DNA of 54,301 nt. Source: Opitutus sp. (GTDB taxonomy: Bacteria > Verrucomicrobiota > Verrucomicrobiia > Opitutales > Opitutaceae). The stretch spans positions 1 to 54,301 of the forward strand of contig DASZPP010000121.1 of NCBI GenBank assembly GCA_035549975.1, written 5' to 3'. The notes under the pieces were generated by a model, which saw only the letters and a program-made list of their open reading frames with translations, was not told where the DNA came from and did no database searches. How positions within the stretch are numbered: the stretch's first letter is position 1; the number at the start of each line of letters is the position of its first letter. Below, piece after piece: positions 1-54,301 of the stretch. The translations under genes were made by a program, and so were the position numbers.

Positions 1-975
1 GTCGACCTGCAGTCGTGGGTTCGCGCGCTTTGGAAGATCGCCAGCCGGCTCCGTCGGGAGCGCATGACGCACGGCAGCCTCGATCTCGACATGCCCGAGA
101 CGAAAATCTTCGTCGACGAACAGGGCTACGCCGACCGCCTCGAAACAATCGAGCAGGACGAGAGCCACCAGCTCATCGAGGAGTTCATGCTCGCCGCCAA
201 TGAGGCCGTGGCCCGACTCACGCGCACGCAGCATCTGCCGTCGCTCTACCGCGTGCACGACGAGCCCGACCCGGAAAAGCTCGACGAATACCGCCAGCTC
301 CTCGGCACGTTCGACATCGACGCCGGCGACCTCACCCGCCGCGAGAACGTCGTCCGGCTTCTCCAGACGCTCCGCACGCATCCGCAGGGCTACACGCTCC
401 GCACGCAGTTGCTCCGCAGCCTGCGCAAGGCCGCCTACCGCGCCACGCCCGACGGCCACTACGGCCTCAACAAAAAAGACTACACCCACTTCACGTCGCC
501 GATCCGCCGCTACTCCGACCTCGTCGTGCATCGCGTCCTCGGCTTCTACCTCGCCAAGCACGAGGGCCAGCCCGCCGCGCGCGACCGCCCGGCCTACAAC
601 CTCGCCGGCGTCGAGCGCCTCGGCGAACACCTCAGCCTCACCGAAATCAACAGCGCCGAGGCCGAGCGCGAGAGCGTGAAGATCAAGCTGCTCGAATTTT
701 TCGAGCGCGAGCTCGCGAAGAAAAAGAAGACCCCGTTCACCGCCGTCATCACCGACGTCCGCCAGAACGGTTTCTTCGTCGAACTCGTCGAGTCGATGAC
801 CTTCGGCTTCGTCGCCGCCTCCGCGCTCGCCGACGATTACTACGCCGCCAATAACGCCGGCACGATGCTCGTCGGCCGCAAGCACAAGCGCCGCTTCGCC
901 CTCAACGACCGCCTCGAGGTCGTCGTCGACAAGGTCGACCGCTTCAAGCGCCTGATCGACTTCCGCCCGGCCTGA
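1..975 (+). CDS. rnr: Ribonuclease R (RNB domain + C-terminal S1), 5'-truncated by the window edge
   Basis: Frame open from base 1; motifs LIEEFMLAANEAVA, LYRVH, GHYGL, YTHFTSPIRRYSDLVVHR and a C-terminal S1 domain. Confidence 0.95.
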   Translation, partial: VDLQSWVRALWKIASRLRRERMTHGSLDLDMPETKIFVDEQGYADRLETIEQDESHQLIEEFMLAANEAVARLTRTQHLPSLYRVHDEPDPEKLDEYRQLLGTFDIDAGDLTRRENVVRLLQTLRTHPQGYTLRTQLLRSLRKAAYRATPDGHYGLNKKDYTHFTSPIRRYSDLVVHRVLGFYLAKHEGQPAARDRPAYNLAGVERLGEHLSLTEINSAEAERESVKIKLLEFFERELAKKKKTPFTAVITDVRQNGFFVELVESMTFGFVAASALADDYYAANNAGTMLVGRKHKRRFALNDRLEVVVDKVDRFKRLIDFRPA

Positions 976-986
976 GTGCCGCAGAC

Positions 987-1100
987 GAAAGCTCCAAGCC
1001 CCAGGATCCAAACTCCAGAGAACCTTCAAACACCAAGCCTCCAGTTGAGAAATCGGGCTTGGCCGTTCTCTGGAGCTTGGTGTTTGGATCTTGGAGTTTC
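987..1100. repeat. Imperfect inverted repeat of ~7-nt units (TCCAAG/TCCAAA ... TTGGAG/TTGGTG) between convergent genes
   Basis: CTCCAGAGAA (1013-1022) pairs with TTCTCTGGAG (1066-1075); CAAACACCAAGC pairs with GCTTGGTGTTTG. Confidence 0.75.
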
Positions 1101-1591
1101 TACACCCCCGCCCCGCAGCACTTCTTGTATTTCTTCCCGCTGCCGCACGGGCACGGATCGTTCCGCCCGACCTTCGGCGTCTCCCGTCGCACCGTCGTGC
1201 CGCGCGGCGCCTCCTGTCCCGCATAGACCCACTTCCCGTCCTCGCGCGTGAAAATCGCCGTCTCCAGGTGTTCGTGCTCCTGGCCTTCGCTCCGGAATCG
1301 CGCGGAAAACTCCACCAGCCCTTCGCCATCCTCCGGCCCGCCTTTTTCCGTCCGCAGGATTTTCAGCCCGAGCCACTCGGACTTCTCCGACCACCGGCGC
1401 GCGTCCGCTTCCGAGTAATCCTTCCGCTGCGCCGTCGACAGCGACCGCCCGAGATGTTCGAAAGCGTGCTGCGCGTAAGCCGAGTAGCGCGAGCGCATCA
1501 ATGCCTCCGCCGTCGGCGCCGCCGCGCCGGCGATGATCGGTTCGCAACAGGTTTCGTAGCTCCGGCCGGAGCCGCATGGGCAATCACTCAT
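1100..1591 (-). CDS. YchJ/UPF0225 family protein with N- and C-terminal SEC-C motifs
   Basis: Starts MSDCPCGSG at ATG 1591; [20 protein letters not shown], and [18 protein letters not shown]. Confidence 0.92.
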
Positions 1592-1916
1592 GCCGCCGCT
1601 TATCGAAGGTCGGCGCGCACCGTGCAATCCCGGAAACGGATCCCGTCGGGCGACGCCGCCCTCAAACGTGGATGTCGGGCGGGGTCTCCCGATATAGAGA
1701 CCCCAAAAACCCGAGCCCCGCCCCGCCAAAATCCACACGGGAAATCCCAATCGCTGCGCAGCCGCGCCTGCGCATTCCATGCTACAGAAGGCGGTCACCG
1801 CGCACTTCAACCGACGAACGCCCCACCTTCGCTCATGAAATGACGCCTTGCGCTCCCAGTCGCACTGCAGGCTCGCACCGCGCCGTTCCCGGCCCGGACC
1901 GCGCGACTTCCCCCTC

Positions 1917-3392
1917 ATGAGCGCCGCATCCAATCCCCACTGGCGCGCGCCGCACAACTGGGCCCGCCTGCCGCGCGCCGCGCCGCCGAAGCGTTCCGCG
2001 GCCGAGCGCGTCGCCGACTTTCTCGAAATCTACGCCGAGTTCGACGAGGCCACCGCCCGCGAGGAAGCGAGCCGCTGCATCCAGTGCCCGAATCCCACCT
2101 GCATGCAGGGCTGCCCGCTGTCGAACCGCATTCCCGAATGGCTCGCCCTCACGGCCGAGGGTCACTTCCTCGAAGCCGCCACGCTCTCGCGTTCCACCAG
2201 CAATATGCCCGAGCTTTGCTCGCGCGTCTGCCCGCAGGAGCGCCTCTGCGAAGGCTCGTGCATTCTCAACGGCCCCGGCGAGCCCGTCGCCATCGGCGCG
2301 ATCGAACGTTTCATCAACGAATACGCCTTCCGCCGCGACGCCGTCCACGCCGCCCCCGCCGAACCCAACGGCCGCACCGCCGCCGTCATTGGCGCCGGCC
2401 CGGGCGGACTCGCGTGCGCCGACGAGCTCGCGAAGCTCGGCTACGCCGTCACCGTGTTCGAGGCCAGCCTCGTGCCCGGCGGGCTGCTCGTGCGCGGCAT
2501 CCCCTCGTTCAAACTGGAAAAACACCTCGTCGCCCGCCGCGTCGAGGTCCTCAAGGAGCGCGGTGTCCGCTTTCTCCTCGGCATGCGCATCGGCCGCAAT
2601 CTCTCGCTCGCGCACCTGCAGCACGATTTCGACGCGATCTTTCTCGGCGTCGGCGCGCAACAGGCCAAGCCGCTCGACGTGCCCGGCGCCGATGTCGCGG
2701 GCGTGCACCAGGGCCTGCCGTTTCTGGTCGAGAAAAACGTCCAGCTTCCGTTCGACCATTCGCCGATCGAGGTGTTCGGCAAACGCGTCGTCGTCCTCGG
2801 CGGCGGCGACACGGCGATGGATTGCCTTCGCACCGCGATCCGCGGCCGCGCCCGCGAGGCCGTCTGCCTCTATCGTCGCGATCTCGCCAACATGCCCGGC
2901 AGCCGGAAGGAATACGCCAACGCCCTCGAGGAGGGCGCCCGCTTCGAATTCCTCGTCAACCCCGTCGCCCTCGAGTCCGACGCCGGCGGACACGTCACCG
3001 CCGTCCGCTGCGTCCGCATGGAGCTCGGCGCGCCCGACGCCAGTGGCCGCCGCCGCCCGCGGCCGGTCGCCGGCTCGGAATTCCTCCAGCCCGCCGACGT
3101 CGTGTTGATCGCCTTCGGCTTCGATCCCGCGCCGTTCCCCGCCGACAGCGATTTTGCCGCGATCCAGACCAACGACTGGGGTGGCATCGTCGTCGATGCG
3201 AATCAGATGACGAGCATCCCCGGCGTGTTCGCCGGCGGCGATTCCGTCCGCGGCCCGAGCCTCGTCGTTCACGCCGTGCGCGACGCCCGCCGCGCCGCCG
3301 CGGCGATCGACCGCTACCTCGCGCAAAAACCCGCGCGCGGTCCCGTCGCATCAGTCTCGTCCGGCCCCGCCGACTCCTTCGCCGCGCCCTGA
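1917..3392 (+). CDS. gltD: Glutamate synthase small-subunit-like NAD(P)H/FAD/Fe-S oxidoreductase (GltD family)
   Basis: [56 protein letters not shown]; no gltB adjacent. Confidence 0.85.
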
Positions 3393-3424
3393 TGGCAACG
3401 GCACCGAATCCGCCCGTCGCAGCA

Positions 3425-3450
3425 GGTGGAACCCGACGCCCTCGTCGGCT
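3425..3450 (+). repeat. REP-like palindrome GG(T/C)GGAACCCGACG(C/T)CCTCGTCGGCT, copy 1
   Basis: 24/26 identical to 14002-14027; internal CCGACG/CGTCGG hairpin; just downstream of a stop codon. Confidence 0.7.
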
Positions 3451-3613
3451 TGTTTCGCAGTCAACCGGCTCCCGCCCGACGACGACACCGCCCTCCGCGT
3501 TTCGCTTCGAACCTTCGCTTTCCGTCGCGCACGCCGGGCTTCAAATTTGAAATTCGCGCCCATCCGCGCCACTTGTTCGGCTGCGGCGCGTCCACCTCTC
3601 CGGCTCCCAGCCT

Positions 3614-4141
3614 ATGAAACACTACGATTTCTCCACCCGCTTCCACCAAACCTATCACAAGGCCGTCGCCCTCTACGGCAAAGGCCAGCGCGGCGCCGAC
3701 ACGCTTTTTTCGGCCGACGAAAAACTCTGGCTCGCCGCCAACGGCCTCACGCCGCAGCACATCTACGACTACGCCGAGGATCACAACAGCTACTCCGGCG
3801 AACCCGGTTACGACATCGCCCTCGGCATCGAACTGGTTCGCCGCGATTATTTCCTGAACGTGCAAGCCGGCCGCGCCTCCACCACGGCCATCGACGAGGC
3901 AAATCTTCCCGCCAAGACCGACGCGGTCAAAGGCATCGAGTGGCTGCCGCGGATCCTCCCGAAAGCCCGGGCCAAGCTCCGCGGCGAACTGCCCGCCTCG
4001 CTCATGTATTGCTGCGGCGGCGATCGCAAATTCTTCAAGGCCCATGACATTCTTCCCGCCGAATTTCTCGCCGTCGTCTGGCGCCATGAAAACGACGACG
4101 ATGCGATCGTCGACTGGGTCGTTCGCCGCAGCGGAAAATAA
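3614..4141 (+). CDS. DUF5069-like hypothetical protein
   Basis: GIEWLPRILPKARAKLRGEL..MYCCGGDRKFF motif recalled from Verrucomicrobia DUF5069 proteins. Confidence 0.7.
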   Translation: MKHYDFSTRFHQTYHKAVALYGKGQRGADTLFSADEKLWLAANGLTPQHIYDYAEDHNSYSGEPGYDIALGIELVRRDYFLNVQAGRASTTAIDEANLPAKTDAVKGIEWLPRILPKARAKLRGELPASLMYCCGGDRKFFKAHDILPAEFLAVVWRHENDDDAIVDWVVRRSGK

Positions 4142-4190
4142 ATGGAGCGGCGGGCACGGCGCTTCGGCGGTCACAGACCGCCGCTCCATT
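4141..4190. repeat. REPIN-like hairpin
   Basis: Perfect 13-bp IR AATGGAGCGGCGG/CCGCCGCTCCATT with inner CGGCGGTC-ACA-GACCGCCG; related motifs near 38510 and 39522. Confidence 0.75.
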
Positions 4191-4294
4191 CCCCCGTCTG
4201 CAACTTTTCGCAGCTTCCCGCGTCAGCCGGTTGACCGCGGCCGGGAGCGCCACACACTTCTTTGCGTCCTCCCGGACTGTTTCCCGTTCCACCC

Positions 4295-4801
4295 ATGAGC
4301 AAGTTCACCCTGCACGTAAATGGCCAGTCCCGCACCGTGGACGTGGCTTCCGACACCCCGCTTCTTTGGGTCCTGCGCGACCACCTCGACCTCGTCGGGA
4401 CGAAATTCGGCTGCGGCATCGGCCAGTGCGGCGCCTGCACCGTGCACCTCGACGGCGTGCCGACCCGCGCCTGTCTCACGCCAGTGTCGACGGCCACCGG
4501 GATGAAGATCACGACGATCGAGGGGCTCGCGACCGACGCCGCGCACCTCCACCCGCTGCAACAGGCCTGGTGCGAGATCGATGTTCCGCAATGCGGCTAT
4601 TGCCAGGCGGGCCAGATCATGACCGCCGCGGCGTTGCTCAAGCGCAACCCGCACCCGTCCGACGCCGAGATCGACGACGCGATGGCCGGCAACCTCTGCC
4701 GTTGCGCCACCTACTACCGCATTCGCCAGGGCATCCACCGCGCCGCCGAAATCGCCGTGGCGCAGGAATCGCATCAGCCCGCAACGGAGGCCGTCTCATG
4801 A
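4295..4801 (+). CDS. iorA: (2Fe-2S)-binding small subunit of an isoquinoline-1-oxidoreductase-type molybdoenzyme
   Basis: [43 protein letters not shown]. Confidence 0.9.
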
Positions 4802-7035
4802 GCGCACCGGTGCTGTCCGAAAAATCCCTCGACCGTCGCGGCTTCCTGAAAATTTCCGCCCTCACCGGCGGCGGCCTCGTGCTCGGCTTTTACCTCAACG
4901 GCCGTGCCTTCGGTGCCGACATCGTCAACGCCTCCAAGGAAGTCCCGGCCGGCGATTTTGCGCCCGGCGTGTTCATCCGCATCGCCCCGAGCGGCCTCGT
5001 CACCCTCGTCTCGAAAAATCCCGAGTGCGGTCAGGGCGTCAAGACCTCGCTGCCGATGATCATCGCGGAGGAGCTGGGCGTCGACTGGAAGGACGTCACC
5101 GTCGAGCAGGCCGACCTCACGCCGGACTACAGCCGCCCCTGGTATGGCGCCGGCGGCAGCGGCGGGACTCCGAACCATTACGATCTGTTCCGCCAGGCCG
5201 GCGCGACCGCGCGCACGATGCTCACGACCGCCGCCGCGCAAACATGGAGCGTGCCGGAATCCGAGTGCTACGCGGAGGACAGTGCGATTCATCACCGCCC
5301 GACCAGCCGCAAGCTCGGCTACGGCGAACTCGTTGCCAAGGCCTCCATCCTTCCTGTGCCCGACCAGAGCGCGGTGAAACTCAAGGATCCCGCCGACTTC
5401 AAGCTTCTGGGCCGCCGCATTTCCGGCGTGGACAATCCCGCGCTCGTCACCGGCCATCCGCTTTTCGGCATCGACACGAAGCTGCCCGGCCTGCTCTACG
5501 CCGTTTACGAAAAATGCCCGGTCTTCGGCGGCAAGGTGAAGAGCGCCAACACCGACCGCGTCAAATCGCTGCCCGGCGTCCGCGAGGTTTTCGTGATCGA
5601 AGGCACCGACGACGTGAACGGCCTCGTGCCCGGCGTGGCGATCGTCGCCGATTCGACCTGGGCCGCGTTCAGCGCCCGCAAACAACTCCGCGTCACCTGG
5701 GACGAGGGCCGGCACGCGGCGGACAACTGGGACGACTTCGCCGCCAAGGCCGGGGAGATTTCCAAGCAACCCGGCGCCGTCCAGCTCCGCAACGACGGCG
5801 ACACCGCCGCGGCGCTCGCGAGCGCGGCCAAAGTCGTCGAGGCGGCCTACAGCTATCCGTTCATCTCGCACGCGAATCTCGAGCCGCAGAACTGCACCGC
5901 GTGGTTCAAGGACGGCGGCTTCGAAATCTGGGCGCCCACCCAGAATCCCGGCTCCGGCCAGGGTCTCATCCACAAGGTGCTCGGCGTGCCGCCGGAAAAG
6001 ATTCTCGTGCACGTCACGCGCATCGGCGGCGGATTCGGCCGGCGGCTCAGCAGCGATTTCATCATCGAGGCGGCCGCGATCGCCCAGCGCGTCAACGCTC
6101 CCGTGAAGCTCCAGTGGACCCGCGAGGACGACTTTCACCACGACCACTACCGGCCCGGCGGCTTTCACTTTTTCAAAGGCGGCCTCGATGCCTCCGGCAA
6201 GCTTGTCGCCTGGCACAATCATTTCGTCACCTTCGGCAACACGACGGACAAGGCCGGCAGCGGCGGCTGGCTCGGCGGCGACGAATTTCCCGGCCGCTGG
6301 GTGCCGAACTTTCACGGCGAGACCACCACCCTCGAAACCGGCGTGCCGATGGGCCCGTGGCGCGCCCCCGGCAGCAACACGTTCGCGTTCGTGATCCAGG
6401 GTTTTCTCGACGAGCTGGCGCATGCCGCCGGCCGCGACCCCGTCGAGTTCCGCCTCGACGTGCTCGGCGATCGCGACCTCATGCCCGGCACCGGCGAGCA
6501 CGGCCAGCCCTACAACGTCGCCCGCATGCGCGGCGTGCTGAAGTTGGCCGCCGCGAAGGCGGCCTGGGGCAAAAAACTTCCCCGCGGCCAGGGCCAGGGC
6601 GTCGCGTTTCACTTCAGCCACCGCGGCTATTTCGCGCAGGTCGCGGATGTCACCGTCTCGCAGGACGGCACGCTCAAGGTCGACCGCGTTGTCTGCGCCT
6701 GCGACATCGGCGCGCAGGTCGTCAACCTCAGCGGCGCTGAAAATCAGGTCGAGGGCTCGATCGTCGACGGGCTCGGCACCGCGATGTTCCAGGAGTTGAA
6801 CATCGACCGCGGCCGGGTCGTGCAGGCAAATTTCAACGAATACCCGATGATCCGCATGCCCGACACGCCGCCGAAAATCGAGGTTCATTTCCTGCGGACG
6901 GACTATCCGACGACCGGCCTCGGCGAACCTGCGCTCCCGCCGCTCGCCCCCGCCGTCGCCAATGCCGTCTTCGCCGCCACCGGCAAACGCATCCGCACGC
7001 TTCCGTTCAGCAAGACCGACCTGAGCTGGAGTTGA
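4798..7035 (+). CDS. iorB: Molybdopterin-binding large subunit (IorB type, xanthine oxidase family), Tat-exported
   Basis: ATGA overlap with iorA; Tat motif DRRGFLK; [36 protein letters not shown]. Confidence 0.88.
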
Positions 7036-7065
7036 CGGGCGGCGTTGCCGCGCTCTCTTTCCACC

Positions 7066-7554
7066 ATGATCACGTCGCGCCGCGATTACCTGATGCGCCT
7101 CATCGACGAGGTGGGCCGGATCCTGGCGCGGATCGTGTTCAAACGGCGCAAGGGCGACACGGACGACTCGGCGCTCGAGACCGTGGTGTTTGGCTTCCAG
7201 CGCCTGTTCGACATGGGCGCCGACCAGATTTTCATGCTCACGCCGACCCAGCATTTCGAGATGCTCGTGCGCGACGAGTCGCCGGATTTCGCGCGCGACA
7301 AGGTCCTGCTCTACGCCGCGCTTTGCACCGAGGCCGGTCACATCTACGCGCGTATGGGCAGCCGCGACAAGGCGACGGCGACGTTTTCGACCGCGCTCAA
7401 CTTCACCCTGAGGGCGCGCGCACAATTCCCGTCGGAAGGCTGGCCGGATTACGCGCCGAGCGTCACCGATCTGGTGGACGCCCTCGGCGACACGCCGCTC
7501 GATTCCGCCACGAACGAACTGCTGGCCGCCGCCGGCATGCCGCACAAGCTGTAG
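7066..7554 (+). CDS. Hypothetical helical protein (DUF6483-like)
   Basis: N-terminal RDYLMRLIDEVGRILARI; typical codon usage. Confidence 0.65.
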   Translation: MITSRRDYLMRLIDEVGRILARIVFKRRKGDTDDSALETVVFGFQRLFDMGADQIFMLTPTQHFEMLVRDESPDFARDKVLLYAALCTEAGHIYARMGSRDKATATFSTALNFTLRARAQFPSEGWPDYAPSVTDLVDALGDTPLDSATNELLAAAGMPHKL

Positions 7555-7632
7555 GGCGGGGTCTCCCGACCCCGCCGTTCTCTGCTCCGTGCAGGCCATT
7601 GCGCCAGGCGGCATCGGGAGATGCCGCCCTAC
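7551..7632. repeat. GTAG-type REP doublet (REPIN)
   Basis: GTAGGGCGGGGTCTCCCGACCCCGCC ... GGCGGCATCGGGAGATGCCGCCCTAC in inverted orientation; related half at ~1672-1705. Confidence 0.85.
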
Positions 7633-7644
7633 AATGGCCCGCCC

Positions 7645-9846
7645 TTACCCGAACAATTCCCCCTGTTCCACCGCCGGCTTCACGCCGAGAAAAACTCCAT
7701 ACCGCTCCAGCCAGTCGTCGAGCTTCGCGGTGTAATAGACCGGATCGTAGGGCGCCGCCACCGGATCGTAGAGCGCCAGCGCGCGGGCTCGCTGCCAGTC
7801 GTTCGTCCGGCCCTTCGCCTTGGGCGTGATGTAGTAGCTCACGCGATCGCCCATCCGCGGGCGCGGATTCAACTGCAGCGCCGCCTCCGCCGACGCCCGC
7901 CGCGGCTTCCCCACTTCCGCCATCAATCGCTCATAGGCGGTGGGATTCTGGCTCAGCGTTTCGCTTTTCGCGAGCTCCTCGACCGGCACCGCCCGCTGCG
8001 CCAGCCGCGCCCGGTAATCCTCGAGCAACCCGAGCGGCGATTCCGCCGACGCACCGACGAGGAATGTGATCAACTGGTCGCTCAGTTTCTTCAGAAACGG
8101 CTCGATCCCGCGCGACCGCAGCGCGCTGCCGCGCAGCGTGATTTTCCTTCCGTCGTAGAGCGCGTAGTTCTTCGCCTTGTAGCACCACATCGCCTCGTAG
8201 CGCCCGTCGTATTCCAGCTCGATGCCCTCCGGCAAAATCGTCTCCACAAGCGCGAGCAATTCCTCCGGCTTTTCGTGATAGTGCTGCGATGAAAGATAAA
8301 TCCCGTCCGTGTCCGCCTCCAGGATCGTGCAGCCGTGCTTTGCGAACTCGTCGATGAGCGTCTGGAGGAGTTCGCGTCCGCGCCGCGTCACCTCCGCGGC
8401 CAGTTCGCCGTCGCCGAACCGCGCGCCGGAGAATCCGAGATAGCCGTAGAACGAGTTGATCAAAATCTTGAAGCTCGTCTGCCGCGCCTGCGCCTCGCTG
8501 CGCTCCTCCTCCGTCGCTCCTTCGCGCGCCAGCCGCTTGTAGACGAGACGATACTCGCGCAGCTTCCGCAGCATCGGGATGAAAACCCCGAGCGAATCCG
8601 TCCGCGGATTCCGCCCGATGTGCAGCAGGAGGCTCGGATAAAGCGACGCCACGTCGAAGTGCAGCACGTGGTGAAACACGCCTTCCTGGAAGCTCCGCGT
8701 GTAGCCGCCCTCGAACGGCTTCACCTCCGGCGGCAGCGGGCAGGCCTGGCGCGCGTGGTAGTATTCCTCGAGGAAGAGCAGGTCGATCTTCGACGTCGCG
8801 CCGCGCAGCGTCGCCTCCTGCAACAGCGTCGGAAACGCCCGCGTCTGCTCGAAATAAGTCGGCAACAACTGCTCCGCGATCCCCGCCGTCTCGCGCAGGT
8901 CGTCCTCGAGATATGCGCGGAACTGCCCGCGGTCCGCCTGAAACACCTCCTGGATCCGGTGCCCTTCGATGTAGGTCCGCGTGAGGCTGTCCTCCTCCGT
9001 CACGCCGAAATACACCGCCGCCTCCTTCAACCCATACGAGGTCATCTCCCGCGTCGTGATGTCGTAAAGCTGCACGAGCAGATACGTGTCCACGATCGCC
9101 CGTCCGGGCAGGTCGCAGCGCAGGAAATCGATCCACCGCTCCGCCACCTTCAGCCGGCTGCTCCGGAAACTCGCCTTCTGTCCGTAGCGGCCCCACATCG
9201 CCGGCACCTTGAAGCGCCGGCCGCGCTGCCGCAGGTAATCGAAATCGAATTTGAACACGTTGTGCCCCTCGATCACGTCGGGATCGATTTCCGCCAGCAC
9301 GTGGTTGAACTGCTCCAGCAGCCGCTTCTCCGCCTCGTCCGTCAGGTCCTCGATTTCGAGCAGCCGGCTTTGGCCGCCGCAACGCAGCCCGATCGCGAGC
9401 ACGCGGTCGCCCGGCCGCGCCGGATCGCAGAAGCCGCCCTTCGACGACGCCGTCTCGATGTCGAACTGGCAGCGCCGCAACTGGTGAAACGCCAGGTTGC
9501 GATACAGCCGTTCCTTTTGCTGCAAAAGAAACTGGCTCTCGATCGGCCGGATCGCGTCGACGCCCACGCCCGCGCTCCGCGCCTGCCGCAGGAACGCATC
9601 ATACGCGCCGAGATCGTCCGCGTGCACCAGCCGGTTGAACGGTCCGTCGCCGCGCAGCGGTTCGAGCCGCACGTCCACGATGATCGCGTCGGCCGGCGTG
9701 TCGTCGAGCCACGCGAACGGACTGAAGTCGCCCGCCCGCGTCTCGCGCCGCCCATCCGCGAGCGCCACCGTCGTGTGCACACCGCCGTCCTCGTCGATCC
9801 ACACTCCGCAGAGTGAGTCAGTAACCTTCGGAGTATCGGGTGTCAT
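7645..9846 (-). CDS. polB: Family B DNA polymerase with 3'-5' exonuclease domain
   Basis: ExoI FDIET, ExoII HN.FKFDFDY, ExoIII YLEDD; pol motifs FDVASLYPS, KILINSFYGYLG, EADTDG, KAKNYA. Confidence 0.92.
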   Translation of the reverse strand: MTPDTPKVTDSLCGVWIDEDGGVHTTVALADGRRETRAGDFSPFAWLDDTPADAIIVDVRLEPLRGDGPFNRLVHADDLGAYDAFLRQARSAGVGVDAIRPIESQFLLQQKERLYRNLAFHQLRRCQFDIETASSKGGFCDPARPGDRVLAIGLRCGGQSRLLEIEDLTDEAEKRLLEQFNHVLAEIDPDVIEGHNVFKFDFDYLRQRGRRFKVPAMWGRYGQKASFRSSRLKVAERWIDFLRCDLPGRAIVDTYLLVQLYDITTREMTSYGLKEAAVYFGVTEEDSLTRTYIEGHRIQEVFQADRGQFRAYLEDDLRETAGIAEQLLPTYFEQTRAFPTLLQEATLRGATSKIDLLFLEEYYHARQACPLPPEVKPFEGGYTRSFQEGVFHHVLHFDVASLYPSLLLHIGRNPRTDSLGVFIPMLRKLREYRLVYKRLAREGATEEERSEAQARQTSFKILINSFYGYLGFSGARFGDGELAAEVTRRGRELLQTLIDEFAKHGCTILEADTDGIYLSSQHYHEKPEELLALVETILPEGIELEYDGRYEAMWCYKAKNYALYDGRKITLRGSALRSRGIEPFLKKLSDQLITFLVGASAESPLGLLEDYRARLAQRAVPVEELAKSETLSQNPTAYERLMAEVGKPRRASAEAALQLNPRPRMGDRVSYYITPKAKGRTNDWQRARALALYDPVAAPYDPVYYTAKLDDWLERYGVFLGVKPAVEQGELFG

Positions 9847-9922
9847 TCTGGGCGAACCGAAAGATCCAGCGGTAAACCGCGCCAGCGGATGTCCGCTGGA
9901 TTCTTCGCTTCGCTCGCAATGA
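9842..9922. repeat. GTCATTC...AATGA palindromic element, copy 1
   Basis: GTCATTCTGGGCGAACCGAAAGATCCAGCGG ... CCGCTGGATTCTTCGCTTCGCTCGCAATGA; shares 16 nt with 11386-11467. Confidence 0.85.
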
Positions 9923-9953
9923 AAGACCAAAACCTGGCGGAAGCTTCAATGCT

Positions 9954-10304
9954 TCAAAACGACGGCTGCCAATAAACCATCGCCAGCGCCACCGCCGCGA
10001 AGACGAGCGTCAGCACGATCCACAGCGAGGCCTTGGCCCGCCGCCGATACGCCACCCCGGTGAACGCCGACAGCCCCAGCCAGCACACGAGCTTCACCCA
10101 GATCCAGCCCGGCATCCCATGGTAGATTCCCTGCGCCATCCGGATGCCGGTCAACAGCACCAGCAGCGACGCGATGCCGCCCCACATCAGCGCCCGCTTC
10201 CGCGTTTCCGGCGCTCCCGCACACGCATAGAAAACCGTCCCGGCGAGGCCGATCAGGGAGAGGAGGTGGACGACGTGAAGCGCGTTATATTCGCCGGGAT
10301 TCAT
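9954..10304 (-). CDS. Small 4-TM membrane protein of unknown function
   Basis: 116 aa, four hydrophobic segments, WIWVKLVCWL motif. Confidence 0.75.
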   Translation of the reverse strand: MNPGEYNALHVVHLLSLIGLAGTVFYACAGAPETRKRALMWGGIASLLVLLTGIRMAQGIYHGMPGWIWVKLVCWLGLSAFTGVAYRRRAKASLWIVLTLVFAAVALAMVYWQPSF

Positions 10305-10366
10305 GGGAAACTGGAAGGCCGGCCGGACCGGCGGACGTAAGTCGGAAATCGAAAATCAAAAATAAA

Positions 10367-10555
10367 GGTGACACCCCGCCTGTGCCGTATGCCCAAAGGC
10401 TCAGGACCTTTTTATGTCAAGGTGGGCGCCTCCTCCACAGCGTCTGTCTTCCGATTTACGGCCGGACATCTTCCGCGGCGGTTTCAGCTCCCGTAATGTT
10501 TCTAAGGCAAAGAGCAGTTATTGAAAGCACCTCGAACACTGCAGGGTGTCGGCGT
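10367..10555 (-). ncRNA. ssrS: 6S RNA
   Basis: ~190-nt lower-GC intergenic segment; minus strand GACACCCTGCAGTGTTCG... closes with ...ACGGCACAGGCGGGGTGTC and contains CCCACCTTGA, matching 6S architecture. Confidence 0.8.
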
Positions 10556-10622
10556 TGAAGGTAGGAGCGCCGCCGCCGCCGTCAAACCGGAACCCCCGAA
10601 TCTTTCACCGCCGGGCGCGAGC

Positions 10623-11084
10623 TCACGATTCGATGATGCTCGAATCGAGGTGCTGGATGATCAGTTCCTGCAGCGTCGCCAGAAACAGGTAGCACATGAA
10701 CGCCTTTCGCACCCGCTCCTCGAGCTGGGCGATGTCCACGTCGCTGCTCTCCAGCGTCTCGTCGCCGATGTCCTTCAGGAACTTCTCCCGCAACCGCAGC
10801 CGCACCGCGGCGCACGCGCGCACGACCGGCTCCGCGTTCGACTCGTCCAATCCGATCACGCCTTCCGAAAAGAACTCCTCGTTGAACAGCGCCAGCAGCA
10901 CCTGCACATCCGCCGCCTGCGAATCGAGGAGGTCCGTCGTCCACGCCTGGAGAAACTCCGCGTCGAGGTCCGGCAGCACCTGCGGCGCAGCCAGCCCTTC
11001 CTTCAGGTGATCCGCCAGCTCCTTCATCACGTCGAGCAGCGGGGCGACCACCGGCAGACTGAGCTTGACCTCAATGCGTTTCAT
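10623..11084 (-). CDS. DUF2017-like protein downstream of clpS
   Basis: Acidic helical protein with AVRLRL and YLFLATLQELII; overlaps clpS 3' end, the usual clpS-DUF2017 arrangement. Confidence 0.75.
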   Translation of the reverse strand: MKRIEVKLSLPVVAPLLDVMKELADHLKEGLAAPQVLPDLDAEFLQAWTTDLLDSQAADVQVLLALFNEEFFSEGVIGLDESNAEPVVRACAAVRLRLREKFLKDIGDETLESSDVDIAQLEERVRKAFMCYLFLATLQELIIQHLDSSIIES

Positions 11085-11391
11085 CCGGCTCCAGCACGGC
11101 GGTGAGATGCCACTGTTGCAACGTGAACGCATACGCCTCCGCCTTCTCGCGCAATCCGCTCCACACGACCGACCGCCCCTGCTCGTGCACCTCGAGCATG
11201 TGCCGCCGCGCCGTGAACTCGTCGAACCCGAAGACCTTTTTGAAAACCATCACGACATATGACATGAGGTTCACCGGATCGTTCAACACCACCACCCGCC
11301 AGACTCCTTCGAGCGCCAGCGCCGTGTCACTGTGCGACTCGGGCGCGGTGTGGGGGTCGCTTTCGGAGGTGATGCGTTTTCTTTCTGTCAT
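11071..11391 (-). CDS. clpS: ATP-dependent Clp protease adaptor ClpS
   Basis: WRVVVLNDPVNLMSYV, MLEVHEQGRSVVWSG.REKAE. Confidence 0.93.
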   Translation of the reverse strand: MTERKRITSESDPHTAPESHSDTALALEGVWRVVVLNDPVNLMSYVVMVFKKVFGFDEFTARRHMLEVHEQGRSVVWSGLREKAEAYAFTLQQWHLTAVLEPDETH

Positions 11392-11467
11392 TCTGGGCGA
11401 AACGAATAATCCGGCGCGTCGTCCGCACGGCCAGCCAGATGGATTCGGCTCTTCCGTTGGAATGACA
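11386..11467. repeat. GTCATTC...GAATGAC palindromic element, copy 2
   Basis: TGTCATTC (11386-11393) / GAATGACA (11460-11467) with inner AATCC/GGATT. Confidence 0.85.
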
Positions 11468-11487
11468 ATTCAAAAACCCCGGCGGTT

Positions 11488-13266
11488 TCAACCGTTCGCA
11501 TGAGCCCGGGCCTGCGCTTCCGCGACCGCCGCCGCGACCCGCGCCTCCGCCTCCGCGACCGGCACTTTCGCCACGTCCTTCGCCGACCGCCACTTCAGCT
11601 CGATCACGCCTTCCTTCAGTCCCTTGCCGCCGATGGTGAGCCGCAACGGAATTCCAACCAGGTCCGCATCCTTGAATTTCACGCCCGGCCGCTCCGCCCG
11701 GTCGTCGATCAGGACCTCCGCGCCCGCGCGCTCCGCGGCCGCCGCCAGCTTCTTTGCCAGGTCCATCGCTTCCGCCATCTGCGGATCGAGCACGCAGATC
11801 AACACCTGGAACGGCGCCGAGTTCCACGGCCACACGATCCCGTCCGCATCGTGGCTTTGCTCGATGATCGCCTGCAGCGTCCGTGAAATCCCGATGCCGT
11901 AGCACCCCATTTCCATGAGGTGGTTTTGCTTCTGGTCGTCCATGTAGGCCGCGCCGAACTTCTCCGAGTATTTCGTGCCGAGCTTGAAAATGTGCCCGAC
12001 CTCGATCCCGCGCCGCACCTGCAGTGGCTGGCCCGACTTCACGTCCGGCTCGCCCGCGCGCACGCGCCGGAAATCGCCGAACTTCGTCACCGCGAGGTCG
12101 CGCGTCACGTTCACGTTGCGCAAATGGAATCCGTCCTTGTTCGCGCCCGTCGTGCCGTTGCCGATCAGCCGGATCGCGTGGTCGGCAAAAACTCCGGCCA
12201 GCGCGCCCGGATTTTTGATCGTTCCTCTCACCGCGCCCAGGCTCCCGGGTTTCGCACCCATCACCGGCTCGATCTCCTCCGCCGTCGCCGGCCGGAACAC
12301 CCCGAACCCGAGCGTGCCGAGCTTCGCCTCCTCGAGTTCGTCGCAGCCGCGCAGCACGACGAGAAACGGTTTTCCATCGCCGATGTAGACCAGCGTCTTG
12401 AACTGTTTGTCCGCCGGCACCGAATAAGGCGCCGCCTCCAGCGCCGCGATCGTCACCACGCCCGGCGTCGCGAACTCCTCGAGCGTGCCGGCCGGCGCCG
12501 CGTCCGCCAGCTCCTTCGGCACGAGCGCGCTCGTCGCCTTCTCGCGGTTCGCCGCGTAGCCGCTCGCCTCGTTGTAGATCACGTCGTCGTCGCCGACTTC
12601 CGCCGGCACCATGAACTCGTGCGAGTAGCTTCCGCCCATCACACCCGTGTCCGCCTCGACCGCGATCGCCTGCGCGCCAATGCGCCGGAAGAATGCCTCA
12701 TACGCCGCCTTCATCGCGAGGTAGCTTTTGATCGACGCCTCGTCGCTCACGTCGAACGAGTAGGCGTCCATCATCACGAACTCCTTCGCCCGCATCAGCC
12801 CAAAGCGCGGCCGGATCTCGTTCCGGAACTTGGTCGCGATCTGGAAAAAATTCTTCGGCAGGTCGCGGTAGCTCGTGATCTCCGCGCGCACCAGCGGCGT
12901 GATGATCTCCTCGTGCGTCGGCCCGAGCACGAATTCCGGCTCCTTCGGCCCGCGCTTGCCGTCCCCCGCGCTGTCCGCCCGAAACATGATCTCCCGCGCC
13001 GCCGTCCAGCGCGGACCCTGCATCCAGAACTCCGCCGGGTGCACGTGCGGCATCCACACCTCGATCGCACCCGCCCGCTCCATCTCCTCGCGGCAGACTT
13101 GCGTCAGCTTCTGCATCACCCGCAACCCGAGCGGCAGATACGTGTAGAGCCCGCCGCCCAGCTTGCGCACCAGCCCGGCGCGGATGAGCAGCTTGTGCGA
13201 CGCGATCTCCGCGTCCGCGGGACTTTCCTTCAACGTCGGGATGAAATACTGCGACCAAAGCTTCAT
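11488..13266 (-). CDS. proS: Proline--tRNA ligase (bacterial type with editing domain)
   Basis: LGPTHEE, KFRNEIRPRFGLMRAKEF.M.DAYSF, GIEVGHIFKLGTKYS, MGCYGIG, DDR.ERPGVKFKDADLVGIP. Confidence 0.98.
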   Translation of the reverse strand: MKLWSQYFIPTLKESPADAEIASHKLLIRAGLVRKLGGGLYTYLPLGLRVMQKLTQVCREEMERAGAIEVWMPHVHPAEFWMQGPRWTAAREIMFRADSAGDGKRGPKEPEFVLGPTHEEIITPLVRAEITSYRDLPKNFFQIATKFRNEIRPRFGLMRAKEFVMMDAYSFDVSDEASIKSYLAMKAAYEAFFRRIGAQAIAVEADTGVMGGSYSHEFMVPAEVGDDDVIYNEASGYAANREKATSALVPKELADAAPAGTLEEFATPGVVTIAALEAAPYSVPADKQFKTLVYIGDGKPFLVVLRGCDELEEAKLGTLGFGVFRPATAEEIEPVMGAKPGSLGAVRGTIKNPGALAGVFADHAIRLIGNGTTGANKDGFHLRNVNVTRDLAVTKFGDFRRVRAGEPDVKSGQPLQVRRGIEVGHIFKLGTKYSEKFGAAYMDDQKQNHLMEMGCYGIGISRTLQAIIEQSHDADGIVWPWNSAPFQVLICVLDPQMAEAMDLAKKLAAAAERAGAEVLIDDRAERPGVKFKDADLVGIPLRLTIGGKGLKEGVIELKWRSAKDVAKVPVAEAEARVAAAVAEAQARAHANG

Positions 13267-13349
13267 GGGAGCCCGGCACCGAAACAGCGCCCGCGCGCCG
13301 GAGCAATTTTATTTGCGGCCATCCGCCGCAGTCGGATGAATGATCCCTC

Positions 13350-13964
13350 ATGCCACCCGTCCTGCGCGAACGCAAACCCTGGCCCATGAAATGGGTCGCA
13401 CTCACGATCGTGCTCGCGCTGATCCCCTACACCTGGCTCACGCTTCATTTCCGCAAGCCCGGTCGGATGTTCGAGCCTTACCACGACCTGAAGGAACGCG
13501 CGAACACGATGCGCCTCCTCTCCGCCGGCTTTCAACGGATCAACCTCGAAGCGACGCGACCGCCCGACGCCACTCCCGGCGTCCCCGCCGCCCCGGTGTT
13601 TCCCGCCCGCGGCGGTTTGCCGCCGGAGCTCGATCTTTCACTGATCGATCGCCCGTTGCTCCCCGCCGAAATCCAGTCGGTCCACGCCGCCGCCAGCGCC
13701 AGCCCGACGCTGCCCTATCCGATCGAGTTCCGGTGCACGCAGCCCGACAATCACCAGCAGCTCGGCAGCGCCGAACTCTACGTTCACGGCGGGGAAGTCG
13801 TGCTCGTGCCCGATTTCGAGCGTCTCGCCGGCGAACTCCTCGCCCGCTCCAGCGACAACCTCATCCGCGTCACCGTTCCTCCCGGCGCGCTGAAGCCCGG
13901 CAGCTATCACGTCACCCTCGTCGGTTCGAGGCTCTCGAAAGCCTGGACGCTCGAAGTGAAATAG
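13350..13964 (+). CDS. Hypothetical membrane-anchored protein
   Basis: 204 aa, N-terminal TM segment, beta-rich C-terminus, typical codon usage. Confidence 0.65.
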   Translation: MPPVLRERKPWPMKWVALTIVLALIPYTWLTLHFRKPGRMFEPYHDLKERANTMRLLSAGFQRINLEATRPPDATPGVPAAPVFPARGGLPPELDLSLIDRPLLPAEIQSVHAAASASPTLPYPIEFRCTQPDNHQQLGSAELYVHGGEVVLVPDFERLAGELLARSSDNLIRVTVPPGALKPGSYHVTLVGSRLSKAWTLEVK

Positions 13965-14001
13965 CGCCCTCGTCTCTGTCGGCCGGAACGTTGAAGTGGA
14001 A

Positions 14002-14027
14002 GGCGGAACCCGACGTCCTCGTCGGCT
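14002..14027 (+). repeat. REP-like palindrome, copy 2
   Basis: Near-identical to 3425-3450. Confidence 0.7.
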
Positions 14028-14117
14028 CGATTTGCGAGGGAAAGCCGCCCTCGTCGCCCGTGATTCGAAAATTCCTGTCCGCTTTTCGATCCGGCGTCGT
14101 TTACACCTACAACCGGC

Positions 14118-15631
14118 ATGAATGACGACCCGGCCTTGCTCCTCCGCTACGCCTCGGACCGCTCCGAAGCCGCCTTCGCGGACCTCGTCCGCCGTCATCT
14201 GCCGCTCGTTTTTTCCGCCGCCCTTCGTCGGCTGAATGGCGATGTGCACCGCGCGCGCGACGTCACCCAAATCGTTTTCACCGCCCTCGCGCGGGATGCC
14301 GCGCGGCTTTCCCGTCATCCCACCCTCGCCGGATCTACACCGCCACCCGCAACGCAGTGATCGACGCCGCCCGGGCGGAAAGGCGCCGGCTCGCTCGCGA
14401 ACAAGCCGCGTCCACCATGCTCTCGATTTCATCTGCGCCCGAAGCCACCGCGGATTGGGCCGCCCTTCGCCCCGTGCTCGACGACGCCATGGACACACTG
14501 ACCGCCCGCGACCGCGAGGCGGTCCTGCTCCGCTTTTTTCAAAACCGGCCATTCGCCGAGATCAGTCGCGTCCTCGGCGTGAGCGAGGACGCCGCCCGGA
14601 AGCGCGCCGACCGCGCGCTCGAGACACTGCGCCGCGTGCTGATTCGCCGCGGAATCGACTCCACCGCCGCAGCCCTCGCCGCGATCCTCGCCGGTGAAAC
14701 CGCGGTCGCCGCGCCCGCCGGCCTGGCCGCAAGCGTCGCCGCCTCGGCCGTCGCCGGCACCAAGGCCGCCCTGCTCGGCGCCGCCTTTATGACGATCACG
14801 AAAACCCAGGCCGCCATCGCCGCGTTCGCGCTGCTCGGAGGCGCCGGCGGATTGATTCTGCAGCACCAGACCTCCGTGAAGCTGCGCGCTGCCAACGCAA
14901 CCCTGCAACGCGAAGCCACCCGGCTCGCCGCCGAGAATCGCCAGCTCGCGAAGGCCCGGACCGAGGCTGAAACCGAGTTGACGCGATTCAAAACCGAATT
15001 GAAGCCGTCGCCTGCCACCGCGCCCATCGCGTTCACCGCTGCTCGATCGCAAGACGCATCTGCGCGACCCGCCGTCGGTCCGCGCGCTCCCCGGCCGCGC
15101 GAGTCGCAGCAGCCGTCGCAGCTTCATGAGCGCTACGATTCGTTCCTGCGGGAGCGCGGACTGTCGCCGGCCGACATCGATCGCTGGATCGAATTGATGA
15201 GGGAGAAGGAAAACATCCGCCTCGATCTGCAGGCCGCCGTGCGCGAATACGGCGGGCGCGGCGGCACCAAGGAAATCGAGGATCTGCGCTCGAAACTGAG
15301 CGACGGTTTGTGGCGCGAGATGTTCGCCATGTTGGGGCCGGACGGCGCCGCCGCTTTTCACGACTTCGAGCAAACGTCCTACTATCGCGGATTTCTCCAG
15401 CCGCTGACGCCGGCGCTCGCCGCCGCGAACATCCCGCTCTCCGCCGACCAATCCGCCCGCCTCGTGCGCCTGCTCGTCGCCAACGATCATCCGCAGCGGG
15501 AAAACGCGACCGATCTCGGCGCGGAAAGCCGCATCGACTGGCCGGCGGTGATCCAGCAGGCCGGGAATTTTCTCACGCCGGCACAGCAATCCGCTCTCCA
15601 CGATTTCGCCGACCAACGCCGCCCGCGCTGA
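14118..15631 (+). pseudogene. ECF sigma factor with TM anchor and C-terminal extension, frameshifted at ~14334
   Basis: ORF1 has sigma2 start (SEAAFADLVRRH..LVFSAALR..ARDVTQIVF); expected LAGWLYTATRN reads GGA-TC-TAC; ORF2 carries sigma4 (DREAVLLRFF..EIS..LGVSEDAARKR). Confidence 0.85.
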
Positions 15632-15784
15632 TCGCCCGCCCGTCGCCGGTCAGACCTGGTCGAACGCACGCTGCTCGCCGCCGCCGGCTGCAAGCAGAGA
15701 TTCGCCCGCCGCCCGCGACCTCGCGCGTGGCTCGCACCGCTATTGACGCGCCGGCCCGCTTCGTCGAAAACCACCGACCATTCC

Positions 15785-17128
15785 ATGAGCAACGGCAACG
15801 GCCAACCGGGCGCCACTCCGCCTTCCCCCGCGCTCGCGACGACCATCAAACCCACGGATCTGCGCGGCATCCTCCAATACGTGCCGCGTTTCCAGGGCCA
15901 GATTTTTGTCGTCGCCATCGACGGCTCGATCGTCGCCGACGAGAATTTTCCCAACCTTCTCCTCGATCTCGCCGTCCTCCGCTCGCTCGGGATCAAGCTC
16001 GTGATCGTCCACGGCATCGGCCACCAGCTCCAGGAGCTCTCCGCCAGCCGCAACATCACCATCACGAACGTCGACGGCAGCGGCGTCACCGACGCGGCCA
16101 CGCTCGACCTTGCCATCCGCGCCTCGTCGCGCGTCTCGCACGCGCTCGTCGAGGGGCTCACGCAAAATTCCCTGAAATGCGCCGTCACGAACGCCGTTCG
16201 TGCGCTCCCCACCGGCATCATCAAGGGCGTCGACCAGCAGTTCACCGCCAAGGTCGAGCGCATCGACAAGGATTTTCTCGGCGAGCTGATCGACCGCAAC
16301 GTCGTGCCGATTCTTTCGCCCATCGGCTTCGGGCCCGACGGCCGCTCGCTGCGCATCAACTCCGACCTGCTCGCCGCCGAGCTCGCCGAGGCGCTGCACG
16401 CGACGAAGATCATCTACCTCACCACCCAGCCCGGCCTCGAGATCGACGGCCAGTTTCGCCGCGAGATCTCGGTCGAGGCGGTGCGCCGGATTCTCGAGGA
16501 GCATCCCGAGCAGATCGCCGACGAGACCCGCAGCAAGGCCGCCAACGCCGTCCGGGCGATCGAGACCGGCACGCCGCGCGTCCACATCCTCGACGGCCGC
16601 ATCTTCGACAGCCTGCTGAACGAAATCTTTTCGAACGAGGGCGTCGGCTCGCTCGTCTACGGCAACGACTACCAGCAGATCCGCAAGGCGCGGAAGAGCG
16701 ACGTCCGCCTCATCTACAACCTCACGCGCAACGCCGTCCGCCGCGAGGAGCTGCTCTACCGCACGCAGCTCGCGATCGAGCGCAACATCGAGCAGTTCTT
16801 CGTCTACGAAATCGACGAGAACATCATCGCCTGCGTCACGCTCTATTTTTATCCCGACCGCCCGCAGCTCGCCGAGATCGGCTCGCTCTACGTCATGCCG
16901 TTTTACCACAACCGCGGCATCGGCAAGAAAATGGTGGACTACGCCTCGATGATGGCGAAGGAGCGCGGCGCGAAAACCGTGCTCGCCCTGTCCACGCAAA
17001 GCTTCGGTTTCTTCCAAAACGTCTGCGGCTTCGAGGAGACCGACAAATCGATCCTCCCCGAAACCCGCCTCAAGTCCTACGAGGACAGCGGCCGCAACGC
17101 GAAGGTGCTGGTCAAGAAACTGGCGTGA
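15785..17128 (+). CDS. argA: Amino-acid N-acetyltransferase (AAK + GNAT)
   Basis: GIKLVIVHG, RVHILDG..LLNEIFSNEGVG, C-terminal GNAT with RGIG. Confidence 0.92.
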   Translation: MSNGNGQPGATPPSPALATTIKPTDLRGILQYVPRFQGQIFVVAIDGSIVADENFPNLLLDLAVLRSLGIKLVIVHGIGHQLQELSASRNITITNVDGSGVTDAATLDLAIRASSRVSHALVEGLTQNSLKCAVTNAVRALPTGIIKGVDQQFTAKVERIDKDFLGELIDRNVVPILSPIGFGPDGRSLRINSDLLAAELAEALHATKIIYLTTQPGLEIDGQFRREISVEAVRRILEEHPEQIADETRSKAANAVRAIETGTPRVHILDGRIFDSLLNEIFSNEGVGSLVYGNDYQQIRKARKSDVRLIYNLTRNAVRREELLYRTQLAIERNIEQFFVYEIDENIIACVTLYFYPDRPQLAEIGSLYVMPFYHNRGIGKKMVDYASMMAKERGAKTVLALSTQSFGFFQNVCGFEETDKSILPETRLKSYEDSGRNAKVLVKKLA

Positions 17129-17143
17129 CCGGGCCGCCCGCCG

Positions 17144-17908
17144 TCAGTCTCGCCGGCGGCCTTTTGCCAGCTCATCCCACGCCCGCGCATACCGCCGCCC
17201 CAGCTCGTGATACGACGGCGTGTTGAAATGCGTCCGGTCGCCCTTGTCCGTGAGTCCCTCGGACGAAACCAGCGCGCAATGCGGCACGCGCCGCGCCACC
17301 TCCGGCAGCACGGCGTTAATCTCGTCGCCGTGCGCAAAAAAATGGCCCAGCTCGCCCACGACCACCGGCACCTCCGCCGCGCCGAGATCCTTCCGCAATT
17401 GCGCGATCATCACGGCGAACCGGTCGGCATACGTGCCCGCCGTGTGGTCCGTCGCGTCGTTCTCGCCTTGGTGCCAGAGAATCCCCGCGAGTCTTCCGCT
17501 TTTCATCGCCTCCTTCGCCCGGGCAATCGCATCCGAATAAAGCTTCCCGCCCGCCTTCCATTCGTCGAGCGACGTCCCCCCGAACGCCGCCGGGATCAGC
17601 CCGACCACCGCGCCCGGATGCTCGTCCGCGATCACCCGTCCGAACGTCGACCCCAGCCCCACGCCCGCGATCGCCGGCTTGTCGTAATGCAGCGGATCGA
17701 CCGCCGGCGCCCACGTCAGCTCCTTCGTCTGCACGAAGACCCGCGGATGCGGCACCTTGTCCTCCGGCCCCACCGGGCCGCGACCCGCCATGTTCGACTG
17801 CCCGATCAGCAGGAACAGCATCATGTCCTTCGATGCCGTCTTGTCGGCTGCCGCCAACGGCATCGTCCCAGCCGTCACCAGCAAAAACGCCCGGATAAGT
17901 GATTTCAT
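17144..17908 (-). CDS. Secreted sialate O-acetylesterase-like (SASA/CE6) SGNH esterase
   Basis: Signal peptide; GQSNMAG, ILWHQGE, D.THF. Confidence 0.9.
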   Translation of the reverse strand: MKSLIRAFLLVTAGTMPLAAADKTASKDMMLFLLIGQSNMAGRGPVGPEDKVPHPRVFVQTKELTWAPAVDPLHYDKPAIAGVGLGSTFGRVIADEHPGAVVGLIPAAFGGTSLDEWKAGGKLYSDAIARAKEAMKSGRLAGILWHQGENDATDHTAGTYADRFAVMIAQLRKDLGAAEVPVVVGELGHFFAHGDEINAVLPEVARRVPHCALVSSEGLTDKGDRTHFNTPSYHELGRRYARAWDELAKGRRRD

Positions 17909-19446
17909 TTTCCATTCAGCCTTTCAATTCCATCCGCAGCTGCAATCCCGCGATTGAGCCTCGCGTCCGCGGCGACCAGTCCGGCCCGGCTCAGCGCGGC
18001 GGCGGCTTCCGACTCTTCCGCACTCGTCGGCCGCACGGTGCCGTCGAGGCGCGCCGCCAGCGCGCGCATCGGCGGCGTCAGCGCCACGTTTTCGTGCCAG
18101 CGGTTCGCCACCGCCAGCCCGCTCGCCGCCAGCGTGCGCGCGACCGCATCCACCCGCGGCATCGCCGGCACCTTCGTCGCGCAATCAAGCCCGCTGCTTA
18201 ACAGAAAATCCGCCGCCTGCCGCACCACGAGATCGAACAGCACGCTCACCGCCTGCGCTTCCAGCGCCGCCGGGACTTCGATGCCGGCCGACGCGAGAAG
18301 CCGCCGTGTCGCCGCCACCGCCTCGGCAAACGCCACCCGCCGCGGCCACGCCGCCGCCAACACCGCGAGCAGCGCCTTCGTCGCCGCGTCACCCGTCTCG
18401 AGCCCCGCTCCTTTCGGATGCGTGAAGCGCACGCGCTGTCCTTCGCGCAGGTCCGGCACCGCCACGCCGGCGCGGAGTTGCGAGCCGACGACGCATCCGC
18501 GCAGCGCGTCCGGTGTCCAGGCGCGCGGCTTCGCTTCGCTCGCCCGCGTCAGGAGCGAACAGCGAAATGTCTGCTGCACCACGAAATCCATCATCTGCTC
18601 GCCCTGCACCGTCTCTGGCGCCACCGCCGCAAACGCCGCCGCCGTTTCCTCCGGCAGGTTGGGATTGGTCATCAAGCTCAGTTGGGCGTCGCCGAGATAC
18701 CGCAGGCCGTGCTCCTCCGCCCACTCCACGAATTGGAGCAGGTAACAGGGATCGTTGAATGGGCCGAGCTCATCGTGATAAAAGACCATTGGATCCTTCT
18801 TTTCCATGTCGGCCACGAGCGACAGCAGCGCCATCGCCTGTGGTTTGTCCGCCGTCGCCAGCGCCGCGCGCAGAAACGCCAGCGTCGCCCGCGCGTTCGC
18901 CAGGCGCTCGTCGACGCCTTCGACGCCGCGCAGCCGCAGGGCCAGCAGGTCGCGCAGCGTCTCGCGCGCTTTCCAGCCGGGATACGTGTTGTAGCTGATG
19001 TAGGCCACCCCGTCCGGCGCGAGCGCTCGCGCACAACTCGCCAGGATCGCGGCCTTCGCATCGTCCGGCACGTGCGAAAACAGCCCGTGCGCGATCACGA
19101 AATCGAAATCTTCCGCCGCCGGCACAAACGCCCGCACGTCCGCGACCTCGAGCCGCAGGTTTGTCACGCCCGCCGCCGCCGCCAGCCGCCGGCCTTCTTC
19201 GATGTCGGGAGCGGTCAGGTCGACGCCCCTGAACTGCGCCTCGGGCAACATCGCCGCGAGCGGCAGCAGGTTGAGCCCGCAGCCGCAGCCAAGCTCCAGC
19301 ACGCGCGCCCGTTGCGGTTCCGCTGCATTTCCTCCGAGGAGACGCGCGATCGCCCCGAGTCGGGCCGGATGCGTCAGCCGGAAAGCCCCCGTGCGATACG
19401 GCAGCTCACGGTAGCGAGCTTGGATCGCGGGCTCCCCCGGACTCGT
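17905..19446 (-). CDS. Class I SAM-dependent methyltransferase with regulatory domain (PKMT-like); start codon appears as ACG
   Basis: Y.ELPY, THPARL, VLELGCGCG.NL, FDFVIAHGLFSHVP, YISYNTYPGW, YHDEL, EQMMDF; no in-frame ATG/GTG near the conserved N-terminus. Confidence 0.82.
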   Translation of the reverse strand, partial: TSPGEPAIQARYRELPYRTGAFRLTHPARLGAIARLLGGNAAEPQRARVLELGCGCGLNLLPLAAMLPEAQFRGVDLTAPDIEEGRRLAAAAGVTNLRLEVADVRAFVPAAEDFDFVIAHGLFSHVPDDAKAAILASCARALAPDGVAYISYNTYPGWKARETLRDLLALRLRGVEGVDERLANARATLAFLRAALATADKPQAMALLSLVADMEKKDPMVFYHDELGPFNDPCYLLQFVEWAEEHGLRYLGDAQLSLMTNPNLPEETAAAFAAVAPETVQGEQMMDFVVQQTFRCSLLTRASEAKPRAWTPDALRGCVVGSQLRAGVAVPDLREGQRVRFTHPKGAGLETGDAATKALLAVLAAAWPRRVAFAEAVAATRRLLASAGIEVPAALEAQAVSVLFDLVVRQAADFLLSSGLDCATKVPAMPRVDAVARTLAASGLAVANRWHENVALTPPMRALAARLDGTVRPTSAEESEAAAALSRAGLVAADARLNRGIAAADGIERLNGK

Positions 19447-20105
19447 GCCTCCACGGCCGGAGTCGGTGCCCGCCGCGCCGCTCGCGCTCGTGCGCGCCGG
19501 CGCCCAGTCAGCCTCAGCGCGACCCCGAGCGCGATCGCGCCCGCTCCCGCCGCCGTCGCCGCCGGCTCGGGCACCGCCGTCGGCATCTGGCCCGCCGTGA
19601 TCGAACCGCCCGCCGTGCTGTTGTAGGCCCAATCCACCAGGATCGTGGACGAAGAGCTGGTATAGTCGATCTCACCCCAGCCGTAATAGGTGCTGGCACC
19701 CGAAACAAAAGAGAAGCCGACATATCCCGTGTCGCCCGGATTCCACCCACCGTTCGAGTTCATCGGGAGGGCATTGACGGCCTTCAGCAACGCACTCGCG
19801 CTCGAGATCGAAGAGCCTGCCGAGAGCTTCTCCAGCACCGAGAGCGAGGGGACCCTGACAAACTCTGCCGTTTCTCCCGATTTGTCTGCAAATCCCTTCG
19901 TGTTAAGCTGAGCGTCGAACGTGCCGTCCGAATCGAAATCAATCTGGGTGGTAGTCGAACTCGAGATATTCTTCACGCCGCTATAGACGATCTGCGCCTG
20001 CGCCACCGTGGCGAGGGCGCAGCCGGCGCCCGCGGCGGCGGACAAAGCGAGCCCGCGGGACCGGAAACGATTCGAGGCAGGCGCGAAGGAAGCAACAGGC
20101 GACAC
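19374..20105 (-). CDS. PEP-CTERM surface protein; natural stop probably at ~19443 but read through to 19374
   Basis: Signal peptide ending AQA, Ser/Thr/Gly-rich beta domain, AVPEP + TM + RRR tail; less GC-biased codons than flanks. Confidence 0.88.
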   Translation of the reverse strand: MSPVASFAPASNRFRSRGLALSAAAGAGCALATVAQAQIVYSGVKNISSSTTTQIDFDSDGTFDAQLNTKGFADKSGETAEFVRVPSLSVLEKLSAGSSISSASALLKAVNALPMNSNGGWNPGDTGYVGFSFVSGASTYYGWGEIDYTSSSSTILVDWAYNSTAGGSITAGQMPTAVPEPAATAAGAGAIALGVALRLTGRRRARARAARRAPTPAVEARVRGSPRSKLATVSCRIARGLSG

Positions 20106-20382
20106 GGTGTGTGGGAGGGTTTTCGCTGGGCGGACATGAGTAATGCCGGAAAGGGCTCGGTCACCGGCATTGGCTGGAAACGGAAAAGCGCCACGACGCC
20201 TAAGGATAACCCCCTAAATACTCCAGCACAAAATATGAACTACTGTCTTTCTGAGGACGACGCCGATCCTCGTCCATTCTCCGCTCGTTCCCGCCATGCC
20301 CGTGTGCGCCCAAGCGAGAATTCCACTTTAGCAGCGCCGAGGGGAGGCCGCCGGTCAATCTCCGCCCGCGATCGGTTCCATA

Positions 20383-20844
20383 TCACCCCTTCAACTCGAC
20401 CACCAGCTGCACTTCCGCGGTCGAACCGCGCGGCAGCCCGTTCACCGCCACCGCCGCCCGCGCATGCCTGCCCGCATCGCCAAAAACCTTCACGAGCAGA
20501 TCGCTCGCGCCGTTGATCACCGCCGGGCTTTCGGTGAAACCGTCCACCGCATTCACGAACCCGTTCACCATCACGACGCGCGCCACCGCCTCGAGCGATC
20601 CGGCCGCCGCCTTGATGTTCGCCAGCGCATTCAGCACGCAAACCTCGGCCGCCTTCTTCGCCGTTTCGACGGTCTGCTCCTTTCCGACCGGGCCGGTATG
20701 CGTCATCTTTCCATCGAGCATCGCGATCGTGCCCGCGCAAAACAGCAGGTTTCCCGTCCGCACCGTCGGCACGTAGCTGCCCGCCGCCGCCGGCGGATTG
20801 GGCAACACCACTCCGAGTTCCGCCAGCCGCGCTTCGATATCCAT
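20383..20844 (-). CDS. RidA/YjgF family protein
   Basis: SYVP...GNLLF, INGASDLL..VFGDAGRHARAAV..LP.....EV. Confidence 0.92.
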   Translation of the reverse strand: MDIEARLAELGVVLPNPPAAAGSYVPTVRTGNLLFCAGTIAMLDGKMTHTGPVGKEQTVETAKKAAEVCVLNALANIKAAAGSLEAVARVVMVNGFVNAVDGFTESPAVINGASDLLVKVFGDAGRHARAAVAVNGLPRGSTAEVQLVVELKG

Positions 20845-20914
20845 GGCGATGGACGCTGCCCGCCGCCCCTCTGAACGCAAAGCCGTTTTTCGCCCCGTCC
20901 GTTCCCCGGCGCCC

Positions 20915-20935
20915 TTGTCATATAATGTATGACAA
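20915..20935. promoter_or_regulatory. 21-bp AT-rich palindrome TTGTCATATAATGTATGACAA (operator or dispersed repeat), copy 1
   Basis: Identical or near-identical copies at 32201, 32258 and 38554. Confidence 0.65.
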
Positions 20936-20984
20936 AGCTCCGCGCCGCCTTCTGCGCCGGCCCCGCCTCCACTCATGCCGCCGG

Positions 20985-21863
20985 TCACGGCAGCCGCAGC
21001 AGCCGCGCCGCATTCTCGCGCAACACCGCCGGCGGCACGCCCGCCGCCTTCGCCTCGGCGATGAATCGCCGCATCGATGTCGTCGCATCGGTCTTCGGGT
21101 AGAGATTCAACGGATAATCCGACCCGAACAGCACCCGCCGCTCCGGCACCGCTGCCAGGAACCGTCTCCAGATGCTGTCGTCGTACACGAGGGGCGAGGC
21201 CGCGGTATCGTAAAATACATTCGGCAACGCCTGGTCGGCGACGTTGCGCAGCGGCAGCAACCCGCCCCAGTGCGCGAGCACGAAATCCACCCGCGGCCAC
21301 GCGCGCGCCAGCTCCTCGAAATCCTCGAGCGGCGTCTCGACCCGGCCGGGATACATCCGGCTGTTCGGATCGGTCACATGCAGGTTCAGCGGCCAGCGCC
21401 ATTCCGCCGCGAGCGCGAGCGCCTCGCGCAGCGCCGCGTCCCCGACGCCGTAGCCCTGTGCATGCGGCGAAAGTTCCCCGAGGCCGATCAATCCCTCGTC
21501 CCGCGCCCGGCGCATTTCGGCCACCACGTCGCCCGGCTCCGCCCCGCGCGGCTGGATCGTCGCGAAGGCCGACAAGCGCGCCGGATGCGCACGCACGCAC
21601 TCCGCATAAAAACGATTCTGCCGCTCGCACGTTTCCGGCCGGTTCCAATACCAGCCGAGCAACACCGAGCGTTCGACATCCGTGTCGTCCATTTCCCGCA
21701 GCAATTCATCGACGCTCGGAAAACCCTGCACCATCAGCCCGCTCCTTCGGCGGCGCGTGCACAGTCCCGCCCATTCCGCCTCGCCGTGCGCCGTCGCCCA
21801 GCCCAGCGGATCACGGTTCACCTCCCCCGGATAAAGATGGACATGGCAATCGATCACTCGCAT
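20985..21863 (-). CDS. Amidohydrolase_2 family metallohydrolase
   Basis: IDCHVH, GLGEL, LAHWGG, YDTAASP, LFGSDYP. Confidence 0.9.
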   Translation of the reverse strand: MRVIDCHVHLYPGEVNRDPLGWATAHGEAEWAGLCTRRRRSGLMVQGFPSVDELLREMDDTDVERSVLLGWYWNRPETCERQNRFYAECVRAHPARLSAFATIQPRGAEPGDVVAEMRRARDEGLIGLGELSPHAQGYGVGDAALREALALAAEWRWPLNLHVTDPNSRMYPGRVETPLEDFEELARAWPRVDFVLAHWGGLLPLRNVADQALPNVFYDTAASPLVYDDSIWRRFLAAVPERRVLFGSDYPLNLYPKTDATTSMRRFIAEAKAAGVPPAVLRENAARLLRLP

Positions 21864-22027
21864 CGCCGCACAAAATTCGCTGGACGCCTTTTCAGCAAGT
21901 CTTGCCGCCGCGGCACGCTTCAGCCTGATGTTGTGGCCACGCCCACCCCCACCGCGCCTCGTTGTGGCGGCGCTCCATGACCGCCGGACTCCTGCCGCCG
22001 CGGCCGCCCGACCACGACAAACCGCCG

Positions 22028-23047
22028 ATGCCCCCGCCCCAGCCACCCCGCAAGAACTCCTTTCCGCCAGCCGACTGGTCGATCCTCGCCCGCTGCTGGC
22101 ATCCGGTCGCGCGCGCCGACGCCGTCACCACGGCCCAGCCGTTTGCCGCCCAACTGCTCGACCAGGAACTCGTGCTCTATCGCACGCCATCCGGCCTCAC
22201 GGTCGCCGCCGACGTCTGCGCCCACCGCGGCGCGCCGCTCAGCCTCGGCACGATGTGCGACGGCGCGATCGCGTGCGCCTACCACGGCTACCGCTACAAC
22301 GGCGAGGGTCGCTGCACGTTCATCCCCGCTCATCCCGGCGCGCCGATTCCCCAAAAGCTTACGCTGCGCCGCTTCGCCGCCCTCGAGCGCTTCGGTCTGA
22401 TCTGGGTTTGCCTCGACGACACCGCCTCGCCGCCGCCCGCGCCGCCGGAATTCCCGGCGTTCGCCGACGACAATTTCCAGATCATCCACGTGCCGCCGTT
22501 CGACTGGGCGGCCTCCGCCGGCCGCCAGATCGAGAGTTTTTGCGATGTCGCGCACTTCGCCTTCGTGCATCCCGTGACCTTCGCCGCGTCCGACCCTGTC
22601 GTGCCGCGCTACGACGTCGCCCCCACGGCCAGCGGCGTTCACGCCGATTTCTCCAGCCGGGTTGGCAACATCAGCAACCGGTCCGCCGCCGCCGAGTCGT
22701 GGCGGCGCGTTTACGACATTCACCTGCCCTTCACCGTCCATCTCGACATCACGTTTCCGCACGGCGGAACGATGATCGTCTTCAACGCCTCCTGCCCGCT
22801 CTCCGCCCGGCGCACGCGGATCTTCGCGAGCGTCGCCCGCAATTTCGACCGCGACCAGCCCGCGGCGGACACGATCGCGTTTCAACAGCGGATCTACGCC
22901 GAGGACCAGCGCATCGTCGAGCGCCAGAATCCCGAGGATCTTCCCGTCGATCTCGCCGAGGAAGTTCACGTTCGTGCCGACCGCACCTCCGTGGAATATC
23001 GCCGGCAACTCGCCCGTCTCGGCCTCGGCCGGGCGTTCACGGCGTGA
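22028..23047 (+). CDS. Rieske non-heme iron oxygenase alpha subunit (VanA/Ndm demethylase-like)
   Basis: CAHRG...CAYHG Rieske ligands; ESFCDVAHFAFVH and EDQRIVE mononuclear Fe site; start could be 21977. Confidence 0.88.
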   Translation: MPPPQPPRKNSFPPADWSILARCWHPVARADAVTTAQPFAAQLLDQELVLYRTPSGLTVAADVCAHRGAPLSLGTMCDGAIACAYHGYRYNGEGRCTFIPAHPGAPIPQKLTLRRFAALERFGLIWVCLDDTASPPPAPPEFPAFADDNFQIIHVPPFDWAASAGRQIESFCDVAHFAFVHPVTFAASDPVVPRYDVAPTASGVHADFSSRVGNISNRSAAAESWRRVYDIHLPFTVHLDITFPHGGTMIVFNASCPLSARRTRIFASVARNFDRDQPAADTIAFQQRIYAEDQRIVERQNPEDLPVDLAEEVHVRADRTSVEYRRQLARLGLGRAFTA

Positions 23048-23180
23048 TCCGACCGCAGCTTCATCAGCTTCCCCGCATCGCGATTCCGTCCGTAGCCCCT
23101 GCGCGAGCAGCGGGACAAGCCCGGTGTCCAATCCCTGCGCCCACGCGCAGGGCCGCCACGGCGCCGTTTCAAAGTCCGCC

Positions 23181-24575
23181 CTACAACTCCGCGCTGCTCG
23201 CGAGCGCCGCCGACTCTTCCTCTTCCTCCGATTCGTCCTCCCCGATCGCCGCCGCGCTTTTCGCCGGCCAGGCGAGGTTCATGATCAACGCCGTCAGCCC
23301 GCCCGCGGAAATTCCCGACTCGAACAGCGACCGCAGAAACGGTGGAAAACTCGCGACCAAGCCCGGCTGCGTCGGCAATCCCAGCCCGATCCCGAGCGCC
23401 AGCGCCACGATCACGCCTTCCCGTTGCCCGAGCCCGGCATTGACCAGCAGCCGCACGCCGGAAACCGCCACGAGTCCGAACATCAGCAGCGCCAGCCCGC
23501 CGAGCACCGGTGGCGGCATCGCGGTCACCCACCGGCCCACTGGCGGAAACAATCCCAGCAGCGCGAGGATCGCCGCCATCACGTAGCCGATCCGCCGGCT
23601 CGCGACGCCGGTGATCTGGATGACGCCGTTGTTCTGCGCATAGGTCGCACTCGGAAAGCCGCCGAACAGCGCCGACGTCGTGCTCAGCAATCCATCCGCG
23701 AGCACGCCGCCCGAAAGCCGCCGCCAGTGAACCCGCCCGCTCGTCTTCAGCCCGGACAACTGCGCCGTCGCGGTCATGTCGCCCATCGCCTCGAGCAGCG
23801 ACACGACGTAGATGAACGCAAACGGCGCGGCCAGCTCCCACCGAAACGCGAACCCATGCGGCAGCAACCGCGGCAACGTGATCCACGCGCCGCTTCCATC
23901 CGGCGCCGGCGCATGCAGCGCGCCGAGCAGTCCGCACAGCGCGCATCCCACCGCCACGCCGATCGCCGCGCCGGCGATCCGCAGCCACGGCCGGCCCGTC
24001 GCCTGCGCCAGCACGATCGCGATCACGACGGTCAACCCGACCGCCAATCCCAGCCACGGCGGCGCGTCCGGCCGCAAGGGAGTCGCGAGCGCGTAGTAGG
24101 CCGACGGGATCAGCGACGCGCCGATCAGCAGCACGACCGTGCCCGACACCACGGGCGTGAACACCGACCGCAGCCGCGCGATGAACGGCGCGAGCACAAT
24201 CACCAGCGGCGCCGTCACGCACGACAGCCCGAACATCAACGCCAGCCCGCCCGTCTGCCCCGCCTGGGTCAGCGGTTGCAGAAAGGCGAAGCTCGTGCCC
24301 GTCACGCTCAGCAGCCCCGAGCCGACCGGGCCGCGCTGCCGGCATTGCAGCAACGCGCCGATCGCCGAGCAGAGCAGCGCGATGCTGATCAGGTAGGCGG
24401 TCTCGGCGGCCGGGAATTTCAAGATCCCCGCGAGGATGAGCGGCGGCGTGATCGTGCCCACGACCATCGCCGACACGTGCTGGACGCCGACGAGGATCGC
24501 GACGCCGAGCGGCGGTTTCGCGTCGATGCCAAAAACGAGCGTGGTCGCCGGATCCGACGCCGGGTAGTTTTGCAC
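23181..24575 (-). CDS. NCS2 xanthine/uracil permease (XanP/XanQ-like)
   Basis: GVQH, GTSFAF, EAMGD, ADGL, NAT signature YAQNNGVIQITGVASR, PPPVLGG; GTG start. Confidence 0.92.
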   Translation of the reverse strand: MQNYPASDPATTLVFGIDAKPPLGVAILVGVQHVSAMVVGTITPPLILAGILKFPAAETAYLISIALLCSAIGALLQCRQRGPVGSGLLSVTGTSFAFLQPLTQAGQTGGLALMFGLSCVTAPLVIVLAPFIARLRSVFTPVVSGTVVLLIGASLIPSAYYALATPLRPDAPPWLGLAVGLTVVIAIVLAQATGRPWLRIAGAAIGVAVGCALCGLLGALHAPAPDGSGAWITLPRLLPHGFAFRWELAAPFAFIYVVSLLEAMGDMTATAQLSGLKTSGRVHWRRLSGGVLADGLLSTTSALFGGFPSATYAQNNGVIQITGVASRRIGYVMAAILALLGLFPPVGRWVTAMPPPVLGGLALLMFGLVAVSGVRLLVNAGLGQREGVIVALALGIGLGLPTQPGLVASFPPFLRSLFESGISAGGLTALIMNLAWPAKSAAAIGEDESEEEEESAALASSAEL

Positions 24576-24615
24576 GCCGCGAAACCAGCAACCGGCGCGC
24601 CACAACGCGACAGCA

Positions 24616-24646
24616 AAAAGCCGCCCCCGGTCCGGGAGCGGCTTTT
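24616..24646 (-). terminator. Intrinsic terminator after the TonB receptor gene
   Basis: AAAAGCCGC.CCCGG-T-CCGGG.GCGGCTTTT hairpin with T-tracts on both strands. Confidence 0.8.
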
Positions 24647-24688
24647 CCGGCCTTGCGGCCGGGATGTGTCAGGTGTTGGTGCGATCGC

Positions 24689-27010
24689 TCAGAAGCTGTA
24701 TTTGACCTTGAACGAGACTTCCGTGCCGGGCAGCGCGTTGATCGAGGCGTTGCCATACACCGGATTCGGCGGCGACCAGTTCTTCGCATCGAGCACGTTG
24801 CCGACGTCCACCCGGAAATACCACTGCTTGCTGTAGCGATACCAGACGCTGGCGTTGATCGTGTACTGCGTCGGGATCACGAGCGTGCCGGCGTAGTTGT
24901 TGTCGATTTTGCTCGTCCACTGCCCGTTCGCGGAAAAGCCCACGCCGTTGTCGAGGTTGTACGACGCCACCAGGTTCACCAGGGCCTTCGGCAGGCCGGA
25001 AACCTGGTTGACGTGCGCGTAGTCGATGCCCTCGGTCGGCAGCAGGTCGACACCACCGTCCGACTGGAACGGCGCGGTCACCGTGGCGTCCTCCACCGAA
25101 TAGGAGGCGGTGAAGTAGAGGTGCCGGTTCGGCTGATAGTTCATCTCGGCCTCGAATCCGCGCGCGTCGAAGGTCTGAATCACCGTGCTGCTGGTGCTCT
25201 TCGCCGTGCGGGTTTGTTCGTAGACCGCGAAGTTCAGGAAGAGTTTGTTCTGCAGCAGGGCAAACTTCGATCCGACCTCGAACAGCTCGCTCGGCTGCAG
25301 GAAGTTTTCCTTGTCGAGCATGAGGCCGGTGCTGTCCCAGCCGGTGATGCCACCGCCGTTGCCGACCGCGCCGGACGTGTTCTTGCTGAAGTTATAGGTG
25401 AAATAAAGACTGGAGGTGTTGGTGGGCTTGAGGACGAACGAGGCGTTGTAACTCGGATCCCAGACGCTGATGGAGGAATCCGGCTTCGGGTCGGGCCAGA
25501 GCGGATCGATCACGTTCGCGTGAAAGCGGTCTTCGCGGATGCCGGAGCGGATATCGACCATGCTGCCCAGATGCCACGTCGCCTGGAAGAACGGTCCCAC
25601 GGTCGTGGCGTAGCTGTCGTTGGTGTCGCCGTTGATCGTGCCCTGGGTGGCGTAGCGGTCCGGCCAGCCCGGCACCGGCTGCCCGACGAAACGTCCGTAG
25701 AACGCATCGGCATTGTACACGTTCACGTAATGGAGGTCCTTCGTCAGGTCCCACACGTTCGCCGGCTCGAAGAAATAATCGTCATACGCGGTGGTCCGCT
25801 GGTAGCGGAGGTCCAGACCCGTGTTGATCTCGACCCACGGCTTGGTGATCACCAGCTCGGTGCGGCTCTCGACGAACCACGACGGATCGATGATTTCCGA
25901 GTAGTAATATCCGCTCAGCGTGTTGCGGTCCGTGTAGCTGAAAAACGAATTGTTCACGATCTTGAAGTCGCCCTCCGCGCGGTAGGTCTGGATGGCCTGC
26001 GCGTTGAACTCGCGGCCGGTCGAGTGATTGCCGGGGCTGAGCAGGCGCACATGGCGGTCGAGCTTCACCGTCGGCCCGATCGCGAGCTGGTTGCCGCTGT
26101 CGAGCACGTATTTCGAGTTCTGCGGATCGGAGAGCGGGGCGCCGGCGCCATTGTTGTCGTTGACGCCGGTGATGTACATTCCGTTGTCGATCAGGTCCTG
26201 CGTCACGCGGTTGATGCCCCAGTTCTCCGTGTAACGATACCAGCTCGCGGAGGCGTTCACGAACAGCTCGTAGTTGTCGCTGGGCCGGTAGGTCATCGCG
26301 CCGTAGAACGAGTTGTTCTTGTTGTAGTAGTCGTGGTAGTAGCCGTTGCTATCCACGCCCGAGTAGCTGAAGCGGTAGGCGAGCTGCTTGGAAAGCGGCC
26401 CGCCGACGTCGACGTTCCACTCCTTCTGGTTGTAGGAACCGATCGTGGCGCTGACGCTGCCCTTGAAACCGTCGAAATAGGGGCGCTTCGTGATCAGGTC
26501 GATGAACCCGCCGACGTACATCGAGGTGCCCTGCACCGCCGTGGCCGGGCCCTTGACGATGTTGACGGACTCGACCGAATTGAAGTCGAGCGGCAGGCCG
26601 TTGCCGTTGGAAGTGATGCGCCCGCGCACGCCGTTGATGAACAAGTCGGCCGACTGGCCGCGAATCGAGGGGTTGGCCGGCGCGCCGAAATTCGTCGTCG
26701 TGTAGGAGCTCGAGGTGAGCTTCGAAAAATCCAGCACGCTCGAAATGTCGATGTCGCTCAGTTGCTGGCGCGAAATGATGGTGACGTTGCGCGGCACGTT
26801 GACGATGTTGTCGTCGGTGCCGAAGACCGAGTTGAACGGCCGCGAGGTCGGCAGGATCTGCTGCTCGATCGGCACCTGGTTGACATCCAATTTCTCGAGT
26901 TGAACGGTTTCATCGTCGGAGGGCGTCGCATCGGATTGCGCCGAAGCGGGAATCACCGTCGCCACCGCCATTAGCACGGCGCAGAGACTGGGAATGCGCG
27001 TTTTATTCAT
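24689..27010 (-). CDS. TonB-dependent outer-membrane receptor
   Basis: Signal peptide, plug motifs (VPRNVTIIS, SIRG, VESVNIVKGP), aromatic-rich barrel, C-terminal KYSF. Confidence 0.93.
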   Translation of the reverse strand: MNKTRIPSLCAVLMAVATVIPASAQSDATPSDDETVQLEKLDVNQVPIEQQILPTSRPFNSVFGTDDNIVNVPRNVTIISRQQLSDIDISSVLDFSKLTSSSYTTTNFGAPANPSIRGQSADLFINGVRGRITSNGNGLPLDFNSVESVNIVKGPATAVQGTSMYVGGFIDLITKRPYFDGFKGSVSATIGSYNQKEWNVDVGGPLSKQLAYRFSYSGVDSNGYYHDYYNKNNSFYGAMTYRPSDNYELFVNASASWYRYTENWGINRVTQDLIDNGMYITGVNDNNGAGAPLSDPQNSKYVLDSGNQLAIGPTVKLDRHVRLLSPGNHSTGREFNAQAIQTYRAEGDFKIVNNSFFSYTDRNTLSGYYYSEIIDPSWFVESRTELVITKPWVEINTGLDLRYQRTTAYDDYFFEPANVWDLTKDLHYVNVYNADAFYGRFVGQPVPGWPDRYATQGTINGDTNDSYATTVGPFFQATWHLGSMVDIRSGIREDRFHANVIDPLWPDPKPDSSISVWDPSYNASFVLKPTNTSSLYFTYNFSKNTSGAVGNGGGITGWDSTGLMLDKENFLQPSELFEVGSKFALLQNKLFLNFAVYEQTRTAKSTSSTVIQTFDARGFEAEMNYQPNRHLYFTASYSVEDATVTAPFQSDGGVDLLPTEGIDYAHVNQVSGLPKALVNLVASYNLDNGVGFSANGQWTSKIDNNYAGTLVIPTQYTINASVWYRYSKQWYFRVDVGNVLDAKNWSPPNPVYGNASINALPGTEVSFKVKYSF

Positions 27011-27122
27011 GAGTGTGTGTGTTAGGAACTGAATGAGTTCGTCAGCAGTTCACATACCATTCATCCAATGCTCAAGCCTAACCGCGGCACACCCTTGGCC
27101 CGCGTCCGCTGATCAATTTCCC

Positions 27123-27908
27123 ATGCGTCTCCTCCCCGCTTCCCTTCGCGCACTGGCCGTTTTCATCGCGCTCGGCCTCGTCCTCGCCCGGTCCGCACCC
27201 GCTCCCGCGGATGCCGTCGACCTATTGCTGGTCAGTGGCGAAGATCGCGCCCTCCAGCCCGTGCTCGATCGCCTGCAGGGCGCGCAGCGGGAGACGCACG
27301 CCGCCTGGACGCTCTGGGTCGGTGCGCTCGCCGGCAAACGTGTCGCCGTGGTTCGCTCCGACGGCGATCCGCTCAACGCCGTCGCCGCGACCACGCTGGC
27401 CCTCCGGCACCATCCGCCGCGGCTGATTTTCATTTTCGGCACCGCCCGGGCCCACGATCCCGCGCTGCACGACGGCGACGTCGTCGTCGCGGGAAACTTT
27501 GCCGCGTTCGACGGCATCGTCTCACCGACGATCGATCTCGGCGCCGGCAGCGATGCGCTGCACTGGGACCGGCTGCCGCACCTGCTGATGACCTCCGGCG
27601 AAACGGAAAAGGCCGCCGACACCTTCCCCGCTGACCCGGATGCGACCACCGTCGCCCTGAAACTCCGCGCTCCTTCCGGCCGCGTGCTGCGCGGCGTGCT
27701 CGGTTCCGCGAATCAAATCAATCGCGAGGCCGACCGCATCGCCTGGCTTCACGCTCATTGGGGCACGAGCACCGAGGACGGTGAGTCCGCGCACATCGCC
27801 GGCTGCGCCGCGCTCTTCGGCATCCCGGTCGCCGGCGCCCGGGTCGTCAACGGCTCCCCCGCCGACGCCGCCAAATTCGCCCTCGAGTTCACGGAGGCAT
27901 GGAAATGA
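27123..27908 (+). CDS. Secreted MTA/SAH nucleosidase-like (PNP_UDP_1) protein, catalytically degenerate
   Basis: Signal peptide; GTARAHDP.LHDGDVVV, GVLGSAN, EDGESAHIA; lacks the N-terminal Glu and the SD motif. Confidence 0.8.
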   Translation: MRLLPASLRALAVFIALGLVLARSAPAPADAVDLLLVSGEDRALQPVLDRLQGAQRETHAAWTLWVGALAGKRVAVVRSDGDPLNAVAATTLALRHHPPRLIFIFGTARAHDPALHDGDVVVAGNFAAFDGIVSPTIDLGAGSDALHWDRLPHLLMTSGETEKAADTFPADPDATTVALKLRAPSGRVLRGVLGSANQINREADRIAWLHAHWGTSTEDGESAHIAGCAALFGIPVAGARVVNGSPADAAKFALEFTEAWK

Positions 27909-28717
27909 AACAAATCCTTCTGCTCGTCCTTCTGGCGGTCGCCGCGCACGCCACCGAGCCCGTCGAGGTCCTCGTGCAAGGCGCGGAAAAACTCGAGGTG
28001 ACCGATCTCGTCGCCGCCCTCGGCCCGCAGGCCGAAAAAATCGCAATCGGCCCGTTCAGCTTCTGGCTCGGCCGGATCGGCCCGCATCGCGTCGCCGTCT
28101 CGCTCACCGGCCAGGGGCTCATCAACTGCACCGCCGCCACGATTGTCGGCATCGAGGAATTCCACCCGCGGCTCATCGTCAACCAGGGCACCGCCGGCGC
28201 GCAGGCGCCGTTCCTCGCGCTCAACGACATCATCGTCGGCCGCCGCGCGCTCGATTACGGCAATTTCATCACGCCCGTCCGCGCCGCCGGCGCCGGCAGC
28301 TCGCCGCTGACGTGGACGCCGATCCCTCAAAGCCTGCGCGATCCCGCCACCGACAAAATGGTCGCGTTTCCCCGCGGCTTCACCGGTGACGCCGCCGCGA
28401 TCGCCGTCGCCCTGCGCACCCGCAATCCCCTCGGCCGCGTCTTCCCCGGCGTCGTCGGCTCCGCCCACGAGGTGAACCTCGAACTCGACCGCGTGCGCTG
28501 GTCGCACGAGACGTTCGGCATGGATGTCGAGGAAATGGAGTCCGCCCACGTCGCCGCGCTCGCCCACGCCTTCGGCCTCCGCTACGTCACCTTCCGCGTC
28601 GTCAGCGACGCGCCCTACGAAGGCGTGCCGTTCGATGCACTTGCCGCTCGCGCCACCGCCCTCTTCACGATCAACTTCCTCGGCAATCTTCCCGCCCCGA
28701 CCCCCGGCTCGAACTGA
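27905..28717 (+). CDS. Secreted MTA/SAH nucleosidase-like (PNP_UDP_1) protein
   Basis: Signal peptide; QGAEKLE, NQGTAGA, DIIVG, EEMESAHVA, RVVSD; ATGA overlap with the paralog. Confidence 0.85.
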   Translation: MKQILLLVLLAVAAHATEPVEVLVQGAEKLEVTDLVAALGPQAEKIAIGPFSFWLGRIGPHRVAVSLTGQGLINCTAATIVGIEEFHPRLIVNQGTAGAQAPFLALNDIIVGRRALDYGNFITPVRAAGAGSSPLTWTPIPQSLRDPATDKMVAFPRGFTGDAAAIAVALRTRNPLGRVFPGVVGSAHEVNLELDRVRWSHETFGMDVEEMESAHVAALAHAFGLRYVTFRVVSDAPYEGVPFDALAARATALFTINFLGNLPAPTPGSN

Positions 28718-28725
28718 TCCCTTCC

Positions 28726-30060
28726 ATGCTCAACCGTCTCTTCAAGCTCGACGAGAACCGCACCACCGTCGGCCGTGAAATCCAGGCCGGCCTCACGACG
28801 TTCGCCGCGATGGCCTACATCCTCGCCGTCAATCCCGACATCCTGTCCGCGACCGGCATGGACAAGGGCGCGCTCGTCACCGTCACCGCCATGACCGCCG
28901 CCGTCGCGACGGCCATCATGGCGTTCATGACCAATTACCCGATCGCGCTCGCGCCGGGGATGGGCATCAACGCCTTCTTCACCTACACGATCTGCCTCAC
29001 GCGCCACGTCCCCTGGCCGGAGGCGCTCGGCATGGTCTTCGTCAACGGCCTGATCTTTTTCCTGCTCTCGATCACCGGCGTCCGCGAACGGATCATCGCC
29101 GCCATCCCGCACTCGCTGAAAATCGCCGTCACCTGCGGCATCGGGTTGTTCATCGCCTTCATCGGCCTGAAAAACGGCGGCGTCATCATCGCCAGCCCGG
29201 CCACTTTCGTCACGCATGGCGACTTCGCCTCCGGCCCGGTCATGCTCTGCCTCGTCGGCATCCTGCTCACGGCGATCCTCGTTTCGCGGCGCGTGCCCGG
29301 TGCGATCGTCCTCAGCATCGCGCTCGTCACGCTCGCCGGCTTGTTCGTTTCCGCCGGCAATGGCGCGCATGTCACGCAACTTCCCGCCAGTTTCTTCGCG
29401 CTTCCCGCCTCGCCCGCGCCGATCTTCCTCAAGCTCTCCTTTCACTTCCTCACCAGCTCGGCCGCGTTCTTCGTCGCGCTCCCGTTGATCCTCACGCTGC
29501 TGCTCGTCGACATGTTCGACAACATCGGCACCCTCATCGGCGTCACCAAGCGCGCCGGCTTTCTCCGCCCCGACGGCACGCTGCCGCGCGCCGGCCGCGC
29601 GCTCCTCGCCGACTCGATCGCCACGCTCCTCAGCGCGCTCAGCGGCACCTCGACCGTCACAAGCTACATCGAGTCCGCCTCCGGCGTGGAAGCCGGCGGC
29701 CGCACCGGCCTGACGACGCTCACGACCGCCGTGCTCATGCTGCTCGCGCTTTTCCTCACCCCGCTGATCCTGATCGTCCCCTCCGCCGCCACCGCGCCCG
29801 CGCTCGTGATCGTCGGCGTTTTCATGATGCAGTCGGTGATCGAAATCGACATGGCCGACTTCAAGATCGCCGTCCCCGCCGTCCTCACGATCCTGATGAT
29901 CCCGCTGACGTTCAGCATTGCCGAGGGCATCGGCATCGGCCTCATCGCCGCGTCGCTGCTCGCGATCGGCACCGGCCGCGCGAAGAGCCTCACGCCCTTC
30001 GCCTACGCCATCGCCGCCGTCTTCTTCCTCGAATTTTTCAGCATCTGGCCCTTCCGGTGA
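28726..30060 (+). CDS. NCS2/AzgA-type adenine-guanine-hypoxanthine permease
   Basis: AGLTTF..MAYILAVNP, LAPGMGINAFF, DMFD.IGTL, TSYIESASGVEAGGRTGLT, PLTFSIAEG. Confidence 0.93.
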   Translation: MLNRLFKLDENRTTVGREIQAGLTTFAAMAYILAVNPDILSATGMDKGALVTVTAMTAAVATAIMAFMTNYPIALAPGMGINAFFTYTICLTRHVPWPEALGMVFVNGLIFFLLSITGVRERIIAAIPHSLKIAVTCGIGLFIAFIGLKNGGVIIASPATFVTHGDFASGPVMLCLVGILLTAILVSRRVPGAIVLSIALVTLAGLFVSAGNGAHVTQLPASFFALPASPAPIFLKLSFHFLTSSAAFFVALPLILTLLLVDMFDNIGTLIGVTKRAGFLRPDGTLPRAGRALLADSIATLLSALSGTSTVTSYIESASGVEAGGRTGLTTLTTAVLMLLALFLTPLILIVPSAATAPALVIVGVFMMQSVIEIDMADFKIAVPAVLTILMIPLTFSIAEGIGIGLIAASLLAIGTGRAKSLTPFAYAIAAVFFLEFFSIWPFR

Positions 30061-30074
30061 CAATACCGCCCAAC

Positions 30075-30146
30075 CACACCGACAGATACGAATGAACAAC
30101 AGATCGCGAAATCGCATCTGTGTTTATCCGTGTCCATCCGTGGTTG
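30075..30146. repeat. Imperfect IR with ~9-10-nt periodic units between convergent genes
   Basis: ACAGAT...ACAGAT facing ATCTGTGTTTATCCGTGTCCATCCGTGGTT. Confidence 0.65.
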
Positions 30147-30150
30147 ATCC

Positions 30151-31986
30151 TCATTCGAACAACGGCAGAATCTTCATCCCCGGCACCGTCACCAATCCCT
30201 TGTCGGTGATCCGGATCTCCGGAATCACCGACAGCGGGATCAAATTGAAACCCATGTAAGGCAGCGTGCAGCCGGCCTCCTGCCACGCCTTCTTCAGCGC
30301 GGTCGACTCCTTCGCCACGATCGTCGCGCGCTTGTCCGAGATCAACCCCGCCACCGGGAGCGCCACGCTCGCGACGACGCGCCCGTCGCGAACGATGCAC
30401 ACGCCGCCGCGCAATTTCCTGATCGTCGCCAGCGCCACCTGCATATCGGCCTCATTCGTGCCGGCGAGGATGATGTTGGGCGCGTCGTGCCCCACCGAAC
30501 TGCCGACCGCGCCCGCCCTCAGGCCGAAATCCTTCAACAGGCCGTGCGCCACCGCGCCGGATTTGCCGTGACGTTCGACCACCGTCACGAAGCACAATCC
30601 GTGTTTCGCGAACTGGTCCGCCCACGTCCCGCTCGTAGCGGCAGGCGTCCCTGCCTGCCGTACTGCCGCCGGCTCCAGGCTCACCGTGTCGTGAAACAGG
30701 ATGATCCCCGGCAGCGCCGTCCGGATCACATTCGCCGTCACCGGCTCCGCCGGCAGCTCCGGTGTGAGCCGCCGCTTTTTCTTCGACAGCTTCACCGTCT
30801 GGTAAGCCGCGCGCGGATAGCGGTAACGTTTGCTCAGCGCCTGGTCCAAAACCGGCGTGATCTTCCGGTTCTCGACGACCAGCTCGCCGCCGAACCACGT
30901 GTTCTGCACCTCCAGCGCATCGTTCAACAGCACCACGTCCGCGCGCCGCGAGTGCCCGAGCCCGCCGACGTCGCCATCCTTCGCGTAACGCGTCGCGCCG
31001 TGCAGCGAGCCCATGCTCCACGCTGTCACCGGCGGCAGCCCGGCCTTCACCGCTTCGCGCACGACCCAGTCCATCCCGAACAAGAACAAATCGTCCGCGT
31101 CGCGATCATCCGTGCACACGCACACGCGCTTCGGGTTCGCGCCAAGCTCCGTCACCGCCTTGATCGCCAGCGGCAGCGAATGCCACGGCGTCTGCGGATT
31201 CCCGCCGCGCAGGAAAATCCAGATGCCCGCCTCGAGGAAGTCGTTCGCGATCTCGCGGTCGATCGACTCGTGCGTGTCGGTGATCCCGCTCGCCGCGCCC
31301 GCCGCAACGAATTCCCGCCCGTAAATGTGCCCGCACACCGGCCGCCCGCGCTTGATCGCCTCCGCCAGGATCGCATGGCTGCGCCCGTCGCCCATCGCGA
31401 CCTGCACGAAGTCCATCTTCTCGCCGAGCGCGACCGCCTCCGGCCACTTGTCGAAAATCATCCCGATCTTTTTTGGCGTCAGGTCGCCGCCGGCCGTCTC
31501 GAACTCCGGCGTCGTCGCCGGCACCGTGCTTGGCACCGTCAAAAAAATCGACAGTGGCGCCTGCCGCGCATCCGCCAGCATCCATTCCACGCCCGCCGCG
31601 TCGCACACGTTGCCGATTTCGTGGCTGTCGCAGAAAATCGTCGTCGTGCCGTTGAGCAGCGCGCCCTCCGCATACGCGCACGCCGTCATCATCGAGCTCT
31701 CGATGTGGATGTGCGGATCGACCAGCCCCGGTGCGAGGATCCCGCCATGCGCATCGTAAACTTTCGTCTTTCCGCCTTTCGTCGGCTTGAACGTCCCCGC
31801 CGCTTTCACCGCCGCGATCCGTCCGCCCTTGATCCAGATCTCGCGCCCGTCGTGAATCCGCTCCGTGTAAGTCGAGAGCACGCGTGCGCCGGTGATCACG
31901 AGATCGGGCGCCTCGCGTCCCATCGCCACCGCGGCGAGCGTTCGGGTCATCGTGTGCAGGGGCGCAACCGAGAATCGCGTGAGCAT
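30151..31986 (-). CDS. ade: Adenine deaminase (COG1001 family)
   Basis: [64 protein letters not shown]. Confidence 0.93.
30635..30662 (+). repeat. GTAG-type REP inside the ade coding sequence
   Basis: GTAG + CGGCAGGC-GTCCCT-GCCTGCCG perfect 8-bp hairpin; encodes part of [12 protein letters not shown] on the minus strand. Confidence 0.65.
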
Positions 31987-32200
31987 GCCGTCGTTCTAAG
32001 CGCAAATCCGCTCCCGGCGAAAGCGCGAAAACTCCCCGTCTCATCTTCTCGCCAGCCTGGTTCGCTTCCCGTTTTCCGAGGGACCACCTCCAGTTGGTCC
32101 GCGCTCCACGCGCACCTAAACCGTCCCGGATGAATCCACCCGCCATCTTCCCGTCCGTCCCATCTTACCATCCCATCTTCCATTTCCTCCCCGCGCTCAT

Positions 32201-32278
32201 TTGTCATATAAGGTATGACAACCGCCGTCGTCTTCTCGCGAAAACGCCCGCGAGCAATTGTCATACATTATATGACAA
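32201..32278. promoter_or_regulatory. Two inverted copies of the 21-bp palindrome between divergent ade and adenosine deaminase
   Basis: TTGTCATATAAGGTATGACAA (32201-32221) and TTGTCATACATTATATGACAA (32258-32278). Confidence 0.7.
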
Positions 32279-32355
32279 CCGCGGGAGGCGTTTCACCGCA
32301 TCCGGAGCCGCGGTTTCGCTTGCCGGCGGCGCGGCGCGTGCTTCTCGTCCGCTCC

Positions 32356-33777
32356 ATGAGACTGCGCCTGCTTCTCCTCGGTATCGCCGGTTTCTTCCTC
32401 TGCAATCTTCGCGCCGCCGATTTCGCCGACCGGTTCGAGGAGCTGAAAACGCACGCGACGCCCGCGCAACTTTACGCATTGCTCTACGATCTCCCCAAAG
32501 GCGGCGACCTCCACAACCACTCCGGTGGCGAAGACCGGCCCGAAGTGCTTTTCACGATCGCGACCGATCCCAAGCGCAACGGCGGCGACACCATTTACAC
32601 CCGCGTCCGTTTCCGTGATCTGCCCGACGCGATCAACCCCACGCAGCGCTTCCACAACATCCGCCAGCACACCTACGACCACCTTCCGCCCGACGAGCAG
32701 GCCGAATACGTCCGTCTCGACGCGCTCACTCCCGCCGGGCGCGCCGACTGGTGCAACAGCCTCCGGCTCGACGCGCCCGGCGAGGGCCGCGCCGAATTTT
32801 TCGACGTCATCTGGGACCGCCTCGGCGAGATCGACGACAACCTCGCCATCGCCACCGAAATGATCGTCGAAAACATGAAGGCCTTCGGCGCCGAGCATCT
32901 CGTCTACCTCGAGACCCAGTTCGGCATCGAGCACATGCGCAACAACGCCGGGCAACCGATCCCCGCCGACGCCGCCGTCGCCTTCGTCAAGCATCGCCTC
33001 GCCCAGCCCGACGTCGCCGCCACCGGGGTGACGGTGCGATTTCAGCGCACGATCCTGCGCTTCACCCCCGACGCCGAACAAGTGCTCGGCGAGGCCTACG
33101 CCTTCGTCGATGCGCACCGCGACCTCTGGGTCGGCCTCAACATGGCCGGCATTGAGGAAAACGGCCACGGCTACCCCGCGCGCTTCCTTTCCGTCTTTCG
33201 CCGCCTCCGCGCGAAATATCCCACGCTCAAACTCTCGATCCATGCCGGCGAGATGGATGGCCCCGACTCGCACATCCGCGACACACTCCTCCTCGGCGCC
33301 TCGCGCATCGGCCACGGGACCAACCTGCTCAAGGACCCCGACACGCTCCTGCTCCTCCAGCAAACCCGCCGCGTCCTGATCGAGGTCAGCCTCATCTCCA
33401 ATCACGTCCTCGAATATGCCCCGGACCTGACGCAGCATCCGTTCCCGGAATATCTGCGCACCGGCATCCCCGTCTGCCTGAACACCGACGATCGCGGCAT
33501 GTGGGACTCCAACCTGACCGACGAATACTTCACCGCCGTCACGACCTTCCATCTCTCCTGGGACGAAATCGTCGGGATCGGTCGCAACTCGCTCGCCTTT
33601 TCTTTCGTGCAGCCCGATGTGAAACAGAAACTCCTCGCCGACTACGCCACCCGTGTCGCCGCCTTCGAACAAAAATACGGCGCCGGCTCGCTCGACGATT
33701 CCCTCTCCGCCCTCTCCACCGTCCACCCCGTCGCCTACACCTACGCGAAGAAAACCTGGGGCCTCGCCTTCAAGTAG
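32356..33777 (+). CDS. Secreted adenosine deaminase, ADGF/ADA2-like
   Basis: Signal peptide; LPKGGDLHNH, HAGE, RIGHG, HPF, NTDD. Confidence 0.88.
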   Translation: MRLRLLLLGIAGFFLCNLRAADFADRFEELKTHATPAQLYALLYDLPKGGDLHNHSGGEDRPEVLFTIATDPKRNGGDTIYTRVRFRDLPDAINPTQRFHNIRQHTYDHLPPDEQAEYVRLDALTPAGRADWCNSLRLDAPGEGRAEFFDVIWDRLGEIDDNLAIATEMIVENMKAFGAEHLVYLETQFGIEHMRNNAGQPIPADAAVAFVKHRLAQPDVAATGVTVRFQRTILRFTPDAEQVLGEAYAFVDAHRDLWVGLNMAGIEENGHGYPARFLSVFRRLRAKYPTLKLSIHAGEMDGPDSHIRDTLLLGASRIGHGTNLLKDPDTLLLLQQTRRVLIEVSLISNHVLEYAPDLTQHPFPEYLRTGIPVCLNTDDRGMWDSNLTDEYFTAVTTFHLSWDEIVGIGRNSLAFSFVQPDVKQKLLADYATRVAAFEQKYGAGSLDDSLSALSTVHPVAYTYAKKTWGLAFK

Positions 33778-33779
33778 GC

Positions 33780-33881
33780 AAAGCGGCGGAAGACACTGCC
33801 GCACTCCAGAAGCTCGCGCCGACCTGAAGCCGGTTCGCCACTGCGTCACCGTTTTGGAGTGCAGCCGTCCTCTGGCGTTTT
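33780..33881. repeat. REP-like inverted pair
   Basis: AAAGCGGCGG..CTGCCGCACTCCAGAA facing TTTTGGAGTGCAGCC..GGCGTTTT; degenerate relative at ~34385-34432. Confidence 0.7.
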
Positions 33882-33915
33882 CCATCCCGCCGCCCCGCCA
33901 AACATCCCCAACCCG

Positions 33916-34359
33916 CTACTCCCCCGCCGACGCTCCACTTCCCGCCCGCACGACCAGAATCGGCACCGCCGTGTTGTGCCGCACGCGATCGATCGTGCTT
34001 CCGTAAAAAATGTCCCCGATCAGCTTGTGCCCGTGCGACGTCATCGCGATGAGGTCGCACTGCCGCGCGTGCGCGGTCTTCACGATCTCGCTCGGTGGAT
34101 TGCCCATCGCGAGTTCCGTCCCGACCACCAATCCGTTCGCCCGGAGTCGTCCCGCGATTCCTTCGAGGTAGGCGCGATCCGCCTTCATCTCGTCCGATTC
34201 CGCGAGCCCCAATTGCTCGAAATTCCTCGCGGCAAACCCATCCGCGACGTGCACCAGCAGCAGCTCCGACCCCATCCGCCGCGCCAGTTCCGCGACGTGC
34301 GGCACGACTGCGTCGTCCGCCCGGCTGTTCTCCAGCGCCACTAGGATTTTTTTATACAT
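33916..34359 (-). CDS. Universal stress protein
   Basis: MYKKILVAL, LLLVHV, GNP..EI, DLIAMTSHG, GS...V, PILVV. Confidence 0.92.
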   Translation of the reverse strand: MYKKILVALENSRADDAVVPHVAELARRMGSELLLVHVADGFAARNFEQLGLAESDEMKADRAYLEGIAGRLRANGLVVGTELAMGNPPSEIVKTAHARQCDLIAMTSHGHKLIGDIFYGSTIDRVRHNTAVPILVVRAGSGASAGE

Positions 34360-34441
34360 GCCTGAAAGTCCGGGAACCGGGGTCCAAAGCTTGGAGCTGC
34401 GGCGGAATGCTCGAGTGGTGCGGTCCGTTTTGGCTGTCGCT

Positions 34442-35803
34442 CTAGGCCTTTCCGGTCACGCCGGCGATGTCCAGCAGCAGCTTCACGTTGAGCCCGATGA
34501 TAAGCACCGTCGTGGCCCAGCCAAGCAGTTTGATCCACCACGAATTCACAAACTCCCCCATCTTCGCCCGTTCGCCCGTGAACCGCATCAACGGCCAGCA
34601 CGCAAACCCCAGTTGCATGCTCAGGCCCACTTGGCTCGCGACGATCAGCTCCGTCGACTTGCCCTCGCCCGCGATCCCGATCACCAGCACCGCCGGCACG
34701 ACGGCGATCGCACGCGTGATCAACCGCCGCAGCCACGGCCGGATGCGCACGTTGATGAATCCCTCCATCACGATCTGCCCCGCCAGCGTTCCGGTCAGCG
34801 TCGAATTCTGCCCCGACGCCAGCAGCGCCACCGCGAACAGCATGCTCGCAAAAGTCACCCCCATCAGCCCGTCGAGCAGGTGATAAGCGTCCTGGATCTC
34901 CGCCACCTCCCCGTGCCCGCGCGTGTGGAACACCGCTCCCGCCAGCACGAGGATCGCCCCGTTGATGAACAACGCGAACATCAGCGCCACCGTCGAGTCC
35001 AGCGTCGCAAACCGGATCGCCTCCCGCTTGCCGCCCGCCGTCTGCTCGTATTTCCGCGTCTGCACGATTGACGAGTGCAGGTAGAGATTGTGCGGCATCA
35101 CCGTCGCGCCGAGGATGCCGATGGCCGCGTACAGCATCCCGGGGCGGCGCAAAATATCCGCGCTCGGCACGAAGCCCGCCAGCACGCCGCCCAGTTCCGG
35201 CTTCGCGATGAATAGCTCGACGGCAAAACACGTCCCGATCGTCGCGATCAACGTCACCACCACCGCCTCCAGGTACCGGAACCCGCGATTCTGCAGCAGC
35301 AGCACGATCATCACGTCCAGCGCCGTGATCAGGCAGCCCCACACCAGCGGAATGCCGAACAGCAATTGGAGCGCGATCGCCGAACCCACCACTTCCGCGA
35401 GGTCGCACGCCGCGATCGCCAGCTCGCACAGGATCCACTGGAACCACACCACCGGCGTCGGATAATGATCGCGGCACGCCTGCGCCAGGTCCCGCCCCGT
35501 CGCGATGCCCAGCTTCACGCACAGGTGCTGCAGCAAAATCGCCATCAGGTTCGAAACCATGATGACGGACAGCAGCGTGTAGCCGAACTGCGCCCCGCCC
35601 GCCAGGTCCGTCGCCCAGTTCCCCGGGTCCATGTAGCCCACCGCCACCAGGAAACCCGGGCCCGCAAACGCGAAAAACTTCCGCCAGAACGGCGCCCCCG
35701 CCGGCACCGCGATCGTCCCGTGGACTTCGCCCAGGCTCGCCGCGCCCGCCGCCCGCCGCCAGCCCGCCGTGGGTGGTGGGGAGGAGGACGCGTCGCCGTT
35801 CAT
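34442..35803 (-). CDS. mntH: Nramp Mn2+/Fe2+ transporter
   Basis: GYMDPGNWATD, GATVMPHNLYLHS, GQNSTLTGTLAGQIVMEGF. Confidence 0.97.
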   Translation of the reverse strand: MNGDASSSPPPTAGWRRAAGAASLGEVHGTIAVPAGAPFWRKFFAFAGPGFLVAVGYMDPGNWATDLAGGAQFGYTLLSVIMVSNLMAILLQHLCVKLGIATGRDLAQACRDHYPTPVVWFQWILCELAIAACDLAEVVGSAIALQLLFGIPLVWGCLITALDVMIVLLLQNRGFRYLEAVVVTLIATIGTCFAVELFIAKPELGGVLAGFVPSADILRRPGMLYAAIGILGATVMPHNLYLHSSIVQTRKYEQTAGGKREAIRFATLDSTVALMFALFINGAILVLAGAVFHTRGHGEVAEIQDAYHLLDGLMGVTFASMLFAVALLASGQNSTLTGTLAGQIVMEGFINVRIRPWLRRLITRAIAVVPAVLVIGIAGEGKSTELIVASQVGLSMQLGFACWPLMRFTGERAKMGEFVNSWWIKLLGWATTVLIIGLNVKLLLDIAGVTGKA

Positions 35804-35825
35804 GCCCCGAACACGGCACGAATTG

Positions 35826-35843
35826 ATTTTGATTAGTCAAAAT
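35826..35843. promoter_or_regulatory. Probable MntR/DtxR operator
   Basis: AT-rich palindrome ATTTTGATTAGTCAAAAT in the short divergent mntH/mntR spacer. Confidence 0.75.
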
Positions 35844-35887
35844 AAATCTTTATTTGCCTCAAAACCATGATTCGCTATCGCCCGCTC

Positions 35888-36550
35888 ATGGCGTCGAGCA
35901 CCGTCGAGAACTACCTCAAGCAGATCCTGCTCCTCTCCGAGTCGACCGGTGGGCTGGTGCCGATGGGCGACCTCGCCGGCTCCCTCGCCGTCGTGCCCGG
36001 CACGGTCACGACGATGGTCAAGTCCCTCGCCGCCGACGGACTCGTCCGCCACCGGCCGCGCCAGGGGGTCCGCCTCACCGACCGCGGCCGCCGGGTCGCC
36101 CTCGGGGTCATCCGGCGCCACCGCCTCGTCGAGACGTTCCTCGTCAACGTCCTCAAGATGGACTGGGCCCGCGTCCACATCGAGGCGGAGCAGTTGGAGC
36201 ACGCGATCTCCGACGACGTCCTTGACCGCCTCGATGCGCTTCTCGGCCATCCCGCCACCGACCCGCACGGCGACCCGATTCCCAACGCCCACGGCACCCT
36301 CAACGCCCAGGTCTACGCCACCCTCGCCACCTGCGCCGTCGCGCGGCCGCTGCGCATCGTCCGTGTGACCGAGCAGACGCCCGACTTCCTCGAGTTCGCC
36401 CGCCACAACAGACTCCGGCCCGGCGCCACCGTTCGGGTCGTGGATCGCAACCTCGCCGCCGGCCTCGTCACGCTCAAGACCTCCGCTGTGCGCGCCTCCG
36501 CGCTCAGCCTCGCCGCCGCCGGCAAGATTCTCGTCGAGCCCGCACGGTAG
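35888..36550 (+). CDS. mntR: DtxR/MntR family metal-dependent repressor with FeoA domain
   Basis: ENYLK, RRHRLVETFL, EAEQLEH, DPHGDPIP. Confidence 0.93.
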   Translation: MASSTVENYLKQILLLSESTGGLVPMGDLAGSLAVVPGTVTTMVKSLAADGLVRHRPRQGVRLTDRGRRVALGVIRRHRLVETFLVNVLKMDWARVHIEAEQLEHAISDDVLDRLDALLGHPATDPHGDPIPNAHGTLNAQVYATLATCAVARPLRIVRVTEQTPDFLEFARHNRLRPGATVRVVDRNLAAGLVTLKTSAVRASALSLAAAGKILVEPAR

Positions 36551-36669
36551 GACGCGTTGACCCAACCCACCGGTTCGCGGCGCACACGCATTTTCGACCT
36601 CGCCGGGCTGCGAGTCGCCCGCGCACCTTCGCCTTGCGGCTCCTGTTGCGCTCCCGCACGCTCCCGCCG

Positions 36670-38364
36670 ATGTCGCAGCCCTTCGCGCGCACCGTCTTCC
36701 TGCTGACCGCCGCGTTTTTCGCCGCCTTCTTCGTCTGGCCGATCCTGCAGATTCTCCGCGGCGGCTTCATCGATGCCGACGGCCGGTTCACCTTCGCCTA
36801 CCTGGCGACTTTGCTGCGCGACCCGACCTACCTCACCGCGCTCCGCAACTCGTTCCTGCTCGCGTGCGCCGCCACCGCGCTCGCGTTTCTCCTCGCCCTT
36901 CCCCTCGCCGTCGTCAGCGACCGTTTTCTGTTTCCCGCCAAAAACCTCCTCGGCTCGCTCGTGCTCGTGCCGATGATCCTGCCGCCGTTCGTGGGCGCGA
37001 TTGGCATCAAACAGATCTTCGGCCAATACGGCGCGTTCAACTCCCTCCTCATCGCGCTCCACCTGCGGCCGCCGGGTTGGACGTTCGACTGGTTCGCCGC
37101 GAACCAGTTCTGGGGCGTCGCCAGCGTCGAGGCGCTTTCGCTCTACCCGATCATCTATCTCAATGCGGTCGCCGCCCTCGCCAATCTCGATCCCGCGCTC
37201 GACGAGGCCGCCCAGAACCTCGGCTGCACCGGTTTCCGCCGCTTCTGGAAAATCACGCTCCCGCTCATCCAGCCCGGCCTGTTCGCCGGCGGCACGATCG
37301 TCTTCATCTGGGCGTTCACCGAGCTCGGCACGCCGCTCATCTTCGACTACGCCGAGGTCACCTCCGTCCAGATTTTCTACGGCCTCGGCGAAATCGGCGG
37401 CAACCCGTTCCCCTACGCGCTCGTCGCCGTGATGCTCATCGCCTCCGTTTTTCTCTACGCGATCGGCAAGGGCCTCTTCGGCCATGCCTCGCCCGCGATG
37501 ATGGCCAAGGCCACCAGCGCCCCCGCCGCCCGCCCGCTCCCGCCGTTCCGGGCATTCCTCTGCACCGCGCTTTTCGCCGGCGTCACCTTCATCGCCGTGC
37601 TTCCGCACCTCGGCGTGGTCCTCGTCGCCTGTTCGCGCGACTGGTATGCGACCGTCGTGCCCCGCGCCTGGACGCTCGACAACTTCCGCCTCGCCCTCGG
37701 CCACAACCTCACCGTCGGCTCGATCGCCAACAGCCTCAAATACTCGAGCCTCTCCACCGTCGTCGACATCGTCCTCGGCGTCGCCATCGCCTACGTGATC
37801 GTCCGGACCAGGCTCGCCGGCCGCCACGCCCTGGATTTTCTCGCGATGCTTCCCCTCGCCGTTCCCGGCATCGTCCTCGCCTTCGGTTACCTGGCGATGG
37901 CGCAAAAAGGCCGGGCCTTCGCCTTCCTCGATCCCGTCCGCGATCCCACCCTTCTTCTCATCATTGCTTATTCGATCCGCCGGCTGCCCTACGTGGTTCG
38001 CTCCGCCGCCGCCGGATTCCAGCAAACCAGCGTCACCCTCGAGGAAGCCGCGCAGAACCTCGGCGCGCCGCCGCTCCGGGCCGTCGCGCGCGTGACCCTG
38101 CCGCTCATCACCGCCAATCTCATCGCCGGCGGCCTGCTCGCCTTCGCCTTCGCGATGCTCGAGGTCAGCGACTCGCTGATCCTCGCGCAGAAGCAAACGT
38201 TCTATCCCATCACGAAAGCGATCCTCGAACTCTTCCAGCTCCTCGGCGACGGCAAGTTCCTCGCCAGCGCGCTCGGCGTCTGGGCCATGGCCTTCCTCGG
38301 CGTCACCATCGTCGCGCTCGGCACGCTCCTCGGCAAAAAACTCGGCGCGATTTTCCGCGTGTGA
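36670..38364 (+). CDS. Fe3+-type ABC transporter permease (FbpB/AfuB-like, duplicated domain)
   Basis: Two EAA loops (LDEAAQNLG, LEEAAQNLGA), PPFVGA, ~12 TM. Confidence 0.9.
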   Translation: MSQPFARTVFLLTAAFFAAFFVWPILQILRGGFIDADGRFTFAYLATLLRDPTYLTALRNSFLLACAATALAFLLALPLAVVSDRFLFPAKNLLGSLVLVPMILPPFVGAIGIKQIFGQYGAFNSLLIALHLRPPGWTFDWFAANQFWGVASVEALSLYPIIYLNAVAALANLDPALDEAAQNLGCTGFRRFWKITLPLIQPGLFAGGTIVFIWAFTELGTPLIFDYAEVTSVQIFYGLGEIGGNPFPYALVAVMLIASVFLYAIGKGLFGHASPAMMAKATSAPAARPLPPFRAFLCTALFAGVTFIAVLPHLGVVLVACSRDWYATVVPRAWTLDNFRLALGHNLTVGSIANSLKYSSLSTVVDIVLGVAIAYVIVRTRLAGRHALDFLAMLPLAVPGIVLAFGYLAMAQKGRAFAFLDPVRDPTLLLIIAYSIRRLPYVVRSAAAGFQQTSVTLEEAAQNLGAPPLRAVARVTLPLITANLIAGGLLAFAFAMLEVSDSLILAQKQTFYPITKAILELFQLLGDGKFLASALGVWAMAFLGVTIVALGTLLGKKLGAIFRV

Positions 38365-38553
38365 TGTCGAATGCGGCGACGCGACGCCGCTCTCGACCCG
38401 CCGAATTCAACTCCTCCCCGCCCGCCGTTTCAACGCGCCACGCGTGCGATCGTCAGGTGACGGGCCGTTTGCTGTAGCGCGCCTTGGCGGCCGCCAAATT
38501 TCCCGAGGCACGGCGCTCACAGGCCGCCGTTACAACTTCGGACCCACCACCCA

Positions 38554-38574
38554 TTGTCATATAATGTATGACAA
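38554..38574. promoter_or_regulatory. 21-bp palindrome, copy 4, upstream of the EamA gene
   Basis: TTGTCATATAATGTATGACAA, identical to 20915-20935. Confidence 0.65.
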
Positions 38575-38660
38575 TTGCCGGCGGCCCTGCTGCCGGTCGC
38601 CGCAGGTCAGAAAAGTCTCCCTTTCCGTCTGGGCTGTGTGTTCCGTGGTCCTCGCCGCCA

Positions 38661-39518
38661 ATGTTCCTCCTTCTCCTCGTCTCCTTCATCTGGGCCTTTT
38701 CCTTCGGCCTGATCGGCAACAAGCTCGCCGGCGTCGATCCCACGGCGATCGCCGTCCTCCGCCTGGCGCTCGCGCTGCTCGCCTTCCTGCCGTTCTTCCG
38801 CCGCGGCGCGCTCGATGCCCGCACCGCCCTGCGCCTCGTCCTCATCGGCGCCGTCCAATTCGGCGCGATGTATCTGCTCTACCTCCGCGCCTACCTCGAC
38901 CTGCCGTCCTACGCCGTCGCCCTCTTCACGATCACCACGCCGCTTTACGTCGCGCTCTTCGACGCCGCCCTCGAGCGCCGCTGGCGGGTCCGCTTCGTGC
39001 TCGCCGCGCTGCTCGCGATCGCCGGCGCCGGCCTTCTCGTCTTCGCCAGCTCGATTGCCGGGAAGAACGTTCCGCGCGGCATCCTGCTCGTCCAGCTCTC
39101 CAACATCTGCTTCGCCGCCGGCCAGCTCGCGTGGCGGCGCGCGCGCACGCACCTTCCGGCCGCCGTCTCGGACGCGTCCGTTTTCGCGTTGCCCTACGCC
39201 GGCGCGTTCGCCGTCTCGGCCGGGCTTTCGATTTTCACCGTGCAGTGGTCCGCCGTGCATCTCACGCCCGCGCAGGTGATGATCATCCTCTACCTCGGCA
39301 TCCTCGCCTCCGGCGTCTGTTTCTTCTGGTGGAACGTCGGCGCCACGCACGTCAACGCCGGCACGCTTGCCGCGTTCAACAACGCCAAGATTCCGCTCGC
39401 CGTCGCCTGTTCGCTGATCTTCTTCCACGAACAGGCCGATCTTCCGCGTCTGCTCGTCAGCGGCGTCCTTCTCGCTCTCGCCGTCTGGATCGCCCGGCGC
39501 CGCACCGCGCCATCTTGA
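38661..39518 (+). CDS. EamA/DMT family transporter
   Basis: IWAFSFGLI, ~10 TM, YLGILASG. Confidence 0.9.
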   Translation: MFLLLLVSFIWAFSFGLIGNKLAGVDPTAIAVLRLALALLAFLPFFRRGALDARTALRLVLIGAVQFGAMYLLYLRAYLDLPSYAVALFTITTPLYVALFDAALERRWRVRFVLAALLAIAGAGLLVFASSIAGKNVPRGILLVQLSNICFAAGQLAWRRARTHLPAAVSDASVFALPYAGAFAVSAGLSIFTVQWSAVHLTPAQVMIILYLGILASGVCFFWWNVGATHVNAGTLAAFNNAKIPLAVACSLIFFHEQADLPRLLVSGVLLALAVWIARRRTAPS

Positions 39519-39767
39519 AGCGGTAGCGGCAGTCTGTGACCGCCGTGGCCTGGCCTGCGCCGCCCGGCCCGAGCGCGCCAGGCGCTCCGATGCCCGAGTC
39601 GCCTGCCGCGGCCGCCTTCGCTTCTCCGTCGCCTGCCGCGGCCTTTCCTCACGCTCGTTTTACCAAAAAACGGTAAGACTCGGCCCGGTCACCGATTCGC
39701 GCTCGCGCGTTGCGCACGCGGGCGCACAGGTTCACGCGTCCCGCACGCAGCCCTCCCCAAAAAAATC

Positions 39768-40874
39768 ATGCCGCGAAAAATCAGCTTCCTGAATTACAAG
39801 GGCGGAGTCGGCAAAACCTCGCTGATCGTCAACACCGCCGCCTGTCTCGCGCGCCGCGGCCTCCGCGTTCTCCTCTTCGACCTCGACACCCAGTCCAACG
39901 CCTCGATCTGGCTGATGCGCCTCGAGCGCTGGAACAAGATCAACGCCGACGGCACCGGCTCGATCTACTCCATCTTCGATCCCGGCCGCGCCCGCCTGAA
40001 AGACCTCGTCATCCGCGACGTCCTGCTCGGCAAATCGGGGGAAAAGCTCCTCCCCGGCCTCGATCTCGTGCCGACGACTTTCAACCTCGTCGACCTCGAG
40101 GGCGAATATCACGGCGACGGCCATCGGCCCGCCTGCGCGATCTTCCAGGAGCAGCTCGCCGAGATCGAGCGCGGCTACGACTTCGTTCTCTTCGACTGCC
40201 CGCCGAACATCCTGCGCGCCTCCCAGTGCGGCGTTTTCGCCTCGAACGAAATCTACGTTCCCGCGAATCCCGACGCGCTCAGCCTCATCGGCTTCACGCT
40301 GCTCGTTGAAAAGCTCCAGCGTTTCCACGCCCTGACCGCCGGCTTCCGCACCTCCGGCATGGGGCCCGCCGCGCAGGTCCAGGGCGTGATCATGAACGCG
40401 ATCAAGGCCGGCGCCGACATCGAGGTGCCGAAGATGCGCATGCAACTTCGCCTGAACCAATTCAGGGCCGCCCGCCGCGCCGCGCCCGCCGCGCGCATCT
40501 TCGACGCGCAGATTCGCGACGCCATGGTCGTCCGCCGCGCCGTCACGCTCGGCCTGCCCGTCAACCTCCTCGCCGACTCCGCCGCGCCGCCGCGCGACAA
40601 CGTCGCCGCCGACTACGACGCACTCGCCGACGAATTGTTGCGCCACGACCCCGCCGCTCCCTCGCTCACCTCGTCCGCAAACGCGACCAGCCGAGCCGCC
40701 GCCGCCACGCCCGCCTCATCCGCCGGCACCGACGCCCTGCTCTCTCCCTCTCACGCGGACAGGAGAGCCCACGAAACACAGCAACGAAATAAAAGCACTG
40801 CCGAAACGAGGGAAGAAGCGCCTCCCGCTCACGCCGGGTCGGGCCGGCCCTTCAACTCTCTCCTTTTCGCGTGA
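39768..40874 (+). CDS. ParA/Soj family ATPase with a low-complexity tail
   Basis: NYKGGVGKTS, DLDTQSNAS, YDFVLFDCPP; no parB adjacent. Confidence 0.9.
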   Translation: MPRKISFLNYKGGVGKTSLIVNTAACLARRGLRVLLFDLDTQSNASIWLMRLERWNKINADGTGSIYSIFDPGRARLKDLVIRDVLLGKSGEKLLPGLDLVPTTFNLVDLEGEYHGDGHRPACAIFQEQLAEIERGYDFVLFDCPPNILRASQCGVFASNEIYVPANPDALSLIGFTLLVEKLQRFHALTAGFRTSGMGPAAQVQGVIMNAIKAGADIEVPKMRMQLRLNQFRAARRAAPAARIFDAQIRDAMVVRRAVTLGLPVNLLADSAAPPRDNVAADYDALADELLRHDPAAPSLTSSANATSRAAAATPASSAGTDALLSPSHADRRAHETQQRNKSTAETREEAPPAHAGSGRPFNSLLFA

Positions 40875-40892
40875 TCAATGTGTTTCGTGGGC
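40767..40892. repeat. Inverted-repeat element overlapping the ParA 3' end
   Basis: Perfect 14-bp IR GCCCACGAAACACA (40767-40780) / TGTGTTTCGTGGGC (40879-40892). Confidence 0.8.
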
Positions 40893-40923
40893 CGTCCGCC
40901 GCGCCCTCGTCCGCTCCCCAGCC

Positions 40924-41778
40924 ATGAACTCCACGCCCGCCACCACTCCTGAAGCCGCCGCCGAATGGGACCGCATCCGCGCCTCCTTCGCCGCCTCGAT
41001 CATGGTGAACACGCCGCTCGCCAGCCTCGCCCAGGCCCTCGAGGGCGCCGACTGGCCGATCGCGAGCGCCGACGAGACGCCCGCCGTCTACATCGACTTC
41101 ACCTACGACGAGCTCCTGCACGAATTCGCCGCGCGCCGCCTCCCGAAATTCGCACCGCTGCTCATCCGCATCCTTCGCGAAACCCTCGAGTTCGACCAGC
41201 CCTTCGGCGACATGGTCGCGCAAACCGAAGCCGCCGCCACGCGCGACAATCCCATCCTGCGCTCGCTCGCCCGTCTCGACATTCCCGAGGACTATCCGAT
41301 CGACCTCGTCACGCTCGACGTCCCGTCCCGCGATCTCTGCCAGCTCGAGCAGCTCTCCACCCTCGGCCAGCTCGCCGTGTTCGCCCAGGGCCTCGCGCAA
41401 AACGTGATCCTCGGCGGCGCGCTCCGCCGGCTGCTCAACGCCCTCGCCCAGGCCGACGAGCGCCAGATCGCGGTGTTCGTCCCGTTCCGCCCGGGCTCCG
41501 CCGGCCTCCACCTCGTCGAGGCGCTCGCCCACGCCGCGCTGTCCACCGAACCCGCCCGCCAGGTCGGTCGCACGCTCGCGTGGTTTTCCACCGACTGCCG
41601 GAACTGGCGCGCCGCGGCGGCGACCGATCCCGACTTCATTTCCCACGAGCTCCAGTTGCTCGGCGACCGGGCACTCGAACAGCAGATCAAGCGCCTTCTC
41701 GCGCCGCACATCGTCTCCGCCCTGCCGAATCGCTACTCGCAATGGTGGTCCGCCTTCGCTCGCTGGAAAAAAGCCTGA
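40924..41778 (+). CDS. Hypothetical protein with an RNA polymerase alphaCTD-like segment
   Basis: 284 aa, typical codon usage; PIDLVTLDVPSRDLCQLEQLSTLGQL resembles the alphaCTD pattern. Confidence 0.65.
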   Translation: MNSTPATTPEAAAEWDRIRASFAASIMVNTPLASLAQALEGADWPIASADETPAVYIDFTYDELLHEFAARRLPKFAPLLIRILRETLEFDQPFGDMVAQTEAAATRDNPILRSLARLDIPEDYPIDLVTLDVPSRDLCQLEQLSTLGQLAVFAQGLAQNVILGGALRRLLNALAQADERQIAVFVPFRPGSAGLHLVEALAHAALSTEPARQVGRTLAWFSTDCRNWRAAAATDPDFISHELQLLGDRALEQQIKRLLAPHIVSALPNRYSQWWSAFARWKKA

Positions 41779-41893
41779 AAACAAAAACGCTTCGGCCCGG
41801 CTCGCGATCGTCTGCCCTTCAGGCCCTTCCCTCTCCTCCTTTCCCTCTCACTTTCGCCTTCACTTTCCGGTGCACGGACTCTCCTCCCGCTCG

Positions 41894-42433
41894 ATGCCGC
41901 CTTTCCCGGTCCGCCATCCGGCCGGCCCGCCGCTTCTGATTCCGCGCCGTCCGCGCACGCCGCCGCCCGACGGGCACCCGGAGCCGATTTCCCCCGACGC
42001 CGAGCGCTTGCTGCGCGAACGCGAACAGGCCCTCGCCAACCGCGAGCGCCTCGTTGCCGACGCCGAGGCGTTGGTCGCCGAGCGCACGCGCGACCTCGAC
42101 GAAATGGAGGCGTTGCTCCGCGCCCGCGAGGCGTTGATCACGTCCGCCCGGTTGCGCGACGCAAACCGCGGCGGCAACGTCACCCCCCGCGAGGCCGAGG
42201 CGCTGCACCGGCTCAAGGCCGAGCTCGATCGCCAGGAGGCCAACCTCCACGCCGCCCGGCAGGCGCTCCACGAGCGCGAGCAATTCATCGAGGAAAGCGA
42301 GACCCGGCTTTTTGAAAAAGTGCAGGCCCAGCAGGAAAAGGAAACCGAGCTCGAGCAGCGCGAGGAAGACCTCCATTCGCACGGCGCCGCCCGCCCCGCT
42401 TCTCCGCCGGCCTTCGACGAGTTTCGCGAGTAG
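41894..42433 (+). CDS. Coiled-coil protein with Pro-rich N-terminus
   Basis: E/R-rich heptads (LREREQALANRE, LHEREQFIEESE). Confidence 0.7.
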   Translation: MPPFPVRHPAGPPLLIPRRPRTPPPDGHPEPISPDAERLLREREQALANRERLVADAEALVAERTRDLDEMEALLRAREALITSARLRDANRGGNVTPREAEALHRLKAELDRQEANLHAARQALHEREQFIEESETRLFEKVQAQQEKETELEQREEDLHSHGAARPASPPAFDEFRE

Positions 42434-42555
42434 CGGCTGTTCGTGCGCACCATGTCGCGGCGAGCGCCAGCGAGCCGAATCGCATTGGGAACCTCCGTTC
42501 GCCGTGCGCCCGCCGGCAGCAACGAGCAGGCGGACGCCCAATCCGCCCGCGCCTC

Positions 42556-43305
42556 CTACGCCGTCGCCACGCGGGGAATCGCTCCCGCCTGCGCCGGCGC
42601 CGCTTCCGCGGCGATTCGCCCCAGCCGCACCGGCGCGAGCCCGCGGTTGTCGAACGCGTAGCCGAGCACCGCGATGTCCTTTCGGACCAGCCGTTCGACG
42701 ATCGCCGCCGACTCGTCGTCGTAATGGTCGCGATAGTCCGTGCTCTTCCGATACGCCGTGGTGTTGAACTGGTTCACGTGCGGCAGGCGGGCGTCGATCC
42801 CGATTTTTTTCGTCACGGTTTCGAAATCGCCGTCGATCGTCTCGACGCGCCCGACGAAATGCAGCAGCGGCGCGCCGCCTTCGTCGAAAATGTAATCGAC
42901 CTGGCGCTTGATCCGCTGCTCCTGCCGCCAGTCGAGATAGGCGCGAAACGAGCCCGCCCGATTCGTCGCGATCGCCCGCGGGTCCTCCGGCGACCAGTTC
43001 TTCATCGCCCGGTAAAAGAAATACCGCGACAGCTCCAGGTCCCACGGATTGCGCACAAACGTGAACCTGAACAACCGGTCCCACTCCCACGCGGGCAATT
43101 CGTGTTTCACGGCCGCCGCACCCAGGTGTTCCGTCCACATTCGCATCTTGTAGTGCGGATAGAGCCCGTGCAGCCCCAGCTTCCGGAACACGCGGTGATG
43201 AAACAGCGGACGGTGCGCATAAGGCCCCAGCGCCTTCTTCACGCTCGTGCCCGCGGCTTTTTCAATGTGGATGAACAAAAACCGACGACGGTAGGAGATG
43301 ATCAC
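42556..43305 (-). CDS. Sulfotransferase family 2 protein
   Basis: FLFIHIEKAAGTS, FTFVRNPW...SRY, FVGRVE, LPHVN, D...LGY.F. Confidence 0.88.
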   Translation of the reverse strand: MIISYRRRFLFIHIEKAAGTSVKKALGPYAHRPLFHHRVFRKLGLHGLYPHYKMRMWTEHLGAAAVKHELPAWEWDRLFRFTFVRNPWDLELSRYFFYRAMKNWSPEDPRAIATNRAGSFRAYLDWRQEQRIKRQVDYIFDEGGAPLLHFVGRVETIDGDFETVTKKIGIDARLPHVNQFNTTAYRKSTDYRDHYDDESAAIVERLVRKDIAVLGYAFDNRGLAPVRLGRIAAEAAPAQAGAIPRVATA

Positions 43306-43549
43306 GGCGCGAAACGTTTGGATGGAGGCGGGGTGCCCTCACCCCGCTTTCCGAGTTGATGCGGGCGGGATGTCCGCCTCGTCGGCCCGTTGGCATTGAC
43401 GAAAGCGAAATCCCGCGCCGGCCGCTTCACGACACGCAGCTCGTTGCCCGCGTTCGCCTCCAAACCGTCAGGTCATCTCCGACCGCGCCATCGGTGAAAA
43501 CCCCACGGCGCGGGGGCCGCCGGTCCCTTCCGCCGCTCGTCACCGCCGT

Positions 43550-44929
43550 TCACCGGCGCGAATAATACGCGTCAACCTTGGCCGCCACGTCGCGAAACCC
43601 GATGTCCTCGCTGTAGATCGCCTTGAATTCCTCGATCGCCTCGTCGTTCCGCTCCATCGCCTCGAGGCACCCGCCGAGCTCGTAGACGACCTCCTTTTTC
43701 GTCTCGTCGAGCGCGCCGAGTTCCCCCTTGGCGGTTTTCAGTTGCGCGACCGCCAGATCGAACAGCCGCTTCGCCTTGAACGCCCTGCCCAATCCCAACA
43801 GCGCCGCGATCCGCACCTGCGGATGCCGCTGCGCCTGTTGAAACTGCGCAACCGCCGCATCGATCTTCCCCGCTTCCAGCAACAACCCGCCCAGCGCCTG
43901 CCGCGCCGGCGGGTCGTTCGGATGGCGCTCCACCCATCGTTGCGCCTCCGCCAGCCGAAATGCCGCCAGGGCCGCCCGTGCGCGTTCCACCCGCGTCGGT
44001 TTTTCCCCGTCGTCAGCGGTCGCCTCGGCCTCCGTCACCGCGCGTTCGTGCTGCTCCAGCTGCAGCTCCGATTCCATTTTTTCCCATCCCGCGTCCGCCG
44101 CCGCCGCCGGCAGAGCACGGGCTTTTCGCAACCACGCCAGCGCGTCGTCCGGCCGCCCGAGCTGCCGGCAGCCGTGCACAAGGCTGCGGTAATGGTTCAA
44201 ATTCCCCGGCTCCTGCGCAACCCGCGCCTGCGCCTCGTCGATCAATCGCTGCGTCATCCCGTCCGACGTCACGACTTTTGCCGCCTGTTCGAGCGAGATC
44301 GCCTGCGCTTCGTCGCGCAGCTTTTCGCGAAACGACGAGTCCGAATCCCAGCGCGACTTCGTCACCGTCTGCGCGATCGACGCCTGCCGCATCAGATCCT
44401 GCGCCGCCGGATCAACCGGCCGCGTCCGCAGGATCGCCTCCGCCATCCGCAGTGCCTCCGCCGGCTTCCCCGCCGCCAGCCATGCCCCGCCCAGCGCGAG
44501 CAAGTTGTCGCGGTTTTCCGGTTGCAACTCCCGCGCCGCCTCGAACGCGAACACCGCCGTCTCCGCCCAGCCCAGCGCCAATGCCGCCGCACCCATCTGC
44601 TTCAACGCCGCCGCACTCGTTGGATCCGCCGCGAGCAGTTTTTCCGCCGTCGCGAACGCCTGCTCCGGCGCCTGCTTCGCGCCCAACACGAAAGGCGTCG
44701 CCGTCAGCCCGCCGATCGCCTTCGCGAGCAGCCGGTTCTTCGCCTTGAACTGGCGCAGTCGCGCCACGCGCTGCAGCCGCCGCATCGCGACGCACTCCGG
44801 CGCCGCCTGCAGCACCTGGCCGCACATCTCCAGGACATAGTCGTCGTTCCCGCGCTCGAAGGCCGCCGCCGCATTCCTGACCAGCCTCTGCTGCCTCGCC
44901 TCGAGCGCTGAAACCGGAACGTCAGCCAT
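43550..44929 (-). CDS. Tetratricopeptide repeat protein
   Basis: Repeated TPR helices; C-terminal AIEEFKAIYSEDIGFRDV. Confidence 0.85.
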   Translation of the reverse strand: MADVPVSALEARQQRLVRNAAAAFERGNDDYVLEMCGQVLQAAPECVAMRRLQRVARLRQFKAKNRLLAKAIGGLTATPFVLGAKQAPEQAFATAEKLLAADPTSAAALKQMGAAALALGWAETAVFAFEAARELQPENRDNLLALGGAWLAAGKPAEALRMAEAILRTRPVDPAAQDLMRQASIAQTVTKSRWDSDSSFREKLRDEAQAISLEQAAKVVTSDGMTQRLIDEAQARVAQEPGNLNHYRSLVHGCRQLGRPDDALAWLRKARALPAAAADAGWEKMESELQLEQHERAVTEAEATADDGEKPTRVERARAALAAFRLAEAQRWVERHPNDPPARQALGGLLLEAGKIDAAVAQFQQAQRHPQVRIAALLGLGRAFKAKRLFDLAVAQLKTAKGELGALDETKKEVVYELGGCLEAMERNDEAIEEFKAIYSEDIGFRDVAAKVDAYYSRR

Positions 44930-44983
44930 GCCCCGGAGGTTCGCGCCGGCCCGCCCGCGGTCAACGCTAGACTGGCTCCGATC

Positions 44984-45676
44984 CTATCGCGCGCGCCGCG
45001 CCGCCACGCTGCCCACCACTCCGCCAAAAAATCCAAAAATGCATCCGAGCACGACCCCGACCGCGAGGTGGCCGAACGCCGCATCGAGGCCGTTCGTGAT
45101 CGCGAACGCCCGCGGATCGGCCCATCCGCTTTGTTTGAATTCCTGCCAGGTCGCCACGTAGCCCGCCGAAGGAACGCCCGCTTTGGTCAACGCCAGGCCA
45201 AACGTCACCGCAACCACCATGCTCCACATCGCGCTCGCGCACGCCGTCGCGATCCCCGTTGCCACCGCCCCGTCCGTCCGGCTGGCACGATATCCGGCCA
45301 GCGCCCAGATCGCAAAAGCCGCCAGCATGAATCCGAGCGTCACGAGCGCGTTCTCACCGACCCTCGAGCCAAAATTCTCCAACGCCATGTGCCCGACCTG
45401 CAGCACGCCCGCCAGCATTCCCGCCGCGCCGCCAAGCCGCAGCACGAGGTCGCGGTGAATTCCGAGCCGGCCCGGCAACACCGCGAATGCGACCGCATAG
45501 ATCGCCAGCATCACCACCGCCTCGACCGCCGTGGTCGTGCCGCCCGGAAATTGCAGCGGCGATTTCGGGCCCTGCAGCAGCCACGCGATCAACGAAAGAT
45601 CGGCGGCAATCGCGCCGACGCCGACCAACCGGGTGCCGCTCACCCATCGCTCCGTCGCGCCCAGCCGCGTTCTCAT
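44984..45676 (-). CDS. Hypothetical multi-pass membrane protein
   Basis: ATGA overlap with glmM stop; about six hydrophobic segments. Confidence 0.65.
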   Translation of the reverse strand: MRTRLGATERWVSGTRLVGVGAIAADLSLIAWLLQGPKSPLQFPGGTTTAVEAVVMLAIYAVAFAVLPGRLGIHRDLVLRLGGAAGMLAGVLQVGHMALENFGSRVGENALVTLGFMLAAFAIWALAGYRASRTDGAVATGIATACASAMWSMVVAVTFGLALTKAGVPSAGYVATWQEFKQSGWADPRAFAITNGLDAAFGHLAVGVVLGCIFGFFGGVVGSVAARRAR

Positions 45677-47019
45677 TCCCCCAGCTCCCCGCGCGCCGCT
45701 GCTTCGATGCGGGCCAGCGCCTCGTTCACCGCCGTCTCCGTCGGTCCTTCCACGAGCAATCTCAGCTTCGGCTCCGTGCCCGAATACCGCACGAGCACGC
45801 GCCCGCGTTCGCCAAACGCCGACTCCACCTCGCGAACCGCCGCCCGCAGTCCCGGCAATGTCTCCAGCGGCTTTTTCTCCTTCACTTTCAGGGCCGCCGT
45901 GCGCTGCGGAAACTTCCTCAGCACGTCCCGCAAGGTCGACAGCGGCTGGCCGGTCGCACGCATCACCTCGATCACCTTCAAGGCGGCCACCAGCCCGTCG
46001 CCCGTGGGCGAAACGTCCGCGCAAACGATGTGCCCGCTCGACTCGCCGCCGAGCTCCGCGCCTTCCGCGCGCATCCGTTCGATCACGTAACGATCGCCGA
46101 CCGCCGTGCGGCGCACCACGCCACCCGCCCGGGCGATCGCCGCGTCCAGCCCGAGATTGCTCTGGACCGTCACGACCAGCGTTTTCCCCCGCAGCGCGCC
46201 ACGGCCGAGCGCGTGGCTCGCCAGCACCGCGAGGATTTCGTCGCCATCCAGCAATTCGCCGCGCTCATCGCACAACACACACCGGTCGCCATCGCCGTCG
46301 TGCGCGATCCCGATCCGCGCGCCGGTCGCGCACACCCGCTCCCGCAACGGCTCCGGATGCTCGCTGCCGACGCCCGCGTTGATGTTGTTTCCGTCCGGCG
46401 CAGCGCCGATTCCGATCACCTCCGCTCCCAGCGCCCGCAACACCGCCGGGCTCGTCGCGCAGGTCGCGCCGTTCGCCGTGTCGAGCACGATCCGCCAGCC
46501 CGCGAGCGCGTTCGCCGGCAGCAGCGCCGAACACGCCGTCACATATTCCGCGGCCGCACCTGGCGACGTGCGAAAATTCGCCGCGCCGCCCGCGACCGGC
46601 TCCTCGCCGATCAACCGCTCGATCGCCGCCTCCTCCTCGTCCGTCAGCTTCACGCCGCCCGGGCCGAAAAATTTGATGCCGTTGTCCGCGGCCGGATTGT
46701 GCGATGCCGTGATCACGACGCCAAGCGCCACCCGCTGATCCCGCACCGCCCGCGCGACTGCAGGCGTCGGCAACACGCCGAGCAGCACCGCGTTCATGCC
46801 GCCCGCGCGCAATCCCCGCGCCACCGCGTTCGCCAGCGACTCCCCCGATGCGCGCGTGTCCCAGCCGATCAAGGCGGTCGCGCCCGTCGCGGCCCGCGCT
46901 TCGAGGGGCGCGCTCCGTTGCGCCGCGGCGCGTCCCAACCGCGCGGCAAACGCTTCGTTCACGAGCGGTCCGCCGTAGGGGCCGCGCACACCGTCGGTGC
47001 CAAAAAATCGGCGCGTCAT
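45673..47019 (-). CDS. glmM: Phosphoglucosamine mutase
   Basis: FGTDGVRG, TASHNP..DNGIKFF, DGDGDR, GGESSGH, RYSGTEP. Confidence 0.95.
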   Translation of the reverse strand: MTRRFFGTDGVRGPYGGPLVNEAFAARLGRAAAQRSAPLEARAATGATALIGWDTRASGESLANAVARGLRAGGMNAVLLGVLPTPAVARAVRDQRVALGVVITASHNPAADNGIKFFGPGGVKLTDEEEAAIERLIGEEPVAGGAANFRTSPGAAAEYVTACSALLPANALAGWRIVLDTANGATCATSPAVLRALGAEVIGIGAAPDGNNINAGVGSEHPEPLRERVCATGARIGIAHDGDGDRCVLCDERGELLDGDEILAVLASHALGRGALRGKTLVVTVQSNLGLDAAIARAGGVVRRTAVGDRYVIERMRAEGAELGGESSGHIVCADVSPTGDGLVAALKVIEVMRATGQPLSTLRDVLRKFPQRTAALKVKEKKPLETLPGLRAAVREVESAFGERGRVLVRYSGTEPKLRLLVEGPTETAVNEALARIEAAARGELGE

Positions 47020-48062
47020 GAACGGTAAAACTCCCGCGTCGCCGAAATTTTCCTCGCCACCGCGCCGCCGAGCAGCAGCTCCCGCGCGCAGTCGATGCCT
47101 GCGCGAACGCCCGGCGTTTGGCCGACGATCCACATCGCCACCGCCGCGTTCCACACGATCGTGTCGACCAGTCCCGCCGGTCCTTTCCCCGCGAGCACCG
47201 CGTCGATGATCGCCAGGTTCGCCGCGAGGTCGCCGCCCTGCAGGTCCGAAAACGGCGCCCGGGCGAACGCGTGGTCCGCGCCGTTCCATTCCGCGTCGAT
47301 GTCGCGCAGCCGCCCGAAACCGCGCACGTGGTTCCGCGTCGCCGTCGTGAGCTCGTCGATCCCGCGCGAGTCGTCGATCACGCCATGAACCGCCAGGCCC
47401 GCGCTCGACCCGAGCACATCGAGCGCACCGGCGAGCTTCGGCACCCATCCCCGCGCGAACACGCCCAGCAGCACATGCCCCGGCCGTCCGGGATTGATCA
47501 ACGGCCCGAGGATGTTGAACACCGACCGCTGTCCCCGCGCCGCCAGCGCTTTCCGCACCGGCGCGATGTGCTTGAACGCGGGATGATATCCCGGCGCAAA
47601 GAAGAAAACGAAACCGAGTTCGTCGAGCGCCCGCCGCAGCTTCTCCGGGGGTGCATCCAGCGCCACGCCGAGTCCCGCCAGCAAATCCGCGCTGCCGCAC
47701 TTCGACGTGATGCCGCGGTTGCCGTGCTTCATCACCGTCACGCCCGCGCTCGCCAGCACAAGCACGACGATGCTCGAGATGTTGAATCCGCCCGCGTGGT
47801 CGCCGCCCGTCCCGACGATGTCGATCGCCCGCGCCGCCCACCGCTCGACACCCGGGTCAACCGCCCGCTCGCGAAACACCCGTGCGAACGTCGCCACCTC
47901 CTCGACCGTCTCGCCCTTTGCGGCGAGTGCGGCCAGAAACTCCGCCTTCACGTCGTCCGTGTCCTCCGTCTCCGTCAGCGCCGCCGCCGCGGTTTCGACG
48001 TCGGTGGCGCCGAGGTTGTGACCGGCGCGAAGTTCGGGAGTGAGTTGAGCGAGCAGGGACAT
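47016..48062 (-). CDS. trpD: Anthranilate phosphoribosyltransferase
   Basis: DIVGTGGD...FNISS, KHGNRGITSKCGSAD, FNILGPLINP, DE. Confidence 0.96.
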   Translation of the reverse strand: MSLLAQLTPELRAGHNLGATDVETAAAALTETEDTDDVKAEFLAALAAKGETVEEVATFARVFRERAVDPGVERWAARAIDIVGTGGDHAGGFNISSIVVLVLASAGVTVMKHGNRGITSKCGSADLLAGLGVALDAPPEKLRRALDELGFVFFFAPGYHPAFKHIAPVRKALAARGQRSVFNILGPLINPGRPGHVLLGVFARGWVPKLAGALDVLGSSAGLAVHGVIDDSRGIDELTTATRNHVRGFGRLRDIDAEWNGADHAFARAPFSDLQGGDLAANLAIIDAVLAGKGPAGLVDTIVWNAAVAMWIVGQTPGVRAGIDCARELLLGGAVARKISATREFYRS

Positions 48063-48194
48063 GATGGGCGCGGGCCAGGCACAAGCCCGGACTGCGGGCA
48101 GCCAGTTTCAATTCGAAAAACCCTCCGGCCATCCGGCAACTTCATTTCCACGAATAAATTTGCCCCGCCGCCGCAAAATTGAAACCAACGCGCC

Positions 48195-49202
48195 GTGCGA
48201 ATCCCGCTTCTTCTCGCCGCCGTCCTCGCCACCACCGCGGCGCGCGGCCAGGCGCCGGCGCCCGTGGCGCCGGCCCAGCCCGCCGCCGAGCTTTCCGTCC
48301 CCGATGCGCTCGTGCTCGGCGCGGTCGAGGGTTTCACCGAATTCCTCCCGATCTCCTCCACCGGCCACTTGATCATCGCGGCCCACGCCCTCGGCCTCGA
48401 ATCCGACACCCCGCTCCACGACCGCGCCGCCCGGCCGCTCTGGTTCATCAAGCCCTCGCCGCGCCACCCCAACGGCGAACCGCTCACCCTCAAGCTCGCC
48501 GCCGACACCTACACGGTCGTGATCCAGTTCGGCGCGATCGCCGCCGTCGGCCTCCTCTACTGGCGGCAATTCCTGTCGATGATCCGCGGGCTGCTCGGAC
48601 GCGACCCCGCCGGATTGAAGCTCGTCGGCAATCTCCTGCTCGCGTTTTTCCCCGCCGCCTTCGTCGGCCTCGCCCTCGACAAGCGGGGCATCGAACTCTT
48701 CTCCGTCGGCGCCGTGATCTCCGCCCAGGTCGTCGGCGCGTTGCTGATCCTTTGGGCCGAGCGCTGGCGCCGGAACCGCGTCGCGCGCGGCGGCGGGGCT
48801 CACGAGGTCGCCGACATCACCTCCCGCAGTGCGCTCAACATCGGTCTCCTCCAATGTCTCGCCCTCTGGCCCGGCATGAGCCGCTCCATGACCACGATCG
48901 TGGGCGGCTATTTCGCCGGCCTCGATCCGCGCCGCTCCGCCGAGTTCAGCTTCCTGCTCGGCTTCGTCACGCTCACCGCCGCCACCGTCTACAAGAGCTA
49001 CAAGAGCGGCGCCGCCATGATCGCCGTCTTCGGGTGGCCGCACGTCCTGCTCGGCTGTTTCGTCGCCACCGTCACCGCCGCGATCGCCGTCAGGTTTCTT
49101 GTCGGCTGGCTCTCGCGCCACGGGATGGCGGCTTTCGCATGGTATCGGATCGCGTTCGCCGTGGCCCTCGCCGCGCTGGTCGCCACCGGTCACCTGCAAT
49201 AA
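48195..49202 (+). CDS. uppP: Undecaprenyl-diphosphate phosphatase (BacA)
   Basis: VEGFTEFLPISSTGHL, IQFGAI, ALWPGMSRS.TTI, AEFSFLL. Confidence 0.95.
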   Translation: MRIPLLLAAVLATTAARGQAPAPVAPAQPAAELSVPDALVLGAVEGFTEFLPISSTGHLIIAAHALGLESDTPLHDRAARPLWFIKPSPRHPNGEPLTLKLAADTYTVVIQFGAIAAVGLLYWRQFLSMIRGLLGRDPAGLKLVGNLLLAFFPAAFVGLALDKRGIELFSVGAVISAQVVGALLILWAERWRRNRVARGGGAHEVADITSRSALNIGLLQCLALWPGMSRSMTTIVGGYFAGLDPRRSAEFSFLLGFVTLTAATVYKSYKSGAAMIAVFGWPHVLLGCFVATVTAAIAVRFLVGWLSRHGMAAFAWYRIAFAVALAALVATGHLQ

Positions 49203-49303
49203 CAGCGCTTGACGCCAAAAAACCCGACCCTTTTATTCTGACCCTTTGCCACGACTGCCGGCGCGAATTTGCCGCCGCCGTGCACTTCCAAATACCACTT
49301 CCC

Positions 49304-49483
49304 ATGGCCAATCCGAAACGCAAGCAGTCCAAACGCCGCAGCGCCAACCGCCGCGCCGCCAACGCTTTCATCGCGCCCGAGTTCGCGAAAGACCCGACCG
49401 ACGGAACCCTGTTCCGCCCGCACCGCGTCAATCCCAAGAACGGCATGTATCGGGGCCGGCAGGTCCTGAACGTCGAGGTCTGA
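49304..49483 (+). CDS. rpmF: 50S ribosomal protein L32
   Basis: MANPKRKQSKRR...PHRV....MYRGRQV, directly upstream of plsX. Confidence 0.95.
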   Translation: MANPKRKQSKRRSANRRAANAFIAPEFAKDPTDGTLFRPHRVNPKNGMYRGRQVLNVEV

Positions 49484-49511
49484 GTCGCCGCCCCGTTCGC
49501 TGGCCACCAGC

Positions 49512-50567
49512 ATGGGAACCAATTCCGGCGACAACCGGCGGATCGCAGTCGACGCCATGGGCGGCGACCTCGGCCCCGCCGAGGTGGTCGAGGCCGTCCG
49601 GCTCGCTTTCCGCCAGCGACCCGAGCTCAATCCCATCACCATCGTCGGCGACGAGGCGGTATTGCAGCCGCTCCTGCAGCGCTCCGGCCTGCTCCGGCAC
49701 GCGCCGGTCGACATTTTTCACACCTCGGAAGTCGTGATGATGGACGACAAGCCCCTCGTCGCGCTCAAGCGCAAGAAGGACTCGTCCATGGTCCGCGCCA
49801 TCGAACTCGTGAAGGAGGGCCAGGCCAAGGTCCTCGTGAGTTGCGGCAACACCGGCGCGCTCATGGCGGGCGGCACGCTCCGGCTCCGCACGATGGAAGG
49901 TGTCGCCCGCCCGGCGCTCGCCGCCGTCGTTCCGCGCGAGAACGGCCATTTCATCCTCATCGACGCCGGCGCCAACCCCGACGCCAAGCCCGACCACCTC
50001 GTCCACAACGCCATTCTCGGCAGCCATTATTGCCGCGTGATGCTCGGCGTCGCCCGCCCCCGCGTCGGCCTGATGACCATCGGCACCGAGGAGGGCAAAG
50101 GCAACCTGCTCTGCGGCGAAACCAACGACCTGCTCCGCCGCACCGGCGACATCATCAACTACGCCGGCCCGATCGAGGGCTTCCATGTGTTCGCCGAGCA
50201 CGTCGACGTCGTGGTCTGCGACGGCTTCGTCGGCAACATCATGCTCAAGAGCTGGGAGTCCCTCGTGAAATTCTTTTCCGGCATGCTGCGCGAGGAGCTC
50301 CGCTCCAATCCGCTGCGCATGGCCGGCGCGTTCCTCAGCCAAGGCGCCTTCTCGGCCCTCAAGGAACGGATCAACCCCGAACGTTATGGCGGAGCCCCGC
50401 TCCTCGGCCTCAAGGGCAACATCCTCAAGGCCCACGGCTCCTCCAACCGCCACGCCATCAAGAGCGCCATTCTTGCCGCGAGCCAGATTATCCGCGCCGA
50501 CATGAATCAACGAATCGAGGCCGATATCGCCCGCGCCAACGATCTGCTCGCCGTGCCCGTCGGCTGA
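49512..50567 (+). CDS. plsX: Phosphate acyltransferase PlsX
   Basis: IAVDAMGGD.GP, SCGNTGA, RPAL, DAGAN, CDGFVGN, KAHGSS. Confidence 0.97.
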   Translation: MGTNSGDNRRIAVDAMGGDLGPAEVVEAVRLAFRQRPELNPITIVGDEAVLQPLLQRSGLLRHAPVDIFHTSEVVMMDDKPLVALKRKKDSSMVRAIELVKEGQAKVLVSCGNTGALMAGGTLRLRTMEGVARPALAAVVPRENGHFILIDAGANPDAKPDHLVHNAILGSHYCRVMLGVARPRVGLMTIGTEEGKGNLLCGETNDLLRRTGDIINYAGPIEGFHVFAEHVDVVVCDGFVGNIMLKSWESLVKFFSGMLREELRSNPLRMAGAFLSQGAFSALKERINPERYGGAPLLGLKGNILKAHGSSNRHAIKSAILAASQIIRADMNQRIEADIARANDLLAVPVG

Positions 50568-50608
50568 CCCGCCGGCCGCGTTTCCGTCCGCTTCCGCGAC
50601 CATTCACC

Positions 50609-51601
50609 ATGGCCAACGCCTCCACCGTGATTCTGGGGACGGGTGCTTATGCGCCCGCCCGCGTGATGACCAACGACGAGCTCTCCCACACCGTCGACAC
50701 CTCCGACGAGTGGATCCGCACCCGCACCGGCATCCGTGAACGCCGCATCGCCGGCCCCGACGAGCAAACCTCCGACATGGGCGTCAAAGCCGCCCAGGCC
50801 GCCCTCAACGACGCGAAGCTCGCCGCGACCGACATCGACCTGCTCGTCGTCGCCACCCTCACGCCCGACCTGCCGATGCCCGCCGCCGCGTGCATCATCC
50901 AGCAAAAGCTCGGCCTCCGCACCAACGTCGCCTGCTTCGATCTCAACGCCGCCTGCTCCGGTTTCCTCTACGCCCTCGACGCCGCGTGCGCCATGCTGGC
51001 CTCCGGGCGTTATCGCCACGCGCTTGTGATCGGCGTGGAAAAACTCTCCGCGGTCCTCGACTGGACCGACCGCTCCACCTGTGTCCTCTTCGGCGACGGC
51101 GCCGGGGCCGCCGTCCTCGGTGTCAGCGACCGCCCGAACGTCGGCCTCCTCGGCACCAGGCTCGGCGCCTACGGCGACAGCGTCGAACACCTCTGGATCA
51201 AGCACGGCGGCACCAGCCATCCCGCCACGCCCGATTCGATCGCCGCGCGCGGCCACACCATTCGGATGAAGGGCCGCGAGGTCTTCAAGCTCGCCGTCCG
51301 CGCCATGGACGAAGCTGCGCGGGATATACTGGAACAACACGGAGTTCCAGCGGATCAGATTGCCCTCGTGATCCCGCATCAGGCGAATTTGCGCATCATC
51401 GAGGCCATCTCCGAATACCTGGAACTGCCCATGGAGCGGTTCGTCGTGAACGTCGACCGCTACGGCAACACCTCCGCCGCCTCGATTCCGATCGCGCTCG
51501 ACGAGGCCCGCCGCTCCGGCCGCATCAAGCCCGGCGACCTCACCCTGCTCGTCGCATTTGGGGCGGGCTTGACCTACGCAAGTGCACTGATTCGCTGGTG
51601 A
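50609..51601 (+). CDS. fabH: Beta-ketoacyl-ACP synthase III
   Basis: DEWIRTRTGIRERR, AACSGF, LFGDGAGA, PHQANLRII, GNTSAASIP. Confidence 0.97.
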   Translation: MANASTVILGTGAYAPARVMTNDELSHTVDTSDEWIRTRTGIRERRIAGPDEQTSDMGVKAAQAALNDAKLAATDIDLLVVATLTPDLPMPAAACIIQQKLGLRTNVACFDLNAACSGFLYALDAACAMLASGRYRHALVIGVEKLSAVLDWTDRSTCVLFGDGAGAAVLGVSDRPNVGLLGTRLGAYGDSVEHLWIKHGGTSHPATPDSIAARGHTIRMKGREVFKLAVRAMDEAARDILEQHGVPADQIALVIPHQANLRIIEAISEYLELPMERFVVNVDRYGNTSAASIPIALDEARRSGRIKPGDLTLLVAFGAGLTYASALIRW

Positions 51602-51608
51602 GCTTCGG

Positions 51609-51712
51609 AGTGAAAGTGAGAGTGAAAGTGAAAGGGGACCCAGTCCCACGCCAACCTCACCTCCACTCAGCCCATCTTCGCCTTCACTTTCCATTTTACT
51701 CTCACTTTCCCT
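51609..51712. repeat. Hexamer-periodic inverted repeat (GTGAAA/GTGAGA ... TTCACT/CTCACT)
   Basis: AGTGAAAGTGAGAGTGAAAGTGAAAG facing CTTCACTTTCCATTTTACTCTCACTTTCC; half-copy at ~41845-41868. Confidence 0.75.
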
Positions 51713-51717
51713 TCCAG

Positions 51718-52767
51718 ATGCGTCTCCTCTCTGTCCGGGCCGTCGCGCTCCCCTGCCTCCTGTCGGCATTCGCCTGTCTGTTGACGCCGGCCGCCCGCGC
51801 CGACTTGGTCTGGAATCCGGACACCGGCTGGCGCATCGAAGGCGGCGTCCTCTCCGGCCTCGCCGGTCCCGCCGGCCGCAACGCCCTCGAGATCATGAAC
51901 CGCGCGCGCGAAGCCGAGGAGAAGGACCACATCGGCTCGGCCATCCATTCCTACAAGCGCGTCACCAAGAAATACCCCGCGTCCGTCTACGCCGCCGAGG
52001 CCTTCTACCGCACCGGCAAGCTCTACCTCGGGCGCCGCCAATACTACAAGGCCTTCGAGAACCTGAACCAGGTCGTCACGCGCTATCCGAACAGCAAGCA
52101 TTTCAACGACGTCATCGGCGAGGAATACCGCATCGCCAGCGCGCTGCTCGACGGCGCCCGCAACCACATCTGGGGCATCATTCCCAGCTTCCGCAACCGC
52201 AGCCGCGCGATCGAGTATTTCGAAGTCGTGCTCCGCAACGCCCCCTACAGCGACTACGCCCCGCTCGCCCTCATGAACGAGGCTCGCGGCTTCCTCCGCG
52301 AGCGCGACACCGACGAGGCGATCGACGCGCTCGACCGGATGATCAACAACTACCCGCAAAGCCTCCTCACGCCCGACGCCTACCTCAAGCTCGCCCAGAC
52401 TCACGAGAAACTCGTCGACGGTCCGGCCTACGACCAGGGTTCCACGAAGGAAGCGATCACCTACTTCGAGGATTTCCTCATCCTCTTCCCCGGCGATCCC
52501 AACACGCCTTCCGCCGCGAAGGGACTCGACGAGATGAAGACCGTGCTCGCCGAGAGCAAAATGAAGATCGGCGATTTCTATTTTAAATACCGGAGAAACT
52601 ACACCGCCGCGAAGGTCTTCTACAACGAGGCGATCACGTCCTACCCCGATTCGCCCATCGCCGCCAAGGCCAAGGAAAAACTCGCCGAGGTCGACGCCCG
52701 CTCCTCGGGCAAGCCGCTTCCGCCCGGCGAAAAGCCCAAACGGAAGAAGCACTTTTTCTTCTTCTGA
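51718..52767 (+). CDS. bamD: Outer-membrane assembly factor BamD-like TPR protein
   Basis: TPRs with YP.S motifs, YDQGSTKEA..YFEDF...FP, LAE..MKIGDFY; upstream of lptE. Confidence 0.8.
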   Translation: MRLLSVRAVALPCLLSAFACLLTPAARADLVWNPDTGWRIEGGVLSGLAGPAGRNALEIMNRAREAEEKDHIGSAIHSYKRVTKKYPASVYAAEAFYRTGKLYLGRRQYYKAFENLNQVVTRYPNSKHFNDVIGEEYRIASALLDGARNHIWGIIPSFRNRSRAIEYFEVVLRNAPYSDYAPLALMNEARGFLRERDTDEAIDALDRMINNYPQSLLTPDAYLKLAQTHEKLVDGPAYDQGSTKEAITYFEDFLILFPGDPNTPSAAKGLDEMKTVLAESKMKIGDFYFKYRRNYTAAKVFYNEAITSYPDSPIAAKAKEKLAEVDARSSGKPLPPGEKPKRKKHFFFF

Positions 52768-52776
52768 TATTCCGTG

Positions 52777-52807
52777 GGGCGGGTCTTCGACCCGCCCTTC
52801 TTTTTTT
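52777..52807 (+). terminator. Intrinsic terminator / REP-like hairpin after bamD
   Basis: GGGCGGGTC-TTC-GACCCGCCC followed by TTCTTTTTTT. Confidence 0.75.
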
Positions 52808-52908
52808 CCGCCGGGCGGCGGCGCTTCGCCGTGGCGATGCCCGTGACCGCCAGCCGCGCCAACTCAGTCTTGCGCCGCTTCGCGCCGTCCCCTCCACTCC
52901 GCACCGGC

Positions 52909-53454
52909 ATGCCGTCACGCCTTCCGTATTTCTCCCACCCTGTGCCCCGCCTCTTCCGTCTCCTGTTTCCCGCCGCCGGTCTCCTGTTCGTCACCGCCTG
53001 CTCGCACTACCAGCTCGGCACCGGCGGCAAGCTCGCGTTTTCGACCGTTTACGTCGCCCCGGCGCGCAACACCTCCCGCCTGCCGCAGGCCCAGGCCATC
53101 CTCACGACCCAGGTCCGCGAAGCCCTCGCCCAGGACGGCCGGGTCGCGCTCGCCAACTCGCCGCAGGCCGCCGACGCCACCCTCGAAATCGTGATCCGCG
53201 ACTATCACCGCGACGTCGCCTCCGTTCGCGAAACCGACACCGGTCTCGCCCGCAAATTCACCCTCACCCTCGCCGTCGACTGCACGCTGCGTGACAACCG
53301 CAACGGCACCGTCTACTTCGCCAACCGCCCGATCGACACCCAGCGCGACGCGTTCGTGGACGGCGGCCAGCTTCAGGCCGAGTACCAGACCGTCCCGCTC
53401 CTCGCCGAATCGATCGCGAAAAAGATCACCCGCGCCGTTCTCGACGTCTGGTGA
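52909..53454 (+). CDS. lptE: LPS assembly lipoprotein LptE
   Basis: Lipobox VTAC then SHYQLG; LptE-like strand pattern; alternative GTG start at 52942. Confidence 0.8.
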   Translation: MPSRLPYFSHPVPRLFRLLFPAAGLLFVTACSHYQLGTGGKLAFSTVYVAPARNTSRLPQAQAILTTQVREALAQDGRVALANSPQAADATLEIVIRDYHRDVASVRETDTGLARKFTLTLAVDCTLRDNRNGTVYFANRPIDTQRDAFVDGGQLQAEYQTVPLLAESIAKKITRAVLDVW

Positions 53455-53466
53455 CCGGCTTCGGCA

Positions 53467-54301
53467 TCATCCTTTCAGCGCGTCGCCCGCCCACGCCAGG
53501 CACTCGATCGCCGCGAGACCGAACTGCGCCGTCCCGTTGGTCGACACATGCGGCGCCTCGTCGACCGGGTTCAACACCGCCGGACCTTCGATTCGCCGCG
53601 TCGCCAGTTCGCCGCCGCGATCGCCCTCGCCGCCGCGCGCGTGAAACTCCTTCCACGCCCGCGCCGCCAGTTCCGGGTCCTTCTCGCGCATCGCGGCGTA
53701 GGCCGTGAGTCGCGAGTGCCCCTGGCGCAGCGTGCGGTTCGGAAACGTCCGGCCGAAGCGCCGCTTCTGCTCATCCGGATCGGCGTTGTAAACCTCGCAG
53801 TATTGCAGCCACGCCTTTTCGTATTCGGGTGCGTCGAGCAATTGCAGCAGCTCCGCGCTGACCTCGACCGCGCCGAACACCGCGTTCAGATGGGACGCGC
53901 TCGCATGGTCGTTGTGCGGGTAGAGCTTCCCGGTCGCCGGATCGTAGCCGCCGCCGCTGTTGAACCACCCGTTCGGCATCTCCCCGATCGATTTCATTCC
54001 GGCGAGAATCTTGTCGCGCCACCTCGTGTCGCCCGTGCGCTCCCACTCCGTCAGCCACGCCGCGGCAAACGAACACCAGTCCGTCCCGAAACTCACGTCC
54101 GCCGGCCAGCGCTTGTCACCTGCGGCGCGTCCGATCTTTCGTCCGGGCGGGATCTGCGCCACGCGCTCGTCGCAATCGAGCAGCTCGTGCATCAAGTCGC
54201 CCACCCGCTCGTCCGCCGTCAGGTAATAATAGAACCGCCGGTACACCGCCGTGCTGATCCGCACCTGCTTCGCGCTGTCGCCCCAGTGCTGCACGTTGTG
54301 C
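53467..54301 (-). CDS. Exo-rhamnogalacturonan lyase-like (YetA/RGLX family) protein, 5'-truncated
   Basis: HNVQHWGDSAKQVRIS, YYYLTADERVGD, GTDW, SHL.AVFG, STN.TAQ. Confidence 0.7.
   Translation of the reverse strand, partial: HNVQHWGDSAKQVRISTAVYRRFYYYLTADERVGDLMHELLDCDERVAQIPPGRKIGRAAGDKRWPADVSFGTDWCSFAAAWLTEWERTGDTRWRDKILAGMKSIGEMPNGWFNSGGGYDPATGKLYPHNDHASASHLNAVFGAVEVSAELLQLLDAPEYEKAWLQYCEVYNADPDEQKRRFGRTFPNRTLRQGHSRLTAYAAMREKDPELAARAWKEFHARGGEGDRGGELATRRIEGPAVLNPVDEAPHVSTNGTAQFGLAAIECLAWAGDALKG

Follow-up and report, generated by a model that had tools for sequence, protein, structure and literature searches.

Two known systems resemble the locus described here, namely periplasmic nucleoside cleavage by Nuh of Pseudomonas (PMC5437708) and the TonB-linked ribose/nucleoside locus rus of Bacteroides (10.1101/574913). 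In rus (BT2802-09 of Bacteroides thetaiotaomicron), as in our locus, the genes of a TonB-dependent receptor, an exported nucleoside hydrolase and a transporter of the inner membrane lie together. However, rus has a SusC/SusD pair, an IU-family hydrolase and ribokinases, its target is ribose as a carbon source, and its receptor and hydrolase are dispensable on nucleosides (10.1101/574913). The Opitutus locus has no SusD-like or ribokinase gene; instead it has MTAN- and ADA-family enzymes, permeases that belong by family to the base transporters, and a sigma-54-type promoter. In Pseudomonas aeruginosa, adenosine is cut in the periplasm by Nuh and the base is then taken up as a nitrogen source. 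Unlike our locus, Nuh is quorum-controlled, with RpoN control proposed but unconfirmed, and in that report no outer-membrane receptor is named and TonB has 0 occurrences (PMC5437708).

Other systems resemble single parts of the locus. The hpx region of Klebsiella (HpxDE; PMC7373994, citing Riva et al. 2008) shares an HpxD-like Rieske oxygenase (48%) adjoining an NCS2 permease, and our receptor promoter matrix scores 16 bits upstream of hpxO. However, the annotated hpx region compared has no receptor or exported nucleosidase, and HpxE reductase, HpxR and HpxO were not found in the Opitutus genome. The secreted bacterial ADA2 of Elizabethkingia anophelis (PMC13516308, PMC10358891) is, by its description, signal-bearing like our deaminase (502 aa versus 473 aa), but its proposed role is in signalling, not nutrient uptake. 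In the literature searched, which largely left out subscription journals, we found no TonB-dependent purine-nucleoside receptor and no such locus.

Here we analyse a window of 54,301 nucleotides (the whole stretch of Opitutus sp. DNA studied). We consider it probable, judging from sequence comparisons, that it carries a receptor-centred purine cluster that would be induced under nitrogen limitation, would import adenosine-type nucleosides through its TonB-dependent receptor, would process them in the periplasm and would break down the bases in the cytoplasm.

Results

Organization of the locus

The ten genes are contiguous, as the first-pass annotation had it, with no foreign gene in between (20383..33777; Table 1). 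Their strand order is - - + - - + + + - +, and since the strands are mixed, there are several transcription units and no single operon. Probable starts lie at 20844, 21863, 22028, 24575, 27123, 27905 and 32356. The Pfam families are Rid (PF14588), amidohydrolase_2 (PF04909), Rieske oxygenase (PF00355 and PF19112), two NCS2 permeases (PF00860), the receptor (PF07715 and PF00593), two PNP_UDP_1 proteins (PF01048), an adenine-deaminase-like protein (PF13382) and A_deaminase (PF00962). The stop codon of MTN1 overlaps the start of MTN2, and the AzgA-type permease gene begins 8 bp downstream of MTN2, with which it is likely co-transcribed. Neither a SusD partner nor a local substrate-sensing regulator was found among the ten genes or 39 scanned recurrent-neighbour proteins, and in the window Rfam matches at gathering threshold only 6S RNA, so we rejected control by a riboswitch or another structured RNA. 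One rhizosphere RNA run has short near-identical contigs within the locus; since they also occur within the flanks, the run shows neither transcription nor co-induction.

Table 1. Genes and candidate promoter sites of the locus (window positions)
Feature	Coordinates	Strand	Remark
Rid-family protein (PF14588 subfamily)	20383..20844	-	22/80 close loci
Amidohydrolase_2 protein without signal	20985..21863	-	
Rieske non-heme iron oxygenase, sister to HpxD xanthine hydroxylase	22028..23047	+	rare accessory gene
NCS2 permease, xanthine/urate (PbuX-like) type (XanP)	23181..24575	-	probable GTG start
Sigma-54-type -24/-12 site, permease XanP	24587..24603	-	13.5 bits
TonB-dependent receptor, 773 aa	24689..27010	-	plug and beta-barrel, C-terminal Phe
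Sigma-54-type -24/-12 site, receptor	27044..27060	-	19.6 bits
MTN1, exported MTA/SAH-nucleosidase paralogue	27123..27908	+	Met173 and Asp197 positions replaced, following loop deleted
MTN2, exported MTA/SAH-type nucleosidase	27905..28717	+	catalytic motifs intact
NCS2 permease, AzgA type	28726..30060	+	subtype by motifs
Cytoplasmic adenine-deaminase-like protein (Ade)	30151..31986	-	metal-binding motifs intact
Weak sigma-54-like site, exported deaminase	32326..32342	+	6.8 bits, below 10-bit threshold
Exported adenosine-deaminase-family protein, 473 aa	32356..33777	+	ADGF/ADA2-like size and N-terminal motif

The signal peptides reported for both nucleosidases and the ADA-family deaminase recur in homologues. 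By a hydrophobicity heuristic (not SignalP), signal-like N-termini are found in 22/23 for MTN1, 21/21 for MTN2 and 19/20 for the deaminase, versus 2/45 for Ade, 1/25 for the amidohydrolase, 2/25 for Rid and 0/5 for the Rieske protein. The first-pass remark that such enzymes are usually cytoplasmic makes their export seem more surprising than it is, as the periplasmic Nuh (PMC5437708) and a secreted bacterial ADA2 (PMC13516308, PMC10358891) have been described.

The receptor and its conserved purine neighbourhood

The receptor has a purine gene nearby in 76 of the 80 close loci, in 23 of the 37 orthologues at order level and in 3 of the 23 paralogues, on a gene list partly derived from the receptor neighbours themselves and with close loci that are kin and not independent (L001 and L073 are one region). 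Where each flank extends for at least 5 kb, the numbers are 34/34 for close and 3/15 for paralogue loci. Both kinds of partner, exported enzyme and base permease, are present in 43/80 close loci and 0/23 paralogue loci, and the AzgA-type permease in 51/80 close loci. Thus, as in PUL/CUT-like loci, exported processing enzymes and a permease of the inner membrane are found together with the receptor. This co-occurrence in shifting gene orders, together with the conserved export signals (by heuristic), supports the core of the initial proposal, i.e., energised outer-membrane import with an exported nucleosidase and deaminase and base permeases. The proposed ten-gene unit does not hold, since the set is one variable assortment: gene order around the receptor varies widely, and of 140 other loci, just one (L101, where MTN1 is divergent) has all ten genes together.

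Relatives carry purine genes that the window set lacks, including NUP-family genes (28/80) and an exported SAM-hydrolase-family protein (18/80). Further recurrent purine neighbours are the SAM hydroxide adenosyltransferase family, 8-oxoguanine deaminase (14/80), a guanine-deaminase-like protein and PuuD-type urate oxidase. In two loci (L184, L185), the receptor is located within a full purine catabolic cluster. Receptor matches at E<=1e-75 are found in 26 of 401 Verrucomicrobiota genomes, all of the same order. A purine link of the receptor beyond Verrucomicrobiota was rejected, as plasmid homologues are 24-28% identical and the distant homologues in the two regions read, of Pseudoalteromonas and Catenovulum, adjoin unrelated genes.

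A sigma-54-type promoter and nitrogen control

A conserved GG-N10-GC (-24/-12) promoter precedes the receptor gene, and the genome encodes RpoN. With a matrix trained on 37 loci and a threshold of 10 bits, the promoter scores at least 10 bits in 36/38 held-out loci versus 0.9% of shuffles, and it is present in 0/20 paralogues. The receptor site is the top-scoring sigma-54-type site of the source genome, where 1 of 14 receptor-like genes has such a site. In relatives, sites also precede XanP (31/47), NUP (18/27) and Ade (13/28). In the window, the probable GTG start of XanP lies 28 bp below its site, and the weak site is located some 30 bp upstream of the probable start of the exported deaminase. 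For MTN1, Ade, the amidohydrolase and the Rieske gene, the search gave no good upstream site.

Nine of the other 28 upstream sites in the genome precede nitrogen-related genes, which are those for malate synthase, OHCU decarboxylase, xanthine dehydrogenase, a GlnII-like protein, Amt, an FNT channel in a nirA-narK cluster, a gene divergent from urtA and two (unscanned) beside the nitrite cluster. Other sites lie in front of genes that we interpret as flhB, an ABC ATPase and aconitase. In a rough control by strand, the two orientations hardly differ (22 sense versus 17 antisense among 3271 genes). The best of five scanned sigma-54 activators scores 425/559 on TIGR01818 (NtrC), and none is over the cut-off. 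The sites upstream of amtB, glnII, nitrite genes and the xanthine-dehydrogenase-to-malate-synthase cluster (contig C342) point towards nitrogen scavenging, and the receptor promoter is likely, from its sequence, to switch on under nitrogen limitation. It may be among the predicted sigma-54 regulons, Opitutia included, of PMC12316311.

The locus had at first been read as one for purine salvage. We think it unlikely that nucleotide salvage is its main purpose and that the deaminases have no role in nitrogen supply. A salvage role would fit the presence of Hpt and Gpt, which pass their cut-offs. Apt (adenine phosphoribosyltransferase) was not found in this 95.7% complete genome; without it, adenine would be deaminated before its reuse by Hpt. 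However, the promoter motif is shared with amtB, glnII, the nitrite genes and the catabolic cluster, and oxidative and ring-degrading genes are among the neighbours, which points to nitrogen release, with salvage through Hpt and Gpt as a possibility.

Exported nucleosidases, deaminases and permeases

Both nucleosidase-like proteins are exported by our heuristic, but MTN1 lacks catalytic residues. In E. coli numbering, MTN2 keeps Glu12, Glu-Met-Glu, Arg193 and Ser-Asp197 invariant in 20 aligned homologues, while its whole-protein scores are under equivalog cut-offs. Its best structure match is PDB 5b7g (E 5e-42), which is MtaN-1, the periplasmic MTA/SAH nucleosidase of Aeromonas hydrophila; the two have insertions in common that are absent from cytoplasmic MTANs, and Ser-Asp of MTN2 is Ser-Asn in 5b7g. 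MtaN-1 is not known to pair with a degenerate subunit. In MTN1, Met173 is Gly in 97/120 and Asp197 is Gly in 111/120 homologues, Glu174 and Arg193 are kept in 104/120 and 107/120, and the Glu12 column is ambiguous (Glu in 40/120; Asp one position earlier in 83/120). From these substitutions, MTN1 is likely an impaired or altered partner subunit of MTN2. The MTN1-MTN2 complex model scores 0.96 and the best control 0.00, on a score whose mark is reached by 116/157 solved pairs and 2/215 mismatched pairs. At least 99% of the contacts are shared between runs, and partner pLDDT is at least 95. The MTA/SAH nucleosidase family is known as homodimers, and the model score may reflect mere likeness to solved nucleosidase homodimers.

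The exported deaminase has its zinc and catalytic motifs in 18, 19, 23 and 22 of 23 homologues. The label ADA2-type holds for its signal, motifs and ADGF/ADA2-like size but not for its score on TIGR01431 (74 bits versus a cut-off of 315). Human ADA2 (3lgd) is matched at E 1e-11, ranked below ADA1-type structures, and no plasmid match was found. The metal-ligand motifs of Ade are present in 42-46 of 46 homologues per motif, and it scores 341/472.5 bits on TIGR01178. It forms a distinct clade, 72% identical to rhizobial plasmid copies, whose context gave no substrate hint in the one region read, and a second, more canonical Ade is encoded in the genome. Both permeases are of the NCS2 family as initially annotated, and XanP is of the xanthine type (TIGR00801 over cut-off; TIGR03173 355/414). 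The second permease is presumably of the AzgA type, a label taken from sequence motifs, as the NCBIfam models gave no match.

Rieske protein, amidohydrolase and Rid protein

The Rieske protein had been likened to the Ndm demethylases. It is in the same oxygenase group as NdmA/NdmB (PDB 6ick, 6icl), and NdmA is its best solved match (E 3e-52). However, it is 48-49% identical to HpxD versus 32-33% to the Ndm-like pair of the caffeine-type cluster, which form a separate clade. In a 14-row midpoint-rooted tree, it is the sister group to HpxD (support 100/99), outside the HpxD clade, with HpxD itself on a long branch (1.01). Its gene occurs in 4/80 close loci and 10/251 family genomes. A reductase was not found in the 95.7% complete genome, either of the HpxE type (best E 0.88; PF00175 only in two large flavoproteins) or of the NdmD type, and formaldehyde-handling genes do not recur among the scanned neighbours, unlike in a caffeine-type cluster.

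Thus, we consider it improbable that the locus serves methylated or otherwise modified purines, with the Rieske protein demethylating and the divergent Ade removing N6 substituents. The match to NdmA, the mere sister position to a long-branched HpxD, and the 8-oxoguanine deaminase and exported SAM-hydrolase-family protein of relatives speak for it, and since xanthine dehydrogenase and a second Ade are already in the genome, the window enzymes could have other substrates. The grouping with HpxD, the rarity of the gene and the reductase and formaldehyde searches leave the suggested demethylation unsupported.

The protein first called RidA belongs to another Rid subfamily (TIGR00004 43 bits, cut-off 106; nearest PDB 3d01 and PA0814). 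An amidase gene accompanies the amidohydrolase in 22/24 loci and is absent from the window, and PDB, Atlas and plasmid comparisons were uninformative on the amidohydrolase substrate.

Ligand of the receptor

The receptor has a signal peptide, Plug and barrel domains over the Pfam cut-offs and a C-terminal aromatic residue, as expected of a TonB-dependent transporter. Its model (pLDDT 91.9, 125-row alignment) has a Foldseek TM of about 0.7 to FhuA, FpvA and PiuA. From its neighbours and promoter, a purine nucleoside is the putative ligand. That the receptor instead carries a metal chelate, cofactor or other nitrogen compound, with purine genes co-located through shared nitrogen control or a chromosomal site by argA, would agree with the siderophore receptors that are its nearest solved folds, its automatic name of siderophore receptor, the mntH and mntR genes flanking the window, argA near it in 15/80 close loci and the 14/37 order-level orthologues without purine neighbours, but we hold this to be improbable as well, as it is just 12-17% identical to solved receptors, mntH is near in 4/140 loci, and the purine link recurs across several families and chromosomal settings with differing partner genes.

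Discussion

From the observed gene content, co-occurrence, export signals (heuristic), promoter motif and pathway genes, we suggest the following scheme of substrates and regulation. The receptor would concentrate a nucleoside, powered by a TonB system encoded elsewhere in the genome, where TonB genes are present. MTN2 would release adenine from adenosine, MTA or SAH, probably in a complex with the degenerate MTN1. In parallel, the exported deaminase would yield inosine and ammonia, and inosine would be cleaved by another enzyme, perhaps NUP-family or IU-hydrolase proteins encoded elsewhere. A sequence search found no solved relative of the NUP family. The exported enzymes could also act outside the cell. 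The two NCS2 permeases would, by their family, import adenine/hypoxanthine and xanthine/urate. Searches of the genome gave no NupC or BMP nucleoside transporter, and a NupG/YegT-family MFS transporter lies among sugar-catabolism-like genes. Ade would convert adenine to hypoxanthine, which would be oxidised by xanthine dehydrogenase or possibly by the HpxD-like Rieske protein. The oxidised purine may then go through allantoin to ammonia and glyoxylate via the C342 cluster, or the base may be salvaged by Hpt/Gpt.

A bolder version is possible, though we put it forward only tentatively. Here, the receptor would found a TonB-dependent family for adenosyl compounds (adenosine, MTA, SAH, possibly SAM) under sigma-54 nitrogen-starvation control, feeding a periplasmic MTN1-MTN2 heterodimer in which dead MTN1 reshapes the MTN2 active site, and the reductase-less HpxD sister and divergent Ade would widen the range to damaged or methylated purines.

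Since the individual enzymes and the strategy of periplasmic cleavage are already known, the surprise is limited. For the proposed use of this class of TonB-dependent importers in scavenging purine nucleosides, we found no precedent in the literature searched. A conserved MTN1-MTN2 pair would be a pseudo-enzyme subunit in an otherwise homodimeric family. Our findings also provide a testable substrate class and a regulator for a receptor family that is labelled as siderophore receptors in databases. Marine bacteria compete for nucleosides as sources of nitrogen (PMC8027193), and we suggest that Opitutales may compete for dissolved purine nitrogen via active outer-membrane uptake.

Conservation of the receptor and its purine neighbours

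The ten genes that the first-pass annotation described as contiguous are all present, uninterrupted, in the Opitutus sp. genome G000 (4.38 Mb, 95.7% complete), of which the window is contig C121. Because the strand order is mixed (- - + - - + + + - +), they form several transcription units. The genes for the receptor and for MTN1, one of the exported MTA/SAH-nucleosidase-family pair, are divergent with 112 bp between them. MTN1, MTN2 and a permease are collinear (4-bp overlap, then 8-bp gap), and the adenine-deaminase-like Ade and the exported deaminase form a divergent pair. G+C falls to about 0.61 over the receptor gene region and GC skew flips sign, probably an effect of amino-acid composition. 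Flanking features are listed in the table; usp, mntH, mntR and the ABC permease lie near the receptor in only 4-8/140 loci, and Rid adjoins argA in most relatives.

The receptor is predicted to fold as plug and barrel (pLDDT 91.9) and is 12-17% identical to solved receptors. Its closest loci are labelled Opitutaceae or Verrucomicrobiota. The comparison covered 140 receptor loci. Eighty were the best of 97 confirmed close matches, and 60 were further places selected from a longer match table, namely 37 order-level orthologues and 23 paralogues (about 26-32% identity). Genes were called by a custom script; related loci are not independent, and L001 and L073 cover the same region. Within about 9-10 kb of the receptor, a purine gene is present in 76/80 close loci, 23/37 order-level orthologues (14 have none) and 3/23 paralogues, and in all 34 close loci with flanks of at least 5 kb each. 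An exported enzyme and a base permease occur together in 43/80, 8/37 and 0/23, respectively.

Among the 80 close loci, the neighbours are the AzgA-type permease (51), XanP, the xanthine/urate-type permease (47), Ade (30), the NUP family (28), amidohydrolase (24), amidase (23), Rid (22), MTN1 (21), MTN2 (19), the SAM-hydrolase family (18), exported deaminase (16), 8-oxoguanine deaminase (14) and Rieske protein (4). Their order and orientation differ among relatives. Thus, the proposed co-occurrence holds for the receptor with purine genes and not for the full ten-gene set, which was seen in one other locus, L101. Since content, order and orientation vary, the stable unit is the receptor with a purine gene set that changes from locus to locus.

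Other associations were also observed. In three loci (L002, L004, L119) receptor and Ade are accompanied by Rid, DUF3891 and a formamidase-family gene, with an amidase added in L004, which suggests a further purine-related step. Distant receptor homologues in Pseudoalteromonas and Catenovulum (L141, L142; 27-28%) stand first in a conserved operon containing DUF547, an ABC transporter and a CDP-alcohol phosphatidyltransferase; these would serve a different substrate. In many relatives a SAM hydroxide adenosyltransferase (DUF62) protein with a signal-like N-terminus directly follows the receptor. This gene was searched for in G000 and not found. Its position may indicate SAM or a related adenosyl compound as the substrate.

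Features and their coordinates (L, receptor or comparison loci; C, contigs)
Feature	Coordinates	Remarks
6S RNA	window 10369-10550	minus strand
Methyltransferase (PF10119 + PF21782-like domains); short exported gene (VPEP sorting-like motif, no Pfam match)	window 17905-20105	between Rid and SASA-argA genes
Receptor gene region	window 24001-27000	
Ade-like protein	window 30151-31986; L207:13992-15794	
usp, mntH, mntR, ABC permease	window 33916-38364	
NUP/IU-family genes of G000	L151:6934-7959; L152:9924-10877; L198	contigs C21, C145, C275
Membrane-type protein, 520-550 aa	L016:5738-7402; G000 C386:10328-11974; C109:2097-3692; L178:17126-18700	
Second purine cluster	L150:8186-14326	G000 C386
DUF62 protein	L113:12590-13498	plus 17 other close loci

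A sigma-54-type promoter

A TGGCAC-N5-GTGCT-like motif recurs upstream of the receptor. With a matrix seeded by the sigma-54 consensus, for which 37 odd-numbered close loci served as the training set, sites of at least 10 bits, the threshold, precede the receptor in 36/38 held-out close loci versus 0.9% of their shuffles, in 9/37 order-level and in 0/20 paralogue loci. Two further loci (L179, L180) again have receptor and XanP sites. Sites also stand upstream of XanP (31/47), NUP (18/27) and Ade (13/28), and are rare upstream of MTN (3/21), exported deaminase (1/15), amidohydrolase (1/20), Rid (0/22) and Rieske (0/4). The sites of XanP, NUP and Ade are mostly 27-33 bp upstream of the start codon; across L061-L140 this short spacing implies leaderless or nearly leaderless transcripts from many of them.

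In G000, which encodes RpoN, the receptor site is the highest-scoring (19.6 bits) of 30 upstream sites, and 1/14 receptor-like genes has a site. Of the 28 sites that fall outside the locus, nine stand before nitrogen-related genes (seven judged from scanned families or neighbours, two unscanned); some precede non-nitrogen genes. The strand control gave 22 sense versus 17 antisense sites, a near-equality due in part to upstream DNA shared by divergent genes. None of the five activators scanned, of 12 matches, reached the NtrC cut-off. A sigma-54 regulon survey reports nitrogen-fixation, motility and ABC genes for Opitutia, and its main text is silent on nucleosides (PMC12316311).

Predicted exported and cytoplasmic enzymes

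The signal peptides claimed for both nucleosidases and the deaminase were borne out by a heuristic, a hydrophobic stretch ahead of the domain, which scores periplasmic and extracellular proteins alike: MTN1 22/23, MTN2 21/21 and exported deaminase 19/20 homologues. It also marks NUP-family (34/41) and SAM-hydrolase-family (17/18) homologues, and rarely Ade (2/45), amidohydrolase (1/25), Rid (2/25), Rieske (0/5), 8-oxoguanine deaminase (2/14) or guanine-deaminase-like proteins (0/4). Three more distant deaminases (L018, L019, L034) have twin-arginine-like N-termini.

Only one of the two nucleosidase-like proteins appears intact. MTN2 best matches PDB 5b7g (E 5e-42; other MTA/SAH nucleosidases, 2.5e-11). 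It keeps the catalytic motifs, with residue numbering and roles as in the E. coli enzyme. Its Ser-Asp motif suggests 6-amino-purine substrates; MTN2 would therefore act beside the exported deaminase, not after it, the two working in parallel on nucleosides. MTN1 (35% identical to MTN2; 53-78% in 119 homologues) lacks Met173, Asp197 and the loop following, and retains Glu174 and Arg193; at Glu12 the alignment is ambiguous. It is present in 20/20 loci carrying MTN2, with a divergent copy in L101. The modelled MTN1-MTN2 dimer scores 0.96 versus 0.00 for the best control, with contacts agreeing at least 99% between runs and partner pLDDT at least 95; the score mark is attained by 116/157 solved and 2/215 mismatched pairs. 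A heterodimer is plausible from these models, though the score may just mirror solved homodimers.

The Rieske protein had been read as an Ndm-like demethylase, and its best solved match is NdmA. It is 47-49% identical to annotated HpxD, versus 32-33% to the pair of Rieske proteins encoded in a caffeine-type cluster, taken as Ndm-like from gene context. In a 14-row tree the Opitutaceae proteins are a separate sister to the HpxD group (support 100/99). HpxD is thus closer. The Klebsiella HpxD gene stands by hpxO, hpxR, uraD and uraH, and hpxDE are reported to oxidise hypoxanthine and xanthine (PMC7373994). For the Opitutaceae protein, purine ring oxidation is the most likely role, with a modified purine as a less probable substrate. 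Of 251 family genomes, 10 have the gene, and it is not always near the receptor. In G000, searches for an HpxE- or NdmD-type reductase found none. A second purine cluster there encodes a small Rieske-ferredoxin-like protein, named from sequence alone, the 520-550 aa membrane-type protein, an adenosine deaminase and an 8-oxoguanine deaminase; the ferredoxin could supply electrons to the oxygenase for which no reductase was found.

Ade scores 341 against a 472.5-bit cut-off; a more canonical paralogue is encoded on C371. Copies on 117 plasmid records from alphaproteobacteria, mostly rhizobia, share 72% identity with the Ade of this locus, unusually high across phyla, and gene transfer is possible. 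By profile score and nearest relatives the supposed RidA is another Rid protein. Database relatives of the amidohydrolase were uninformative on substrate.

Purine breakdown and transport in the genome

On one further contig, C342, are genes for xanthine dehydrogenase, ureidoglycine aminohydrolase, allantoinase, allantoate amidohydrolase, HIU hydrolase, OHCU decarboxylase and malate synthase, each over its curated cut-off; a guanine-deaminase-like gene accompanies them. PuuD-type genes are spread over a further three contigs, and in relatives some of these catabolic genes adjoin the receptor. Hpt and Gpt are present. Apt was not found in this 95.7% complete genome, so adenine must probably be deaminated for salvage too.

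NCS2 proteins transport bases (PMC11633122). Searches of G000 for NupC and BMP nucleoside systems found none; one NupG/YegT-family transporter is set among sugar-type genes. Elsewhere, G000 has two NUP-family genes and one for an IU-family nucleoside hydrolase with a signal-like start; their products are candidates for cutting inosine. The 520-550 aa membrane-type protein, which at the thresholds applied matches no Pfam or NCBIfam family, adjoins the receptor in 8/37 order-level loci, the two C386 deaminase genes in G000, and lies between two Rieske genes in G399. It is a candidate new purine permease family.

Discussion

The likeness to a polysaccharide utilisation locus stands for utilisation-locus behaviour; SusD and a local regulator, features of such loci, were found neither among the ten genes nor among the recurrent neighbours scanned. 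The strategy itself is already known, since Pseudomonas Nuh cleaves adenosine in the periplasm for nitrogen (PMC5437708). The TonB-linked ribose and nucleoside locus rus of Bacteroides is a precedent (10.1101/574913), and secreted bacterial ADA2 is known from secondary descriptions. Among literature titles and abstract openings, we found no TonB-dependent purine-nucleoside receptor. The locus is real and conserved, and we consider it reasonably probable that it scavenges purines, most likely for nitrogen supply.
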